Source of the DNA: an uncultured Candidatus Saccharibacteria bacterium
GTDB lineage: Bacteria; Patescibacteriota; Minisyncoccia; 2-02-FULL-40-12
Length of the DNA: 64,000 bases
Direction: 5' to 3'
Assembly (NCBI GenBank): GCA_964368135.1
Contig: CAYIZI010000001.1
Span: 42,926-106,925 of the forward strand
A program made the translations under genes and the position numbers. How positions within the stretch are numbered: the stretch's first letter is position 1; the number at the start of each line of letters is the position of its first letter. The notes under the pieces were generated by a model. It worked only from the letters and a program-made list of their open reading frames with translations. It had not been told where the DNA came from and made no database searches. Below, in pieces: positions 1 through 64,000 of the stretch.

Positions 1-7512: not shown

Positions 7513-8193
7513 TTAACTATCTAAAAGTTTGATCCGAATCTTGTTGATGGCTTTGGTGTGAAGTTGCCGGACTTTGCTCTCAACGACCCCGAGAACCTGT
7601 CCGATCTGCTTAAAGGTGGCATCTTCGAAGTAATAAAGATGCACCACAATTCTTTCTTGCCGAGACAGCGTTGCAATTACATTCCTGAGACGCTTTTGGG
7701 TTTCTTTTCTTTCATATATTTTTTCTGGCGACTCAGGTTGGGGCGGGACAACTTCATCCGGCAACATCGCCGTTTCACCATTCAAACCGGCTATTGATTC
7801 CATGGCTCTGATCCGCCAAATCGTTCGCCTTATGCCTTTCTTCCAGCCGAGTCGAGCAGCTAACTCGGCATAAGAAGGTCCTTCTCCCAGTTCGGCTCGC
7901 AAGGATTCTTCAGCCTCCAAAAGCCGCCGCCTTTGTTTACGTATGGACCGCGGCCAAGCATCATGACGCATACCGTCCATCATCGCCCCGCGAATCCGTT
8001 TTGCAGCAAAAGTCTTGAGCTTGATGCCGCGGCTTTCATCAAATCGGCTGAGAGCATCAATCAAACCGATTACGCCGTATTGAACAAGGTCGTTCGCCTC
8101 AACGCTGGACGGCAGTCCTTTTGCCATATTCCAGGCAATCTGCTTAATAAGTGGAAGGGTCTCAACAATTTTCGAAGAATGATCTTCTGTCAA
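7513..8193 (-). CDS. RNA polymerase sigma factor, FliA/WhiG (sigma-28) family
   Basis: DLVQYGVIGLIDALSRFDESRGIKLKTFAAKRIRGAMMDGMR matches the FliA region 2 pattern (RIRGAMLDELR in E. coli FliA). Region 4 is ATFKQIGQVLGVVESKVRQLHTKAINKIR. TTG start preceded by GGAGGTGA. Confidence 0.8.
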   Translation of the reverse strand: MTEDHSSKIVETLPLIKQIAWNMAKGLPSSVEANDLVQYGVIGLIDALSRFDESRGIKLKTFAAKRIRGAMMDGMRHDAWPRSIRKQRRRLLEAEESLRAELGEGPSYAELAARLGWKKGIRRTIWRIRAMESIAGLNGETAMLPDEVVPPQPESPEKIYERKETQKRLRNVIATLSRQERIVVHLYYFEDATFKQIGQVLGVVESKVRQLHTKAINKIRIKLLDS

Positions 8194-8361
8194 AGTACAT
8201 CACCTCCTAACCGTTAAACCTACTCTATACCTATCAAAAAATTTCAACTTCTACCTGATAGAGATTGATTCCGGAAAAGCTGACTCTGAATTCACCTTGT
8301 ATACTTCACCTCTTTTCCAATCAAAATATATTACTTTTAAAATAAAGCGGCAAGTTAAAAT

Positions 8362-8389
8362 AAAAAAATGGCGAGGAATACTCGCCCCC
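8362..8389 (-). terminator. Intrinsic terminator after the PfkB kinase gene
   Basis: The minus strand reads gggggcgag-tattc-ctcgcc followed by attttttta. Confidence 0.55.
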
Positions 8390-8413
8390 ACACTATTTCA
8401 AAGTTAGTCAAGA

Positions 8414-9463
8414 TTACAAAACTTCAACCTCCACCAGCGGCCACGGACCAAAGTCGCCTTTGTGAAGAATCCCGGCTTTGGGACCGTATTGAGCCACTAC
8501 CGAAGAAGCATTAGCTGTGGCGAATTGGATTGATTTAGTGATATCGCCATTAGATAAAATGTATTGAGCAGTAAAACCTGAAACAAAAGCGTCGCCGGCG
8601 CCGGTGCGTTCAACTTTCGGCGAATCCGGTGTCCCAGCCCGATAAATATTTTTCTTATCTGAAACCAAAACTCCTTTTGGCCCGAGCGTCAAAACCACAA
8701 TCCCCTTCACCAGCTTATCCAATTCTTTTAAAACATCTTCTTTGGTCATTCCTCCATTAGAGTTTGACTGGTCATTGGGATTTGTAATTTGGGATTTTAG
8801 CAAGCTTTTTGCTTCTTCCAAATTGACGCTGAAAATATCAACCTCCGTCAGATAAGGTCTTAAATTCTCTAACCCATTAGCTATCTCTTTTCCGCCAGGA
8901 TTAAAAGCAATTTTAAAATTCCTGGTACTAATATATTCAAATGCTTTTTGTAATAAATCCAAGTTCCCGCCCAGACTGCCTAAAAAAAACCACTTGGCTT
9001 TTAATTTTTTCCATTTAATTTCCTGAAGATTAAGATGTTGACCCTCGCCTTTGTAGCTTAAAATAGTTCGTTCAGCATTTGGATGGACTAAGATAACCGA
9101 GTAAGCGGTGTAATCATCTTTATGAGTCACAAAAAATAGCTTAACTCTTTCTCGTTTTAACTCTTTAATCACCTCTTTTCCGTTAAAATCATTGCCAACC
9201 ATACTGACACAGCCGGTCTTAAGGCCTTGCCTGGCAAAAGTTACGGCTGTATTGGTTGCTCCACCGCCGGTGGTAAAAACAACCTCTCTTATTTCAATCT
9301 TCGCGCCCAAAGGAAAACACTGCTCCACACCGGTCGGCGAATCAGCCCGGCCTTCACTTGCACGCAAGTGAGGGCCGTGCTTGCGGATTTCAAAACCCTC
9401 GCTTTTCAAAAAGACATCGCGGGTAGCCGAACCAATCGTAATAATATCTAATATACTAAACAT
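8414..9463 (-). CDS. PfkB-family carbohydrate kinase (ribokinase-like)
   Basis: N-terminal IGSATRDVF, TGGGATNTAV, and the C-terminal TGAGDAFVSGF anion-hole motif. Confidence 0.75.
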   Translation of the reverse strand: MFSILDIITIGSATRDVFLKSEGFEIRKHGPHLRASEGRADSPTGVEQCFPLGAKIEIREVVFTTGGGATNTAVTFARQGLKTGCVSMVGNDFNGKEVIKELKRERVKLFFVTHKDDYTAYSVILVHPNAERTILSYKGEGQHLNLQEIKWKKLKAKWFFLGSLGGNLDLLQKAFEYISTRNFKIAFNPGGKEIANGLENLRPYLTEVDIFSVNLEEAKSLLKSQITNPNDQSNSNGGMTKEDVLKELDKLVKGIVVLTLGPKGVLVSDKKNIYRAGTPDSPKVERTGAGDAFVSGFTAQYILSNGDITKSIQFATANASSVVAQYGPKAGILHKGDFGPWPLVEVEVL

Positions 9464-10091
9464 TGCTCGTCGTTAATTCTTTTAATGCCTCTCCAATATT
9501 ATCGCTCTTAAAAATATAGCTTCCGACTGCTGCCCGGCTAACCCCGACAGCTTCAACCAACTTTACTATTTCGGGTTTAATTCCGCCATCAACCTGAATT
9601 ACCTTATTTGGATATTGGCTTTGGAAATTCTTGATTTTCTCCAAAACTTCTGGCAAAAACGGCGAACCGTAAAAACCAGGGTCTACAGTCATGAACTGGA
9701 CTAAATCAATCCGATCTGTATAAGGTTCCGATACTATCCAGTTTGTTTGGGGATTAAAAACAAGGCCAATCTCTTTACCATTGGTGCTTAATTCATTTAT
9801 AACGGCATCAATCTCGGCGGTACTCTCCCAATGAATTAGAAACCTTATGGCTTTTGTTTTTAGCCAGCGGCCGATCTGGCCCTCCGGATTATTAACCATC
9901 AAATGAACTTCAAAGTTAAGTTTTGTGTTTATTTTTTGCAATTCCTCATAGCCGCCGATAGTTTTATTCGGCACAAATGCACCATCGGCAATATCTAAGT
10001 GGACTAAATCAGTATGAGGCTCTACCGCGCGAATCATTGTTTCAAATTCTTCTGGCGTTTTAGCGAGGATGGCAGGAATAATTTTTATCAT
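9456..10091 (-). CDS. rpe: Ribulose-phosphate 3-epimerase
   Basis: IIPAILA, HLDIADGAFVPN, HLMV, MTVDPGFYG, QVDGGI. Confidence 0.75.
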   Translation of the reverse strand: MIKIIPAILAKTPEEFETMIRAVEPHTDLVHLDIADGAFVPNKTIGGYEELQKINTKLNFEVHLMVNNPEGQIGRWLKTKAIRFLIHWESTAEIDAVINELSTNGKEIGLVFNPQTNWIVSEPYTDRIDLVQFMTVDPGFYGSPFLPEVLEKIKNFQSQYPNKVIQVDGGIKPEIVKLVEAVGVSRAAVGSYIFKSDNIGEALKELTTSNV

Positions 10092-11053
10092 ATCAAATTC
10101 GGCGGTGTTTTCCCTTCCAGTGCCTCAATTATATTTTTCGCGGTCAGTTCGGCCATCTTATTTCTTGTTTCTTCGGTGGCCGAAGCAATGTGGGGAGTCA
10201 AAATTATGTTGTTTAATCTTAACAGCTCGGGCTCCACTTTAGGCTCGTTTTCAAAAACATCAATCGCCGCTCCGCGAATCCAGCCATCGCTCAAAGCCCT
10301 GGCTAAAGCTTTTTCATCTATCACCGGCCCTCGGGAAGTATTTACTAAATAAGACGTTCTCTTCATTGACTTTAACCGGTTCTCATTGATTAAGTGGCGA
10401 GTTGATTCAAGAAGCGGAACGTGCAAAGAAACATAATCGCATTGGGGCAGTAGATTATCAATATTATTAAAAAAACTGGCCCCAAATTCTTCTTCAAACT
10501 TCTCGTCCTGTTTTACGTCAGTGTATAAAACTTTCATTCCAAAACCTTTGACCGCATGATAAGCAACCCGCGAACCGATTCGGCCAAGCCCAACCACGCC
10601 CAAATTTTTACCAGACAAATCACTGCCGAGCATTAGCATCGGCCCCCAGGCCTGATACAATCCGGCTCGGGTAAATTTATCGGCTTCGGCAATGCGATGG
10701 CTTATTGCCAACATCAAAGCAAAGGTGTGCTCGGCTACGGTATCGGTCAAGACGCCGGGCGTATTAGTAACCATTATGTTTCTTGTTTTGGCCGCTTCTA
10801 AATCAATATTGTCAAAACCAACCGCCATATTGGCGATTATTTTCAGACTCGGCAAGCCGGCATCCATAACTTCTCCATCAATCTGGTCGGTTAAAACAGA
10901 AAGTAAAGCATCAGCCCCTTTAATGCCAACTAAAATTTCCTCTTTGTCTGCCGGTCGATCCCTTGCCTGTTCGTTAACTAAAATCTCATAGCCCTTGCCG
11001 CGCAGCATTTCCACTCCTGCCTCCGGAATTGGTCTGGTAATAAATATTTTCAT
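10088..11053 (-). CDS. D-isomer-specific 2-hydroxyacid dehydrogenase (glyoxylate/hydroxypyruvate reductase-like)
   Basis: GVVGLGRIGSRVA NAD-binding fold, VNTSRGPVIDE, LTPHIASAT. Confidence 0.8.
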   Translation of the reverse strand: MKIFITRPIPEAGVEMLRGKGYEILVNEQARDRPADKEEILVGIKGADALLSVLTDQIDGEVMDAGLPSLKIIANMAVGFDNIDLEAAKTRNIMVTNTPGVLTDTVAEHTFALMLAISHRIAEADKFTRAGLYQAWGPMLMLGSDLSGKNLGVVGLGRIGSRVAYHAVKGFGMKVLYTDVKQDEKFEEEFGASFFNNIDNLLPQCDYVSLHVPLLESTRHLINENRLKSMKRTSYLVNTSRGPVIDEKALARALSDGWIRGAAIDVFENEPKVEPELLRLNNIILTPHIASATEETRNKMAELTAKNIIEALEGKTPPNLI

Positions 11054-11493
11054 AATTGATCAATCTTATTGATCCTTCTGACGTGTCTCTCTTCGCCGGT
11101 AAATTTGGTCTTGAACCAAATCTCAAGCGCTTTTTTAGCCGCTTCTTCATTTACAAAAAAAGTGCCAAGCGATAATACATTAGCGTTATTATGCTCGCGA
11201 GCCAGCTTAATGATTTCTTCTGAACCTCCCTCATATACGGCAGCCCTTACTCCTCTATACCGATTAGCCACCATTGCCTCGCCCTGGCCGGACATACCCA
11301 AAACTATAGCTTCCGAGTTTTCCGGGTCTTGAGAAACTTTTTGGGCAGCTTTGTGAACAAAATCCGGATAATCATCGTCTTTATCATAAACGAAAGCACC
11401 CATGTCTACATATGGATAACCCCACTCGGTCAACCATTCTTTAATTTTCTCTTTAAGTTTAAAACCGCGATGATCGGTAGCTAGGTATATCAT
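11050..11493 (-). CDS. rpiB: Ribose-5-phosphate isomerase B
   Basis: IYLATDHRGFKLKE start, GMSGQGEAMVANR, and the RHxRRI-like C-terminus (ERHVRRINKI). Confidence 0.8.
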   Translation of the reverse strand: MIYLATDHRGFKLKEKIKEWLTEWGYPYVDMGAFVYDKDDDYPDFVHKAAQKVSQDPENSEAIVLGMSGQGEAMVANRYRGVRAAVYEGGSEEIIKLAREHNNANVLSLGTFFVNEEAAKKALEIWFKTKFTGEERHVRRINKIDQL

Positions 11494-12497
11494 CTTAGTC
11501 TATTAAGATAATTAACCGCTTGGAGCAGGGCGCAAGTACCCTGTCCGGCGGCAATGACAATCTGCTTAAACGGCACATCAGTCACGTCGCCGGCGGCAAA
11601 AAGACCCGGAATATTAGTTTCACAGTTTTTGGAAACCACAATTTCGCCGAAATTATTCTTCTCGACGCCTTCGGACACAAGACCGCTATTTGGCACCATG
11701 CCGATATGAATAAAAATACCGTCAACTTTCAGCTCCGACGTTTCAGTCGGAGCCCCGACTTCCGACGTCGGGGTTCCTTTATTTATTTGATACATTAATC
11801 CCCTAACAAAACCATCGCCAAAAATACTGGTGGTTTTAGCATTATAAATCACCTCCACATTTTTCTTGTTCAATAAATTATCTATCAAAACCTGGTCGCC
11901 CTTGAAAGCCGGGTTTTTGTTTATAACATAAACTTTTGAAGCAATATCAGCCATCATTATGCCAGCTTCCAAAGCCGAGTTGCCGCCGCCGATTACAGCC
12001 ACAGTTTTCCCCGGAAACAGGGGGCCGTCGCAAACCGTACAATAACTCACCCCTTTGTTTCTTAATTCTTTCTCGCCCGGGACATTCAACTCTCGGGGGT
12101 GGACGCCGGTGGTTACTATCACGGTTTTAGCGATATAATCGCATTTTGGGGCGCTATTTCCATCTTCTGATATCTTCTCGGCGGCCATAGTCGTTTCTTT
12201 TCCGGTCTTGGCGGTTATACAAAAAGTGCCGTCTTCCTGTTTTGAAATTTTTTCAACTTCAACTCCGATTTCCGGCTCAACGCCGTAGTCGGACAGATGC
12301 TTTTTGAATTTATCGGCCAATTCAATGCCGTCGGTATCAGGCACACCCGGATAATTATCTACTTCGCCGGAAGTAGCCACCTCCCCGCCAAAATCCTTGG
12401 AAATTATTTTGAAACTCAAGTTCCGCCGCACCGCATAAATGGCGGCAGCCGTTGCGGCCGCCGAACCACCAATAATAATTAAATCGTATTTATTCAT
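11490..12497 (-). CDS. trxB: Thioredoxin-disulfide reductase
   Basis: The internal ATG at 12497 gives MNKYDLIIIGGSAAATAAAIYA (FAD fold). Redox CTVCDG, VAVIGGGNSALE (NADPH fold), GLFAAGDV. Carries the hairpin pair at 11733-11773. Confidence 0.8.
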   Translation of the reverse strand: MNKYDLIIIGGSAAATAAAIYAVRRNLSFKIISKDFGGEVATSGEVDNYPGVPDTDGIELADKFKKHLSDYGVEPEIGVEVEKISKQEDGTFCITAKTGKETTMAAEKISEDGNSAPKCDYIAKTVIVTTGVHPRELNVPGEKELRNKGVSYCTVCDGPLFPGKTVAVIGGGNSALEAGIMMADIASKVYVINKNPAFKGDQVLIDNLLNKKNVEVIYNAKTTSIFGDGFVRGLMYQINKGTPTSEVGAPTETSELKVDGIFIHIGMVPNSGLVSEGVEKNNFGEIVVSKNCETNIPGLFAAGDVTDVPFKQIVIAAGQGTCALLQAVNYLNRLR

Positions 12498-12560
12498 AAA
12501 ATAATCATAACAGATAATCCCGCAAACAAAAAACCCAACTGGGGTTAAAACCAACTGGGT

Positions 12561-12950
12561 TTAAAAACTGATCGCTATCCTCAAATTATGAGTTCCGGCA
12601 ATGGTGTGGGCAACGGTTATGGCAACAGGCAACAGATACCACAGTTTGTGGTCTCTTTTCTTCATTTCATAGCTAGCATAGAACACCCCGGCGTCGACAG
12701 ATCCTTGAACCACATAGAGCCACGGCTTCCCTGCTTCTACAAAAGGTCTCATCAAGGGATTTAGCTCTCGGCCATTCTCATGCCTGCTAAAGGCAAAATA
12801 GGTGCTCTCCACGTCATAAATTGTGGAGCCGATCATAAGGGAATTCACGGTCCAGAATTTACTGTCGGCCACTTTTTCTTGCGTCTGGGCAAATGCCATA
12901 GAGCCGATCAGTAGTAAAAAAATGCTCAAAATCAGTGTTTTCTTCGGCAT
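12561..12950 (-). CDS. Hypothetical exported/membrane protein
   Basis: 129-aa ORF with a signal peptide (LILSIFLLLIGSMAFAQT) and an ELNPLMR motif. Confidence 0.45.
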   Translation of the reverse strand: MPKKTLILSIFLLLIGSMAFAQTQEKVADSKFWTVNSLMIGSTIYDVESTYFAFSRHENGRELNPLMRPFVEAGKPWLYVVQGSVDAGVFYASYEMKKRDHKLWYLLPVAITVAHTIAGTHNLRIAISF

Positions 12951-13006
12951 TTCCTTCCGCCTTTCTTTTTAAACTGCTAATATATATTATACCACTAAAC
13001 GCCAAA

Positions 13007-14404
13007 ATGAAAAGGTACCTGCTGATAATCCTGGCTCTAAGTATTGCGACTCATTTCGCTTTTTTCGGCTATCCGCCAGAAACGGTCTTTGACGAAGTTC
13101 ACTTTGGGAAGTTTGTTTCCGGCTACTTTACCGGCGAATACTATTTTGACATTCATCCGCCGCTGGGAAAACTTATCATTGCCGGCATGGCTAAAATTTC
13201 GGGCTTTGAGCCGGGCTTTTCTTTTGAAACCATCGGCCAGGAATACCAGGATAACTCTTATAAATGGTTAAGATTTTTACCAAAACTTGCCGGTAGCCTA
13301 TTACCGGCAATTGCTTTCTTAATCGCATTGGAGTTAGGCATCAGCCAGAAATTCGCCTTTCTGGCCGGACTGCTGATTGTTTTTGAAAACTCATTACTTG
13401 TTCAGTCGCGTCTTATTCTACTTGACTCTTTTCTGCTTCTTTTTGGATTTTTAGGAATCCTTTTTTATCTTAAATTTAGAAAAACCGACGATCTAAAACC
13501 TAAAACCTATCCGGCTATCTGGCTTTTTCTTGCTGGTTTCTTCGCCGCCTTAGCCGCCTCAATAAAATGGACTGGCCTTGGCTTTCTGGCTTTAATGGGG
13601 ATTTTTTATTTTATCAATTTACTCAAATCCCCAGTAGCAGAACCTCGCAGACTCGGCTCACTACGGGGCACGGCAGAAGAAAAGTTAAAACTGGCACTTA
13701 AGGGCCTGGTGTTTTTAATAGTCATACCGTTTATGATTTACTTTTTAATTTTCGCTGTTCATTTTACCTTCCTTGATAAACCAGGGCCAGGTCTTGCCTT
13801 CCATCCGCCTAATTTTCAGGAAGATAATATTTTTAAAAAATTTGTTGAACTGAATACTGAACTTTATGCAAGCAATGCCCGGCTTACCGCCACTCATCCC
13901 TATTCCAGCCAGTGGTATGAGTGGCCGCTTATGATTCGCTCGGTTTTTTACTGGCAAGGAGACAACGAACGCATCTATCTTTTAGGCAATCCGCTGATTT
14001 ACTGGCTCTCAACAGTTGCCGTGATTTATTTTTTAGTTAACTTTTTCAAAAATAGAAAAAATTTCAGTTATTCGTCCCGATTCGCTTCCAGCGAATCGAG
14101 GATCCTCGATTTTCGTTTACGAAAATCGGGATTATTAGTTATCGGTTATTTGTTAAACTTATTGCCTTTCATCTTCATCGGCCGGGTGATGTTTCTGTAC
14201 CATTACTTCATCTCCCTGATTTTCGCGGTTTTAATTACGGCTTATTCACTGGATAAACTTGATTTTGAGCATAAAAAAACTGCCTTCAATGCAATTTTAG
14301 CTGGTTCAGTAGTTTTGTTTCTATTTTTCTCGCCATTGACTTACGGCTTCTCGATTCCAGAATGGTATTATAAGCTTTTAGTCTGGTTACCTTCTTGGAG
14401 ATAA
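13007..14404 (+). CDS. Dolichyl/polyprenyl-phosphate-mannose protein O-mannosyltransferase homologue (GT39, GT-C fold)
   Basis: ATG 13007 (MKRYLLIILALS). TVFDEVHFGKFVSGYFTGEYYFDIHPPLGKL is the PMT loop-1 DE motif. Many TM helices. The track start 12935 overlaps the divergent gene. Confidence 0.75.
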   Translation: MKRYLLIILALSIATHFAFFGYPPETVFDEVHFGKFVSGYFTGEYYFDIHPPLGKLIIAGMAKISGFEPGFSFETIGQEYQDNSYKWLRFLPKLAGSLLPAIAFLIALELGISQKFAFLAGLLIVFENSLLVQSRLILLDSFLLLFGFLGILFYLKFRKTDDLKPKTYPAIWLFLAGFFAALAASIKWTGLGFLALMGIFYFINLLKSPVAEPRRLGSLRGTAEEKLKLALKGLVFLIVIPFMIYFLIFAVHFTFLDKPGPGLAFHPPNFQEDNIFKKFVELNTELYASNARLTATHPYSSQWYEWPLMIRSVFYWQGDNERIYLLGNPLIYWLSTVAVIYFLVNFFKNRKNFSYSSRFASSESRILDFRLRKSGLLVIGYLLNLLPFIFIGRVMFLYHYFISLIFAVLITAYSLDKLDFEHKKTAFNAILAGSVVLFLFFSPLTYGFSIPEWYYKLLVWLPSWR

Positions 14405-14440
14405 AAAAAGAGCCTCGTTTCTCCTTGCGAAGAAACGGGG
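14404..14440 (-). terminator. Rho-independent terminator, minus-strand specific
   Basis: The minus strand reads ccccgtttct-tcgcaagg-agaaacgagg, then ctcttttttt. There is no T-tract on the plus strand. Confidence 0.7.
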
Positions 14441-14566
14441 CTGGCGAATCACCTGATATAAAGAAGTTCCTTAGTGGAAATAATAGTACTAAACCTCAAT
14501 TTTTCTTAATTTAATGTTGATTTTTACCATTACTGTCCACTAAGCAACCTCCCCTTTTCCCCTGAT
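14404..14566 (-). ncRNA. Candidate small RNA (unclassified) between a consensus promoter and a terminator
   Basis: Promoter at 14573-14600 and terminator at 14404-14440 on the same strand. No ORF longer than 13 codons. Internal long hairpin: 14536-14551 pairs with 14463-14478. Confidence 0.4.
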
Positions 14567-14572
14567 AATGCC

Positions 14573-14600
14573 ATTATAACACAGCTATATTTGTTGTCAA
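14573..14600 (-). promoter_or_regulatory. Near-consensus extended sigma-70 promoter
   Basis: The minus strand reads TTGACA, a 16-nt spacer ending in TGt, then TATAAT. It starts 7 nt after the glutaredoxin stop codon. Confidence 0.55.
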
Positions 14601-14606
14601 GTTTTG

Positions 14607-14849
14607 TTAATTTACCCCGAGTGCTTCATCTATCGCCCCTCGGTCAAATCCAACAATCACCTTGCCGTCAATTAAAATCAGCGGCACAGCCATTTGGCCG
14701 CTTATCTGAACAAGCTCCTGAATTCTGTCAGGATTCTTGCCCAAATCTATTTCTTCATACTCAACTCCTTTTTCTTTAAAGTATTCTTTAGCCCCCTTGC
14801 AGTAAACGCAAGTCGGAGTGGTGTAAATTTTTACGGTTTTTTGTTCCAT
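14607..14849 (-). CDS. Glutaredoxin-family protein (NrdH/Grx-like)
   Basis: 80 aa. KIYTTPTCVYCKGAKEYF (CxxC), and VPLILIDGKVIVGFD. Confidence 0.75.
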   Translation of the reverse strand: MEQKTVKIYTTPTCVYCKGAKEYFKEKGVEYEEIDLGKNPDRIQELVQISGQMAVPLILIDGKVIVGFDRGAIDEALGVN

Positions 14850-14856
14850 TAATTTA

Positions 14857-14895
14857 ATTATAACAAAAGAAAAAATATCATCAAGATGATATAAT
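14857..14895. promoter_or_regulatory. Divergent -10 boxes placed 6-7 nt from both start codons (leaderless-type arrangement)
   Basis: Minus-strand TATAAT (14862-14857) lies 7 nt before the grx ATG. Plus-strand TGaTATAAT (14887-14895) lies 6 nt before the DUF763 ATG. The palindrome atatcatc-aa-gatgatat overlaps. Confidence 0.4.
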
Positions 14896-14901
14896 CAAAA
14901 T

Positions 14902-16050
14902 ATGAGAACAGGAATTGCGAATTTTACTTTAGATTACGGAAAAGCCCCCCGGTGGCTGATTGAACGGATGGTAAAACTCGGCCGGATAATCGGCATTGCT
15001 ATTGTTGAAGAATTCGGAACCGAGGAATTCATAAAACGGCTGTCTGATCCGGTCTGGTTTCAGAGTCTTGGCTGTGTCCTTGCTTTTGACTGGAACGCAT
15101 CGGGTCTCACCACAACCACCATGGGCGCCCTAAAAGAGGCCTTTCGCGGACTTGAGCAAGAATTCGGCATTTATATTTGCGGCGGCAAAGGCAAAACCTC
15201 GCGCAAAACGCCTGATGAAATTTTTGATTGGGGATTAAAAATTGGGCTGGACGAAAACAAGGGTAAACGGTTGATTTTTGCTTCCAAAGCCGCGGCCAAA
15301 GTAGATAGTTCTCTGATTCAAGACGGTTTTCAAATCTATCACCATAATTTTATCTTCACTCATAACGGAAAATGGTCAGTAATCCAGCAAGGCATGAATA
15401 CAATTTGGCAAAAAGCCAGGCGCTACCACTGGTTCGGCGATTTAACTTTGTCTGATTTTGTGAACGAGCCTCATAGCGGTATCGCCAGTCAGGCAAAATT
15501 AAAACAGGTATTAAATCTAACCTCTGGCCATAGCGAGAAAAATAGAGTCATATCAACTCAATTGGTGGATGACCGGAAAAATTTAGTCAAAGATATTAAT
15601 CTTATCCAAACATTCTCAAACCCAACAGCTTCCCTTTTTGAAAATGATGGAGTAAAAATCCTCAACCTGACTGACAATGACTTTAGAACTCATCGGGTGG
15701 TAGATGAAAAAATCAATTTTGAATCGCCGCATCTCAAAAAAAGCTTTGATAAAATTTTCACCGAACAGCCAAAAACCTTTCAAGATTTAATGATGATCCG
15801 CGGCGTCGGGCCAAAAACTATTCGCGCCTTGTCTTTGGTCGCCGAAATAATCTATGGCGCCAAGCCCTCATACGAGGACCCGGCCCGCTACTCATTTGCC
15901 CATGGCGGCAAAGACCATATCCCCTACCCGGTTGACCGCCAGACTTATGACAAAACCATTGACATTATGGGGCGAGCCGTCAGAAACGCTAAGAATCTCT
16001 CCTCAAAAGAAAAAGACGGCGTCCAGCGCCGCCTTGCCCAGATAAATTGA
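14902..16050 (+). CDS. DUF763-family protein
   Basis: N-terminal GKAPRWLIERMVKLGRIIGIAIVEEFGTEEFIKRLSDPVWFQSLGCVLAFDWNASGLTTT matches my recollection of DUF763. Helix-hairpin-helix-like IRGVGPKTIRALSLVAEIIYG. Confidence 0.65.
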   Translation: MRTGIANFTLDYGKAPRWLIERMVKLGRIIGIAIVEEFGTEEFIKRLSDPVWFQSLGCVLAFDWNASGLTTTTMGALKEAFRGLEQEFGIYICGGKGKTSRKTPDEIFDWGLKIGLDENKGKRLIFASKAAAKVDSSLIQDGFQIYHHNFIFTHNGKWSVIQQGMNTIWQKARRYHWFGDLTLSDFVNEPHSGIASQAKLKQVLNLTSGHSEKNRVISTQLVDDRKNLVKDINLIQTFSNPTASLFENDGVKILNLTDNDFRTHRVVDEKINFESPHLKKSFDKIFTEQPKTFQDLMMIRGVGPKTIRALSLVAEIIYGAKPSYEDPARYSFAHGGKDHIPYPVDRQTYDKTIDIMGRAVRNAKNLSSKEKDGVQRRLAQIN

Positions 16051-16055
16051 GAGTT

Positions 16056-16813
16056 TCAAAGATTAATGAGCTTCTGGGCCAGCTTTCTCACCCCCTCTTT
16101 CCACAGAGCCGGTTCGGTCGTGTCAATGTCAGCCAGAAGATAAGCCGGCGGTTTTTTCAAAATCCACTTGCCGCCGCCTTCTCTGGACCAGCGATAATGG
16201 TGCGGCGTTCTCCGCCACATCTCCTTGAATTTAATCACTGCTCCTTTCTGCTGTCCCTTGCCTTCTTTCCAGGTGCTCTTTGCACCGCCGAAGAAATCTT
16301 CAGACGAATCTTCGTAAGAGGCTGAGAGCATTCGGCCCAACATCACTTCTGGATCAGTATAGGTTCGGATAAAGAAGAGTTCTGCTCCGGCCTTGGCGAC
16401 TTTTGCTTTCAAGCTGGCTCTTTTTTTCTCATCAGCAAAGTCAGCATCAAAAATGACATTGCCGCCCCGTTTCAAGATTTCAAGAGATACATTTTCGGCA
16501 ATCTGCCGGACATAGAGATACTTCTCGCCGACTTTTCGAAGCTGGACCCTGATCGCATCTCCTTCAATTACCACGCCGCCGATCCTCAAGCCAGCTCTTT
16601 GGCCACCGAGCTCTTGCCCGAACCGACAAGTCCCAAAAGAGCAACAACAACCCTGTTTTTGGTCTTGCGTTTGACAGGCCCAATATCAGACTGAACCTTG
16701 TTGATGAAGGCTTCTTGGGCCTTTTTTGCTTTAGCAGAGAGGGTTTCTTTCCTATGAACCATTACCTTCATGATAAAAGGCAGAATGGCCTCGGTCAATC
16801 TTCTAAACATCAC
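16056..16813 (-). pseudogene. P-loop kinase/NTPase (zeta-toxin/AAA_33-like) split into two ORFs by a frameshift
   Basis: The 75-aa ORF ends LLGLVGSGKSSVAKELA* (Walker A). The 177-aa ORF starts one base out of frame at TTG 16589 with RIGGVVIEGDAIR...NVIFDADF. Together they read as one protein. Confidence 0.5.
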
Positions 16814-16865
16814 TCACCTCCGTATACGTATAAAAGTTTAAAACCAACCCAAACGAGCTAATTTA

Positions 16866-16894
16866 AAAATACCACGAAAAACTAAGAGTGTCAA
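16866..16894 (-). promoter_or_regulatory. Candidate sigma-70 promoter for the P-loop kinase gene
   Basis: The minus strand reads TTGACA, 17 nt, TATTTT. Downstream, GGAGGTGAgtgATG. Confidence 0.4.
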
Positions 16895-16898
16895 AAAC

Positions 16899-17161
16899 AA
16901 AAACTGCAAACATGAAACTTTAGCTTAAGGGCCGCAGGGTATAGCCAATTTCCGAGAGTTCGGCCGGAGCAGATACAAATAACCGAAGCGAGTAAAAATT
17001 TGCCGGTAACACAAAGTTGGTGGAGGATCCAATTTTGTCGGCAAATTTTAGTGAGTAAATTCTTATTTACGAACAATACTCGCTGAGGATTATTTGTCTG
17101 CGGAGGTTGCTTGAGGAAATTGGCTATACCCGAGAGCCCTAATTGGATGTTTGCGGTTTTT
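16899..17161. repeat. ~260-bp imperfect fold-back (long palindromic) element
   Basis: Outer arms 16899-16913 / 17147-17161. Perfect 17-bp arms 16937-16953 / 17115-17131. Central hairpin 16997-17047. An arm copy recurs at 22692-22748. Confidence 0.8.
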
Positions 17162-19856
17162 AGTGCCTCATTTGCTCCTTAATCCTCACCTTGAAATTTT
17201 TATCGTAATCAATCTCAATGGCGCTGCCCCGCTCCGGTTCTTCTTTTAAAAGCAATTCCGAAATTCTATTCTCAATCTGCCGCTGAATCACCCGGCGAAG
17301 TTCCCTGGCCCCAAAATGCGGGTCATAACCCTCTTCAGCTAATTTTTTAATCGCTTGAGACGAAATATTTAGATTATAGCCGAGCATCTTCAGTTTCTCG
17401 GTCAGCTTTTCCAGCTGAAGAACAACAATCTTTTGAATCTGTTCTTTCTCAAGCGATTTAAAGACAATCACTTCGTCAAAACGATTCAAAAACTCAGGCC
17501 GGAAATAGGTCCTTAAATTGTTTACCAAAAGCTCGCGCAAAGATTCATAGCCCATTCGGTCGCTGTCGGACTTATCAAATTCGCGGTGAATTATATCAGA
17601 ACCGACATTAGAAGTGGCGATAATAATGGTGTTTGAAAAATCAACCTTGCGGCCCTGGCCGTCAGTCAAACGGCCGTCTTCCAAAACCTGAAGCAGAATA
17701 TTAAAAACATCGGGGTGGGCTTTTTCAATTTCATCCAGTAAAATTATTGAATGCGGACGGCGGCGGACAATTTCTGTCAGCTGTCCCCCTTCTTCGTAGC
17801 CGACATATCCGGGCGGCGCGCCGATTAAACGGGAAACATTGTGCTTTTCCATATATTCAGACATATCCAGGCGGGCCATTGCATTTTCATCGCCAAAAAG
17901 CACATTAGCCAAAGTCCGAACCATTTCGGTTTTGCCGACACCGGTCGGCCCAAGAAACAAAAACGAAGCAATCGGCCGGTGAACATCGCCCAATCCGGCC
18001 CGGCCCCGCCTGATTGCTTCAGCCACAGCCTTAACCGCCTCTTCCTGGTCAATTAACCGTTCGTGAATCCTATTTTCCAGATTCAGCAGCTTCTCCTTTT
18101 CGGCCTGGGTCAATTGAGTCACCGGAACTCCGGTCAGCTTAGAGACCACTTCCGCCACATTTTCAAAGGTAACTTCTGGGATAATCTTCGCTTTTTTATT
18201 TTCCCAGGTGTCAAGCTTCTCGGCTCTTTCTTTTTCCAATTCAACAAGTTCCTTTTCAATCAGCGACACTTTTTTGCTTTTAGAATGCTTGGCCGCATCA
18301 AGCTCTTTTTTCAGGCCGCGAATTTTTTCTTCAATTCTTTTCAGCTCATCCGGCTCGGTAGTGAACTTAATCCTGACTCGCGAGGCGGCCTGGTCAATTA
18401 AATCAATAGCTTTGTCCGGCAAGAAGCGGCCGGTGATGTAGCGATGCGAAAGTTCGGCCGCGCCGACAATGGCTTCATCAGAAATCTTAACCCGGTGATG
18501 CGACTCATAGCGGTCGCGTAAACCATGCAATATCTCCACGGTTTCGCCAACTGTCGGCTCACTGACATAAATCGGTTGGAAGCGACGCTCCAGAGCCGCA
18601 TCTTTCTCAATGTGCTTTTGGTACTCTTTCAAAGTGGTGGCGCCGACAATATGAAGCTCGCCCCGAGCCAAAGCCGGCTTAAACATATTAGCCGCGTCCA
18701 TTGCCCCGCCTTCAGCCCGGCCAGCACCGACAAGTAAATGCAATTCATCAATAAAAACAATCAACTTGTTGGAATTGGCAACTATTTCTTCCAAAACTGA
18801 CTTTAGCCGCTCTTCAAACTGGCCGCGAAACTGGGTGCCGGCTAAGATGCCGGACAAATCTAATTCAACCACTCTTTTACCTTGCAAGGGCTCGGGCACA
18901 TTTCCAGAAACGATTCTTTGGGCGAGCCCTTCAATAATGGCTGTTTTACCGACTCCGGGCTCGCCGATTAAAACCGGGTTGTTCTTGGTTCGGCGGGCCA
19001 AAACTTCAATTGCCGTTTCAATCTCTTTGTGCCGGCCAATAACCGGGTCTAACTTCCCTATTCTGGCAAGTTGGGTAAGGTCGCGGGAAAACTGATCCAA
19101 AGCAGGGGTCTGCATCATCGGAATAAAACCTTCTTTGGCTCCCCGGCCCACCGCCTTAACCACCGCGTTCCTTAGTTTCTCGTAATCAAGCTTTTGTTTC
19201 TTTAAAACACGAGCACCCAAACCCTCACCCTCCTGCATCAAAGCCAAAAGCAGATGTTCTGGACCGACATAGTTGTGGTGTAAATTTTGGGCTTCAGGCA
19301 AAGCAATATCCAGAATTCTTTTCATTCGCGGTGAAAACTCTAACTCGTCTTCAGCAGTCCCGCCCTTTTGAATACTTTTTTCAAGATTAGACCTGACTTC
19401 TGTTTCCGAAATTCTTAAATTATTCAAAATCTTTTTGATGACCTGGTCATTTATCAAAGCCAAAAGCAGGTGCTCGGTGTCAACTTCCGAACTGCCGAAA
19501 GCTTGAGCCTGACCGCCGGCCTCTCCTAAAATGTGCTTGGCTGATTCGGAAAGGTAATCCTGGACGTCAACTCTTTCCTGAACTCTTGGCTCGGCCTGAA
19601 ATATGTCGCCGAAAAAATCGCCGAAAATATCGTCGCCAAAAATACTGCCAAACCCAAACGGATCGCGCGGATCGCGGCCGCGACCGCTTGGTTTTTTAGG
19701 GCTATCTCCTTGCCCTGAACCTGCTGAACCGCCAAAACTAAAACTCACTCCTTTGGCAGAGCACTGGTCACAAACATTGGTCACCGACTGGACCCCATTA
19801 ACTATCTTAACCACTCGCCGTGTAGCAGAATTTTTCTTGCAAATATCACAGAGCAT
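17160..19856 (-). CDS. clpC: ATP-dependent Clp protease ATP-binding subunit ClpC with an N-terminal zinc ribbon
   Basis: Two Clp_N repeats. Two AAA modules (GEPGVGKTA, GPTGVGKTE; DEIEKAH). Short coiled-coil middle domain (ClpC-like, not ClpB-length). The N-terminal CDIC...CDQC ribbon resembles McsA. Confidence 0.85.
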   Translation of the reverse strand: MLCDICKKNSATRRVVKIVNGVQSVTNVCDQCSAKGVSFSFGGSAGSGQGDSPKKPSGRGRDPRDPFGFGSIFGDDIFGDFFGDIFQAEPRVQERVDVQDYLSESAKHILGEAGGQAQAFGSSEVDTEHLLLALINDQVIKKILNNLRISETEVRSNLEKSIQKGGTAEDELEFSPRMKRILDIALPEAQNLHHNYVGPEHLLLALMQEGEGLGARVLKKQKLDYEKLRNAVVKAVGRGAKEGFIPMMQTPALDQFSRDLTQLARIGKLDPVIGRHKEIETAIEVLARRTKNNPVLIGEPGVGKTAIIEGLAQRIVSGNVPEPLQGKRVVELDLSGILAGTQFRGQFEERLKSVLEEIVANSNKLIVFIDELHLLVGAGRAEGGAMDAANMFKPALARGELHIVGATTLKEYQKHIEKDAALERRFQPIYVSEPTVGETVEILHGLRDRYESHHRVKISDEAIVGAAELSHRYITGRFLPDKAIDLIDQAASRVRIKFTTEPDELKRIEEKIRGLKKELDAAKHSKSKKVSLIEKELVELEKERAEKLDTWENKKAKIIPEVTFENVAEVVSKLTGVPVTQLTQAEKEKLLNLENRIHERLIDQEEAVKAVAEAIRRGRAGLGDVHRPIASFLFLGPTGVGKTEMVRTLANVLFGDENAMARLDMSEYMEKHNVSRLIGAPPGYVGYEEGGQLTEIVRRRPHSIILLDEIEKAHPDVFNILLQVLEDGRLTDGQGRKVDFSNTIIIATSNVGSDIIHREFDKSDSDRMGYESLRELLVNNLRTYFRPEFLNRFDEVIVFKSLEKEQIQKIVVLQLEKLTEKLKMLGYNLNISSQAIKKLAEEGYDPHFGARELRRVIQRQIENRISELLLKEEPERGSAIEIDYDKNFKVRIKEQMRH

Positions 19857-19918
19857 AAATATAAAAAACTAACCATTATATTTTATGATTTTTTAAAAAG
19901 AGAGTCAATAGAAGACCG

Positions 19919-20275
19919 CTACTTCATCGCAAATCCGCCGCCGATCAGTGCACCGACCATATTCATTTCAAGGGCAAAAACAGCCAAAGGCCAAACATCG
20001 TTAACGCCCATTGCCTTAACTACTCCCCATCCTAAAACTATTAATATTGCCCAAACCACACCAATCACAACTCCGCTCGAGAATGCTTTGCCCCAGCCCT
20101 GGCCTCCGTTTTGATAACCAACCCAAAGACCAAAAGCCAAAGCAATCAATGCCCAAGTGTCTACCGACATCATTGATTCCACTCCTTCAACATAGCTTAA
20201 AATAACCGCTACAACAGCAACTAAGACGGCTGCGGTAACAGGCACTCTCATCATTCCTCCCATATTTAGTTCCAA
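19919..20275 (-). CDS. Hypothetical small polytopic membrane protein
   Basis: 118-aa ORF with about four hydrophobic helices, Gly/Trp-rich. Start ambiguous (TTG 20275, ATG 20263, or GTG further in). Confidence 0.45.
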   Translation of the reverse strand: MELNMGGMMRVPVTAAVLVAVVAVILSYVEGVESMMSVDTWALIALAFGLWVGYQNGGQGWGKAFSSGVVIGVVWAILIVLGWGVVKAMGVNDVWPLAVFALEMNMVGALIGGGFAMK

Positions 20276-20410
20276 TTACTTAAGCTGCTTAAGTTTAAGT
20301 AACCAGATAAATTATTAAAGTTCCCGAAACACTTATTTTATAAGTGTACGGATAAACAGCTGCTCGACTCGCCTGCTTTTCGCAGACCTTATATCAGCCG
20401 ATTATATCGT

Positions 20411-20438
20411 GAATATATGGATTTGAATCCATATATTC
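20411..20438. repeat. Perfect 12-bp inverted repeat
   Basis: gaatatatggat-ttga-atccatatattc in the 190-bp intergenic region, followed by the atttcg-N6-cgaaat hairpin. Confidence 0.8.
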
Positions 20439-20465
20439 ATTTCGCTCGGTCGAAATAAATGACAA

Positions 20466-21143
20466 TCATTCATTTCTTCCTCGCTCGTGAATATCATCTA
20501 CCCAGCGGCAGTAATCGCATTTTTCATGCTTGTCCGGTATTGGACCAGCCAGTAAACTGATTGCCTTGTAAAATAACTCTTTGGCGTTTTCTTTTGATGT
20601 CTCTATCCTCTTTGGTATTATATCAAATTCTATCAAATTGTTGCTGTGGATTTTTAAGGGCGCGAAAAAGACCAGGTAGCCGATATCTTTGGTCGGATAG
20701 CCGTTTTCGTCCAAAAGCCAGGTGTAAATATTAAGCTGATTTTGATGAAAGATATGGGAATCATCCCTGATTTCACCTTTTGATTTGTAATCCAAGGGTA
20801 AAAAGCGGTTGTCTTCAGAAACAAGGCAATCGTCCAAAGCACTAACTAACTTTGTATCGGCTTTTTTGTCAATAAAACTTAAACCGGTCCGCCAATTCCG
20901 CCATTTTTTCAAAAGCTCCTGGTTATCCATCAACCGATCTTCAACCAAGTTCTCAAGCTGGGGCGGCAATTTACCTTTGGCTCGGAAACCGTCAAAATAA
21001 CTTTTAATCAAAAGATCCATCTTGGTGTAAAGCGGCATCGGGATGCCCTGGGGCCGCCTGACTCTTTCTTTTACTTGTAAATAAAAACAGCGCGGACACT
21101 CGTTGAACAAAGCTAAACTTGAAGCGGATAAAATAGTCATCAA
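20466..21143 (-). CDS. PD-(D/E)XK nuclease, Cas4-like (four-Cys cluster)
   Basis: N-terminal ECPRCFY and C-terminal KCDYCRW cysteines. LPLDYKSKG (D/ExK) and QLNIY (QxxxY) motifs. Confidence 0.6.
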   Translation of the reverse strand: MMTILSASSLALFNECPRCFYLQVKERVRRPQGIPMPLYTKMDLLIKSYFDGFRAKGKLPPQLENLVEDRLMDNQELLKKWRNWRTGLSFIDKKADTKLVSALDDCLVSEDNRFLPLDYKSKGEIRDDSHIFHQNQLNIYTWLLDENGYPTKDIGYLVFFAPLKIHSNNLIEFDIIPKRIETSKENAKELFYKAISLLAGPIPDKHEKCDYCRWVDDIHERGRNE

Positions 21144-21914
21144 TTATTTTTTCCCGAATAAACTCAATAAAAATATGCCGACGCCAATTAAAATAATAAT
21201 CGGGCCAGGCGGCAAGCCATATGTTCTGGCGATCATTAAACCGGACGGTGCGGTCAATAAACCAAAAATAGTACTCAAAGAAGCATATCTTCCAATACTG
21301 CGGCTTAAATTTTTAGCGGCCGTGGCTGAAACTATTATTAAAGCACCCATTAGTAGTGTGCCGACAACCTTTACTCCCAAAGCCACCACGGCCGAGACCA
21401 AAACCAAAAACAATAAGTTAATTTTCCTCAACTTCACGCCATTGGCAATGGCCAAATCCTCGGAAATAGTTCCCAAAACCAGGCCTCTGTAAATTTTAGC
21501 CCCGATAGTAAACACGGCAGCTGAAAGTAAAATCGCCAGCGCGGTATCAAAAAAATCAATTTCGGAAATATCGCCGAAAAGCGCCTCACCAAGCTCTTCC
21601 AAATCAGGAATAAGCATTACGCCAATGGCCAGCGAAGCGACAAAGAAAATACCGATTAAGGCCTCGGTTGGAATTCTGGTCCTGCCTTCAAGCAGCCAAA
21701 TCAGCCACGAGGCGGCAAAGAGAAACACAAAAGCCAGCAAAAACGGATTAAGATTAAAAAGCAAGGCAAGGCCGATACCGGGCAAAGCGACATGGCTTAA
21801 AACATCGCCGGCCAAAGCCAGCCGCCTCAAAACCATTATTGAGCCAAGATATCCGGCGGCCGCGCCGACCACTCCGGCGGTGATTAGCGAAAAAAGTAAA
21901 TTTTGGTCAATCAT
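21144..21914 (-). CDS. Metal (Zn/Mn) ABC transporter permease, ABC-3 family
   Basis: The internal ATG at 21914 (MIDQNLLFSLITAGVVGAAAGYLGSIMVLRRLALAGDVLSHVALPG) overlaps the upstream ATPase stop as ATGA. 8-9 TM helices. Confidence 0.8.
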   Translation of the reverse strand: MIDQNLLFSLITAGVVGAAAGYLGSIMVLRRLALAGDVLSHVALPGIGLALLFNLNPFLLAFVFLFAASWLIWLLEGRTRIPTEALIGIFFVASLAIGVMLIPDLEELGEALFGDISEIDFFDTALAILLSAAVFTIGAKIYRGLVLGTISEDLAIANGVKLRKINLLFLVLVSAVVALGVKVVGTLLMGALIIVSATAAKNLSRSIGRYASLSTIFGLLTAPSGLMIARTYGLPPGPIIILIGVGIFLLSLFGKK

Positions 21915-22669
21915 ATACGTTTGTGAGTATGCGGATAAATTCCAACTTCTGTTCCATAAAGTTTTTTTAACTCCTCCCTGCTTAACGCCTCCTGGGGAGG
22001 ACCAAAACAAACTTTTTCCTTGTTGATGCACAAAACGCTGGAGGCCTGTTCATAAACAACATGAATGTCATGGGAAATAAAAATTATAGTCAAATCATGC
22101 TCGTCTCTTAACTTACGAAGGAGATTGTAAATCGTTTCTTCACCGCCGATATCTACTCCGGTGGTTGGCTCATCAAAAAGCAAAACTTTTGGATTACCCA
22201 AAAGAGCAAAAGCAATTAAAACCTTCTGAAGCTCACCGCCAGACAGCACCCCAAGTGGCTGGTTTAAAATGTGATGGACTAAGTGGTGCTCATCATGGGT
22301 ACCTGCCCCGTAGCTCGCCGCAGGCGATGGTTCGGGGTGAAAACCGACCCATTTTAAAACCTCGGCTACTTTACTCTTGCCGGCTTTTTTATAGTTCAAA
22401 AACTCTTTGACACTCAAAGGCAGATCGCGTTCAACAATGAAACGCTGGGGCACGTAGCCGACTTTAATATTTTTATACCAAAGGAACTTTCCTGAATAAG
22501 GCACCAGGCCCAGCAAAGTCCGGAATAAAACCGTCTTCCCGGCGCCGTTTGGTCCGACCACGGCCATGATGTCGCCTTTCTTGACTTCAAAACTCAAATC
22601 GCTGATAACTTTATCGCCGTTAAACTGAACATTCAGGTTCTCCACTTTGAGGATTAAATCGTTGGGCAT
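21911..22669 (-). CDS. Metal ABC transporter ATP-binding protein (ZnuC-like)
   Basis: Walker A GPNGAGKT, signature LSGGELQ, Walker B LLLFDEPT, H-loop SHD. Carries an in-frame hairpin at 22306-22337. Confidence 0.85.
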   Translation of the reverse strand: MPNDLILKVENLNVQFNGDKVISDLSFEVKKGDIMAVVGPNGAGKTVLFRTLLGLVPYSGKFLWYKNIKVGYVPQRFIVERDLPLSVKEFLNYKKAGKSKVAEVLKWVGFHPEPSPAASYGAGTHDEHHLVHHILNQPLGVLSGGELQKVLIAFALLGNPKVLLFDEPTTGVDIGGEETIYNLLRKLRDEHDLTIIFISHDIHVVYEQASSVLCINKEKVCFGPPQEALSREELKKLYGTEVGIYPHTHKRI

Positions 22670-22691
22670 CGGTTTTAATGATAACAGATTG

Positions 22692-22748
22692 CTCGGGTAT
22701 AGCCAATTTCTTTTCTGACTTTTTTAGACAAATAATCCTCAGAGAGTA
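22692..22748. repeat. Solo copy of the fold-back element arm
   Basis: ctcgggtatagccaatttc (19/19) and agacaaataatcctcag (17/17) are identical to the reverse complement of 17083-17134. The spacer has diverged. Confidence 0.85.
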
Positions 22749-22775
22749 TCCGGTTTTCGTTTTTTAAAAATTTTA

Positions 22776-22804
22776 TTGACAAATACCTTAAATTATTTTA
22801 CTCT
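22776..22804 (+). promoter_or_regulatory. Candidate promoter of the ClpP-like gene
   Basis: TTGACA at 22776-22781, then a 17-nt spacer and tactct (TAnnnT). A strong SD, AAAGGAGGTG, lies 7 nt before ATG 22832. Confidence 0.3.
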
Positions 22805-22831
22805 TTCCAAAGCTCAAAAGGAGGTGTAGTA

Positions 22832-23437
22832 ATGGAACCAAAGGAAGAAATAGCCAAAAAGTTGCTGGAAAGACGGATTTTAGTGATGACCGGCGAAATA
22901 ACCAAAGAGAAAGTTGATGAAGTGAGGAGTGGCCTGATATGGCTGAATGCCCTCTCCAATGACGAAATCAAACTGATCATTGACACAAAAGGAGGTGAAT
23001 GTGAGCCTGGGTTTTGGTTGGTAGATTTCGTCCAGATGCTTAGTGCTCCTGTTATAGGTATAGTGAACGGGGAATGTTACTCAATAGGCATCGCCATTCT
23101 CCAAGGATGCCGCAAGAGGCTGGCGACGCCCCATAGCTGGTTCCAAGTTCATTTCACCGGTGGCACCTTCAGGTACGCTCCCCGCGACGAGAAAAGAGAA
23201 AAGAAGTTTGAAATCAGATTGACACAGAGCCAAAAAGTCCAGGAACAGATGCTCCAACTTCTTTCCTCCAGAACCGGCAAAACTCCGAAGGAAATAATCG
23301 CTCTCTGTGAAAAAGGAGAGAAGTACGATTGGAGGTTTTCGGCCTCCGAAGCAAAGGAGCTGGGATTCGTTGACAAGGTAGTGGAAAAGTTCGAGTTATT
23401 TCCTGCTCCACCTTTGACAACACCGCCAACGCCTTAG
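22832..23437 (+). CDS. ClpP-family serine protease paralogue (divergent, short N-terminus)
   Basis: Aligns by eye to ClpP: LLERRILVMTGEI, IDTKGGE, GECYSIG (Ser), QVHFTGG (His), YDWRFSASEAKELGFVD (Asp). Pro/Thr-rich tail. Confidence 0.65.
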   Translation: MEPKEEIAKKLLERRILVMTGEITKEKVDEVRSGLIWLNALSNDEIKLIIDTKGGECEPGFWLVDFVQMLSAPVIGIVNGECYSIGIAILQGCRKRLATPHSWFQVHFTGGTFRYAPRDEKREKKFEIRLTQSQKVQEQMLQLLSSRTGKTPKEIIALCEKGEKYDWRFSASEAKELGFVDKVVEKFELFPAPPLTTPPTP

Positions 23438-23459
23438 GGCCGCGGCGGTTTTTCGTTTT

Positions 23460-23717
23460 TTATTTATACAAATTCGGGTGAGTATCTAAAGCAATAAAGT
23501 ATGCAGTATTATCATCAACTAACTCATAAACCGCTCGATAATTTCCGGTAATATTAATACTGCGACAGCCTTTATACTTTCCAGTGAGTCCGTGATTATT
23601 CAAAATTGGATCAAACGGGTCTTTCGAAAATAAAACAAGTCGTTCATCGACTTTTTTCTGAATAGCTCGTAGTTTCTTAAACTTCTTCTTAAAATTTTGG
23701 TGAAAAAGAATTTTCAC
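23460..23717 (-). CDS. Type II toxin, RelE/ParE/YafQ superfamily
   Basis: 85 aa. The KKFKKL...NNHGLTGKYKGCRSINITGNYRAVYE pattern is typical of YafQ/RelE-type mRNA interferases. Starts at the base right after the upstream antitoxin stop (no intergenic gap). Confidence 0.65.
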   Translation of the reverse strand: MKILFHQNFKKKFKKLRAIQKKVDERLVLFSKDPFDPILNNHGLTGKYKGCRSINITGNYRAVYELVDDNTAYFIALDTHPNLYK

Positions 23718-23990
23718 TTACGAATGCAGGTAATCAAAGGCTTCTTCAATAGAATCAAAAACAGGAGAAATATTCTTCTTGGCTTTATAATCTTTTCTGG
23801 CCTGACCAATAAGCTTTTCTAATTCCGGAGTCATTTTAGGCATAACTGAAAAGTAAAGTCTTCGGCTTCTAATAAACTGTTTAAGGTTTGCATTTATAAT
23901 TGTACTTAAATTAAGACCTAATTCTTTGGCTAATTTTTGAGCATTCTCTTTAACTTCCTTATCTGCTTTTATATTGATCATCGTCTTCAT
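23718..23990 (-). CDS. Type II antitoxin, RelB/DinJ family
   Basis: From ATG 23990: MKTMINIKADKEVKENAQKLAKELGLNLSTIINANLKQFI, which resembles the DinJ/RelB ribbon-helix-helix N-terminus. Confidence 0.6.
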   Translation of the reverse strand: MKTMINIKADKEVKENAQKLAKELGLNLSTIINANLKQFIRSRRLYFSVMPKMTPELEKLIGQARKDYKAKKNISPVFDSIEEAFDYLHS

Positions 23991-24101
23991 CCCGTTAGAA
24001 ATTTTACAGACCGTCAACCACTCTAAGCTGGTAGCTAAACTTATAAAACTTCATATCACTTAATTTGTGTTTATTCCCGTTAGGGCTAACTTCTAACGGG
24101 A
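23990..24101. promoter_or_regulatory. Candidate toxin-antitoxin operator: three copies of TCCCGTTAG
   Basis: tcccgttag at 23990-23998 (touching the antitoxin start codon) and 24075-24083, with the inverted copy ctaacggga at 24093-24101. Confidence 0.4.
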
Positions 24102-24136
24102 TTCATATCTAAAGTATATACAACGGATATTTAATG

Positions 24137-25960
24137 TCAAGGGTTAATATTTTTTAATTCCAAGTTTTTCGTATTCTTGCATTTCGGGAAATTCGAGCAG
24201 GCCAGGAATTTGCCGAAGCGGCCCATCCGAATGACCATCTTGCCGCCGCATTTCTCGCAGATTTCATCGGTCTCCTCCACTTCCTTTCCGCCGACTTCTT
24301 TGTACTTCTTTTCAAGGTTAGCCGAAAACGGTCCGTAAAATTCTCTAATCAAACTAACCCACTTTTCTTTACCTTCAGCCACATCATCCAATTCGTTTTC
24401 CATATTGCTGGTAAATTTTATATCAACCACGTCCGGGAAGTGCTCAACAAGAAGGTCGTTGACCATTTTGCCAATTTCGGTCGGGTGAAAATAACGAGAA
24501 CGGTCTTTTTGAACATAGTTCCTTAGCTGAATGGTGGAAATTATCGGCGCGTAAGTTGAGGGTCGGCCGATTCCGTATTTTTCCAAAATTTTAACCAATG
24601 AGGCTTCGTTATAACGGGCCGGCGGTTTGGTAAAATGCTGTTCCGGCTTTAATTCCAAAAGTCTTAATTTTTCTTTTTCCTCAAGCGGCGGTAACTCGGT
24701 TTCTTCGTATTTAATCGGATAGACTTTTAAAAAGCCGTCAAATTTCAAAGTCTGGCCATTGGAGCTGAAAGTATAATTCTTGGCCAAAATTTCCACGCTC
24801 ATCGTGTCAAACACCGCCTCTTTCATCTGAGTGGCCATAAAGCGCCGCCAGATTAAATCATAGAGTTTGAACTGCTGGGGGGTTAAACCGCTTTTGATGC
24901 TTTCCGGTGTTCGCGAAGGCTCGGTCGGCCGGATAGCTTCGTGAGCTTCTTGGGCCAAACGAGACTTGGTTTTATATTTTCTCGGAAATCCGGCATAGTA
25001 TCTTTGGCCAAACAGATTTATAATCGCCTCTTTAGCCGCAAAAAGTGATTGTTCCGAAAGATTAGTGGAGTCGGTCCTCATATAGGTAATATAGCCGTTT
25101 TCGTAAAGCTGCTGAGCTATCATCATTGTCTGCTTTGAGGAGAATCTTAATTTTTTAAACCCTTCCTGCTGGAGGGTGCTGGTGGTAAATGCCGCCGCCG
25201 GAATTCTTTTCATCTCTTTTCGCTCAATTTTTGAAACGGCATAATCCGCGCCTTCCAAATCTTTCAAAATCTTATCGGCTTCGGCTTTGTTTTTTATCCC
25301 TAATTTTTCTATTGCTTCACCGTTCAATTTTGAAAGCAAAGCTGTAAGTTTGCCTTGTTTTGCTTTCAATAACGCCTCAATACTCCAATATTCCTGGGGT
25401 TTAAAATTCTCAATTTCTCTTTCCCGCTCAACCACCAGCCGCACCGCCACTGACTGAACCCGGCCGGCTGAAAGGCCGCGGGCAACTTTCTTCCATAAAA
25501 ACGGCGAGAGCTTATAACCAACCAAACGGTCAAGTACTCTGCGGGCCTGCTGGGCATCAACCAAATTCATATCAATATCGCGCGGATTTTTGAGAGCTTC
25601 TTCAATTGCCCGCTTGGTGACTTCGTGAAAAACAATTCTTTCAACTGCTTTTTTACCGCCCTTATCCAAACCTAAGGCCTTAACCAAATGCCAGGAAATT
25701 GCCTCCCCTTCTCGGTCTTCATCAGTGGCCATTATCACTTTTTCCGCCTTTGGCAGAAATTTCTTCAAAATAGTAATGGTTTTTCTGGCTTTTGGCGGAA
25801 TCACATACTTTGGCTGAAAATCATTTTCAACATCCACGCCCAAATCGGTCTTGGGCAAATCCCGCACATGGCCAAACGAAGACTGAACCGAATAATCCCG
25901 GCCTAAAAACTGACTTATTGTCCGCGCTTTGATCGGACTCTCAACCACAATCAACTTCAT
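24137..25960 (-). CDS. topA: DNA topoisomerase I
   Basis: Toprim start KLIVVESPIKARTI, DEDREGEAI, active-site region YITYMRTDST, and the C-terminal zinc ribbon CEKCGGKMVIRMGRFGKFLACSNFPKC. Confidence 0.9.
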   Translation of the reverse strand: MKLIVVESPIKARTISQFLGRDYSVQSSFGHVRDLPKTDLGVDVENDFQPKYVIPPKARKTITILKKFLPKAEKVIMATDEDREGEAISWHLVKALGLDKGGKKAVERIVFHEVTKRAIEEALKNPRDIDMNLVDAQQARRVLDRLVGYKLSPFLWKKVARGLSAGRVQSVAVRLVVEREREIENFKPQEYWSIEALLKAKQGKLTALLSKLNGEAIEKLGIKNKAEADKILKDLEGADYAVSKIERKEMKRIPAAAFTTSTLQQEGFKKLRFSSKQTMMIAQQLYENGYITYMRTDSTNLSEQSLFAAKEAIINLFGQRYYAGFPRKYKTKSRLAQEAHEAIRPTEPSRTPESIKSGLTPQQFKLYDLIWRRFMATQMKEAVFDTMSVEILAKNYTFSSNGQTLKFDGFLKVYPIKYEETELPPLEEKEKLRLLELKPEQHFTKPPARYNEASLVKILEKYGIGRPSTYAPIISTIQLRNYVQKDRSRYFHPTEIGKMVNDLLVEHFPDVVDIKFTSNMENELDDVAEGKEKWVSLIREFYGPFSANLEKKYKEVGGKEVEETDEICEKCGGKMVIRMGRFGKFLACSNFPKCKNTKNLELKNINP

Positions 25961-25966
25961 AACTTA

Positions 25967-27103
25967 TTATGCTTCTTCATCTTCAACTTCGGTTAAATAT
26001 TTTTCTTCCAAGACATACTGCCCATTGCCTAAGTTCTTGATTATTCCCTTAACTTCCATTGCTGTCAATGCAGAATTAACTTTTTGAACAGTAAAATCCG
26101 AGTTTCTTGCAATTTCGTCAATATTTTTCGGCTCGCCGGTTTTGTTTAAAATGTCAAAAATCCTCTCTTCAATCTGGTTGTCGGGTTTAAATTCTTTTTT
26201 CAAAACAGATCCAAGGTTAAATTTCAAATTCAGCTCCTGAAAAATGTCTTCGGCTCGGGTAACTAAGGCTGCCCCTTGTTTGATGAGCAGATTGGTTCCA
26301 TAAGACATTCTTGAAGAAATATTTCCCGGAATAGCAAAAACCTCGCGGTTTTGCTCAAGGGCATGCCGGGCCGTAATCAAAGCGCCTGACCGCAAAGGTG
26401 CTTCAACAATTAAAACGCCGCGCGATAAACCGCTGATGATTCGGTTTCTGGCAACAAATTTCTCTCTGTCGGCATTCATTCCAAGGGCATGTTCGGAAAT
26501 TAAAGCACCCCGTTCAATAATTTTTCTGGATAGCCCCGCATTTTCCTGCGGAAACAAACTCTTTTCATCCAAACCAGAAGCAACCACGGCGATAGTTCGG
26601 CCTTTGGCGGCTAAAGCCCCTTTATGAGCCTCGGTATCAATCCCTACGGCCATTCCGCTGACAATAGTCAAGCCGGTTTGAGCGAGCTTAAAACCAATCG
26701 TGTAAGCGGTTTCTTTGCCATAACCCGTAGCCAGTCTCGTCCCGACTATCCCGAATGAAAAATCATCTTCTTTCTTTAGCTCTCCTTTGACATAAAAAAA
26801 GAGCGGCGCCGCTGGTATCTGTTTTAAAAGTTTAGGGAACTCCGCCTCATCAGAAACAATCATCTTAACTCTCTCTTTTTCAAGCTTGCGCCACTCTTTT
26901 TCAGGATTTATTTTACTTCGGCCATTCAAAACCGCGGCTAACTCGGTATTTTCTACCGCCCCAGCCCTAAGTTGACTCTCGGATGCTTCAAAACCAGCTT
27001 CAAAATCACCGCCAAAAAAAATTTCAATCTTTTTCAGCGTCTCATAGCCAACACCGGGAACACAATTTAGAGCATTTAAAAATATTTTTTGACTTTGAAT
27101 CAT
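25967..27103 (-). CDS. dprA: DNA-processing protein DprA (Smf)
   Basis: IVGTRLATGYG, SGMAVGIDTEAHKGAL, and the Rossmann-like core with VVEAPLRSGALITA. C-terminal winged-helix-like tail. Confidence 0.85.
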   Translation of the reverse strand: MIQSQKIFLNALNCVPGVGYETLKKIEIFFGGDFEAGFEASESQLRAGAVENTELAAVLNGRSKINPEKEWRKLEKERVKMIVSDEAEFPKLLKQIPAAPLFFYVKGELKKEDDFSFGIVGTRLATGYGKETAYTIGFKLAQTGLTIVSGMAVGIDTEAHKGALAAKGRTIAVVASGLDEKSLFPQENAGLSRKIIERGALISEHALGMNADREKFVARNRIISGLSRGVLIVEAPLRSGALITARHALEQNREVFAIPGNISSRMSYGTNLLIKQGAALVTRAEDIFQELNLKFNLGSVLKKEFKPDNQIEERIFDILNKTGEPKNIDEIARNSDFTVQKVNSALTAMEVKGIIKNLGNGQYVLEEKYLTEVEDEEA

Positions 27104-27666
27104 AAAATAGAAATAATTTTCTGGGCCGTTTCTTTTACTACTTTACTTACTTTTGTTTTTTCGCTCGCGCCGAAAGGGCTAATCACGAATTTGTTCATTT
27201 CACTCAACCTTTTCCTTTTATCTTTGATTTTTCTTATTTTAGCAAGCTGATTATTAAAAGTGCCGATTCTGATTCGGTAGAATTTATCGGTTTTCAAAGC
27301 CCTGATTATTGATTCAACTCCTTTGTGGCCGGCGGAACCACGAGCAAAAGACATTTTTACCTTGCCGAAAGGAATATCCAGATCGTCATGAACGATGACT
27401 AAATTTTCAATTTTAAATTTTAAATTTTCAATTAACTTCTTAATGGCTTGGCCGGAGTTATTCATAAAAATCTGGGGCTTGGCTAATAATATTTTTTTAC
27501 CGTTGACCTTAATTTCCGAAACTTCTGAATCTGATTTTTTATCAAAAGTGAAACTGCGGCCGTACTCTTTATTTAAATAACCGACCACTCTAAACCCAAG
27601 ATTATGACGAGTATTTTCGTATTCTTCACCGGGATTGCCAAGACCAACAATTAATTTCACTTTCAT
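27100..27666 (-). CDS. pth: Peptidyl-tRNA hydrolase
   Basis: The internal ATG at 27666 gives MKVKLIVGLGNPGEEYENTRHNLGF. Also VHDDLDIPFGKVK and GSAGHKG. Confidence 0.85.
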   Translation of the reverse strand: MKVKLIVGLGNPGEEYENTRHNLGFRVVGYLNKEYGRSFTFDKKSDSEVSEIKVNGKKILLAKPQIFMNNSGQAIKKLIENLKFKIENLVIVHDDLDIPFGKVKMSFARGSAGHKGVESIIRALKTDKFYRIRIGTFNNQLAKIRKIKDKRKRLSEMNKFVISPFGASEKTKVSKVVKETAQKIISIL

Positions 27667-27701
27667 TTTTCTGAATTTTATTTTATATTTACAAATGAGA
27701 T

Positions 27702-27761
27702 AGAAATGAATGAAATTCATTTCTATCGAATGAAATAAATATATAGATACTTATCTATATA
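27702..27761. promoter_or_regulatory. Two perfect 10-bp inverted repeats in the pth/lepB divergent region
   Basis: agaaatgaat-gaa-attcatttct (27702-27724) and tatatagata-ct-tatctatata (27740-27761). The second ends 6 nt before the lepB ATG. Confidence 0.4.
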
Positions 27762-27767
27762 TCATCT

Positions 27768-28370
27768 ATGTTAATGGACGGAGAGATACAAAGTCAAAAG
27801 GAAGAAAGGGGTGGAGGCTTTTTTTTATTTGTCTGGGAAATAGTCAAAATCACTATTCTGGCTTTGGTGATAATCGTGCCGATCCGTTACTTTATCGCCC
27901 AGCCGTTTTTCGTCAAAGGCGCTTCAATGGAGCCGAGTTTTGAGAACGGCGACTATCTAATAATTGACGAAATAAGCTACCGATTCGCAAAGCCCTTGCG
28001 GGGCGATGTGGTTGTTTTCCGTTTCCCCGAAGACCCGAAGCAGTTTTTTATAAAAAGAATTGTCGCTCTGCCCGAGGAAACAATCCAGATAAAAAACGGG
28101 GAAATTATGATTTTCAACGAGTCAAATCCGCTGGGCTTTGTTTTGGACGAATCCGGCTATCTTAGCCCGAATGAAACCACTACCGGCGATTTAAGAATGA
28201 AGCTCGACGATAATGAATACTTTGTTATAGGCGACAATCGCTCCCAAAGCTCTGATTCAAGAAGATGGGGCGCTTTAAACAGACATTTTATTATCGGGAA
28301 AACTTTTATCAGGGCTTGGCCAATAGATAGAGCTAAATATTTCAGGCCAGTCCCCTATCCGGCGAATTAA
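27768..28370 (+). CDS. lepB: Signal peptidase I
   Basis: GASMEPSF (catalytic Ser box), GDVVVFRFP, FIKRIVALPEE (Lys box), GDNRSQSSDSRRWG. Confidence 0.85.
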   Translation: MLMDGEIQSQKEERGGGFFLFVWEIVKITILALVIIVPIRYFIAQPFFVKGASMEPSFENGDYLIIDEISYRFAKPLRGDVVVFRFPEDPKQFFIKRIVALPEETIQIKNGEIMIFNESNPLGFVLDESGYLSPNETTTGDLRMKLDDNEYFVIGDNRSQSSDSRRWGALNRHFIIGKTFIRAWPIDRAKYFRPVPYPAN

Positions 28371-28417
28371 GTTTTTGGAGTAATAAGAGTTGTTCTTTGG
28401 TGAAATTAGACCAAATT

Positions 28418-29212
28418 TTATCTAATCTCGTAAGTAAGAGTAACGTTAATAATTACTTCCTGGGAACCGGGCTCAATTGATGGACCGGCGCCGCCTGCAT
28501 CTTTTGCTATTGTTTCTAATCTAAAAGGAATCGGTCCGCCAAATCCTTCCTGAATTGAAATGAGTTTTCCCAGTCTAAACTTTCCTGCCTTCGACATCAG
28601 TACCGCTTTCTCTCTGGCTTCTTTGATTGCTTTTTCTCGAGCTTCATTTTGAAGTCCAACCGGGTCGTCAATTGTGAAATTAGGACCATAAATCGCATTC
28701 GCCCCGCGCTCAACCGTTCCGGCTAAAATATCCCCGGCTTTATTTAAATCTCTTACCTTAACCGAAAGGCTCTGGCTGATGCTATAACCGATAATTTCCG
28801 GGACATCTGTTGGACAAGGCCGAACTATTTCCGGGAAAGTTTGTAAAATGACCGGCGGACAGTAAACATTGCTGTATCTTGGCGAAATATTATAATACTC
28901 GGTTTTAATATCTTCCTTTTTTATCCCCTGCTCTTTTAAATAATCAATGACTCTATTTATTTTTTCGGTGTTTTGTTTTTGCAAATCAGTCAGATTTTTG
29001 CCGCCTTCAGTCAAGACGCCGATAGAAAGCTGGGCGATATCAGGCACGGCCACCACTTTTCCTTCGCCCGAAACAGTGAAGCTGCGTTCGGGCACCACCG
29101 AACGCGAATAAGCGCTGACGTACCAAAAAACGGCAATTATAAAAAGAAAAAGTAAAACAACTTTTGTTTCTCTAAACCAAAAACCGTGGTAATTTTTAAT
29201 TTCTTTATCCAT
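28418..29212 (-). CDS. SIMPL/DUF541-domain protein (BP26-like)
   Basis: Signal anchor, then SGEGKVVAVPDIAQLSIGVLTEG ... the C-terminal GSQEVIINVTLTYEI pattern of SIMPL proteins. Confidence 0.65.
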   Translation of the reverse strand: MDKEIKNYHGFWFRETKVVLLFLFIIAVFWYVSAYSRSVVPERSFTVSGEGKVVAVPDIAQLSIGVLTEGGKNLTDLQKQNTEKINRVIDYLKEQGIKKEDIKTEYYNISPRYSNVYCPPVILQTFPEIVRPCPTDVPEIIGYSISQSLSVKVRDLNKAGDILAGTVERGANAIYGPNFTIDDPVGLQNEAREKAIKEAREKAVLMSKAGKFRLGKLISIQEGFGGPIPFRLETIAKDAGGAGPSIEPGSQEVIINVTLTYEIR

Positions 29213-29226
29213 ATTTTAAGTATAGA

Positions 29227-29370
29227 CTATTTCTGCAATTTTTTCCAGAGCCAGCCAATTGCCAAAATCCCGACGATCAGCCAGACAATAGAGTTTAAAC
29301 CAAGAATGAACCCCCAAAAGCCCAGCCATCCGGAGTCCATCATACCGTACCCCCAAAAATTCCCCATCAT
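29227..29370 (-). CDS. Small Gly/Trp-rich membrane protein (47 aa), missed by the ORF track
   Basis: The minus strand reads MMGNFWGYGMMDSGWLGFWGFILGLNSIVWLIVGILAIGWLWKKLQK*. Last gene of the Cu-ATPase string. The plus-strand track ORF 29186-29416 is probably its shadow. Confidence 0.35.
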   Translation of the reverse strand: MMGNFWGYGMMDSGWLGFWGFILGLNSIVWLIVGILAIGWLWKKLQK

Positions 29371-29376
29371 AAACTT

Positions 29377-29748
29377 TTATATCTTATTTTTAATTCTTCG
29401 ACCTGATAGAAAATAAAGCGCTAACGGCGCTCCCCAATTAGCCCAACGTTCAACAAAATCCCAGACTGGCTGGCCGACAAGCGGCCGGATAAGCGCCGTC
29501 CAAAATCCCCAAAACGCCATCCATAATAAAACGGGGCGAATTGGTTTAACTAACACTAAAATTGCCAAAGCGACATCTATAATGCCGATAAAAACTAAAA
29601 GTTGGGTTGCTAACCCAGTATCATAAACACCAAAATTTAAAAACCAGTTAATCCAATCTTTTTTACCCTGTAAAGCAAGCACGCCATGGCCCAAAAACTC
29701 ACCAAAAACCGCAACCCGTAAAATCCATTCAATAAGTTTTGTATTCAT
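29377..29748 (-). CDS. Hypothetical 4-TM membrane protein (DoxX-like?)
   Basis: 123-aa hydrophobic ORF overlapping the ATPase stop by 4 nt. Confidence 0.4.
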   Translation of the reverse strand: MNTKLIEWILRVAVFGEFLGHGVLALQGKKDWINWFLNFGVYDTGLATQLLVFIGIIDVALAILVLVKPIRPVLLWMAFWGFWTALIRPLVGQPVWDFVERWANWGAPLALYFLSGRRIKNKI

Positions 29749-31781
29749 AAAACTTTCTTTTTTAATAATAGCGCGTTTACCGCCACAATTACAGTTGATA
29801 AAGACATAAACAAAGCGGCTAAAGCCGGTTCAAGTATAATTCCTTTTGAGTACATCGCGCCGGCCGCCAAAGGCAAAGCCACCACATTGTAGCCGGTTGC
29901 CCAGAAAAGATTCTGCATCATTTTGGCATAAGTCAGGTGAGAAAGCTTAATAATCTTAACGATGTCTCTTGGGTCATTTTTAGCTAAAATTATCCCGGCC
30001 GACTCAATCGCCACATTAGTGCCGGCGCCAATGGCAATGCCTAAATCTGCCTGAACCAAGGCCGGAGCATCATTAATCCCATCCCCCACCATTGCCACTT
30101 TAACTCCCTTTGCTTGTAAAGCTCTGATTTTTTCCGACTTCTCATGAGGAAGAACTTTTGAAAAATATTCCTCGATGACAAGCTCTTTTGCCACCCAAGA
30201 AGCAACATCTTCCGAATCGCCGGTAATCATCGAAACTTTTACACCCATTTTCTTCAAATCTTTTATTGCTTCCTTTGATTCGTCTCTGATTAAATCGGCT
30301 AAAGCTAAAACTCCGGCCAACTCTTTTTCTTGAATGACGTAGATAATCGTCTCTCCTTTCCCGCTCTCAGCGTCAACTTCTTTTTTGATTTCCGGCGGAA
30401 CTGAAACTCCGGAATCAATTAAAATAACATAACCGCCCACCATAACTTCCCTGCCGTTCAAAATTCCCTTAACCCCTTTGCCGGGAATCCTGACAAAATC
30501 TTTTACTTCCGAAGTCACTACTCCTACTTCCTTTGCCTTTTTCACAATAGCCCTTGAAATATAATGCTCGGAATGAAAACCTATTGAAGCCGCCAATCGC
30601 AAAACTTCTTTCTCATCTTGGACCTTAAGGGACCAGATTTTGGTTATACCAAACTCACCCTTAGTCAAAGTTCCTGTTTTATCAAAGATAACCAGGTTAA
30701 CTTTTCGAGCAAGCTCTAAAGCAAGGCGTTGTTTCACTAAAAAACCCTGCCTGGCAGCAAGAGTGGTTGAAATCGACGCCACCAAAGGAACAGCCAAACC
30801 CAAAGCATGAGGACAAGCAATGACTAAAACCGCCACTAATCGTTCAAGAGCAAACCCGAACCCAGCTTGTGCCAGAATCCATAATACAAATGTAAGAGCT
30901 CCGCCACCGATGGCGATTATGGTAAGGTAAAAAGCGGCTCGGTCAGAAAGAATCTGAAGCCGCGATTTTGAGGCCTGGGCTTCTTTGACCAGCCGCATCA
31001 CTCCGGCTAAAAACGTCTTCTCGCCTACTTTGATTACTTTGACTTTTAACGAACCGTCACCGTTAATGGTACCGGCAATAACTTCTTTACTGATATCTTT
31101 TTCAACTGGTTTTGATTCTCCAGTAATCGCCGCTTCATTGACATGCGACTTTCCTTCTATAACCCTTCCGTCAGCCGGAATTCTGGCTCCAGGCCTGATG
31201 AAAACAATGTCGCCTTCTTTCAACTCCGCCAACTGAATTGTTTCCAGCTTTCCGTCCCTTTCAATTTCGGCTGTATCCGGCAAAAGTTTTGAAAGTTCTT
31301 TTAATGCCCCTTGAGCCGAACTGACAGCCCGCATTTCCATATAGTGACCAAGGAGCATAACCGTAATTAAAGTGGTCAATTCCCAGAAAAGCGTTTCCCT
31401 CTGACCTAAAATAACGGCTCCAACGCTGTAAAAATAAGCTGTTGAAATGGCCAGACCGATTAAAGTCATCATCCCGGGCAGTCGGGCTTTTAATTCGCGG
31501 GCTGCCCCCTCAAGGAAAATCCAGCCGCCATAGAAAAAAACAATTGAGCCAAAAATAAGCGGAAAAAATACAGGGAATTCCTTAAAAACAAAATTGTAAA
31601 GAACCACTGGAACGGTCAAAACCAAACTGACCCAAAATTTTTTGAGAAACATCTCAGTAGTGTGACCGGCGTGTTTTTTATATTCTTCTTCTCTGGCCGG
31701 CAAAAGATTCATTCCGCACTCACTGCAAATGCCCGGAGTCTCACTCCTTATATTTGGATGCATCGGACAAGTATAAATCAT
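29745..31781 (-). CDS. Heavy-metal (copper) translocating P1B-type ATPase, CPH subtype
   Basis: N-terminal YTCPMHPNIRSETPGICSECGMNL metal-binding ribbon. TGES, CPH in TM6 (IACPHALGLAVP), DKTGTLT, GDGINDAP. Confidence 0.9.
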   Translation of the reverse strand: MIYTCPMHPNIRSETPGICSECGMNLLPAREEEYKKHAGHTTEMFLKKFWVSLVLTVPVVLYNFVFKEFPVFFPLIFGSIVFFYGGWIFLEGAARELKARLPGMMTLIGLAISTAYFYSVGAVILGQRETLFWELTTLITVMLLGHYMEMRAVSSAQGALKELSKLLPDTAEIERDGKLETIQLAELKEGDIVFIRPGARIPADGRVIEGKSHVNEAAITGESKPVEKDISKEVIAGTINGDGSLKVKVIKVGEKTFLAGVMRLVKEAQASKSRLQILSDRAAFYLTIIAIGGGALTFVLWILAQAGFGFALERLVAVLVIACPHALGLAVPLVASISTTLAARQGFLVKQRLALELARKVNLVIFDKTGTLTKGEFGITKIWSLKVQDEKEVLRLAASIGFHSEHYISRAIVKKAKEVGVVTSEVKDFVRIPGKGVKGILNGREVMVGGYVILIDSGVSVPPEIKKEVDAESGKGETIIYVIQEKELAGVLALADLIRDESKEAIKDLKKMGVKVSMITGDSEDVASWVAKELVIEEYFSKVLPHEKSEKIRALQAKGVKVAMVGDGINDAPALVQADLGIAIGAGTNVAIESAGIILAKNDPRDIVKIIKLSHLTYAKMMQNLFWATGYNVVALPLAAGAMYSKGIILEPALAALFMSLSTVIVAVNALLLKKKVL

Positions 31782-31790
31782 ATAAAGAAA

Positions 31791-32249
31791 CTACTTAAAC
31801 CAAATTGGTATTTCCAGGGCGTCATCATATTCCGGTAGACCGGAGGGATTGCTTTTTTGTAAAATCAAGTACCCGCGCCGACTAAAATGGTTTTCATCTG
31901 CCCCGGGGAAGGCCGGACTTTCAAATTCCAGCACCGCCTTAAACGGCACATACTCTTCGGTCATCCATTCGTCTTGGGCCTGGGCATAATGCTGGGCGAT
32001 TATCAGACCGTCCCAGTTTGTGAGCACCACCGGAAAAGTGGCTTCAAAAAACCAATAACCCCGCGCCTCGCCTTCTATTATAAGAGGGCTTGAGATGGCT
32101 TGGTTTGGCCTGGGCGTAAAAACTCTGATTAAACCGGGTTTTTCAGCAATGGGTTCTACTTTTTCACCTTCTTTAGAAAAAAAGGAAAACCACGAAGCCA
32201 AGGCAGCCGCAGCGATAATTATTAAAATAACAGGTAATCTCTTAGACAT
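31791..32249 (-). CDS. Secreted Gmad2-like immunoglobulin-fold protein
   Basis: Signal anchor, then the SSPLIIEGEARGYWFFEATFPVVLTNWDGLIIAQHYAQA pattern as I recall for the Gmad2 domain. Confidence 0.45.
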   Translation of the reverse strand: MSKRLPVILIIIAAAALASWFSFFSKEGEKVEPIAEKPGLIRVFTPRPNQAISSPLIIEGEARGYWFFEATFPVVLTNWDGLIIAQHYAQAQDEWMTEEYVPFKAVLEFESPAFPGADENHFSRRGYLILQKSNPSGLPEYDDALEIPIWFK

Positions 32250-32261
32250 TATTTGAAAATA

Positions 32262-33482
32262 CTATAATGCTTCTTCGGTGTAAATATTGGCCGGGTTCCA
32301 GAGCATAAAGCCGCGGTACTGTTCGGCATCTTCTCCGCCAAAAGCATCAATCACCGCCTGAATCTGGGCCTGGACTTTTTCAACGTCATAATCAGCGCCA
32401 AGGTCAAAATCCTGAAGCCAAGGCCGCAAAGAAACACTGGCCTTGCTATTATTTAATCTAACCAAAGCCGCATCCATTGACTTGCGAACCACTTCATAAG
32501 GATATTCGGCCGGTTTTCTCTGTCCTTCGGAGGCGATTCCCGTGCCTTCGGCACGTGAACCTTCGCCTGAACCTGGCGGGTCAAGAAACGACAGCGGGAA
32601 ATGGGACGGATAAAGCATCGGTGAAACAAAATCAAAATAATCATAGGCATCTTCAATCATCTGGCCGACTCCAAAATCATAAAAAGTGTCGGCGGCCAAA
32701 CCGAAAAGGTCTACTGAAAGCGTCGCGTCAGGCATTTGGCGCCGAATCTCTTTGTAAAAATCTTTTATCACTAAACTCATCAGCCGTTTGCCGTCCCAAA
32801 CCGGAAACTTTCGGTCGTCCAAATCGCCATCGGTCGGAAAACGGATGTAGTCAAAATTTATCTCGTCAAAGCCGCGGTCCCAGGTATCGCGGGCAATTTT
32901 AATATTGTAATCCCATGAGACGCTGGCCGCCGGGTCAATCCAAGCCAAACCTTTGTAATCGCGCCAAATATCGTCGGAGGCAGTAGCACTTTCGCTCAAC
33001 TTTATGCTTTTAACCGCCAGCTCTGGCCGAGCCGCAGCTAAAACTGGATCCTGAAACACCGCGAGCCGGGCAATGACATAAATATTTTCATCATGAAGCC
33101 GCTTGATTAAAGCATTGGGTCTCGGGAAAAGATACGTTTTACCGGAAAAATCTTTTATGTCTATGACCACCGCGTTTATTTTCCCGGCCCGGGCCAAATT
33201 TATCACCTCCTGAATCTTGGCTTCTTTGCCGCCTGACCAGCCGGTCAAATAAATTGCTCTCACCACCTTTGGCGGGTCTTCAATTTGCTTTTGCGCTTCA
33301 ATATCCGGAAGAAAAGCGGTTCTTAAAACTGTTGGTAAAGGAGTAGCCGGAGTTGGAGAAACTAAAGATTCGGCCTCGGATAATGAATTTTCCACCTCAA
33401 TCATTCTACCGGGCAGATAAAAGAAAAAAAATCCGACTGCGGCCAGAGCCAAAATTATTAAGATCAGAATCAGAAACTTCAC
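32262..33482 (-). CDS. Putative glycoside-hydrolase-like TIM-barrel protein (DUF4015-like)
   Basis: Signal anchor, VRAIYLTGWSGG, AVVIDIKDFSG, EINFDYIRFP. Carries an in-frame hairpin repeat at 32531-32568. Confidence 0.45.
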   Translation of the reverse strand: MKFLILILIILALAAVGFFFFYLPGRMIEVENSLSEAESLVSPTPATPLPTVLRTAFLPDIEAQKQIEDPPKVVRAIYLTGWSGGKEAKIQEVINLARAGKINAVVIDIKDFSGKTYLFPRPNALIKRLHDENIYVIARLAVFQDPVLAAARPELAVKSIKLSESATASDDIWRDYKGLAWIDPAASVSWDYNIKIARDTWDRGFDEINFDYIRFPTDGDLDDRKFPVWDGKRLMSLVIKDFYKEIRRQMPDATLSVDLFGLAADTFYDFGVGQMIEDAYDYFDFVSPMLYPSHFPLSFLDPPGSGEGSRAEGTGIASEGQRKPAEYPYEVVRKSMDAALVRLNNSKASVSLRPWLQDFDLGADYDVEKVQAQIQAVIDAFGGEDAEQYRGFMLWNPANIYTEEAL

Positions 33483-33523
33483 TCTTTAATTATTATATAG
33501 AGTATTGAAAAAAACCGCCAAAC

Positions 33524-34279
33524 TCATAGAGTATGACCAAAATCAAGCGGATATATTCCGCCCGAAGAACGGACAAAACAAAACCGTATGACGGTATCAA
33601 CAAATTCCTGAACCCCTTCTTTATCACTTATCGGGTATTTGATAATTGAGCCGGCTCGAATCTCCTGCCACTCTTTATCAGTAATATCATCTGGCTTTAG
33701 AACCGGCCCGGGGGCAATTGAATTTATGAAAATACCTCTCGGCCCGAGTTCAACCGCCAAAGCCCGGGTCATGGCCGCGACTGCCGATTTAGTAACCACA
33801 TAGGGCAGATGATCCGCATAGATTTTTCCGATTGAAGTCCGGTCAGCCACGGTAATAATGTGTGAACCGGCTGGCATCAAAGGCAAACTCAACTGAACCG
33901 GCCAGAAAGTGCCTTTAATGTGGGCCGCGAAATTTCCATCCCAGTCCTTGTCTAAAATTTCTTCCAGCTTCACCGGCTTAAACATAGATGCCAGTAAAAT
34001 CAGGATATCCAATTTGCCAAACTTGTTTTTGATTTGCTTAACGGCTGTGACAACACTTTCCCGATCACTTACATCAACCTGAATCAATAAAACTTTTCTT
34101 TTAAATTTTTTGACTTTTTTGGCAGTCTGGTCAGCTTCTTCTTTTGATGACCGATAGCTGATCGCTAAATCCGCACCCAGCTCGGCCAAAGCCGCAGCAA
34201 TTTCCTGGCCAATCCGTTTTCCGCCGGTAATCCAGACAGTCTTGCCTCTTAGAGAGTGTCGTTTTAAAAATTCAGTCAT
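33524..34279 (-). CDS. SDR-family oxidoreductase
   Basis: VWITGGKRIGQEIA (TGxxxGxG variant), YVVTKSAV (YxxxK), NSIAPGPV. Confidence 0.8.
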   Translation of the reverse strand: MTEFLKRHSLRGKTVWITGGKRIGQEIAAALAELGADLAISYRSSKEEADQTAKKVKKFKRKVLLIQVDVSDRESVVTAVKQIKNKFGKLDILILLASMFKPVKLEEILDKDWDGNFAAHIKGTFWPVQLSLPLMPAGSHIITVADRTSIGKIYADHLPYVVTKSAVAAMTRALAVELGPRGIFINSIAPGPVLKPDDITDKEWQEIRAGSIIKYPISDKEGVQEFVDTVIRFCFVRSSGGIYPLDFGHTL

Positions 34280-34328
34280 AACTATATCCTACCAGATTTT
34301 TGAACTAAAATATGCAGGCTAAAAACGA

Positions 34329-35579
34329 TTAGTGTCTAAAACTGAAAATCATCTTAATAAATGAAAGTAAGTAATAGACAAAATTTCCCCCTTGTTTAAC
34401 AAGAGTTATCTCAACTTGCTGGTTTTGAGTCGCTACGTTTAAAACCTCGTCCAAGTAGCCTTCAGCAGAAACGTTTAACTGAAGGAGGCTGTCATTTTTC
34501 AGATAAGGAAGCTCAAAATAACCGTTGCTTCTGGTTGTCGCGGACCTGTAATTATTTTTAACAATGGCTCCGGCAATGGGCCTATCCAGCCTATCTTTAA
34601 CAAAACCGGAAATAAGTAAAGGTTTATAAAAAGACTTTATGACTTCAACTGCCGGGGCAGGCATTCCTTTTTCATTCCACAACTGGGTTGAACCTCCGAT
34701 ATTAGTCCAATAGTTTATGCCTTTTAATTCTTCAATTTTTACTAACTCTTCCAGGGCGCTTTCTATCCAAGCCGCCTGGCCAGCTTTAGAAAGCCGGCCG
34801 TGGATATCCGGAATCGGAGCCCCGAACTCGCCCAAAACAACTTCTCCTCCGCTTATCTTGGCAAAATTTTTGATATCGCTGACGAGTTTCTCCACGGTTC
34901 TTACATAGTGGTCAATAGTAACTGCGCCGCCAAGGTTTTCAGTCGTGCTTTTATTCATAACCAACCTGGCAACATCTCCGTTCATTGAAAAATAGCTGGC
35001 TTTGACATCCTTATCTATTTTTTCAAAGGCGGCTTGGACTTTGTTGTACTCGTTGATCAAAAACTGCCTGTGGCCTGAAACATCGCCGTTATGCCTTGGG
35101 TCGCCCGGCCCGCCGTTCTCGCATTCAGGACAAGCGGTAAATATGTCGCCGTCTTCAAATAAGTTTTCGTTGTTCAATATAAACTTTTCGGTCAAAGCAA
35201 TATGGTTAGCCCTTGATATAATAGGATAATCAAACCAACCTTCCCAGCCTGACCAGTTACCCCTGAACCAAACATTAAGGTTATATTTTCTCGCCGCCGC
35301 CACCCACCGCCTAAGCATCGGCAGAAACTCCGCGTCATAAGGCGTGCCGACGGCCACATGGGTGGCGCCGGTGCCAGCGATAGCTTTTATTTGTTGGTCT
35401 ATTACCGCGTCAAAAGAACGGACATTAAGTTTTTCTCTGGCCAAATCTCTTGAATACTTCATTGTGTCTATGGATTGGACTTCCCAGAAAGTTGTCCTGC
35501 TCTCTTCCTGCGCATTTGAAATAGAAAAAACCGTAAATAGATAGATGATAAAAACAAAAATAAACGATTTGATTTTCAT
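34329..35579 (-). CDS. Secreted protein, TIM-barrel glycosidase-like core plus C-terminal CarboxypepD_reg-like beta-sandwich
   Basis: Signal peptide. C-terminal ISGFVKDRLDRPIAGAIVKNNYRSATTRSNGYFEL is typical of the carboxypeptidase-regulatory fold. The core family is not identified. Confidence 0.4.
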   Translation of the reverse strand: MKIKSFIFVFIIYLFTVFSISNAQEESRTTFWEVQSIDTMKYSRDLAREKLNVRSFDAVIDQQIKAIAGTGATHVAVGTPYDAEFLPMLRRWVAAARKYNLNVWFRGNWSGWEGWFDYPIISRANHIALTEKFILNNENLFEDGDIFTACPECENGGPGDPRHNGDVSGHRQFLINEYNKVQAAFEKIDKDVKASYFSMNGDVARLVMNKSTTENLGGAVTIDHYVRTVEKLVSDIKNFAKISGGEVVLGEFGAPIPDIHGRLSKAGQAAWIESALEELVKIEELKGINYWTNIGGSTQLWNEKGMPAPAVEVIKSFYKPLLISGFVKDRLDRPIAGAIVKNNYRSATTRSNGYFELPYLKNDSLLQLNVSAEGYLDEVLNVATQNQQVEITLVKQGGNFVYYLLSFIKMIFSFRH

Positions 35580-35580
35580 A

Positions 35581-37206
35581 TTAATCTTGGTTTTCCAAAA
35601 TTGGCTCGGTATTCAAAATATCCAAATACTCATCCCTTAATTGGTAAATATCGGCAAACGGATAAGAATCAACTAAATCGTATCTTTCAAATCCGGGCGT
35701 TCTTGAAACAAAACTCCATACCGAATCATTATCATCATGAGTCCGCATCACTATCCATCTTGCCCAATGGTCAGGCAGAGTTGTCGCCTCTTTCCAATAA
35801 TCGCCTGTTCCTTCATGGATGAATTTTTTCATCGGCATGCCGGACGAGAATATGATGGCGTCATGCGAAGCGGCGGATATTAATACAAATCCATCTTTAC
35901 CAGCGGCGTTTTGAGCCAGCCAGCCGCTTACTTCGGCGACGTTCTTCTGGCTTGAACCGACTCTGGCATCATCTATAGTAACCGCATCACCGCTTGAAAA
36001 CTGGAAAAAGAGAACAAAAAGAATCAATCCGATGATGACCGGCCTTAATTTTGAAACATAATGAATAAGATATCCGACAAATATCGCGATTGTCGGCATC
36101 AGCATTACTCCGTATCGGGCGTTAAACCAGGTGTCTCCTGATAAACCCTGAATAAATAATACCGAATGGCCAAGATAAAGAGCTAATATATTGAAGAAAA
36201 GGGGGGCCAACAAAACAAAAGTGGCAAAACGCACGCCTCGTCTTATATTCCCTGAAAACCAAAGAGCGACCGCCCCAACAAGACCCATAAGCGCTAAAAA
36301 CGCATTGGAATTATATGCCAAAGCGTAGAAATAGACTTTTAATGAAAAAAACCAATCCCCTTTTGTTGAAAGAACTCCGGCCGCTTCAAGCTGGGTCTGC
36401 TGGGTTCTGGCCGAATAAGGCCCGAAGGCAAAGTAAAGAGGATCGCCGAATATCAAAAGATTCCATAAAAACCACAATACTATGCCAAGCCCGGCCAGAG
36501 TAATGAATAAAATAAGCTTGCCCTCGGCCTGCTTATAGCCGTTTTTCTTCCATACGTAAAAAACAATCATCATTGAGGCTAAAACTAAAAGGAGCCAGCC
36601 GTCATACCTGACCAAGGTTGAAAGCATTATCCAAAAAGCTGACTTGACCAAGTCTACAACCTTGTCATCTTTGAACCACAGCATCAGATAATACGCACCC
36701 GCGGTCATAGCGGCGACAAGCGTTAATTCAGTCATGGCCGTTGACTGAAGATAAAGAACATTCAAATTTGAAGCAAATATCCCCACCCCGATTAATCTGC
36801 CGGTCATTTTAACTCCTATTTTTTCTAAGAACTTATAGATTATCAACCCGGTCAAAACAAAACCAAACATTGACCAGATCGTGCCGGCTAAGCCGGAATG
36901 CCACATAAAATCATTCCAGATTGTCAGGACCATAAGAAGGTGGGTAAGCGGCAGCCAGACGCTTCCCAACTGGGCAAACCCCGGCTTTAATCCCTCAACG
37001 ACCCGGCGGCCAATATCCAAGTGAGAACGGGCATCGTTATAAGCCAAGCTAAGCCCGTTCTGGAAATAAAACATGAAACTTAACACCGAGATAACTGATA
37101 GTATCGCCGCCACAATGGCAAAACCGTTTCTTTCAAAGAAAACTCCGACTCTATTTAGAGCATCGCTGCTTATATTGATTTTAATTACGCCCTTACTTTT
37201 GTTCAT
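35581..37206 (-). CDS. Polytopic GT-C-type glycosyltransferase-like membrane protein (ArnT/PMT-like)
   Basis: 541 aa, more than 10 TM helices, early loop YNDARSHLDIGRRV, and a soluble C-terminal domain. Confidence 0.45.
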   Translation of the reverse strand: MNKSKGVIKINISSDALNRVGVFFERNGFAIVAAILSVISVLSFMFYFQNGLSLAYNDARSHLDIGRRVVEGLKPGFAQLGSVWLPLTHLLMVLTIWNDFMWHSGLAGTIWSMFGFVLTGLIIYKFLEKIGVKMTGRLIGVGIFASNLNVLYLQSTAMTELTLVAAMTAGAYYLMLWFKDDKVVDLVKSAFWIMLSTLVRYDGWLLLVLASMMIVFYVWKKNGYKQAEGKLILFITLAGLGIVLWFLWNLLIFGDPLYFAFGPYSARTQQTQLEAAGVLSTKGDWFFSLKVYFYALAYNSNAFLALMGLVGAVALWFSGNIRRGVRFATFVLLAPLFFNILALYLGHSVLFIQGLSGDTWFNARYGVMLMPTIAIFVGYLIHYVSKLRPVIIGLILFVLFFQFSSGDAVTIDDARVGSSQKNVAEVSGWLAQNAAGKDGFVLISAASHDAIIFSSGMPMKKFIHEGTGDYWKEATTLPDHWARWIVMRTHDDNDSVWSFVSRTPGFERYDLVDSYPFADIYQLRDEYLDILNTEPILENQD

Positions 37207-38764
37207 TTTTTAAGAAAAATAAACTAACCATTAATGATAAAGTCACGGCTATTACTAAAGCTGTCATCATCTGATGATACTCTTGAGCGGTTAGGTATTG
37301 GCTGGCATATCTTTGGAATATAAACGACTTGGATTTATTCTTTTTCAATAAATCAAAATTTCTCTCATAAGTGAACTTTTCTTCTTTTCCTGACACCTCT
37401 TCAAGAGAAAGGACCTGCGCTTGCGGAGGATTAGTATCAGAAGTTATTGCTCCAAGAACATTAACCCAAACTGAATAGCTTACTAAAACAATAAATATTA
37501 TGCCGAATAAATAATTTTTCCTGAATTTAGTAAGAGCGAGTGAAAGGCCTATCCCTCCCAAGGCATAAGACGGAATCAGATATCTTGAACCAAATGCCCA
37601 CCCACCCCAAGGATCTCCCCAAAGAGAATAAAGAATTATATTAAATCCAATAGTTGCCAAAATTAAATTAGCGGCGGATCTATTTAACTTATACAAATAA
37701 GCAAAGCCCAAAATGCTTAAAAGAATAACCGGCGTGAACCAGACAATTCCCCTATCCGGACTTATGAAGTGGATATAAAATCCGTTAAGTAAATTCCTGG
37801 TTTTGAAAAATCCGACTGCTGTTTTCTCTTTATGGTAAGTTTTCTGTAGATTTAATAACTTGCTTATTTCTGATTGGGTTGGTAAACCTTTTTCATCTAT
37901 GGCCTCGACTGATTGAAGCGTACCGGGCAACTGGAATGGGTTGCCGGTAGAAGCCTGGTTAAACCATAGAAATAAAACGATGGGGGGGATAACGGCAAGT
38001 AGGGTTAAAAACCCGAGTATGTTGAAATTAATCTTTAATTTGAATTTTTCTTTTTCAATCCAGATTATTCTGGCCAAGGCAAAAACTCCAAGCGGAATCA
38101 TAAAAAATATGTTCGGGTTGTCCACCACGACCGAAAAGGCGATTAAAAACCATATCAAAGCCACTGACCAAAGATTATTCCAGCGGATAAGCGCATAAAT
38201 ACCCAATAGAATCAAAAAAGTTGATATATGATGCTGGTATAAAGTGGCGGCATAAGCAAAAGCCGGCGAAGCAAAAGCAAAAACAAGAGCCCCGATACTG
38301 GCCGCCAAAGGATTAGACCCTAACCTTATCGCTATCAACCTCACAAAGATTATATTCAAAAGAGCGAATAAAGCTGCGGTTGAAAATGCTCCCACTTGTG
38401 ATAATCCAAACTCTCTTCCTATCACGTAACCAGGTATAGCCAAAAAAGAAACACCCGGATTAAAAAGAGAAACATAACCGCCATTAACATAAGCAACATC
38501 TGGGGTAGTGAATTTGGCTAATGGCACTGAAAACTGAAAAGACTTATCCTCAACTAAAGAATAAGTCAAAGCAAATCTGCCCCTTTCCGGAGATAATTCA
38601 AAAGGCGCGCTTTCTGTAGGTTCATTAGGCTTCCACTGAGAAGTATTTAAGGCATCTTTGTTTGGATTTCCGGGAATGCCGCGCAAACCAAGAATTAAGA
38701 TAGCGGCGCAAAATAGTATAAACAATATGGCCGGAATTAATTGTAATATTTTAATTTTATCCAT
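37193..38764 (-). CDS. Polytopic GT-C-type glycosyltransferase-like membrane protein (ArnT/PMT-like)
   Basis: 523 aa, more than 10 TM helices, first loop FELSPERGRFALTYSLVEDKSF. Overlaps both neighbouring genes. Confidence 0.45.
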   Translation of the reverse strand: MDKIKILQLIPAILFILFCAAILILGLRGIPGNPNKDALNTSQWKPNEPTESAPFELSPERGRFALTYSLVEDKSFQFSVPLAKFTTPDVAYVNGGYVSLFNPGVSFLAIPGYVIGREFGLSQVGAFSTAALFALLNIIFVRLIAIRLGSNPLAASIGALVFAFASPAFAYAATLYQHHISTFLILLGIYALIRWNNLWSVALIWFLIAFSVVVDNPNIFFMIPLGVFALARIIWIEKEKFKLKINFNILGFLTLLAVIPPIVLFLWFNQASTGNPFQLPGTLQSVEAIDEKGLPTQSEISKLLNLQKTYHKEKTAVGFFKTRNLLNGFYIHFISPDRGIVWFTPVILLSILGFAYLYKLNRSAANLILATIGFNIILYSLWGDPWGGWAFGSRYLIPSYALGGIGLSLALTKFRKNYLFGIIFIVLVSYSVWVNVLGAITSDTNPPQAQVLSLEEVSGKEEKFTYERNFDLLKKNKSKSFIFQRYASQYLTAQEYHQMMTALVIAVTLSLMVSLFFLKNEQK

Positions 38765-40010
38765 TATATTGGTGATTTATCCTGCTATACGACTGAATAC
38801 CTATATCCTTTGAACTATTAGGGTTTTTGACTATCTGTTTATATAAACTATTCATACTATCGGCAACTTCCCTCCAAGAATTTCCAAGACTAAAGTTCAC
38901 GCAGTTTTTTTGCATATCTTTTATAAATTTGGAGCCATTATTTTTAAGGACAAAATCTATTTTCTTAGCTAAGGCTTTGTGATCACGAATCCCGATGCAG
39001 TATCCGTTTATTCCATTCTTAATCAAATATGTCAGGGCTTCATTATTAGAAACAATACATATTAAACCTTGACTTAAACCTTCATTTATAACATTTGGAT
39101 AAGCTTCTTTAATAGACATCAGAATCATCATCCCGGCCTTTTTAATTATATAGTACTTATCTATGCCTTTTATCAGCCCAGTAAATACCACTCTGTCTTG
39201 TAAACCTAATTTTTCTATAAGCTCCTGGAGGTATTTTTTATAAGAATTATCATCTTCTGGCCCTACAATCACAAACTTAAGATTTTTAGGCAGTATGGCC
39301 AGGGCTTTAATAGCGGTTTCGTAATTTTTAATTGGGTGGATCCTGCCTACCTGAATTATGTAATTACCTAATCCCTCAACTATTTTCTTTATTTCGGGAC
39401 TGGCCTTAGTTTCAACATCTTCAAAGGCCTCGCTTTCAATCCCGTTCTCAATAACCACAACAAGTTCTGGTTTTACTCCTTTTTCAATTATTTCAGATTT
39501 TTCTAATTCAGAAACAGCCCTGACCGCATCAACAACAAGATTTATAAAAAGTATTCCCGCTGTATAATGGTAGACTATTTTTATTATCTTCTGGATGGGA
39601 TTGAATATGGACCAGTCTGGAGTAAAGCCGCCGTGAGGAGTTAAAACCAAAGCAAAATTCTTTTTGCCTAAGATTTTTAGGAACAAAGCTTTAAACAAAA
39701 TGTGGAAGTGCGGAAAGATATTAAAATTGTGAAGGCAAACAAGGTTTGTATTTTTCCAGTTTATACTTGGCAAATAGCCATACCATTTAAAAGGATATCT
39801 TCTAATCTTGATGCTTCTAACTTCGTCTGTGTTAGGCAGATAATTTTTATTCGTAAACGTGTCTTTAGAAGTGTGGATAGTAACATCCCATCCTTTTTCG
39901 GCAAGAACGCTGTAAGTCTCCAAAATATTTGTCTCGGCGCCGGCTACAACCGGATAGAAGTACTTTTGTACTATATCAATATGACCAAGTTTTTCTGATT
40001 TTATATTCAT
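38757..40010 (-). CDS. Glycosyltransferase family 4 (GT-B)
   Basis: N-terminal YFYPVVAGAETNI. The C-terminal half with the E...E region (KEAYPNVINEGLSQGLICIV) fits GT4. Confidence 0.65.
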   Translation of the reverse strand: MNIKSEKLGHIDIVQKYFYPVVAGAETNILETYSVLAEKGWDVTIHTSKDTFTNKNYLPNTDEVRSIKIRRYPFKWYGYLPSINWKNTNLVCLHNFNIFPHFHILFKALFLKILGKKNFALVLTPHGGFTPDWSIFNPIQKIIKIVYHYTAGILFINLVVDAVRAVSELEKSEIIEKGVKPELVVVIENGIESEAFEDVETKASPEIKKIVEGLGNYIIQVGRIHPIKNYETAIKALAILPKNLKFVIVGPEDDNSYKKYLQELIEKLGLQDRVVFTGLIKGIDKYYIIKKAGMMILMSIKEAYPNVINEGLSQGLICIVSNNEALTYLIKNGINGYCIGIRDHKALAKKIDFVLKNNGSKFIKDMQKNCVNFSLGNSWREVADSMNSLYKQIVKNPNSSKDIGIQSYSRINHQYNG

Positions 40011-40019
40011 GATAATTTT

Positions 40020-40961
40020 TTATTCAGTTTGTTTATAAATTAATGTTTTGGATGACCTGTGAGGCATAAATAGAGGATCAAATTTTGAAACTTTTAATGT
40101 CGTAATCCTATTGATACATACCTCCAATAAATACAAGACGATCAAAACAGGATTCCTGAAAAAGCTTGATAAAACAGACTTAACGACCAACCCGAACGGC
40201 GGGCTATATTCCTTTTTAATCCAGGCTGGTTCAAAATACTTACAAAATGATCTTCGGCCGCTTATGAATTTAGTGCACTGCTTTTTCCTATCTTTGAAAT
40301 TGGTAACATTCCTAAAATAAAATCTTGCGCGATGTTGTTTAACCATTTTTAAATTCAACTGTTTTAACCTGAAATAAGTGTAAACGTCTTCTGGAAGGTC
40401 TAATGGCCATGTGAGATTTTGGGTAAAGTTCCTTGATAAAATTTTGGCTGAATTGCAACAATAAATATTATCGCCTCCTCGCCACTCACTGAACATCTTA
40501 CTTTTCATACGACTACCTTGAGTCATTACCTTTTCAAATAAACCAACGGGTTTAACCGGCTCTGCATTGCCGACTGCAATGCCCAGATTTTTAATACTTG
40601 ATTTCTTAAATGGATGCACCAACTCATCAATAACTCCTGTGTCGGCGGGCAAGGCGTCGCCTTCCACTATCATTAATAAGTCGCCGGAATATTTTTTAAG
40701 CATCAAGTTCTGCATAGCTTGCTGGCCTGATCTTTTTTTAAAGATAAACATTTTAATTATCTTAAATCTATTTGCCAAAGATTTAACAATATCTACAGAA
40801 TTATCTGTGGTGCCATCAAAGAAAACCATAATTTCTTTAAGCATATAATTATCCTGTTCCTGTTTAACCAGCCTCAAAATAAGCTCTTTAATATTGGCTT
40901 CCTCGTTGTAAACCGGAATGCCTATAGAAACCGTCAATTTTCTTGTTTTTTTCTGGTTCAT
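40020..40961 (-). CDS. Glycosyltransferase family 2
   Basis: VSIGIPVYNEEANI start, DGTTDNS, VEGDALP (DxD-like). Confidence 0.7.
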   Translation of the reverse strand: MNQKKTRKLTVSIGIPVYNEEANIKELILRLVKQEQDNYMLKEIMVFFDGTTDNSVDIVKSLANRFKIIKMFIFKKRSGQQAMQNLMLKKYSGDLLMIVEGDALPADTGVIDELVHPFKKSSIKNLGIAVGNAEPVKPVGLFEKVMTQGSRMKSKMFSEWRGGDNIYCCNSAKILSRNFTQNLTWPLDLPEDVYTYFRLKQLNLKMVKQHRARFYFRNVTNFKDRKKQCTKFISGRRSFCKYFEPAWIKKEYSPPFGLVVKSVLSSFFRNPVLIVLYLLEVCINRITTLKVSKFDPLFMPHRSSKTLIYKQTE

Positions 40962-40962
40962 T

Positions 40963-41871
40963 TTATTTATTTATTTGCTTAGTCGACGCATCAACATCCC
41001 AAACAGGATCAATAACTTTCTTTTCCGGTTGTTTATTTAATCTGGTATAAATAAACACACCCATATAAGAAACCAAAGATATAGGATGCCTAATAAATTC
41101 CTCTAAAAAGCTTAAAACTAATGCCTTGATTGGGATTTTATATTCGGCTGCTACTTGCTGACCAAAATAAGACACCATTTCTTTTAGAGCATATTGGTAG
41201 CGGCTGCTTGGACCCACCTGGTCGCTAATTTTTTGGGGACAGCGGATTTTAACAATAGCTTTGTCTGCTAAGGCAAACCTTCCGCCTAATCTCCTGTTTT
41301 CCAAGTACATATACATATCGCCGGTTACAATATTTTCGCGAAGATTAAACCTTTTAAAATGCTCGGTTCTAAATGCAAGACAACGACCGCTGGCCAATAG
41401 ATGGTTGCTCTTGCCTTTTAATTTTAAGACCATGTGGTCAATAACCCTGACCATACTTGCCATTGCCGACTCAAAAAAAGTTTCAGGCGGCAAAGGCAAA
41501 ACTCTTGCCCCAACCATGGTTGCTTCTGGATTACTCTGAAAAACAGACAGTATTTCTTTTAAAGTCCCGGGTTCAAAGGTTATATCGTCTTGAGTGGAAA
41601 CATAAATATCGCTATTGCATACATCAACCGTCTGCTTAATTTTTTTAAGCTGGCTCCCCTCTTTTTCATTCCAAATCAATTCAACTCCCAATTTGGAAAG
41701 CTCGGATTTAATTTCAGGCGATATCGGCGTGCGGTCAGCGCAAATTATAAATCTGAAGTTGCCCACTCCTTTTGAATTTCTAAGACCTTTGGCGGTGTCC
41801 GAAAGAGATTCGCCTCCGTAGCAAGTGGGTATAGCGACGGTTAATGTCAATTGTTTTTCTTTGTTATCCAT
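40963..41871 (-). CDS. Glycosyltransferase, GT-A fold (GT2-like)
   Basis: LTVAIPTCYGGESL start and a QDDITF acidic motif. Weaker match than the neighbouring GT2. Confidence 0.5.
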   Translation of the reverse strand: MDNKEKQLTLTVAIPTCYGGESLSDTAKGLRNSKGVGNFRFIICADRTPISPEIKSELSKLGVELIWNEKEGSQLKKIKQTVDVCNSDIYVSTQDDITFEPGTLKEILSVFQSNPEATMVGARVLPLPPETFFESAMASMVRVIDHMVLKLKGKSNHLLASGRCLAFRTEHFKRFNLRENIVTGDMYMYLENRRLGGRFALADKAIVKIRCPQKISDQVGPSSRYQYALKEMVSYFGQQVAAEYKIPIKALVLSFLEEFIRHPISLVSYMGVFIYTRLNKQPEKKVIDPVWDVDASTKQINK

Positions 41872-43150
41872 TTTTGAAATGTTTGGTTTGTTCTTCTCTT
41901 AACTTATCTGATAAACGACCGTCCGGCCGCTCAACATCGGCATATGTAATTACTTCATCTTGTTTTATATCTCTCTTTAAAACACAGCCGTCCGTTAAAC
42001 CCATCGACAAGAGATTTTCTTTCAAACTGACATCATAATTTTCAATAACTCCATAACAGGTGAATCCGCCGATTCCGTCCAAAACTTCTCCTTTCTTAAG
42101 ATCTTTTTTGGCTAAAGTAATGACATCACAAAATGGCCTGCCGACTGGAGCCAAGGTGGCGTCTTTCATTAATACGGCTCTGGCCACACTGGCTGGTGTC
42201 TCAATAGGACTTAAATGATATGGCCTGTAAAATGTATATACTGGGCCATTGCCCATCTTATAGACCTTCATATACCTCTGTTTTATCGGGTGCTCGCTAT
42301 AAGCCAAGACAAAAACTCCAAAACTTGGTTCGGCTCCCAAGATATAATCCACTATCGGCCTGTCTTTTATTTCTTCAAACGGAAATAAATTAACGGCTTG
42401 CTCCACTCTCTCACAGCGATGGCCGAACATTCCTCTTTTTCCGACTCCAAACCCGACGGCATTGCCGATTGTGGCCATTTCCATGGCTATCTTTGTGCCA
42501 TCGGCAAAAGAAGTAATCATTTTCGGCCTCTGGAAATGGGCTTCGGCAAACGCCTTCTGGGTCTCCGGAGTTCTCCTCGCATCAATCAAGCTTTTTATAT
42601 TGCCCGCTAATATGGGTTTAAACCCCCACATTTTTACTTCCCTAATCAAATTCATTAAAACCGCAGGCTGGTCTCCGTCTCCTTGGGTATAGATAACTCC
42701 GGCAGCGTCAGCGTACTTTTTTAATATCGGCCCCAAAGTTGCATCAAGCTCGGCATTTATCAAAACGATGTGCTTTTTATTTTTTATCGCCTCCATCGCC
42801 ACTTTTGCCCCAAATTCAACTTCTCCGGTAGCATCAACAATTGCATCAATATAGGAAGAATTGCATAACAGCATTGGATTATCGGTGATAACATATTCTC
42901 CTGACTTAATAGCCGAATCTAAATCATTTTGATTATCCGCGCGCCTAATCGGACTGGCATTAAGTTCTTTCAGCGCCTCCTCCGCCGTATCTATAGTCCT
43001 ATTGGAAACTGCGCTCAACTTCATCCCCGGAGTTGAAGTAATAAGCTGAAGCATAAAACCCTTAGCCGCAAAGCCGGCGCCAACAAGGCCTACTCTTATG
43101 AGTTGGCTGTTGTTCTTTAATTCCTCTAATTTTTTATCAATGATAATCAT
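41864..43150 (-). CDS. NAD(P)-dependent oxidoreductase with C-terminal SAF domain (COG4091-like)
   Basis: IRVGLVGAGFAAKG Rossmann start. About 430 aa. C-terminal KKDLKKGEVLDGIGGFTCYG SAF-like segment. Confidence 0.55.
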   Translation of the reverse strand: MIIIDKKLEELKNNSQLIRVGLVGAGFAAKGFMLQLITSTPGMKLSAVSNRTIDTAEEALKELNASPIRRADNQNDLDSAIKSGEYVITDNPMLLCNSSYIDAIVDATGEVEFGAKVAMEAIKNKKHIVLINAELDATLGPILKKYADAAGVIYTQGDGDQPAVLMNLIREVKMWGFKPILAGNIKSLIDARRTPETQKAFAEAHFQRPKMITSFADGTKIAMEMATIGNAVGFGVGKRGMFGHRCERVEQAVNLFPFEEIKDRPIVDYILGAEPSFGVFVLAYSEHPIKQRYMKVYKMGNGPVYTFYRPYHLSPIETPASVARAVLMKDATLAPVGRPFCDVITLAKKDLKKGEVLDGIGGFTCYGVIENYDVSLKENLLSMGLTDGCVLKRDIKQDEVITYADVERPDGRLSDKLREEQTKHFKNG

Positions 43151-43159
43151 ATTTATTTA

Positions 43160-43690
43160 TTAGCTTTTAAAATCCGGCCAAGATGAATCTTTTTCAGAAA
43201 CATGCTCTACCGCTACCGGCCAATCAAAATTAAATTTCTTATCATTAAATCTAATTCCTTTTTCACATTCGGCCGTAAACGGCGCCGTATATAAATTTAT
43301 AAATTCAACATCGTCTCCCAGGGTTAAAAATCCGTGGGCAACGCCTTTAGGAACATACAGTGATTTCATATCTGAATCGCTAAGCTTAAAACCCTGCCAC
43401 TTCAGGTATGTCGGAGAGTTAGGTCTTACATCAACAATAACTTCATAGATAGAACCCCTGGTAACTCTGGTCAACTGGGCCATCTCTTGAGGTTTAATCT
43501 GATAATGGATTCCTCTGATTGTGCCTTTATTTTTTGTAAAAGAAATATAGCCCTGAACAATTTCATTGCTTATATTTACTTTTTTAAACTCATCCTTGCC
43601 GAATATGCGGGTTAAATTGCCTCGGTCATCCTCTCGCTTGGCAAGTTGAATTAAATACGAACCTTCAATGTTTGTTTTTATAAATTCCAT
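43160..43690 (-). CDS. NDP-4-keto-6-deoxyhexose 3,5-epimerase (RmlC-like cupin)
   Basis: REDDRGNLTRIF, GTIRGIHYQ, LYVPKGVAHGF. Confidence 0.75.
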   Translation of the reverse strand: MEFIKTNIEGSYLIQLAKREDDRGNLTRIFGKDEFKKVNISNEIVQGYISFTKNKGTIRGIHYQIKPQEMAQLTRVTRGSIYEVIVDVRPNSPTYLKWQGFKLSDSDMKSLYVPKGVAHGFLTLGDDVEFINLYTAPFTAECEKGIRFNDKKFNFDWPVAVEHVSEKDSSWPDFKS

Positions 43691-43691
43691 A

Positions 43692-44723
43692 TTATTTTTT
43701 AACTTTCCAATTAAGCATATTGTCCAACTGGCCAGTTTCCATCAGGTATTTTATTTCTTTTAATCTGGTGAATGGATTCGACTCAAATACCTCCTTGGTC
43801 ATGGAAATTTTTTCAAATATTTGTTTTAACTGCTCGGCCCCGTCTTTAATGCTCCACTGGCATTTAAATCCGGGCAGTTTAGAATATATTTTGTCAAAAT
43901 TTACTCTGTAACTTCTGTTGTCGCTGCCGGCCTGGTCCATTGTAATTTTGCAATTGGGGAATACGTCAGATATTACTTTGGCAATATCTCTGACCTGATA
44001 ATTCCCTTTGTTGCTCCCAACATTGAATACTTGATTATGGACGACTTCTTTAGGCGCTTTAGCGGCGCAAATCATTGCCTGGCAAATATCAAGAATATGA
44101 ACCAATGGCCTCCAGGGAGTACCGTCGCTATTTAGTTTTATCTCTTTATCAACCCAGGCCAAGCCACTAAGGTTATTCAATACGATATCAAATCTCATTC
44201 TTGGAGAGGGTCCGTAAGCCGTGGCATTTCTTAAAAATACGGGCGAAAAATTATCATCGGCCAGTTTAAATAATTCTTTTTCCACCAATATTTTGCATTT
44301 AGCATAAGCTGTCTGGGGATTGACGGCAGACTCTTCAGTCACCAAATCATCTTTGGCAATGCCGTAAACGCTGCACGAAGACGAATATATAAACCTTTTG
44401 ACACCGGCTTTCTTGCATTTTTCAGCCAGTGAAACCGAGCCATGATAGTTTATGGAATAGGTTAAATCAGGGTTAATTTCGCCGAGAGGATCATTAGACA
44501 GCTCGGCCAGATGAATAACAACGTCAAATCCTCTTAAATCATCTTCGGTCACATCACGGGTATCTTTGCGCAGAATTTCCGGCTGTTTGCCAAAACCGTT
44601 ATAAAGCTGGCCGGACTTATAAAATCCGGCATCTAAACCAACCACCTCATATCCTTTTTCGATCATTTTAGGAGCTAAGACAGAACCGATATATCCGTCT
44701 GCTCCGGTTATTAATATTTTCAT
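43692..44723 (-). CDS. NAD-dependent sugar epimerase/dehydratase (extended SDR)
   Basis: The internal ATG at 44723 gives MKILITGADGYIGS. SSCSVYG and YAKCK (YxxxK). The upstream gene stops 2 nt before it. Confidence 0.8.
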   Translation of the reverse strand: MKILITGADGYIGSVLAPKMIEKGYEVVGLDAGFYKSGQLYNGFGKQPEILRKDTRDVTEDDLRGFDVVIHLAELSNDPLGEINPDLTYSINYHGSVSLAEKCKKAGVKRFIYSSSCSVYGIAKDDLVTEESAVNPQTAYAKCKILVEKELFKLADDNFSPVFLRNATAYGPSPRMRFDIVLNNLSGLAWVDKEIKLNSDGTPWRPLVHILDICQAMICAAKAPKEVVHNQVFNVGSNKGNYQVRDIAKVISDVFPNCKITMDQAGSDNRSYRVNFDKIYSKLPGFKCQWSIKDGAEQLKQIFEKISMTKEVFESNPFTRLKEIKYLMETGQLDNMLNWKVKK

Positions 44724-44725
44724 AA

Positions 44726-45448
44726 TTACCAAACCTTCCAAAGGGCCTGGCCTTTTTGCCAAAGCTCCTCCAGAATATTTTTATCTCTTAGCGTATCCAG
44801 ACACATCCAAAATCCTTTGTGGCGATACGCGGCTAATTTACCGTCTTCGACCAACTGCTTCATTGGTTCTTGTTCAAAAACAGTTTCATCTCCTTGGATG
44901 TAATCAATTACTTTCGGGTCAAGAATAAAAAATCCGCCGTTTATCCACGAACCCCCATTTTTTGGTTTTTCCCTGAAACTTGATACCAATCCATTCTTGC
45001 CCTCAATTTTTAAAATACCGAACCTCCCTTCCGGCTGAACTGCTGTTACGGTGGCTGGTAAATTATGGCCATTATGGAATTCTAAAAGTTTTTTTAAATC
45101 AACATCGGCAACACCGTCGCCATAAGTAAGGAAAAACTGGCCATTACCAAGATAATCTTTTATTCTCTTTATCCTGCCGCCGGTCATGGTTTCCTGTCCG
45201 GTATCAACAATGGTTATATTCCAATTTTCATTATCAATCCCTTTGCTAAAATACTCCTTTATCATGTCGCCTTTGTAGCCGGCACAAATGATAAAGTCGT
45301 TAAAACCCTGGGTTGAAAATATTTTCATAACATGCCAAAGCATCGGTTTGCCGCCGATTTCAACCATTGGCTTAGGCCTGACCGAAGTTTCCTCGGCTAT
45401 CCTGGTGCCATAACCGCCTGCTAAAATTACCACTTTCATATCATTCAT
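44726..45448 (-). CDS. rfbF: Glucose-1-phosphate cytidylyltransferase
   Basis: MKVVILAGGYGTRIAEETSVRPKPMVEIGGKPMLWHVMKIFS..GFNDFIICAGYKG matches the RfbF N-terminus well. Confidence 0.8.
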   Translation of the reverse strand: MNDMKVVILAGGYGTRIAEETSVRPKPMVEIGGKPMLWHVMKIFSTQGFNDFIICAGYKGDMIKEYFSKGIDNENWNITIVDTGQETMTGGRIKRIKDYLGNGQFFLTYGDGVADVDLKKLLEFHNGHNLPATVTAVQPEGRFGILKIEGKNGLVSSFREKPKNGGSWINGGFFILDPKVIDYIQGDETVFEQEPMKQLVEDGKLAAYRHKGFWMCLDTLRDKNILEELWQKGQALWKVW

Positions 45449-45452
45449 ATAG

Positions 45453-46364
45453 TTAATTATTCTTACAAAAATCTTTGACGTAATTTATGTCTTCCTGGGA
45501 CAGCTTCGGCCAATACGAACTCACCAGCCACTTGCCGCCTAACATCACTGAATTACTGTTAAAAGCTTCCTGCGTCTTCAGATTGGACAGACCAATGGCG
45601 TGACCAAAACCGTGAATCATTTCTCTTATCAAGGCGGATTCTATTAATTTCCCTTCATCTGCTAAACTGCCTAAATAAACATTACTGTTGGCTGCATAGT
45701 CAAATAAGGCCGTAAAAATATTCAGCATAAAATGATCCACGGTTCCATTGCTATATATCTTTTGATACGAAACATCAGTATAATCATAATCTTCCCCATT
45801 CTTAAATTTAAAGGCCGGGTCAAGAATAAAGTTAACCGTATTTACGGTTCCTTGGTAATTATTGAATAAATCAATACCCAAAGCATCTTCCCACTGTTTT
45901 TCGGCATAACCGAGAAGCTCGTTAAGCCGCTGGCGGCTATAACCCAGTTCAAATAATCTCACATCAACATTCCCTAATTTGTAGGTTAGTTGAATTGAAC
46001 AATGAGCCGGAGGCGGCAGAGGCGTAGGCGTGGGAGTTGGAGTTGGGGTCGGAGTTGGAGTTGGGGTCGGTTTCGGAACTGGTTTTGGTTTTTGCGTAGA
46101 ACTTGGAGTAGAAACCGGCCCAATCGGCGATTCAGACGGTTCTGACGTAGCCGATGGACTTAAAATAGGAGTCGGCGTCGGAGTTGATTCTTCAAATAAT
46201 TGGGCAATGAGGGCCGCCGGGTTATTATCAGTATTCATTATCTTACTTAAACCAAAAGTAAATCCGACTGAAATAATCAATGCAAAAGCAGGAACTAATA
46301 CAGACAGTGGGATGAAACCTGACTTTATGCTTATTATTTTTTTGTTTTTGTTGGTTTTATTCAT
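45453..46364 (-). CDS. Secreted protein with (PT)n linker and degenerate metzincin-like motif
   Basis: Signal anchor, PKPVPKPTPTPTPTPTPTPTPTPLPPP, and C-terminal HGFGHAIGLSN (HExxHxxGxxH with E to G and the last H to N). Confidence 0.5.
   Translation of the reverse strand: MNKTNKNKKIISIKSGFIPLSVLVPAFALIISVGFTFGLSKIMNTDNNPAALIAQLFEESTPTPTPILSPSATSEPSESPIGPVSTPSSTQKPKPVPKPTPTPTPTPTPTPTPTPLPPPAHCSIQLTYKLGNVDVRLFELGYSRQRLNELLGYAEKQWEDALGIDLFNNYQGTVNTVNFILDPAFKFKNGEDYDYTDVSYQKIYSNGTVDHFMLNIFTALFDYAANSNVYLGSLADEGKLIESALIREMIHGFGHAIGLSNLKTQEAFNSNSVMLGGKWLVSSYWPKLSQEDINYVKDFCKNN
46033..46068. repeat. Perfect 18-bp tandem duplication inside the (PT)n coding tract
   Basis: ggagttggagttggggtc occurs twice (46033-50 and 46051-68), embedded in a longer ggNgtN periodic tract. 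Confidence 0.9.
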
Positions 46365-46370
46365 ATTTTT

Positions 46371-49300
46371 TTACTTACTGATTATTGATAAAAACGCCTT
46401 GCTTGTTTTACTCCAGTCAAAATTACTGGCCCATTTTACTGCTTCCTGGCTCATCCGGTCGCGGAGATCCTTGTCTCGAATTATCGTTAAGATACTCTCC
46501 GCGAATGCATCGCTATTGCCGTAAGAAACAAGGCGGCCAGTTTCCATATTTTTCACAGAATCCCTTAAGCCCGGTACGTCAGAAGCCACTATCGGGGTGC
46601 CGCAAGCATTGGCTTCAATCGTGGTAATGCCCCACCCTTCCATAAACGAAGGATTTACAAATACCCAGGCTTTTTGAAAAAGTTCTATTTTCTCTTTTTC
46701 AGAAACCTTTCCTCTAAATACTACTTTGCCGTTAAGATTAAGTTCAGAGGCTAATCTTTTTAACGAATTTTCTTCTTCGCCGCTGCCGACAATGACCAAC
46801 CGGGCATCATCAACTTGTCTTATAACCTTTTCAAAAGCTCTTACTAAAACATCAACCGACTTATAGGCTTTAAGCCTTCCCAAATAAAGAATAGTCGGTT
46901 CCGGACTCTTTCTCCCAAGAGTTAAATTTTTAGAATTGACTCCGGGATGGACTATTTCAATTCCTTTCTTAGTTCCAAGGCCAAAACTCTGAATATCTTT
47001 TTTGCTTGATTCCGAAACCGTAATAAACTTTACATTCCGGTAGACTATGGGCATCAAATCCTTCTCTAAAAATATTGCCAGCTTTGCTAAGGGTTTAGGC
47101 AAAGAATGCCTGAAGACTTCCTGATGGATATGATGGATAAGACAATAAATCGGCTTCCTTGAATAGATGGGCGTAAAAAAAGGAATGCCGTTATGACAAT
47201 CAACTATGATGTCATATTTGCCTCTGAATTGGGTCAGGTAGTAAATAAAAGCCCAGAGGTAAACAAAGTAAAACCCGCCTCTTCTTATGATTTCAACCCC
47301 ATCTATAATTTCTCTTCTCTTTGAATAACTGTCATTGCCGCAAAAAACAGTGACCTGGTGTCCATCCTTGACCCACTGTTTGGCGATTTCGTGGACATAA
47401 AGTTCTGCTCCGCCACCATATATATGCCTTGTGTCTCTCCAGTTAAATATAAGAATCCTCTTGCCGAGCTTCGCCATCGGAGCCTCGGTTTCAATAGGTC
47501 TAAACGCATCTTTCAAATCAATAATGCCCCTCCAGACAAACTTAAGCCTGCCCTCAAGTACGTGGAATAAATAAACCAGGCCCAACCCAAAGATGCTGGC
47601 CCATAAAATAACATTGACTATCTCTTCGACGCTGCCGTGATTTAGGATTATGCCGATAGACATAAACAATGAAGCAGTCATTGAAATAATCGGGAATATA
47701 AATTGCCTTTTAGCCAAATGATAGACGACTATAGAATTTGAAATCGTGAAAACAGTAAGCGCGAGAGTGTAAATATTAAGATAAGGCAGAATGGCCAGCG
47801 TCTTGGAGCCAAAAAGTATCGGCACGGTTAAATTGCCCAGAGGGCCCAAAAAAATAAACCCGGCTAATGACAAAAGGACGGTTGAACCAACCAGCAGCTC
47901 AAATGTCTTTTTAGTATTTCTCTTTAATCCCTCGTCTCGGCCAATCAAAGTAATCATAAATATATTGGGCAGAGAGCCGAGAAAATATATCATCTTGCCG
48001 ACAAGCGATATTAGAGTGTACTCGCCGGCCAAACGCGGCGATAAAAAGTGTTTGACTAAAATAATGTCAATGCTTAAAAATATCGTCGCCGACATTAAAG
48101 TAAGTATTGAGGCGTAGAAAAACCTGCCCGGAAACTTATGGTTTTTAGTCTGAATAAAATCTTCAGAATGCCTTGAAACAGCCAAAACAGAAGCCATTGA
48201 AGCAACCGCTATGGATATCGGAATTGAAAGATAAACTAAATGATTTAACCCATACCAGGCGAAAAGAGCCGCCGCAATAAACTTACTTACTGATTCAAAA
48301 AGAATAACGAAAGCAACACTGGTAAAGTAAAGATTGCCATTAAGAAACCCCCTGTTTGCCGACGCAATCACTCCCAAAGTCAGAACCGGAGTGAACATAA
48401 AAAGGATGGACTGGCTGCTTATGTTAAAGAAATTAGAAAGGAATGAAACTGAAACTATCCACATTACCGATATGCCTAAGGCAATAGGAATTGCTTTGTT
48501 CAAAGTTGATTTGAGAAACGCAAGCGCCGACCCCTCACCCTTTTCAACGGCCAGATGAGCAGTCTTATGGTTTACCGTTGAGGAAACCGCGCCCATAAAT
48601 ATCGCCGCTACTGACCATAAAGTATTAACCAGTATCACTAGACTAAGTTCTTCAAAAGACAAAACCCTTCCCAGGAAAGCGTTAAAAAGAAAATTAAGGA
48701 AATTGGCGAACATCATCGCCGCAATCATAAGCGCCGCTCCCGAAAGAGCATTTTCGGTCAGCGATAACGGCAAAAATTTATTAGTGGTTTTTTTCAGCCA
48801 AGAATCTTTCTTTATAAAATTAAGAGTCAATTCAGGTTTCGGGGCCGGTCCCGATTTTATCGTCCCTAAAACAGGTAAGGGTTTTAATTTCTTTAAATGC
48901 AGGCCGTGCTTGGTCTTTTCCCAGAAATGCGGCTTAATGAAAAGCTGGTAAGTTGCCATTACCGCGGCAATACTCATAAAGAACCAATAGAAAGGTATTA
49001 AAAAGACATATTTTATTATTGGCCAGTGGCCCCTTTTGGCACAGCCGATCATGTAATAGTAAAAATAGAGAAAATTCCCGAAGACCAGAGAAAAAACGGC
49101 GATATAAAAGACCGGGGTCGGATATATTGATTCTATGGTCGGACCGACAACGGAACGCAGGGCGAAATAAGAGATCGTCATAAACCACAAAATTGGATTT
49201 ATAAGCATAAAGACAATTTTGCCGCCGATGTTAAGCTGGAAAAGAAAAGTATGGATGCCGCTTTTTTTCAAAAATTCCATCGGCTTTCTCATATGAACCA

Positions 49301-51047
49301 GATATGTCTGCATATAGCCCTTAATCCACCTTGACCTCTGCCTTATCCAGTTCCAAACCTGACTATTTGCTTCTTCAAGAGTTATTGAATCAATAATCGC
49401 CGTGTTGAAACCCTGTTTAAATAACCGCACCCCCAAGTCGGCGTCTTCGGTAACGTTGAAGGGATCCCAACCCTTAAGATTCCTTAAGTCGGCGGTCCGG
49501 AAATGGTTGCTGGTGCCGCCAAGAGGAATTGAAGTATTAATTGACTGAAGACCCGGCAGAATGATTTCAAACCACAACGAGTACTCGGCCGTAAAAAGCC
49601 GGGTCAAAAGATTTTGATTGGTGTTATAATAATTGAGTTTTGCCTGAAGACATTTAACTTTTTCTGGCACTCTTTGAAAAGCCAAATAAGCTTTCTTAAG
49701 CTGCTGGGGTTCGGGCATATCTTCGGCGTCGTAAACGACAAGATACTCACCCTTGGCTGAATTAAGACCATAATTGCAGGCCTTGGGCTTGGTCTTAGGC
49801 AAAGAGTGAGGAACGATTACTATCCTTACGTAGCTTGGCAAATCTATTGACCTGGCAGTATCTATTGTCTCTAAGTCGTTTTCTTCTAAAAGCAGCTGGA
49901 CATCCAATTTATCCTTAGGCCACTCCAATTTGCTTATTGAATTTAAAAATTTTGGAAGAACCGCTGATTCCCGATAAAGCGGGCAGAGAATCGCATAAAC
50001 CGGCAGAGAACTTTCGTCTATCCGGGAAAGTTCCTCATCAGTAAAACTAAGTTCCGGAGGATTATGCAGACTTTTTGTGATAAGGAATAAATTAAACAAA
50101 ACGTCAAAAAAGTATAGAGAGCTTAAAACAGCCATTAAAGCTATGGCCGTATAGAGCGGGAAAAATAAAAATCCGGCAACAGCCAAAATAACGGATAGAA
50201 ATATTAAAAATTTCTGGCTGGCGGTAAATGTGATTAGGGCCGAGGTTTCACTGTCAAGATTAGAATGAGTAATGAACCTTCTGCCTTTATGGGCCATTCC
50301 GGCGCCGATCATACTTGATTCGTCTTGCGGCGGTATTTGAATCGGCTTTTTCTTTTTTAACTTGTTGGCCAACGCGTTAGTGCCTATTTCCCAACTGGCT
50401 TTTATGACATTGATTTTTGATTCACCGGAATGCCTCTTTTCAAAATCTATATTAACGGTGGCTATTTCATGGCCGGCGTATCTGGCGTTAACCAAGAATT
50501 CCAGATCAAAGGTCCACTGGGACGGATTAACTGCTATTTCCTTGGTTATCTGTTTTTTAAAAACTTTTAACCCTGACTGGACATCGCACTTAAGCCCGTG
50601 AAGAATCCGGCCAAAAACAAAATTAAAACCTTTGCTGGCCAGCTTTCTTAAGGGGCTTATGCCTTTATAACGTCTATTGGCCACAACTACGCCGGCGCCA
50701 TCTCTAATTTTTCTCACCATTTCCGGTATCGCTTCCGGCGGGTACTGCAGGTCAGCGTCAATCATCCCGACAGTGTCATACTTGGCATAATCAAAACCCT
50801 CAAGAATAGAAAAGGCCTTACCCTTTTTGCCTTTCTTCAAATGACAACTAATTGGATATTCGTCGGCCAGATTATTGGCAATCTTAACCGTATTATCGGT
50901 TGAGTGGTCATCTATTGTGACTATTTCATACTCAATACCGCCTTTTTTTAAAGCATTATCAATCCTCTTGACTAACTTCTGGATATTTCCTTCTTCATTA
51001 AAAGTAGGAATAATTATTGATACTTTTTCAGTGTTTTTGGCCTCCAT
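46371..51047 (-). CDS. 1558-aa multidomain glycan-assembly protein: GT2 (polyprenyl-phosphate-sugar-synthase-like) + processive GT2 + MOP/Wzx-like flippase + GT4
   Basis: aa 8-230: IIIPTFNEE, DDHSTDNT, DADLQYPP. aa 347-585: YDAED, TEDADL, QRSRW. aa ~765-1165: about 12 TM helices with a polysaccharide-biosynthesis/flippase-like N-terminus. aa 1196-1558: EGWGITTIEANACGTPIVASDVPG. Confidence 0.8.
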   Translation of the reverse strand: MEAKNTEKVSIIIPTFNEEGNIQKLVKRIDNALKKGGIEYEIVTIDDHSTDNTVKIANNLADEYPISCHLKKGKKGKAFSILEGFDYAKYDTVGMIDADLQYPPEAIPEMVRKIRDGAGVVVANRRYKGISPLRKLASKGFNFVFGRILHGLKCDVQSGLKVFKKQITKEIAVNPSQWTFDLEFLVNARYAGHEIATVNIDFEKRHSGESKINVIKASWEIGTNALANKLKKKKPIQIPPQDESSMIGAGMAHKGRRFITHSNLDSETSALITFTASQKFLIFLSVILAVAGFLFFPLYTAIALMAVLSSLYFFDVLFNLFLITKSLHNPPELSFTDEELSRIDESSLPVYAILCPLYRESAVLPKFLNSISKLEWPKDKLDVQLLLEENDLETIDTARSIDLPSYVRIVIVPHSLPKTKPKACNYGLNSAKGEYLVVYDAEDMPEPQQLKKAYLAFQRVPEKVKCLQAKLNYYNTNQNLLTRLFTAEYSLWFEIILPGLQSINTSIPLGGTSNHFRTADLRNLKGWDPFNVTEDADLGVRLFKQGFNTAIIDSITLEEANSQVWNWIRQRSRWIKGYMQTYLVHMRKPMEFLKKSGIHTFLFQLNIGGKIVFMLINPILWFMTISYFALRSVVGPTIESIYPTPVFYIAVFSLVFGNFLYFYYYMIGCAKRGHWPIIKYVFLIPFYWFFMSIAAVMATYQLFIKPHFWEKTKHGLHLKKLKPLPVLGTIKSGPAPKPELTLNFIKKDSWLKKTTNKFLPLSLTENALSGAALMIAAMMFANFLNFLFNAFLGRVLSFEELSLVILVNTLWSVAAIFMGAVSSTVNHKTAHLAVEKGEGSALAFLKSTLNKAIPIALGISVMWIVSVSFLSNFFNISSQSILFMFTPVLTLGVIASANRGFLNGNLYFTSVAFVILFESVSKFIAAALFAWYGLNHLVYLSIPISIAVASMASVLAVSRHSEDFIQTKNHKFPGRFFYASILTLMSATIFLSIDIILVKHFLSPRLAGEYTLISLVGKMIYFLGSLPNIFMITLIGRDEGLKRNTKKTFELLVGSTVLLSLAGFIFLGPLGNLTVPILFGSKTLAILPYLNIYTLALTVFTISNSIVVYHLAKRQFIFPIISMTASLFMSIGIILNHGSVEEIVNVILWASIFGLGLVYLFHVLEGRLKFVWRGIIDLKDAFRPIETEAPMAKLGKRILIFNWRDTRHIYGGGAELYVHEIAKQWVKDGHQVTVFCGNDSYSKRREIIDGVEIIRRGGFYFVYLWAFIYYLTQFRGKYDIIVDCHNGIPFFTPIYSRKPIYCLIHHIHQEVFRHSLPKPLAKLAIFLEKDLMPIVYRNVKFITVSESSKKDIQSFGLGTKKGIEIVHPGVNSKNLTLGRKSPEPTILYLGRLKAYKSVDVLVRAFEKVIRQVDDARLVIVGSGEEENSLKRLASELNLNGKVVFRGKVSEKEKIELFQKAWVFVNPSFMEGWGITTIEANACGTPIVASDVPGLRDSVKNMETGRLVSYGNSDAFAESILTIIRDKDLRDRMSQEAVKWASNFDWSKTSKAFLSIISK

Positions 51048-51146
51048 TTCTCAAATTTAACCAAATAAAAATCCCATATTATGGGATATTAGGTATCTAT
51101 CTAACCTATCGCCCTACTTTACATCATCTTAATGAAAACAGTCAAG

Positions 51147-51614
51147 TTAGAGGTTTGGCCTGAATTCAAGACGATGAAACTTATGGCCATTATACTGGCC
51201 TGGCTCATCCAGCAGTTGAAAGCCATTTTTTATGTAAAAATCTTTCACGCCGTACTCGTAAAAAGAAGTTGTCCGTAAAATTTTAAAGCCATTTTCCCGA
51301 GCAAATTGTTTGGCAAACTCAATTAGCCTTGAACCGACTCCCTTGGCCTGCCCCCCACTTGCGGGCAAGCGGGGGGCCTGAATATCTTTGGCCACAGCCA
51401 ATGTTTCAATATAAAGCATCTTGTTTCTTTCTCTTAAACTCATTACTCCGGTTGTTTTACCATTCTCTTCGCTTAAATAATACTCCCCTTTCTCAATTTG
51501 CTTCCTAATAAATTTTTCGGTCGTCCACACAAAATCAGGTATCTCTAAATAAAGAACTTGGGCTATTTCAACGACTCTTTCTACATCTTCAGAAACTGCT
51601 TTTCTTATACTCAT
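51147..51614 (-). CDS. GNAT-family N-acetyltransferase
   Basis: 155 aa. IETLAVAKD...QAKGVGSRLIE (Q/RxxGxG acetyl-CoA motif). C-terminal NGF..L fold pattern. Confidence 0.75.
   Translation of the reverse strand: MSIRKAVSEDVERVVEIAQVLYLEIPDFVWTTEKFIRKQIEKGEYYLSEENGKTTGVMSLRERNKMLYIETLAVAKDIQAPRLPASGGQAKGVGSRLIEFAKQFARENGFKILRTTSFYEYGVKDFYIKNGFQLLDEPGQYNGHKFHRLEFRPNL
51345..51380. repeat. 24-nt GC palindrome flanked by the 6-bp direct repeat ggcctg, in frame inside the GNAT gene
   Basis: ggcctg | ccccccacttgcgggcaagcgggg | ggcctg. The gene strand encodes Q A P R L P A S G G Q A. Confidence 0.85.
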
Positions 51615-52159
51615 TTCTTTAATCTATCCTTGAACTTTTTTCTGAATTTTTCCAGCTTCGGATTAATCACTGCCTGGCAATAAGGCGCCTCTGGATTATG
51701 GGAATAATAATCCTGATGATATTGTTCGGCCGGGTAAAATTTATCAAGCGGCACAATTTCGGTAACGATTGGTTTTTCAAATTCACCCGAATCACCCAAC
51801 CGCTTCTTTGACTCCTCGGCCAACCTCTTTTGTTCATCATCATAGTAAAAAATCATTGACCGATACTGATGACCCACATCCGGCCCCTGGCGGTTTACTT
51901 GGGTCGGATCATGAGTCGCCCAGAAAACTTCCAGTAAATCTGCATAAGAAATCTTTTCCGGGTCATAAGTTATCTGAATGGCTTCGGCATGGCCGGTTCG
52001 GCCGCCGGAAACTTTTTCGTAAGTTGGTTTTTCTTTACCGCCGCCAGCATAACCGTTCTCAACTAAAACTACGCCTTCAAGTTCCTCAAATATTGCCTCT
52101 CCGCACCAAAAACAGCCGGAGGCAAAAGTCGCTTTTTCAAAATTTTTATTTTCACTCAT
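51611..52159 (-). CDS. msrA: Peptide-methionine (S)-S-oxide reductase
   Basis: ATFASGCFWCGEAIF active-site motif, GHAEAIQITYDP, YHQDYY. Confidence 0.9.
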   Translation of the reverse strand: MSENKNFEKATFASGCFWCGEAIFEELEGVVLVENGYAGGGKEKPTYEKVSGGRTGHAEAIQITYDPEKISYADLLEVFWATHDPTQVNRQGPDVGHQYRSMIFYYDDEQKRLAEESKKRLGDSGEFEKPIVTEIVPLDKFYPAEQYHQDYYSHNPEAPYCQAVINPKLEKFRKKFKDRLKK

Positions 52160-52587
52160 TGTAAAAATTCTATCATGCCACCAATTCTAATTCCGTTCTT
52201 TTCGGTAAAACCGGCGTTGACTTCCAGAATATATAGGGCCGGCGCTCGCGGTTCAAATACTTCCGGAAACGAATCTGACTGAACATCAGAAGCAATGTCT
52301 ACCACCCGGTAATTTCCGTCCAGCCAAATCACATCAATCGGAAACTTCATATCTTTCATCCAGATGCCGTAGATGCCAGGTTTATCGTGGATAAAAAGAA
52401 GACCGGTGCTCTTATCTAAACTCTCACGGCCGGAAAGGCCTTTAGCTCTTTCGTCAGGCGTATCAGCTATTTCAATAGTGATATCAATATCCCTGACCCC
52501 TGCCATTTCACCTTTATTCTCGTTTCGGCTGAAAACATAAAATCCAAGCCCAATGATAATTACTATTATTAATAATAAAATCTTCAT
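52156..52587 (-). CDS. DUF192-domain protein
   Basis: The internal ATG at 52587 gives a signal anchor. ERAKGLSGR...GLLFI...GIWMKDMKFPIDVIWLD is the DUF192 pattern. TATAAT (52602-52597) lies 9 nt upstream. Confidence 0.65.
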   Translation of the reverse strand: MKILLLIIVIIIGLGFYVFSRNENKGEMAGVRDIDITIEIADTPDERAKGLSGRESLDKSTGLLFIHDKPGIYGIWMKDMKFPIDVIWLDGNYRVVDIASDVQSDSFPEVFEPRAPALYILEVNAGFTEKNGIRIGGMIEFLQ

Positions 52588-52633
52588 ATATCTTAGATTA
52601 TACCTATGAAATGGGATACTGAAAATTAGAATC

Positions 52634-52660
52634 ATAAAACCGCCTCTTGGGTGGTTTTAT
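52634..52660 (-). terminator. Terminator hairpin after the major pilin gene
   Basis: ataaaaccgcc-tcttg-ggtggttttat (one mismatch), preceded by a second palindrome cactcat-at-atgagtg at 52674-52689. Confidence 0.45.
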
Positions 52661-52702
52661 GATTTAGTTTACCCACTCATATATGAGTGAGGGGTTGCTC
52701 TC

Positions 52703-53179
52703 TTAACGAGTGACTTCGATTATTTGTCCAAGCTCAGCTGAAGGCGCACTAATTGTAACCCTTCCAGCTGAATCAACTTCTAAATCATAGCCAGTATCGT
52801 CTCCTACTGCTGATGTTGGATCTGTAGGAAATGACGGAACGTATGTTGGTGTAAGGCAAGAAAGATCAATATCTCCTGCCACGGCACCAGAAGTAACAAT
52901 ATCGACTGCCGAACCGGCAGCTGGAAGCGATGGACATGTATATGTAGTGCCGCCGATTGTGAATGAACCGCTGAAAATTCCTTTATTATCAGCAATCCTT
53001 TGGCCAACTGAGTTCAAAATAGTGTTAGCATTACTGGTTCTCTGGGTATTTCTGCCTTGGGCAAACTGTCTGGCTGGGTTTATGGCGATCAAGACAATAG
53101 TTGCTAAAATAGCAATAATCCCGATAACTACCAGAATTTCAATAAGGGTAAAGCCCCTATTTTTTCTTTGATTTTTCAT
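52703..53179 (-). CDS. pilA: Type IV pilin (prepilin with class III signal peptide), probable major subunit
   Basis: MKNQRKNRG/FTLIEILVVIGIIAILATIVLIAINP: canonical G/F cleavage site and Glu+5. Own promoter-like signal and AGGAG SD. Last gene of the operon. Confidence 0.8.
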   Translation of the reverse strand: MKNQRKNRGFTLIEILVVIGIIAILATIVLIAINPARQFAQGRNTQRTSNANTILNSVGQRIADNKGIFSGSFTIGGTTYTCPSLPAAGSAVDIVTSGAVAGDIDLSCLTPTYVPSFPTDPTSAVGDDTGYDLEVDSAGRVTISAPSAELGQIIEVTR

Positions 53180-53239
53180 AATCTCCTGATTTTTTAAACT
53201 ATATCAATTTATCGACCTGATTTTTAAAGATAAAGAGAG

Positions 53240-53266
53240 GTTATAATGGGATATGGGTCTTGTCAA
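53240..53266 (-). promoter_or_regulatory. Candidate promoter for the major pilin gene
   Basis: The minus strand reads TTGACA (53266-53261), 15 nt, TATAAC (53245-53240). AGGAGA SD before the ATG. The spacer is shorter than optimal. Confidence 0.35.
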
Positions 53267-53269
53267 TAT

Positions 53270-53731
53270 TTATGGAAAATTTCCTATCTCTTCCCAAGAT
53301 TCAACTTCTATTTTGCCAAATGGTTTTGAAACAATTATTTCAAGATTAGTATAGGAACTTTTATTGCCGTCTTGAGGGTATTTGCCTTGAACTTGGATTG
53401 TCTTAGTCCCAGAGCCGGATATTGAATAAATAATACATGAATCATCACCAACCGGAATAGTTTCGCCAGGCGGCGAAAGCGAGTAATCATTAAATTCGTC
53501 ATCATTTAGCGCCTGTAATTTTAAAATCGCGGTGTCGGCGCAGGCCTCGGCCAAGCCAATGCTTTTTTCCTTAAACTCTGAATCAAGAACATTTATCCTG
53601 GCGAAAAAACTGCGAAAGCCCAAAGCAAAAGTAATAGTCATCAAAATAATGGCAATAATGACCGTAGAAATCAAAGCAATATAGCCGTTTTTATTTCCGG
53701 ATAAATTTGGTGGTCTCATAATAAAAATCAT
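53270..53731 (-). CDS. Minor pilin-like protein lacking Glu+5 (PilX/GspK-like position)
   Basis: SGNKNG/YIALISTVIIAIILMTITFAL hydrophobic N-terminus without Glu at +5. Overlaps the upstream gene by 41 nt. Confidence 0.45.
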   Translation of the reverse strand: MIFIMRPPNLSGNKNGYIALISTVIIAIILMTITFALGFRSFFARINVLDSEFKEKSIGLAEACADTAILKLQALNDDEFNDYSLSPPGETIPVGDDSCIIYSISGSGTKTIQVQGKYPQDGNKSSYTNLEIIVSKPFGKIEVESWEEIGNFP

Positions 53732-54209
53732 TTAAGTAAAAGTTGGTCTTGACTGCTGGGGGCTGGCCAGTGGCTGAAGGAGGAATATACTCAAAGCTCA
53801 AAGTGGCGGCTTTTACGCTATCGCTGTCTAAGGCCAAAAAAACTCCTATCCCTGGATCAATCTCAATATTTTCGTTAACCAATCTAAATTTGACTCGTTG
53901 GGATAAACCATATTTATCAACTGACAGTTCATCCCCTTCTGGCGGGATAATTATTGGAGTTGGGTTTGATAAATCTATTCCAGTCAACGCCCAATTTATT
54001 TTCCGCAAAACAAAGTTGGCCTCGTCGCTGATTAAAACCTTAATGTTGGAACGGTCGGTTGCTTCAATAACTGAATAAACCGAAACAATCACTCCGGCCA
54101 TTAATAGAGAAAAAAGAGCTATATATATTAGCACTTCAATAATGGTAAATCCATTTTCGTGACTAAATTTAGACATCAGAAAATCAATTGCAAACTGGTG
54201 ATGGTTCAA
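53691..54209 (-). CDS. Pseudopilin/minor pilin with prepilin N-terminus
   Basis: SHENG/FTIIEVLIYIALFSLLMAGV. Confidence 0.65.
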   Translation of the reverse strand: MNHHQFAIDFLMSKFSHENGFTIIEVLIYIALFSLLMAGVIVSVYSVIEATDRSNIKVLISDEANFVLRKINWALTGIDLSNPTPIIIPPEGDELSVDKYGLSQRVKFRLVNENIEIDPGIGVFLALDSDSVKAATLSFEYIPPSATGQPPAVKTNFYLNDFYYETTKFIRK

Positions 54210-55785
54210 TAATCCGCAGTTTGCTTTGTTGGTTAGTTACTGTGTAGATAACGTCGTTCTCATAAGCAAAGTTTTGCGGGTCTACTGAAAAGTTATAGGG
54301 ACAGGTATCCCATCTCTCAATATTGGCCGGATCACTTACATCTAAAACAAGAAAGGGGTCGTTGGGATCTCTTGTTGTAACAAAAGCTAACTGTCCTGAA
54401 ACTTTAATGCCGGTAATGCCCGCACCCTGGTTATAATTAAAAAAATCATTAAAGTTTACTGACCCAGGAGCAGAAGATAAGTCGTTAGTATCAACAACGT
54501 AAAAATCTCGGTCATTCCCTGGATTTGAACGTCCTATTCCAAGATAAATTTTATTTCCAATAACATATAAATCTCTCCCGTCTTTTGAACTTGCCGAACC
54601 GTCGGCTCTTTCCGCATCAAAGGTACCGGCAATAGTTATATTTAAAGGATTGGCTATATTAAGAACGATAATTTCCTCGTTATTAGAAGAAGTGGCAAGA
54701 TAGGCCCTATCCTCTCTTACTTCAATATCATTGATATTATGATCTACTTGGGTAGAGCCTGTATTCCCAAGGTGAACGGGGTTTGTTGGATCAGTTACAT
54801 CAAAAATGTGAAACTCCGAACCGCCAACTCTATGGGTACCTATATAAATGCGGTTATTGTAATAAGCAATGCTTCGTCCGCCGGGACAAGTAAAATTACA
54901 AGTTCCACTTACTCCGGGTAAAGACACAGAAGCAATTTGAATAGGCGCCGCGGGGTCAGTCACATCAATTACCTGGAGTTGGCCGCTGGCTTTTTCATTG
55001 CCGCTGCCACTGCCGTCATCCGGATCGTAAAAATCTCCGTGGATACTGGCCGCAAAAATATAACGTTTATTTAACGATTGAAAATCAACGGCCACTAAAT
55101 CAACAATCCCGTTTAGTTTTTTACCTGGTCCCCAATCCACCCCGATACTCCCTAAAAAAACTGGGTTTGAAGTATTAGCCGCATCATAAATAAATAGGTC
55201 ATCTAAATTTTCATTAGAATCATAGACCCCTAAGTAAACAATCTTATTCAGGACGGCAATACTTTCACCGTTAACAGTATTTATAATAATATTGTCGTGA
55301 TTGGTTACGGGATTCCTCCAATTATCATTTGACGGAGATATTATGGAACAATTACTGCCAGCATCAATAAAAGCTTTTAGACTGCCGATAATACTAGAAA
55401 TACTTATTGATTGAGGCCTGTTTTCCACATCCCAATCAATAGTACTTTTAATTTCTTTGACACAGGGAGAGATATCTAATACTTCTAAAGTTTTAGTGTA
55501 AATGTCAGTCGTAGTCGGAGTTGTAGAAATAATGGAGTTAAATTCTCCGACTGTACCACGAGATTGAGCTCGAGTATTCTCAAGTTCCTCTTGAGCAAAA
55601 TACAAAGCTTCCTGATTTGTCTCGGTGTCTATTTCGGTTGACTGACCGCCAAACAAAACCATTATCACCGCGGAAATCGTCAAAACGAAAATAAACATCG
55701 CAATCATAATTTCCATTGTGGTCAGACCGCTTTCTAACCCGCTCTGGCGCTTAAGTTTCTTAGTAATTGATCCGGCCTTGTTCAT
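54184..55785 (-). CDS. Pseudopilin N-terminus fused to an LVIVD-repeat beta-propeller
   Basis: LESG/LTTMEIMIAMFIFVLTISAV. Then repeated strands LFIYDAANTSNPV, LQVIDVTDPAAPI, FHIFDVTDPTNPV, IIVLNIANPLN, FYVVDTNDLSS, FLVLDVSDPANI. Confidence 0.65.
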   Translation of the reverse strand: MNKAGSITKKLKRQSGLESGLTTMEIMIAMFIFVLTISAVIMVLFGGQSTEIDTETNQEALYFAQEELENTRAQSRGTVGEFNSIISTTPTTTDIYTKTLEVLDISPCVKEIKSTIDWDVENRPQSISISSIIGSLKAFIDAGSNCSIISPSNDNWRNPVTNHDNIIINTVNGESIAVLNKIVYLGVYDSNENLDDLFIYDAANTSNPVFLGSIGVDWGPGKKLNGIVDLVAVDFQSLNKRYIFAASIHGDFYDPDDGSGSGNEKASGQLQVIDVTDPAAPIQIASVSLPGVSGTCNFTCPGGRSIAYYNNRIYIGTHRVGGSEFHIFDVTDPTNPVHLGNTGSTQVDHNINDIEVREDRAYLATSSNNEEIIVLNIANPLNITIAGTFDAERADGSASSKDGRDLYVIGNKIYLGIGRSNPGNDRDFYVVDTNDLSSAPGSVNFNDFFNYNQGAGITGIKVSGQLAFVTTRDPNDPFLVLDVSDPANIERWDTCPYNFSVDPQNFAYENDVIYTVTNQQSKLRIIEPSPVCN

Positions 55786-56275
55786 TGATGGTTATGGTTA
55801 AGGGAGGTTTACCCACGCTAATCAGAGTAATCTCAAGCGGCGCCGCCGCTACATTCCCAGTCAGCTGCTCAAAATTTATAATCCCGGACCAGGCTATCCC
55901 TAATCTTTCTATCGGGATACTTTCATTGCTTGGATCATTTGGAACGTAAACTGAACCTTCAAAAATTACAAGCTCTTTTTTAGCGTCATCATAATAAACG
56001 CTGTAAGACGACTGATTAATATTGCTGACGGCCTGATTCCTGGCTTTCTGCAAAATACTTATCACTATATCTTTGTCGTAATTAAAAGAATAGGTTCGGT
56101 AAAAATCCATACTCAAAAAAAGGCCGATGCCCATTAGCAGAACCAAAATACCGATGGCAACCAGAATTTCAATAATAGAGAATCCGTTACTACGCCGGCC
56201 GGCTAAATTAAGGCGAGAGGTTCCTGGTAATTTCATAAATCGGGGTAATGATTGAAACAGCAATAAAGCCGACAA
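55760..56275 (-). CDS. Pseudopilin (GspH/FimT-like) with prepilin N-terminus
   Basis: RRSNG/FSIIEILVAIGILVLLMGIGL. The true start may be the internal ATG at 56236. Confidence 0.65.
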   Translation of the reverse strand: MSALLLFQSLPRFMKLPGTSRLNLAGRRSNGFSIIEILVAIGILVLLMGIGLFLSMDFYRTYSFNYDKDIVISILQKARNQAVSNINQSSYSVYYDDAKKELVIFEGSVYVPNDPSNESIPIERLGIAWSGIINFEQLTGNVAAAPLEITLISVGKPPLTITINEQGRINY

Positions 56276-57278
56276 TCAAACCCATAAACACCATCAAAGC
56301 CGGCTCAAGGATCGTAGATAAATTCTTAGTCAGTTCGTCCATCTCGGCCTCATACATTTCGGCCAGATAAAGTAAAGTTTCATCCAAGCGGCCGGTTGAT
56401 TCGCCGATTTCAATCAAATGAGTCAAAATATGCGGGAAAAGGTCTGGCCTTCTTTCCATCTGACTGACTATTTTTTCGCCCTTAACCACGCACTTTGAAA
56501 TCTTCACAAGTTCGTTTCGGTAGACCAGATTAGTGGTCGTCTGCGAGGCAATTAAAAAAGCATTAATCACTCTGATGTCGCTTTTGATCAAAATTCCAAG
56601 GGTCCGGCAAATATTGGCCAAGTGATAATTCTTGAATATCGGACCAATCAAAGGCATTTTAAAGCTGGCCAGGTGCAGAAGATAGCGAAACTTATCCGAA
56701 GTCCTAAAAAAAACAATTAAACCAACCGCCAAAACAATAATCCCGGCAACTAAAAACAACCCATAGGCCTTCAAAAAATCAACGCTGGCAATCAGGGCCC
56801 GGGTAGTAAGGGGCAGGTTCACATTCAAACTGGCGAAAATCGGCAAAATCTTCGGGAAAATATAAAGAGTTAAAAGGCCGGCCAAACCTAAAGTAGCAAT
56901 AATTATAAAAATCGGATAAACCAGCGCGCCCATCACTTTACGCTGCAGGGCCTGCTTTTTCTTCATCTCATCGGCCAAATAGTTCAGGTTCTCGTCCAGA
57001 GTACCGCTCTCTTCGCCGACCCGAATCAAATTAATGGCCAGCTGGTCAAAGTTATGCCGAAACTTAGCCAAACTGCTTGAAAGATACTGACCGTTGGAAA
57101 CGTCTTTAATCACCTGGTCAAGAACCAATGACTTGGCGCCCGATGGACTTTGTTTTCTTAAAATATTTAAACTCTGGAGCAAGGGCACGCCGGCCTTAAC
57201 CAAAAAAGACAGCCGCTTGGCAAAAAGGGTTTTCTCTTTTACGGAAATTCTGGTAAATAACTCTCTTAATCTACTCAT
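56208..57278 (-). CDS. pilC: Type IV pilus platform protein PilC (T2SS F family)
   Basis: Two T2SSF repeats (FAKRLSFLVKAGVPLLQSL...; LANICRTLGILIKSDIRV...), three TM segments. Ends ITPIYEITRNL. Confidence 0.85.
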   Translation of the reverse strand: MSRLRELFTRISVKEKTLFAKRLSFLVKAGVPLLQSLNILRKQSPSGAKSLVLDQVIKDVSNGQYLSSSLAKFRHNFDQLAINLIRVGEESGTLDENLNYLADEMKKKQALQRKVMGALVYPIFIIIATLGLAGLLTLYIFPKILPIFASLNVNLPLTTRALIASVDFLKAYGLFLVAGIIVLAVGLIVFFRTSDKFRYLLHLASFKMPLIGPIFKNYHLANICRTLGILIKSDIRVINAFLIASQTTTNLVYRNELVKISKCVVKGEKIVSQMERRPDLFPHILTHLIEIGESTGRLDETLLYLAEMYEAEMDELTKNLSTILEPALMVFMGLIVGFIAVSIITPIYEITRNLSP

Positions 57279-58503
57279 TGATCACTCTCAAAACTTCCTC
57301 CAGAGTGGTAATGCCTTCTTTGGCTTTCCTGATGCCGTCCTCAACTATAGTGGTCATCCCATTGCCGGAAGCGATTAACTTAATCTCATTGGCCGAAGCC
57401 CTCCTTAAAAAAGCTTCTCTGACCATATTGTCTACAACCATCACTTCAAATATGCCGACTCGGCCCTGAAAACCGGTCTCGCCGCATTTCTCACAGCCCC
57501 TGCCGTAATAAAACTGCCAGTTGGAATCTGAACCCAAAACCGAATTCTGGAAAAAATTTTCCAAGCTCTTCTTTTCGGCGTCGGTCAGCTTTCTTAAAGT
57601 TTTGCATTTGGGGCAAATTTTCCTGACCAATCTCTGGGCAATGGCCAAGTTGACCGTTGAAGCAACCAGGTACGGCTCAACTTTCATATCTAATAATCTG
57701 GGCAAAGTGGTGGCCGCGTCATTGGTATGCAAAGTGGACAAAAGCAGGTGGCCGGTTAAAGCGGTGTTGACAGCTAAGGCCGCGGTCTCAACATCTCTGA
57801 TTTCGCCAACCATTATTATATCGGGGTCCTGCCGTAAAATTGACCTTAGTCCGTTGGCAAAGTTTAAGCCGACCCGGGAATTAACCTGAATCTGTTCAAT
57901 TCCTTCAACCGCGTATTCAATCGGGTCCTCCACCGTGACAATTGAAACATCTTTGTTGTTTAAAAATTTTAAAACGGTGTAAAGAGTGGTGGTTTTGCCA
58001 GATCCGGTCGGTCCGGTGGCTAAAATCATGCCGTGACTTTTTTTGGCGGCCCTCAAAACCTTTTCCTTGTCTGACGGACTAAAGCCAAGTTTATCCAAAG
58101 TGTATTCTTCTTCCTTATCTGATAAAAGACGCAAAACCGCGTTCTCGCCGTAATAGGTTGGAGCTACGGAAACGCGAATATCAATCGGCGCCTGCCCGTC
58201 AAAAGCAATACTGAACCGGCCGTCTTGAGCAGTCTGGTGTTCGTCAGTCCTTAAGTTTGATAAAATTTTAATTCTGGAAACCACCTCTGATTTGATTTCT
58301 CTTGGAAAAGTAAAAAAATCCTGCAAAACGCCGTCAATTCTAAACCTGATTCTGACTCCCTTTGTGCCCGGGTCAATATGAATATCCGAAGCCCGCGAGT
58401 TGTGGGCGTATTCTATTAAGTTGTCCACCAGGCTGATTAAGGAAATCTGTTCAGAGTTTTGCTCAATTTCCCGCTCAATTTTATTTCTTAGTTCTGTTGA
58501 CAT
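57271..58503 (-). CDS. pilB: Type IV pilus assembly ATPase PilB (GspE family)
   Basis: Walker A GPTGSGKTTTLY, Asp box, Walker B DPDIIMVGEIRD, His box GHLLLSTLHTNDA, tetracysteine CPKC...CEKC. Confidence 0.85.
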   Translation of the reverse strand: MSTELRNKIEREIEQNSEQISLISLVDNLIEYAHNSRASDIHIDPGTKGVRIRFRIDGVLQDFFTFPREIKSEVVSRIKILSNLRTDEHQTAQDGRFSIAFDGQAPIDIRVSVAPTYYGENAVLRLLSDKEEEYTLDKLGFSPSDKEKVLRAAKKSHGMILATGPTGSGKTTTLYTVLKFLNNKDVSIVTVEDPIEYAVEGIEQIQVNSRVGLNFANGLRSILRQDPDIIMVGEIRDVETAALAVNTALTGHLLLSTLHTNDAATTLPRLLDMKVEPYLVASTVNLAIAQRLVRKICPKCKTLRKLTDAEKKSLENFFQNSVLGSDSNWQFYYGRGCEKCGETGFQGRVGIFEVMVVDNMVREAFLRRASANEIKLIASGNGMTTIVEDGIRKAKEGITTLEEVLRVINE

Positions 58504-58583
58504 TAGAGAAAAATTAATCTTAATCGTATAATCTTATATCTTTCCTTTGAATATAGTCAACAAAAAAAGCCCAAAGAGCCATG

Positions 58584-58614
58584 GAACATAATAAATTCAG
58601 AAAAGGTGCGGGGT
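58584..58614. repeat. 31-bp direct repeat, copy 1
   Basis: gaacataataaattcagaaaaggtgcggggt, identical to 59430-59460. Covers the last 5 codons and stop of the membrane-protein gene plus 13 nt downstream. Confidence 0.95.
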
Positions 58615-59181
58615 GTATAGGCCAATAAACGCAGCCAGGGTGTTAAAAACGATATTGCCTAAAGTCATCGGAATCATCAGCCGCCAGTAAGGATAGTGAA
58701 TAAAACCAAGGGGCATGACCACCAAATCATCAGGCAGAGGGATAAAAGCGCCGTAGCTGAAAATGGCCAGACTGGCCAGCCACTTGGGATGAGACAAAGA
58801 CCATTCATAAGCCCGGTCAATGGTTTTTTGAATTCTTGAAGGGATAATTTCCCGGCCATGATATGCAATAACATAAGAAGTTGAATCACCCAAGAAAAGG
58901 CCGATGCCGGCCACAAAACCCAAAAGAAATGGGTTTAACCCGCCGGCGGCAAAAGTCATCACAAAGAGATAATAAGGAATCGGAACAAAGGTTGAGATGC
59001 CGCCCAAGAAAGCCAAAACAAAGGTAATCAAATAGCCGTTTCGGACGCCCAGAATCTCAATAATGTCAGCCGGCGGAATCCGGTAAATAAAAACTGTCCA
59101 GGCGACAAAAAGAGCAATCAGGATTAAAAAAGGAAATTGGGCTTTACTAACTATCCCCCGCACCTTTTCTGAATAGGTCAA
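58597..59181 (-). CDS. YqaA/DedA-like (VTT-domain-like) membrane protein
   Basis: 194 aa, TTG start. FLGGISTFVPIPYYLFVMTFAAGGLNPFLLGFVAGIGLFLGDSTSY. Both gene ends lie inside the repeat copies. Confidence 0.5.
   Translation of the reverse strand: MTYSEKVRGIVSKAQFPFLILIALFVAWTVFIYRIPPADIIEILGVRNGYLITFVLAFLGGISTFVPIPYYLFVMTFAAGGLNPFLLGFVAGIGLFLGDSTSYVIAYHGREIIPSRIQKTIDRAYEWSLSHPKWLASLAIFSYGAFIPLPDDLVVMPLGFIHYPYWRLMIPMTLGNIVFNTLAAFIGLYTPHLF
59156..59174. repeat. Inverted 19-bp copy of the repeat core
   Basis: ccccgcaccttttctgaat is the reverse complement of attcagaaaaggtgcgggg (58595-58613 and 59441-59459). Encodes residues 3-8 of the membrane protein. Confidence 0.95.
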
Positions 59182-59435
59182 GACGACAAACTGCCGAGTA
59201 TTCTTCTCTTAAGCTGAGAATATACTTTACCGAACTGTTTCAGTTTTTTCTCACGGTTTCTGACGTCTTGACCGTTTAGATAACCTTCACAATAAACTAA
59301 CTTCCAAGGAATGAAAGCTTTAGTCGACCGATTATATCCTAAATTATGTTCTCTTATCCTTTTTAAAATATTAGTTGTTATGCCAATATATAATTTCTTG
59401 TTTTTATCGCTTTTCAATAAATAGACATAGAACAT
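59178..59435 (-). CDS. Small stand-alone GIY-YIG nuclease-family protein (85 aa)
   Basis: MFYVYLLKSDKNKKLYIGITTNILKRIREHN...PWKLVYCEGY...RNREKKLK. Only the last 85 codons of track ORF 59178-59765 are credible. Confidence 0.75.
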   Translation of the reverse strand: MFYVYLLKSDKNKKLYIGITTNILKRIREHNLGYNRSTKAFIPWKLVYCEGYLNGQDVRNREKKLKQFGKVYSQLKRRILGSLSS

Positions 59436-59460
59436 AATAAATTCAGAAAAGGTGCGGGGT
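59430..59460. repeat. 31-bp direct repeat, copy 2
   Basis: Identical to 58584-58614. Contains the GIY-YIG start codon and begins 3 nt after the stop of the 345-aa gene. Confidence 0.95.
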
Positions 59461-59463
59461 TCA

Positions 59464-64000: not shown

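What the first reader, a model, noticed from the sequence alone, without database searches (positions are those of the whole stretch)
54184..55785. Pseudopilin fused to an LVIVD-repeat beta-propeller: candidate pilus-tip adhesin
The N-terminus (G/LTTMEIMIAMFIFVLTISAV) is a class III signal peptide with Glu+5, so the protein should be incorporated into the pilus. The remaining ~480 aa contains at least six regularly spaced hydrophobic-strand-Asp-x-(S/T)-(D/N)-P units (LQVIDVTDPAAPI, FHIFDVTDPTNPV, FLVLDVSDPANI and others) of the LVIVD propeller type. Its position among the minor pilins that prime assembly suggests a tip location. For an episymbiotic lifestyle this would be the obvious host-recognition module.
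Basis: partly seen in the sequence, partly recalled or inferred. Interest (0 to 1): 0.6.

Follow-up and report, generated by a model that had tools for sequence, protein, structure and literature searches.

The report
Minor pilin carrying a beta-propeller head
This gene from an ultra-small groundwater bacterium encodes a pilus subunit fused to a seven-bladed propeller domain, which probably sits at the pilus tip and grips a target; this design is already known, so it is a well-supported new example and not a new principle.

Summary

The gene is second of four minor-pilin genes, and the fourth lacks Glu5. They lie in a seven-gene cassette (ATPase, platform, four minor pilins, major pilin) that recurs in 37 Patescibacteria species genomes.

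Tip display of the propeller as a ligand-binding head is the best reading, but it is inferred, not shown. The propeller is acidic (pI 4.3), so it is unlikely to bind DNA. It has no conserved His cluster, so it is unlikely to be an Sb-PTE-type enzyme. Within Yanofskybacteria it is as conserved as the ATPase, apart from one apparent cassette swap.

The design has precedent. Modular pilins were described by Raynaud et al. 2021, whose dataset already lists pilin-LVIVD architectures. In Saccharibacteria, PilX2 is a propeller-bearing minor pilin needed for host binding. Verdict: a new member of a known kind, of moderate interest.

The parts
54184..55785 (-). Gene for the 533-aa bimodular minor pilin (pilin module plus LVIVD propeller), stop codon included
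   Evidence: ORF list. An identical protein, P0001, is in public assemblies.
55726..55785 (-). Leader peptide, aa 1-20: basic and ending in Gly20. The predicted prepilin-peptidase cleavage is G20|L21.
   Evidence: The G-x-[ST]-T-x-E motif is conserved. This segment has low pLDDT in the model. Cleavage is inferred.
55561..55725 (-). Alpha1 helix, aa 21-75, with Glu25 at mature position +5. The hydrophobic N-terminal half is the predicted polymerisation interface.
   Evidence: AF2 helix H21-75. E25 is present in 51/53 homologs. Weak profile matches to the Geobacter PilA-N and PilA N-termini.
55348..55560 (-). Pilin head, aa 76-146: a four-strand antiparallel sheet with the conserved Cys108-Cys146 pair
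55294..55347 (-). Linker, aa 147-164, containing the conserved W156 and P159
   Evidence: Alignment consensus GGDC....P..xW.NP. pLDDT is 77-89 here, and the whole-chain pTM of 0.86 suggests a fixed orientation between the two modules.
54187..55293 (-). Seven-bladed LVIVD-type beta-propeller, aa 165-533. It is acidic (pI 4.3, net charge -24).
   Evidence: Pfam PF08309 scores above its cutoff, and TIGR04312 gives a partial match. The model has 27 strands of 3 or more residues, which I group into 7 blades. Foldseek finds propellers, top hit 5hrm at E 9e-11. Seven sequence units. pI.
57271..58503 (-). Extension ATPase (PilB/GspE type, 410 aa), first gene of the cassette
   Evidence: Pfam T2SSE E 8e-123. 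NCBIfam GspE 509 bits and PilB 487 bits, against ComGA 251 bits.
56208..57278 (-). Platform protein (PilC/GspF type, 356 aa)
   Evidence: Pfam T2SSF E 4.8e-51. NCBIfam GspF and PilC score higher than ComGB.
55760..56275 (-). Minor pilin 1 (GFSIIE, Glu5; probably begins at 56236, giving 158 aa). Weak GspH/ComGD-like matches.
   Evidence: Pfam N_methyl. Weak ComGD and PRK10506 matches. Gene call in L006. N-termini across loci.
53691..54209 (-). Minor pilin 3 (GFTIIE, Glu5; probably begins at 54176, giving 161 aa)
   Evidence: Pfam N_methyl E 8.8e-7. Weak GspI/GspJ N-terminal matches..
53270..53731 (-). Fourth pilin-like protein (G|YIALIS). It has no Glu at +5 in all five loci examined, as in GspK/PilX-type tip subunits.
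   Evidence: N-termini across five loci. A 'noE5' ORF is present in 28 of 37 further loci. It has no Pfam or NCBIfam match. The comparison with GspK rests on established knowledge.
52703..53179 (-). Probable major pilin (158 aa; GFTLIEILVVIGIIAILA), last gene of the cassette
   Evidence: It has the strongest N_methyl match in the operon, E 1.2e-9. TIGR02532. It is conserved at the 3' end of the cassette. Its 'major' status is inferred.

Best explanation
The gene encodes a bimodular ('modular') minor type IV pilin.

Shown by computation:
- A prepilin-type signal with Gly-1 and Glu+5.
- A canonical pilin lollipop whose head resembles the core tip pseudopilins GspI and GspK.
- A C-terminal seven-bladed LVIVD beta-propeller, packed in a confidently predicted orientation against the pilin head.
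- The gene is the second of four minor-pilin genes in a compact, widely conserved cassette: ATPase, platform, minor pilin, LVIVD pilin, minor pilin, pilin without Glu5, major pilin.

Inferred mechanism:
1. A prepilin peptidase encoded elsewhere in the genome cleaves the protein after Gly20.
2. The four minor pilins assemble on the platform protein into the priming complex, with the subunit that lacks Glu5 uppermost.
3. Polymerisation of the major pilin underneath pushes this complex outwards, so it ends up as the pilus cap.
4. The propeller is therefore displayed at the pilus tip as a ligand-binding head. Its most likely target is a surface structure of another cell. It would play the role that the separate PilY1 propeller plays in Gram-negative T4aP, and that the PilX2 propeller pilin plays in Saccharibacteria.
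For: Signal. The G-x-[ST]-T-x-E motif is conserved: E25 in 51/53 homologs and G20 in 46/53. Position +5 is E in 132 of 133 further representatives. N_methyl matches 10/25 and ComGE 8/25 homolog N-termini. The family profile weakly matches Geobacter and other PilA N-termini.

Propeller. PF08309 scores above its cutoff. There are seven units. Foldseek hits are all propellers.

Context. Gene overlaps suggest translational coupling within the operon. The same gene order is seen in Jorgensenbacteria, Pacebacteria and another genome, and in 37 GTDB species genomes from at least 9 candidate phyla or classes.

Family size. The pilin-module profile finds 241 50%-identity clusters at E<=1e-30, mostly ~500 aa.

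Outward-facing C-terminus. Longer relatives add 1-4 Ig-like Big_3_5 domains after the propeller.

Precedents. Modular pilins are argued to be tip-exposed (PMC8179133). The TM7x PilX2 propeller pilin is needed for host binding but not for filament extrusion (PMC11623550). Four-minor-pilin tip complexes are described in other type 4 filaments (PMC12153270).
Against: - Pfam N_methyl does not hit this particular protein at E<=1.
- The equivalog models for GspI, PilV and ComGE are far below their cutoffs.
- Foldseek on the pilin module alone found nothing significant.
- No prepilin peptidase, PilT or PilMNO was found in the window ORFs I scanned, so processing and retraction cannot be addressed.
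- Tip location and ligand binding are inferences. No multimer model could be run.
- The propeller is as conserved as the ATPase within Yanofskybacteria. That is not what a rapidly adapting host-specificity determinant usually looks like.
- No ligand is known for any LVIVD domain (PMC2447325 and PMC10210494).
Confidence: 0.7

Rival explanations
1. The cassette builds a competence (Com-like) pilus for DNA uptake, and the propeller pilin is part of its tip. Its role would be in DNA capture or pilus priming, not host recognition.
For: The inventory is the same as the Com pilus: ATPase, platform, five pilins, and no PilMNO or PilT nearby (Com composition from PMC12153270). There are weak ComGE, ComGD and ComGF HMM matches. 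Patescibacteria are thought to depend on scavenged nucleotides (my own knowledge). dprA lies in the same window.
Against: The ATPase and platform score much higher with GspE/PilB and GspF/PilC models than with ComGA/ComGB: 509/487 vs 251 bits and 278/242 vs 139 bits, all below the equivalog cutoffs. The gene order differs from comG, with the major pilin last. The propeller is strongly acidic (pI 4.3, net -24; family median 4.45, net -17), so it is a poor DNA binder. In the Com pilus, DNA is bound by an electropositive ComGD-ComGF interface, not by an added module. A DNA-uptake pilus could still carry an adhesive head, so the two roles do not exclude each other.
Confidence: 0.15
2. The protein is never polymerised. 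The N-terminal helix serves as a plain membrane anchor (pseudopilin-like, cleaved or not), and the propeller is held at the cell surface as a fixed surface protein or assembly factor.
For: Pfam N_methyl does not hit this protein. The +1 residue varies in the family: F, S, I, Q, V and others. TM7x PilX1 and PilX2 are reported to lack canonical PilD signals. No experiment shows incorporation into a pilus.
Against: Glu+5 and Gly-1 are almost invariant across hundreds of clusters. A mere anchor would not need them. The head has a GspI/GspK fold. Its fixed place inside the four-minor-pilin block in 37 genomes points to co-assembly.
Confidence: 0.08
3. The propeller is an enzyme delivered by the pilus, for example a hydrolase acting on the partner's envelope, like the LVIVD-type propeller phosphotriesterase of Sphingobium.
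For: The closest solved structure by Foldseek is the 7-bladed phosphotriesterase 5hrm (E 9e-11). It is also weakly matched by the family profile through LVIVD-like motifs (E 0.042). Raynaud et al. list modular pilins with peptidase modules.
Against: Only one His (H326, within the structural EFHIFDV strand) is conserved in the family. The other four His are present in 5-23 of 53 sequences. A binuclear metal centre of the Sb-PTE type, with several His ligands (my own knowledge), is therefore unlikely. The conserved positions are the structural repeat residues. TM-scores to 5hrm are only 0.46-0.49 at 11% identity.
Confidence: 0.05

Closest known systems
Modular type IV pilins (Raynaud et al. 2021, PMC8179133), e.g. 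S. sanguinis PilB (vWA module) and PilC (lectin module). Their InterPro survey includes the IPR012902-IPR013211 (LVIVD) architectures.
   Different: In that paper the LVIVD architecture is only tallied, as a 'motif of unknown function'. No structure, operon context or role is given. Here the module is a complete seven-bladed propeller on a GspI/GspK-like head. The gene is a fixed member of a four-minor-pilin block, not an accessory pilin. This protein would not have been picked up by the IPR012902 criterion, because N_methyl does not hit it at E<=1.
PilX2 of Nanosynbacter lyticus TM7x (Saccharibacteria T4P-2; PMC11623550)
   Same: A Patescibacteria minor pilin with a C-terminal seven-bladed beta-propeller, encoded among minor pilins. 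It is needed for efficient host binding but not for filament extrusion, and is proposed to be the tip adhesin.
   Different: The PilX2 propeller is of RCC1 type and PilX2 is reported to lack a canonical PilD signal. The protein here has an LVIVD propeller with no RCC1 match in Pfam and a canonical Gly-1/Glu+5 signal. The host clade is Paceibacteria/'Parcubacteria', not Saccharibacteria. There is no experimental evidence here.
PilY1/PilC tip adhesin of Gram-negative T4aP
   Same: A beta-propeller associated with a four-minor-pilin priming and tip complex, with a role in adhesion (as summarised in PMC8179133).
   Different: PilY1 is not a pilin. It is Sec-exported and docks non-covalently onto the minor pilins. 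Its propeller belongs to a different family (IPR008707), for which there is no Pfam match here. In this protein the propeller is covalently fused to a core minor pilin.
T2SS tip pseudopilins GspI and GspK (PDB 3ci0, 2ret, 5bw0)
   Different: The extra domain of GspK is an alpha-domain inserted into the sheet, not a C-terminal propeller. The equivalog HMMs for GspI, PilV and ComGE are not met. The organism probably has no outer membrane to secrete across (my own knowledge).
Sphingobium sp. TCM1 phosphotriesterase (PDB 5hrm), a seven-bladed propeller with LVIVD-like strands
   Same: It is the closest solved propeller by Foldseek and is weakly matched by the family profile through DV-x-DP motifs.
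   Different: It is a soluble enzyme with a binuclear metal centre. No comparable conserved His cluster is found here, sequence identity is 11%, and it has no pilin module.

Membership tests
Type IV pilin / pseudopilin (class III signal peptide, IPR012902 / PF07963) | Short basic leader ending in Gly, then a hydrophobic stretch of about 20 residues with Glu at mature position +5 | tested here: met
   The sequence is ...KKLKRQSGLESG|LTTMEIMIAMFIFVLTISAVIMVLF. G20 is present in 46/53 homologs and E25 in 51/53. E+5 is present in 132/133 representatives.
Type IV pilin / pseudopilin (class III signal peptide, IPR012902 / PF07963) | Match to the N_methyl / TIGR02532 HMM | tested here: inconclusive
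   This protein has no match at E<=1. Ten of 25 homolog N-termini match N_methyl, best E 2.5e-4. The three flanking pilins that carry Glu5 all match.
Type IV pilin / pseudopilin (class III signal peptide, IPR012902 / PF07963) | Lollipop fold: an N-terminal helix of about 50 residues packed on an antiparallel beta-sheet | tested here: met
Type IV pilin / pseudopilin (class III signal peptide, IPR012902 / PF07963) | Cleavage and N-methylation by a prepilin peptidase, and incorporation into a filament | not testable with these tools
   No peptidase gene was found in the window ORFs scanned. This needs biochemistry or imaging.
Type IV pilin / pseudopilin (class III signal peptide, IPR012902 / PF07963) | Encoded with type 4 filament machinery | tested here: met
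   T2SSE and T2SSF lie immediately upstream, and further pilin or pilin-like genes flank the gene on both sides. The arrangement is conserved and in 37 loci.
LVIVD repeat (PF08309 / IPR013211) beta-propeller | Pfam model score above the gathering cutoff | tested here: met
   26.2 bits against 20.2, E 4.9e-6, with one repeat individually significant (aa 459-488). Most homologs carry PF08309.
LVIVD repeat (PF08309 / IPR013211) beta-propeller | Tandem repeats of about 45-55 residues that fold as propeller blades | tested here: met
   Seven units with spacings of 45-73 residues. The model has 27 strands of 3 or more residues, grouped into 7 blades. Foldseek hits are propellers.
Core tip minor pilin of GspI / PilV / ComGE class | Structural similarity of the head to GspI-type pseudopilins | tested here: met
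Core tip minor pilin of GspI / PilV / ComGE class | Equivalog HMM score above its cutoff | tested here: not met
   ComGE scores 20.6 against 49 and PilV 13.3 against 52.2. GspI is not listed. The protein is therefore not filed as an ortholog, only as a structural and positional analogue.
Core tip minor pilin of GspI / PilV / ComGE class | Forms a complex with the other minor pilins at the filament tip | not testable with these tools
   No multimer prediction is available. The inference rests on synteny.
PilY1 / PilC tip adhesin | PilY1-type C-terminal propeller (IPR008707) on a non-pilin, Sec-exported protein | tested here: not met
   No such Pfam match, and the protein has a pilin N-terminus. 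It may work like PilY1 but is not a member.
RCC1-propeller minor pilin (TM7x PilX2) | RCC1 repeats in the propeller | tested here: not met
   Pfam lists LVIVD and Beta_propel only. No PilX2 sequence was available for a direct comparison.
Com pilus (T4dP) of monoderms | ComGA/ComGB-type ATPase and platform, and comGA-GG gene order | tested here: not met
   ComGA scores 251 bits (cutoff 300) against GspE 509 and PilB 487. ComGB scores 139 (cutoff 240) against GspF 278. The major pilin gene is last, not third.
Sb-PTE-like propeller hydrolase | Conserved metal-ligand His/Glu cluster | tested here: inconclusive
   Only H326 is conserved, in 43/53 sequences. The other His are present in 5-23 of 53. 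No residue-level structural alignment to 5hrm could be made.

The most novel reading that the evidence does not exclude
In Paceibacteria/'Parcubacteria' the tip adhesin and a core priming pilin are one polypeptide. A GspI-like minor pilin fused to an LVIVD propeller would be an obligatory component of a minimal seven-gene type 4 filament. Host range would be changed by swapping the head-plus-propeller cassette through recombination at the conserved alpha1-coding segments of adjacent pilin genes, as the window/L009 mosaic suggests.
Probability: 0.25. Interest if true: 0.6.

Novelty: new member of a known kind. Interest (0 to 1): 0.4.

Why it matters
Paceibacteria/'Parcubacteria' are among the most diverse and least cultivated bacteria, and how they find and hold a partner cell is unknown. 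This protein family gives a concrete candidate for the contact point: at least 241 clusters at 50% identity, in a conserved seven-gene pilus cassette. Such a candidate could be used for binding assays, for nanobody or cryo-ET labelling, or as bait to identify hosts. It would also give the LVIVD repeat, which has had no assigned function since 2004, a first biological context. The principle itself (a functional module grafted onto a pilin, and a propeller pilin used for host binding in Saccharibacteria) is already established, so the gain is incremental.

Tried and rejected
- Sequence search of the whole protein against PDB chains found nothing meaningful.
It worked only with seven close sequences, so the 37 loci are a lower bound, biased to sequences that share two short peptide patterns.
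- Promoter and terminator scans of the operon were at chance level: 19 found vs 15.9 expected, and 8 vs 7.7. They were not used.
- A search for a prepilin peptidase in the window found nothing. It used a regex for G.GD[VAIFLM][KR] over six frames plus Pfam scans of 26 further ORFs.
- An internal start at Met24 is rejected because the residues before it (G20 and the S/T-T) are conserved in homologs.
- A DNA-receptor role for the propeller is rejected as unlikely because of its acidity.
- Sb-PTE-like catalysis is rejected as unlikely because there is no conserved His cluster.
- A T2SS reading is rejected on context. The cassette has only ATPase, platform and pilin genes; no secretin gene is among them or among the window ORFs scanned. 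That these organisms lack an outer membrane is my own knowledge.
Full report
**What is there**

The ORF at 54184-55785 on the minus strand is real and encodes 533 aa. An identical protein occurs in public assemblies of 0.1-µm-filtered Hainich groundwater (well H51) and in one further sequencing run. Its closest named relatives are Candidatus Yanofskybacteria (65-66% identity). The wider family is found only in Patescibacteria.

The gene lies in a tight minus-strand cassette with overlapping or nearly abutting genes:
- a PilB/GspE-type ATPase (57271-58503);
- a PilC/GspF-type platform protein (56208-57278);
- a 158-171-aa pilin (55760-56275);
- the 533-aa protein;
- a 161-172-aa pilin (53691-54209);
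- a 149-153-aa pilin-like protein (53270-53731);
- after a 90-nt gap, a 158-aa pilin with the strongest N-methylation-motif match in the operon, probably the major subunit (52703-53179).

**The N-terminus**

The sequence KKLKRQSGLESG|LTTMEIMIAMFIFVLTISAV has the form of a class III signal. In an alignment of 53 homologs sharing only 22-76% identity, Gly20 is kept in 46 and Glu25 (mature +5) in 51. The consensus is G-x-S-T-x-E-x-L-I-A.

A profile of the pilin module, searched against 1.84 billion representative proteins, finds 241 clusters at E<=1e-30 and 1755 at E<=1e-10. Among 138 new representatives, 133 carry the motif, with Glu at +5 in 132 and Asp in 1.

The Pfam N_methyl model does not hit this protein at E<=1, but it hits 10 of 25 homolog N-termini, and ComGE hits 8. 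The family profile gives borderline matches to Geobacter PilA-N and other PilA N-termini in the PDB. An internal start at Met24 is excluded, because the residues upstream of it are conserved.

**Fold**

AlphaFold2 with the 53-sequence alignment gives a confident model (pLDDT 88.3, pTM 0.86). It has a disordered leader, one continuous helix (residues 21-75), a four-strand antiparallel sheet (91-134), a short linker and an all-beta domain from about 165 to the C-terminus. This domain has 27 strands of three or more residues, which I group into seven blades.

The sequence shows seven units of the type hhhhD-h-(S/T)-(D/N)-P, at residues 197, 270, 325, 372, 428, 478 and 523. Shuffles give a mean of 0.07.

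Pfam LVIVD scores above its gathering cutoff (26.2 vs 20.2 bits), and the LVIVD-related TIGR04312 model gives a partial match. Foldseek against the PDB returns only propellers. The top hit is the seven-bladed Sphingobium phosphotriesterase 5hrm (E 9e-11, TM 0.46-0.49). The family profile also matches 5hrm weakly through DV-x-DP strands.

**Context across genomes**

The order ATPase, platform, pilin, LVIVD pilin, pilin, small pilin-like protein, pilin is found in:
- Jorgensenbacteria, Pacebacteria and another long contig;
- Yanofskybacteria;
- 37 GTDB species-representative genomes, as judged by crude motif-based gene calling. These are labelled Yanofsky-, Zambryski-, Giovannoni-, Vogel-, Doudna-, Kaiser- and Colwellbacteria, Paceibacteria and Minisyncoccia.

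In five loci examined in detail, the three ordinary flanking pilins have GF(T/S)xxE. The small fourth protein always has G(Y/F)IA(L/V/I)(I/V)S, with no Glu at +5. By established knowledge of the T2SS GspK-GspI-GspJ complex, a Glu5-less subunit is the one at the very top of the tip complex.

The four minor pilins thus look like the H-I-J-K set found in T2SS, T4aP and Com pili (PMC12153270), with the propeller pilin in the second position. The ATPase and platform resemble GspE/PilB and GspF/PilC much more than ComGA/ComGB. No PilT, PilMNO or prepilin peptidase was found among the other window ORFs scanned.

**Most likely mechanism**

Shown by computation: the signal motif, the pilin fold, the propeller and the synteny.

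Inferred: cleavage after Gly20; assembly with the other three minor pilins into the priming complex on the platform protein; extrusion on top of the growing major-pilin filament; and display of the propeller at the pilus cap as a binding head.

Several observations fit an outward-facing, non-enzymatic binding role that does not involve DNA:
- longer relatives append one to four Ig-like Big_3_5 domains after the propeller;
- the propeller is strongly acidic, with pI 4.3 and net charge -24 (family median pI 4.45, net -17);
- only one His is conserved in the family.

I put about 0.7 on 'tip-displayed modular minor pilin with a ligand-binding propeller'. I am much less certain about the identity of the ligand.

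Against three Yanofskybacteria loci, amino-acid identity to the window proteins is:

| Protein or module | Identity |
|---|---|
| Propeller | 69-78% |
| ATPase (two loci) | 67-72% |
| Pilin module of the same protein | 57-72% |
| Major pilin (two loci) | 57-59% |
| Other minor pilins | 38-59% |

So the propeller is not generally fast-evolving.

The closest strain by ATPase (L009, 88%) is an exception. Its protein is 100% identical over the first 64 residues, but only 55-60% identical in the pilin head and 38-42% in the propeller. At the DNA level, a 400-nt patch (window 56032-55633) is 94-100% identical, and the start of the downstream pilin gene (54148-54049) is 94% identical. These two patches bracket a segment of 30-64% identity, against a 55-93% background in the ATPase and platform genes. 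That propeller allele is at most 43% identical to any other retrieved family member.

This looks like a head-plus-propeller cassette exchange by recombination in the alpha1-coding segments. However, L009 is a 5.9-kb contig from a metagenome assembly whose project code (ERP119705) I could not tie to the window's source, so an assembly chimera is not excluded.

**Comparison with what is known**

The concept is established.
- Raynaud et al. 2021 (PMC8179133) defined modular pilins, argued they are tip-exposed, and tallied InterPro architectures. About 30 proteins with IPR012902 followed by one to thirteen IPR013211 units are listed, including a Candidatus Falkowbacteria protein. The motif is described only as being 'of unknown function'. 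IPR013211 is the LVIVD repeat (PMC10210494).
- In Saccharibacteria TM7x, PilX2 is a minor pilin with a seven-bladed RCC1 propeller. It is required for efficient host binding but not for filament extrusion (PMC11623550).
- PilY1 is the classical non-pilin propeller at the T4aP tip.

The present protein is not a member of the PilY1 or RCC1 families, and the equivalog models for GspI, PilV and ComGE are not met. It works like those proteins and is a member only of the broad pilin and LVIVD families.

Full-text searches found no paper describing this Parcubacteria family, its operon or its structure.

**Verdict**

Tip location is well motivated but inferred, and host recognition is an analogy. In novelty it is a new member of a known kind.

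Three points go beyond the catalogue entry:
- the propeller pilin is a fixed core component of a minimal, very widespread cassette;
- its head has the GspI/GspK fold;
- there is one possible cassette swap.

Interest is moderate (0.4).

Noticed in passing
window 54050-56050 compared with L009/L015 (CAYHZG010000029.1): Mosaic identity between two related strains. DNA is 94-100% identical over the 3' part of the pilin-1 gene plus the leader and alpha1 of the LVIVD pilin (56032-55633), and 94% identical at the 5' end of the next pilin gene (54148-54049). Between these patches, the pilin-head and propeller segment is only 30-64% identical. The background in pilB/pilC is 55-93%. This suggests a cassette swap by recombination in the alpha1-coding segments. 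An assembly chimera is not excluded.
   Followed up: partly
window 59178-59765 (-); L011 6264-9633: A small GIY-YIG nuclease domain ORF (Pfam E 6e-14, aa 111-177 of the stop-to-stop ORF) lies just upstream of the pilus cassette. It sits in a ~1.1-kb stretch, together with the VTT-domain gene, that is absent from L009. In the Yanofskybacteria locus L011, GIY-YIG domains are called at the N-termini of three consecutive pilin genes, including the LVIVD pilin (P0006, 624 aa). GIY-YIG elements therefore seem to insert repeatedly in and around this cassette.
   Followed up: partly
P0215, P0211, P0237 (relatives from the representative library): Some family members of 700-1073 aa carry one to four Ig-like Big_3_5 domains after the propeller (P0215 has four). 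The C-terminal end of the propeller can therefore be extended by further surface modules.
   Followed up: partly
L001/L002 5312-6004: In Jorgensenbacteria an extra 230-aa hydrophobic protein gene sits between the first minor pilin and the LVIVD pilin. The LVIVD pilin there has Asp instead of Glu at +5.
   Followed up: no
window 46371-51047 (-): A 1558-aa ORF fuses several glycosyltransferase domains (GT2, GT4/GT1) with long membrane regions. It lies a few genes downstream of the pilus cassette, next to sugar-nucleotide genes.
   Followed up: no
window 12935-14404 (+): A PMT-family protein O-mannosyltransferase (Pfam E 1e-53). It could glycosylate surface proteins such as pilins. Not examined further.
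   Followed up: no
window 25967-27103 (-) and 24137-25960 (-): dprA (DNA-processing protein A) lies directly upstream of topoisomerase I. This is relevant to the question of whether the organism takes up DNA.
   Followed up: no
window 35581-38764 (-) and 6164-7441 (-): Three large ORFs (541, 523 and 425 aa) have no Pfam match at E<=1e-5.
   Followed up: no
L015-L018 and other loci: Many third-party-annotated (TPA) MAG records carrying this Paceibacteria-type cassette are titled 'uncultured Candidatus Saccharibacteria bacterium'. The closest named relatives of these proteins are Yanofskybacteria and other Parcubacteria. The label is probably a generic or wrong taxonomic assignment.
   Followed up: no

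What the first reader, a model, noticed from the sequence alone, without database searches (positions are those of the whole stretch)
58584..59460. 31-bp perfect direct repeats plus an inverted 19-mer bracket a GIY-YIG nuclease and membrane-protein cassette
gaacataataaattcagaaaaggtgcggggt occurs at 58584-58614 and again at 59430-59460, 846 bp apart. Its 19-nt core is inverted at 59156-59174. Copy 1 supplies the last codons and stop (TPHLF*) of the YqaA-like gene. Copy 2 supplies the 5' leader and ATG-TTC of the GIY-YIG gene, immediately after the TAG-TGA end of the 345-aa gene. The inverted copy encodes residues 3-8 of the YqaA-like protein, where it overlaps the GIY-YIG stop. After copy 1 the minus strand reads ATG TTC cat ggc..., an 11-codon stump that starts like the GIY-YIG gene. 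The geometry (repeat, GIY-YIG, inverted repeat, yqaA, repeat) looks like an integrated or duplicated cassette, or an invertible segment. The only enzyme aboard is a homing-endonuclease-family nuclease.
Basis: seen in the sequence. Interest (0 to 1): 0.55.

Follow-up and report, generated by a model that had tools for sequence, protein, structure and literature searches.

The report
Tiny hairpin-bounded GIY-YIG mobile element
The repeats mark one complete copy, plus one broken end, of a roughly 300-base mobile DNA unit that carries a single small nuclease gene between two self-pairing ends; it belongs to a widespread family in ultra-small (Patescibacteria) bacteria for which I found no published description.

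Summary
The 31-bp direct repeat (58584-58614 and 59430-59460) and the inverted 19-mer (59156-59174) are exact, and none is expected by chance.

The interpretation needs redrawing. The mobile unit is only copy 2, the 85-aa GIY-YIG gene and the inverted copy (59156-59460, minus strand, about 305 bp). yqaA is a resident gene. A related strain in the same sample has the DUF5671 gene, 17 nt, then yqaA, with no unit and no repeats. Copy 1 is a solo 31-bp copy of the unit's 5' end that overwrote the yqaA stop region.

Homologous GIY-YIG genes (83 anchored units; 58 distinct unit-and-site combinations, 57 with usable flanks) sit in unrelated Patescibacteria contexts.
- **Arms:** each is bounded by a 19-bp stem, 98% paired. 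The outer CCCCGCACCTTTT is conserved and the inner 6 bp co-vary.
- **Flanks:** most have 4-bp direct repeats, mainly TTGA, in a GGGG|TTGA|CA target that is often a promoter -35 box.
- **Derivatives:** ORF-less mini units, 28-30-bp micro hairpins, solo arms and a two-copy genome also occur.

The closest known system is Ssn/NTS (2025). This family fails its published flank motif and places the gene inside the hairpin loop. The mechanism is inferred, not shown.

The parts
59156..59460 (-). Complete hairpin-bounded unit: 5' arm, 5-nt spacer, GIY-YIG ORF, 3' arm (about 305 bp).
   Evidence: Arms found. Folded as single-stranded DNA, the arms close the whole unit (-49 kcal/mol, z -5.85). Homologous units elsewhere have the same limits, and the two Berkelbacteria copies are homologous only between the arms' outer ends.
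59441..59460 (-). 5' arm, ACCCCGCACCTTTTCTGAAT on the minus strand.
   Evidence: The same 19-20-mer is the 5' arm of units L015 and L046, whose proteins are 67-71% identical.
59178..59435 (-). 85-aa single-domain GIY-YIG nuclease gene (MFYVYLLKSDKNKKLYIG...).
   Evidence: PF01541, E 8.8e-15. The profile matches UPF0213 proteins 1zg2 and 1ywl, and SLX1. AlphaFold2 model has pLDDT 91.7, and the best solved-structure matches are Slx1 and UPF0213. Tyr5, Tyr16, Arg26, His30, Asn31 and Glu62 are invariant in the family alignment.
59156..59174 (-). 3' arm, ATTCAGAAAAGGTGCGGGG on the minus strand. It now also encodes the N-terminal codons of yqaA.
   Evidence: The same position and sequence class are seen in 57 distinct units.
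58584..58614 (-). Solo 31-bp copy of the unit's 5' end: the arm, the TTATT spacer and ATGTTC. It replaces about 30 nt of native sequence at the yqaA stop and supplies TPHLF*.
   Evidence: Exact repeat. It is absent from the ortholog in L045, whose gene ends ..LYAPI*, and native similarity resumes right after it. It has no local fold. Solo or truncated arms also occur in other loci.
58597..59181 (-). Resident VTT/DedA (YqaA-like) membrane-protein gene. It is not part of the mobile unit, but both of its termini are now encoded by arm sequence.
   Evidence: PF09335. The 85%-identical ortholog P0053 starts MKVNRAQ.. and ends ..LYAPI. The native ATG AAA is missing in the window, so translation must start at TTG 59181 (TTGA overlap with the GIY-YIG stop) or at GTG 59163 inside the arm. 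Public gene calls use both starts, giving 194 and 188 aa.
59464..60501 (-). Upstream resident gene (DUF5671 membrane protein). Its stop lies 3 nt before the 5' arm.
   Evidence: PF18920. In L045 its ortholog's C-terminus (52% identity, E 1e-13) is followed after 17 nt by yqaA.
58531..58580 (-). Native terminator-like hairpin (58568-58580) and pilB promoter-like site (TTGACT-18-TAAGAT, 58531-58560), just downstream of the solo arm.
   Evidence: Consensus scan. These are pattern matches only.

Best explanation
**What is in the window.** There is one intact copy and one broken 5' end of a very small mobile element. The element is about 300 bp. A 19-bp arm at each end is the exact reverse complement of the other. 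Between the arms lies one gene for an 81-90-aa single-domain GIY-YIG nuclease of the Slx1/UPF0213 type.

**What is shown for the family.**
- The outer 13 bp of the arms (CCCCGCACCTTTT) are conserved. The inner 6 bp differ between copies but stay complementary within each copy.
- Homology between copies stops exactly at the arms' outer ends.
- Copies sit at many unrelated sites and are flanked by 4-bp direct repeats. The preferred target is GGGG|TTGA|CA, often the -35 box of the downstream gene's promoter, with the nuclease gene pointing the same way.
- ORF-less mini copies and 28-30-bp hairpins with the same outer arms and the same flank repeats occur nearby.

**What is shown for the window copy.** It entered at a TTGA just before the yqaA start codon, inside the DUF5671-yqaA operon. 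The right-hand duplication and the ATG were lost. yqaA now starts inside, or coupled to, the element.

**What is inferred.**
- The nuclease recognises the conserved base of the stem once the arms pair in single-stranded DNA, as the Ssn nuclease recognises its NTS hairpin.
- It cuts at the stem base and makes a 4-nt staggered cut at target sites that mimic the element's own right junction (GCGGGG-TTGAC). Host repair or ligation completes the move.
- The solo 31-bp end at the yqaA stop is either a remnant of a second, mostly deleted copy or a conversion tract copied from the intact copy.
For: - **Arms in unrelated contexts.** One search found the first three cases. One search found arms in 28 of 33 loci. 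One search found them in nearly all of 80 metagenome loci.
- **Co-variation.** The 19-bp stem is 98.0% paired in 57 distinct units, against 82.6% in shuffles (0 of 500 as high). There are 160 double-change cells against 42. Slid registers reach at most 52%. Pairing stops at position 20.
- **Flank repeats.** 26 of 29 units have a repeat of at least 3 bp. In 13 of the 16 non-TTGA loci the repeat is specific to the locus, against a permuted mean of 2.0 and a maximum of 7. In the pooled set, 40 of 57 have at least 4 bp, against a permuted mean of 13.9 and a maximum of 21.
- **Target and promoter.** The target logo is GGGG|TTGA|CA. A promoter-like site starts at the right end in 19 of 56 units, against a background of 7e-4 per position.
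- **Two copies in one genome.** The two Berkelbacteria copies are about 90% identical only between the arm ends, and have different flank repeats, TCAA and TTGA.
- **Empty site.** A relative 85% identical in YqaA, from the same sample, lacks the unit.
- **Derivatives.** Mini units, micro hairpins and a nested insertion carry flank repeats.
- **Protein.** The fold is Slx1/UPF0213-like and the conserved residues are intact.
- **DNA-level rather than RNA-level pairing.** G.T mispairs (14) are about as common as C.A mispairs (10) in the stems.
- **Precedent.** Ssn nucleases bind hairpin repeats in single-stranded DNA and cut next to them, and they still cut when the loop is split or extended (PMC11893778).
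Against: - No enzymology, and no excision or circle junction, was observed. All same-strain contigs are identical.
- The window copy itself lacks a flank repeat. The explanation by a roughly 5-nt loss at the right junction is inferred from a relative that is 15% diverged.
- A GIY-YIG nuclease cannot by itself join DNA, so an unidentified joining step is needed.
- Copy number per genome appears low. The 64-kb window has only these three arms.
- The origin of the solo end is unresolved. It replaces about 30 nt rather than simply adding sequence.
- TTGA could in principle be conserved element sequence rather than a duplication. Only the roughly 20 non-TTGA cases discriminate between these.
Confidence: 0.68

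Rival explanations
1. The arms are the ends of a non-autonomous element moved in trans by an unlinked conventional transposase, for example a DDE enzyme of a family that makes 4-bp duplications. The GIY-YIG gene is only a passenger in the loop.
For: The 4-bp flank repeats and terminal inverted repeats are what DDE transposons produce. ORF-less mini units move, or moved, without the gene. A nuclease alone cannot join DNA.
Against: Across 58 distinct unit-and-site combinations from many lineages, the arms enclose either this gene or nothing. More distant proteins have different arms: L096, L097, L110, L113, L120 and L122. That pattern is expected if the protein reads the arms. The two ends stay exactly complementary in positions that vary freely between copies. 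Recognition of each end separately in double-stranded DNA does not explain this. No transposase gene was seen next to any unit in the gene tables inspected.
Confidence: 0.12
2. It is a domesticated Ssn-like host system. The nuclease and its hairpin repeats restrict or modulate incoming single-stranded DNA during natural transformation. The units are not currently mobile.
For: Ssn/NTS works this way in Neisseria, and its authors suggest it was domesticated from an insertion-sequence-like element. Relatives L123 and L124 have NTS-like local palindromes on both sides of the gene. The window unit and L011 lie beside type IV pilus genes.
Against: In the sequence examined, repeat numbers are low rather than in the hundreds. 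Site-specific flank repeats, an empty site in a close relative, two diverged copies at different sites in one genome and a nested insertion all indicate movement. The two readings are not mutually exclusive.
Confidence: 0.1
3. It is a free-standing homing endonuclease gene that spreads by double-strand-break repair between alleles. The arms are an RNA-level feature, such as an RNase III site or translational control, that limits harm to the host operon.
For: It is a GIY-YIG nuclease gene sitting between conserved genes, present in one strain and absent from a close relative. A 19-bp stem enclosing the ORF would be a good RNase III substrate. Phage homing endonuclease genes are known to be controlled by hairpins; this last point is from my own knowledge.
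Against: Homing makes no target-site duplication and needs homologous flanks. Here more than 40 different sites carry locus-specific flank repeats. ORF-less mini units and 28-bp hairpins with flank repeats cannot be homing genes. The protein has no separate DNA-binding domain. Stem mismatches show no bias toward G.U on the coding strand.
Confidence: 0.06
4. One reading: the whole 846-bp repeat-to-repeat segment (GIY-YIG plus yqaA) is one cassette, or a segment inverted between the 19-mers.
For: A 31-bp direct repeat brackets both genes, and inverted 19-mers are present.
Against: yqaA is present at the same place without any repeat in the relative. Family units never include a second gene. There is no recombinase, and only one orientation appears in all contigs.
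Confidence: 0.03

Closest known systems
Ssn nucleases with NTS/SRM hairpin repeats (Chenal et al., Nat Commun 2025, PMC11893778)
   Same: Both have a small single-domain GIY-YIG protein whose gene is bracketed by its own hairpin-forming repeats with a C-rich/G-rich stem (NTS ..TTCCCGCG..CGCGGGAA..; here CCCCGC..GCGGGG). Both have conserved bases just outside the stem, extra copies of the repeat elsewhere, and an architecture the Ssn authors call identical to an insertion sequence. Ssn still cuts when the hairpin loop is split or extended. Relatives L123 and L124 and the 28-30-bp micro hairpins have the local-hairpin form.
   Different: - Here the two half-sites lie on opposite sides of the gene, so the gene is the loop.
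- The published SRM pattern gives 0 hits within 500 bp of 57 units.
- The nearest solved relatives are UPF0213 and Slx1. Membership of cd10448 could not be tested.
- The hosts are Patescibacteria, and copy numbers are low.
- The 4-bp flank duplications, the target preference and the empty site are not reported for Ssn in the sections I read.
REP sequences with RAYT transposases, and IS200/IS605
   Same: In both, a nuclease or transposase gene is bracketed by inverted hairpin-forming repeats, short non-autonomous copies are dispersed in the genome, and folded single-stranded DNA is the presumed substrate.
   Different: Those enzymes are HUH/Y1 transposases, not GIY-YIG. IS200/IS605 has subterminal hairpins, no terminal inverted repeats and no target duplication. 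Here the ends pair with each other and 4-bp duplications are present.
Classical insertion sequences and their MITE derivatives
   Same: Terminal inverted repeats, short target-site duplications, a target preference, truncated and ORF-less derivatives, and nested and multiple copies.
   Different: No DDE, DEDD, serine, tyrosine or HUH transposase is present. The unit is about 300 bp, less than half the size of the smallest insertion sequences I know of (about 600-700 bp; from my own knowledge). The two ends are kept exactly complementary even where the sequence is free to vary.
Free-standing GIY-YIG homing endonuclease genes (T4 Seg proteins, I-TevI relatives)
   Same: GIY-YIG catalytic fold; a selfish gene placed between host genes; presence/absence polymorphism between close relatives.
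   Different: There is no DNA-binding domain. The bounding inverted repeats, the flank duplications and the many unrelated insertion sites are not features of homing.
Slx1 and bacterial UPF0213 (YhbQ-type) GIY-YIG proteins
   Same: These are the closest sequence and structure matches. Slx1 is a structure-specific nuclease acting on branched DNA, which fits recognition of a stem base.
   Different: They are cellular repair or uncharacterised proteins. No bounding repeats or mobility are known to me for them.

Membership tests
Ssn / NTS system | Single-domain GIY-YIG protein shorter than about 150 aa | tested here: met
   85 aa, and PF01541 is the only substantial Pfam match, alongside a weak overlapping hit to the GIY-YIG-related T5orf172. 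The model shows one compact domain plus a C-terminal helix.
Ssn / NTS system | [quoted passage not shown] | not testable with these tools
   No CDD library or SsnA sequence was available. The nearest solved relatives are UPF0213 and Slx1, which CDD treats as other sub-families (from my own knowledge).
Ssn / NTS system | SRM motif HGTCWYN(0-2)YYVSBRHN(0-5)WNVSBRGN(0-2)RNCYNB in the flanks of the gene | tested here: not met
   0 hits within 500 bp of the window gene and of 57 related units.
Ssn / NTS system | Hairpin-forming repeats on both sides of the gene | tested here: inconclusive
   The arms on the two sides pair with each other, not locally. Local hairpins with the same stem exist as micro elements, and around relatives L123 and L124.
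Ssn / NTS system | Site-specific cleavage of single-stranded DNA next to the hairpin | not testable with these tools
   Needs purified protein.
Insertion sequence / DNA transposon | Terminal inverted repeats that define the ends | tested here: met
   19-bp arms. Homology between copies ends at the arms.
Insertion sequence / DNA transposon | Target-site duplication | tested here: met
   Met for the family: 40 of 57 units have at least 4 bp, and the repeats are locus-specific in non-TTGA sites. Not met for the window copy itself, which has none.
Insertion sequence / DNA transposon | Copies at different sites, and filled versus empty sites | tested here: met
   58 distinct unit-and-site combinations, two copies in one Berkelbacteria scaffold, and the empty site in L045.
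Insertion sequence / DNA transposon | Encodes a transposase of a recognised class (DDE, DEDD, HUH, serine or tyrosine) | tested here: not met
   The only ORF is a GIY-YIG nuclease.
Free-standing GIY-YIG homing endonuclease | Nuclease domain joined to a separate DNA-binding domain, and spread by break repair without duplications or terminal repeats | tested here: not met
   A single domain of 85 aa. Arms and flank repeats are present.
Invertible DNA segment | A site-specific recombinase nearby, and both orientations present in the population | tested here: not met
   No recombinase among the neighbouring genes. Only one orientation appears in all contigs of the strain.
Known structured RNA family (Rfam) | Match to a curated covariance model | tested here: not met
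   The only match is a sub-threshold chance hit, U54 at E 0.55.

The most novel reading that the evidence does not exclude
These units are autonomous transposons whose only protein is an 85-aa GIY-YIG nuclease acting on its own folded, hairpin-closed DNA. At about 300 bp they would be the smallest autonomous DNA transposons known. They would also be the first prokaryotic insertion-sequence class driven by a GIY-YIG enzyme. That would in turn explain Ssn/NTS-type repeat systems as domesticated descendants.
Probability: 0.4. Interest if true: 0.9.

Novelty: new variant of a known kind. Interest (0 to 1): 0.72.

Why it matters
**For mobile DNA.** If the nuclease moves its own unit, this lowers the known size limit for an autonomous transposon. 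It would also add a new catalytic class to prokaryotic mobile DNA.

**For the Ssn/NTS question.** It gives a concrete, testable origin for Ssn/NTS-like nuclease and repeat pairs, whose biological role outside Neisseria is open.

**For Patescibacteria genomes.** The family inserts at promoter -35 boxes and inside operons of organisms with very small genomes. It rewrites gene ends: here both termini of yqaA are encoded by arm sequence. It breaks k-mer assemblies, and its gene is missed by standard gene calling.

**As a tool.** Each copy has a conserved 13-nt recognition part plus a free 6-bp stem part, and could supply structure-guided nucleases for single-stranded DNA.

Tried and rejected
- **Rfam.** A scan of the region found nothing but a chance snoRNA hit.
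- **NCBIfam.** Only sub-threshold GIY-YIG-containing families matched.
- **Ssn flank motif.** The SRM regular expression gave 0 hits.
- **Hybrid promoter at the left junction.** The idea was that TTGA plus CC acts as a -35 box, with TANNNT after the arm. TANNNT is present in 7 of 28 TTGA units against 9 of 30 others, so it is not supported.
- **RNA-structure reading.** Stem mismatches show no excess of G.U over C.A, and ORF-less copies carry flank repeats.
- **Viral contigs.** No relatives were found.
- **Exact look-up of the GIY-YIG protein.** It is not on record, because the gene is not called in the public tables.
- **First attempt at a related-loci search.** The 22-sequence alignment was too diverse to give a search pattern.
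- **AlphaFold-database fold search.** The library was not available.
- **Within-strain variants.** I looked for excision, inversion and empty-site forms through exact-protein look-ups of PilB, DUF5671 and YqaA. All contigs were identical.
- **The 42-bp extension of the direct repeat.** It was rejected as part of the element, because positions 32-42 align with native sequence of the relative.
- **Literature.** Four searches found no description of such an element. Only the Ssn paper is close. A fifth search, on YhbQ/UPF0213, found nothing.
Full report
**1. The observation**

The sequence is as described. The 31-mer occurs exactly twice (58584-58614 and 59430-59460). Its 19-nt core occurs a third time in inverted orientation (59156-59174). 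Shuffled sequence gives 0.00 and 0.03 expected matches.

All genes here are on the minus strand. Reading that strand, the order is:
- DUF5671 membrane-protein gene, ending TAG TGA;
- copy 2 (ACCCCGCACCTTTTCTGAAT TTATT ATGTTC);
- an 85-aa GIY-YIG ORF (59178-59435; PF01541, E 9e-15);
- TGA CCT;
- the inverted 19-mer;
- a VTT/YqaA-like gene whose last codons and stop (TPHLF*) lie in copy 1;
- a weak terminator-like hairpin and the pilB promoter-like site.

The arrangement is identical in contigs from two replicate samples of Hainich groundwater (ERZ1292643, 126.9 kb; ERZ1292627). It is also identical in every contig that carries the same DUF5671 protein. Two k=31 Logan contigs end exactly at copy 1. 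It is not an assembly artefact.

**2. What the repeats belong to**

The closest GIY-YIG homologues are only about 70% identical, and most sit on short contigs.

The first three contexts I fetched have unrelated neighbours:
- NAD synthase and an aspartic protease;
- two pilin genes;
- a NYN-domain gene and an unknown gene.

In each, the gene is enclosed by a perfect 19-20-bp inverted repeat beginning CCCCGCACCTTT. One of them, L015, has the very same 19-mer as the window.

A pattern search of one genome per species returned 29 loci. All but one are labelled as Patescibacteria or unclassified bacteria; the exception, L034, carries a Gammaproteobacteria label that I take to be a mis-assignment. 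A metagenome search returned 80 more. Arms of the same kind bound nearly all of them. No relatives were found in viral contigs.

A profile search of 1.84 billion representative proteins gives 3,415 clusters at E of 1e-10 or better, so the protein family is large.

**3. Anatomy of the unit**

I pooled the data into 83 anchored units. These reduce to 58 distinct unit-and-site combinations, with a median length of 300 bp.

*The stem.* An alignment of both ends of 57 distinct units shows a stem of exactly 19 bp.
- 98.0% of cells are paired, against 82.6% when partners are shuffled (0 of 500 shuffles as high).
- Registers slid by 1-3 columns reach at most 52%.
- 160 cells carry changes on both sides, against 42 in shuffles.
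- Positions 1-13 from the outer end are nearly invariant (CCCCGCACCTTTT).
- Positions 14-19 show all four Watson-Crick pair types.
- Pairing drops to background at position 20.
- G.T mispairs (14) are about as frequent as C.A mispairs (10). Neither strand is favoured, which points to a DNA-level constraint rather than an RNA one.

*More distant relatives.* These have different arms that are still complementary, for example ATCCAGCCCTTCCT and CCCCGCTAACCTATAGTT. The arms therefore change together with the protein.

*Folding.* As single-stranded DNA, the window unit closes through its arms (-49 kcal/mol, z -5.85).

**4. Evidence for movement**

a. *Sharp boundaries.* Two copies 181 kb apart on one Berkelbacteria scaffold are about 90% identical from ACCCCGCAC to GTGCGGGGT and unrelated outside.

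b. *Flank repeats.* 26 of 29 units have a direct repeat of at least 3 bp abutting the arms, and 23 have at least 4 bp.
- In the 16 loci where the repeat is not TTGA, 13 still have a matching, locus-specific repeat. Examples are CTGTGG, CAAA, TCAA, TTAT, TAAAA and GAAC.
- When left and right flanks are re-paired at random, the mean is 2.0 and the maximum is 7 in 5,000 trials.
- In the pooled set, 40 of 57 have at least 4 bp, against a permuted mean of 13.9 and a maximum of 21.

c. *Target preference.*
- TTGA accounts for 27 sites and its complement TCAA for 2.
- The bases before it are G-rich and those after it are C then A. This gives GGGG|TTGA|CA, which mimics the unit's own right junction GCGGGG-TTGAC.
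- In 19 of 56 units a TTGAYN-N16-18-TANNNT site starts at the right end, against a background of 7e-4 per position. The unit therefore often sits on the -35 box of the next gene's promoter, and the duplication restores that box.

d. *Derivatives.*
- There are seven ORF-less mini units of 70-149 bp and two micro hairpins of 28-30 bp. All have the same outer arms, and most have flank repeats. One micro hairpin is nested inside a full unit.
- The mini units share only the outer 10-13 nt with the full unit beside them.
- Truncated genes with a single arm also occur (L028, L044, L102).

e. *An empty site.*
- Contig L045 comes from the same sample. Its YqaA is 85% identical, and its upstream ORF matches the DUF5671 C-terminus (E 1e-13).
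- It reads: DUF5671 stop, 17 nt (ATCTCGCAGTTTTTTGA), then ATG AAA GTT... of yqaA. There is no unit and no arm at either end of yqaA.

**5. The window copy in particular**

Against L045, the unit lies at the TTGA immediately before the yqaA ATG. The window reads AGTGAA[unit]GATAGTTAGT where the relative has TTTGAATGAAAGTTAAT. The right-hand copy of the duplication and the ATG, about 5 nt, are missing. This is why the window copy is one of the three units without a flank repeat. It is an inference from a relative that is 15% diverged.

yqaA therefore has to start at TTG 59181, which overlaps the nuclease stop as TTGA, or at GTG 59163 inside the arm. Public gene calls use both. The yqaA reading frame is otherwise intact.

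Copy 1 is identical to the first 31 nt of the unit: the arm, the TTATT spacer and ATGTTC.
- It replaces about 30 nt that hold the native stop in the relative (..LYAPI*). Similarity to the relative resumes directly after it.
- It has no partner arm and no fold of its own.
- It is either what remains of a second copy after an internal deletion, or a short conversion tract templated by the intact copy. I could not decide between the two.

The 31-bp direct repeats could still promote loss of the nuclease gene plus yqaA by recombination. No such variant was seen.

**6. The protein**

The 85-aa product is a single GIY-YIG domain followed by a long, basic, very conserved C-terminal helix (..KLKQFGKVYSQLKRRI). 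Tyr5, Tyr16, Arg26, His30, Asn31 and Glu62 are invariant in the family alignment.

The best sequence and structure matches among solved structures are the UPF0213 proteins BH0048 and EF2693, and Slx1, a structure-specific nuclease. They rank ahead of I-TevI and UvrC.

**7. How it most likely works**

*Shown:* the limits of the unit, the self-complementary ends, the flank duplications, the target preference, the derivatives, and the presence/absence polymorphism.

*Inferred:*
- Positions that vary freely between copies are nevertheless kept complementary within each copy, on both strands alike. The two ends must therefore pair, or be copied from one another, during the element's life cycle. That means a foldback form in single-stranded DNA.
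- The conserved outer 13 bp and the junction bases are the likely protein-recognition part.
- The Ssn nucleases give a biochemical precedent. They bind a hairpin repeat in single-stranded DNA only, cut a few bases upstream, and tolerate a split or extended loop (PMC11893778).
- I propose that the nuclease cuts at the stem base to free or nick the unit, and makes a 4-nt staggered cut at GGGG/TTGA/C sites. Host functions would do the joining. Which strand is cut, whether the move is conservative or replicative, and what ligates the ends are all unknown.

**8. Comparison with what is known**

The nearest described system is Ssn/NTS. Its authors note that NTS-ssnA-NTS looks like an insertion sequence.

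This family is not captured by their flank motif (0 hits in 57 units). It places the gene inside one split hairpin instead of between two local hairpins. Its nearest solved relatives are UPF0213 and Slx1. Whether it belongs to the cd10448 clade could not be tested.

Relatives L123 and L124, and the micro hairpins, show the local-hairpin form, so the two architectures probably grade into each other.

It also resembles other known systems, but the enzyme class differs in every case:
- REP sequences with RAYT transposases, and IS200/IS605, in using hairpin DNA and spawning short non-autonomous copies;
- classical insertion sequences with MITE derivatives, in having terminal repeats and target duplications.

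Four literature searches found no description of such an element. A Hainich study only lists GIY-YIG proteins among genes that Patescibacteria donate.

**9. Verdict**

The finding is a member of a widespread, sharply defined family of about 300-bp hairpin-bounded GIY-YIG units, apparently undescribed, with strong comparative evidence of mobility.

I rate it a new variant of a known kind (Ssn-like nuclease and hairpin pairs), with an interest of 0.72. The stronger reading is an autonomous GIY-YIG transposon, the smallest known. It is not excluded, and I give it a probability of about 0.4.

Noticed in passing
L065 1926-1953 and 266-295; L048 4772-4841; L005 87-219; L039 3268-3395; L049 2774-2884; L079 1417-1525; L018 4822-4966: ORF-less mini units (70-149 bp) and 28-30-bp micro hairpins carry the same outer arm sequence, and most have 4-5-bp flank repeats. 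One micro hairpin is nested inside a full unit, between its 5' arm and the ATG.
   Followed up: partly
L123 about 2455-2495 and 2834-2875; L124 2458-2498 and 2836-2877: More distant GIY-YIG relatives (43-45% identity) are flanked by direct copies of a local palindrome, GGTCTCCACCCCGCYTCTCGCGAGAAGCGGGGTCCAAAACC. This is the Ssn/NTS-type layout rather than the split hairpin.
   Followed up: partly
window 57271-58503 and downstream; L011 1-4000: Two units lie directly beside type IV pilus or type II secretion-like genes (pilB/pilC and pilins). Ssn acts on transforming single-stranded DNA in Neisseria, so this may be more than coincidence. Two cases prove nothing.
   Followed up: no
window 59178-59435 (L001 5040-5323; L002 3584-3885): The GIY-YIG gene is not called in the public gene tables of the source contigs. 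A spurious 195-aa ORF (59178-59765) overlaps it. Genes of this family are probably under-annotated.
   Followed up: partly
L003 and L004, position 1 (window 58613): Logan k=31 contigs from runs SRR32696705 and SRR32696702 start exactly at the solo arm. The 31-bp repeat fragments k-mer assemblies. This may be why many homologues sit on contigs shorter than 2.5 kb.
   Followed up: partly
one search hit list (P0073-P0222): Many representative proteins that match the family profile are 200-340 aa, with the nuclease part at the N-terminus. They may be fusions, or read-through into the downstream gene across the 3' arm. Several short homologues end in ..KVRG, which is encoded by the arm.
   Followed up: no
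L045 728-829: In the relative, yqaA is followed by a small membrane-protein ORF (MKMTLVFSAIIIGLGFYVLGQ...). In the window only a disrupted remnant of it survives after the solo arm (58554-58586).
   Followed up: partly
L035 about 1765-1800: A (GA)n dinucleotide run lies just downstream of a unit's right end.
   Followed up: no
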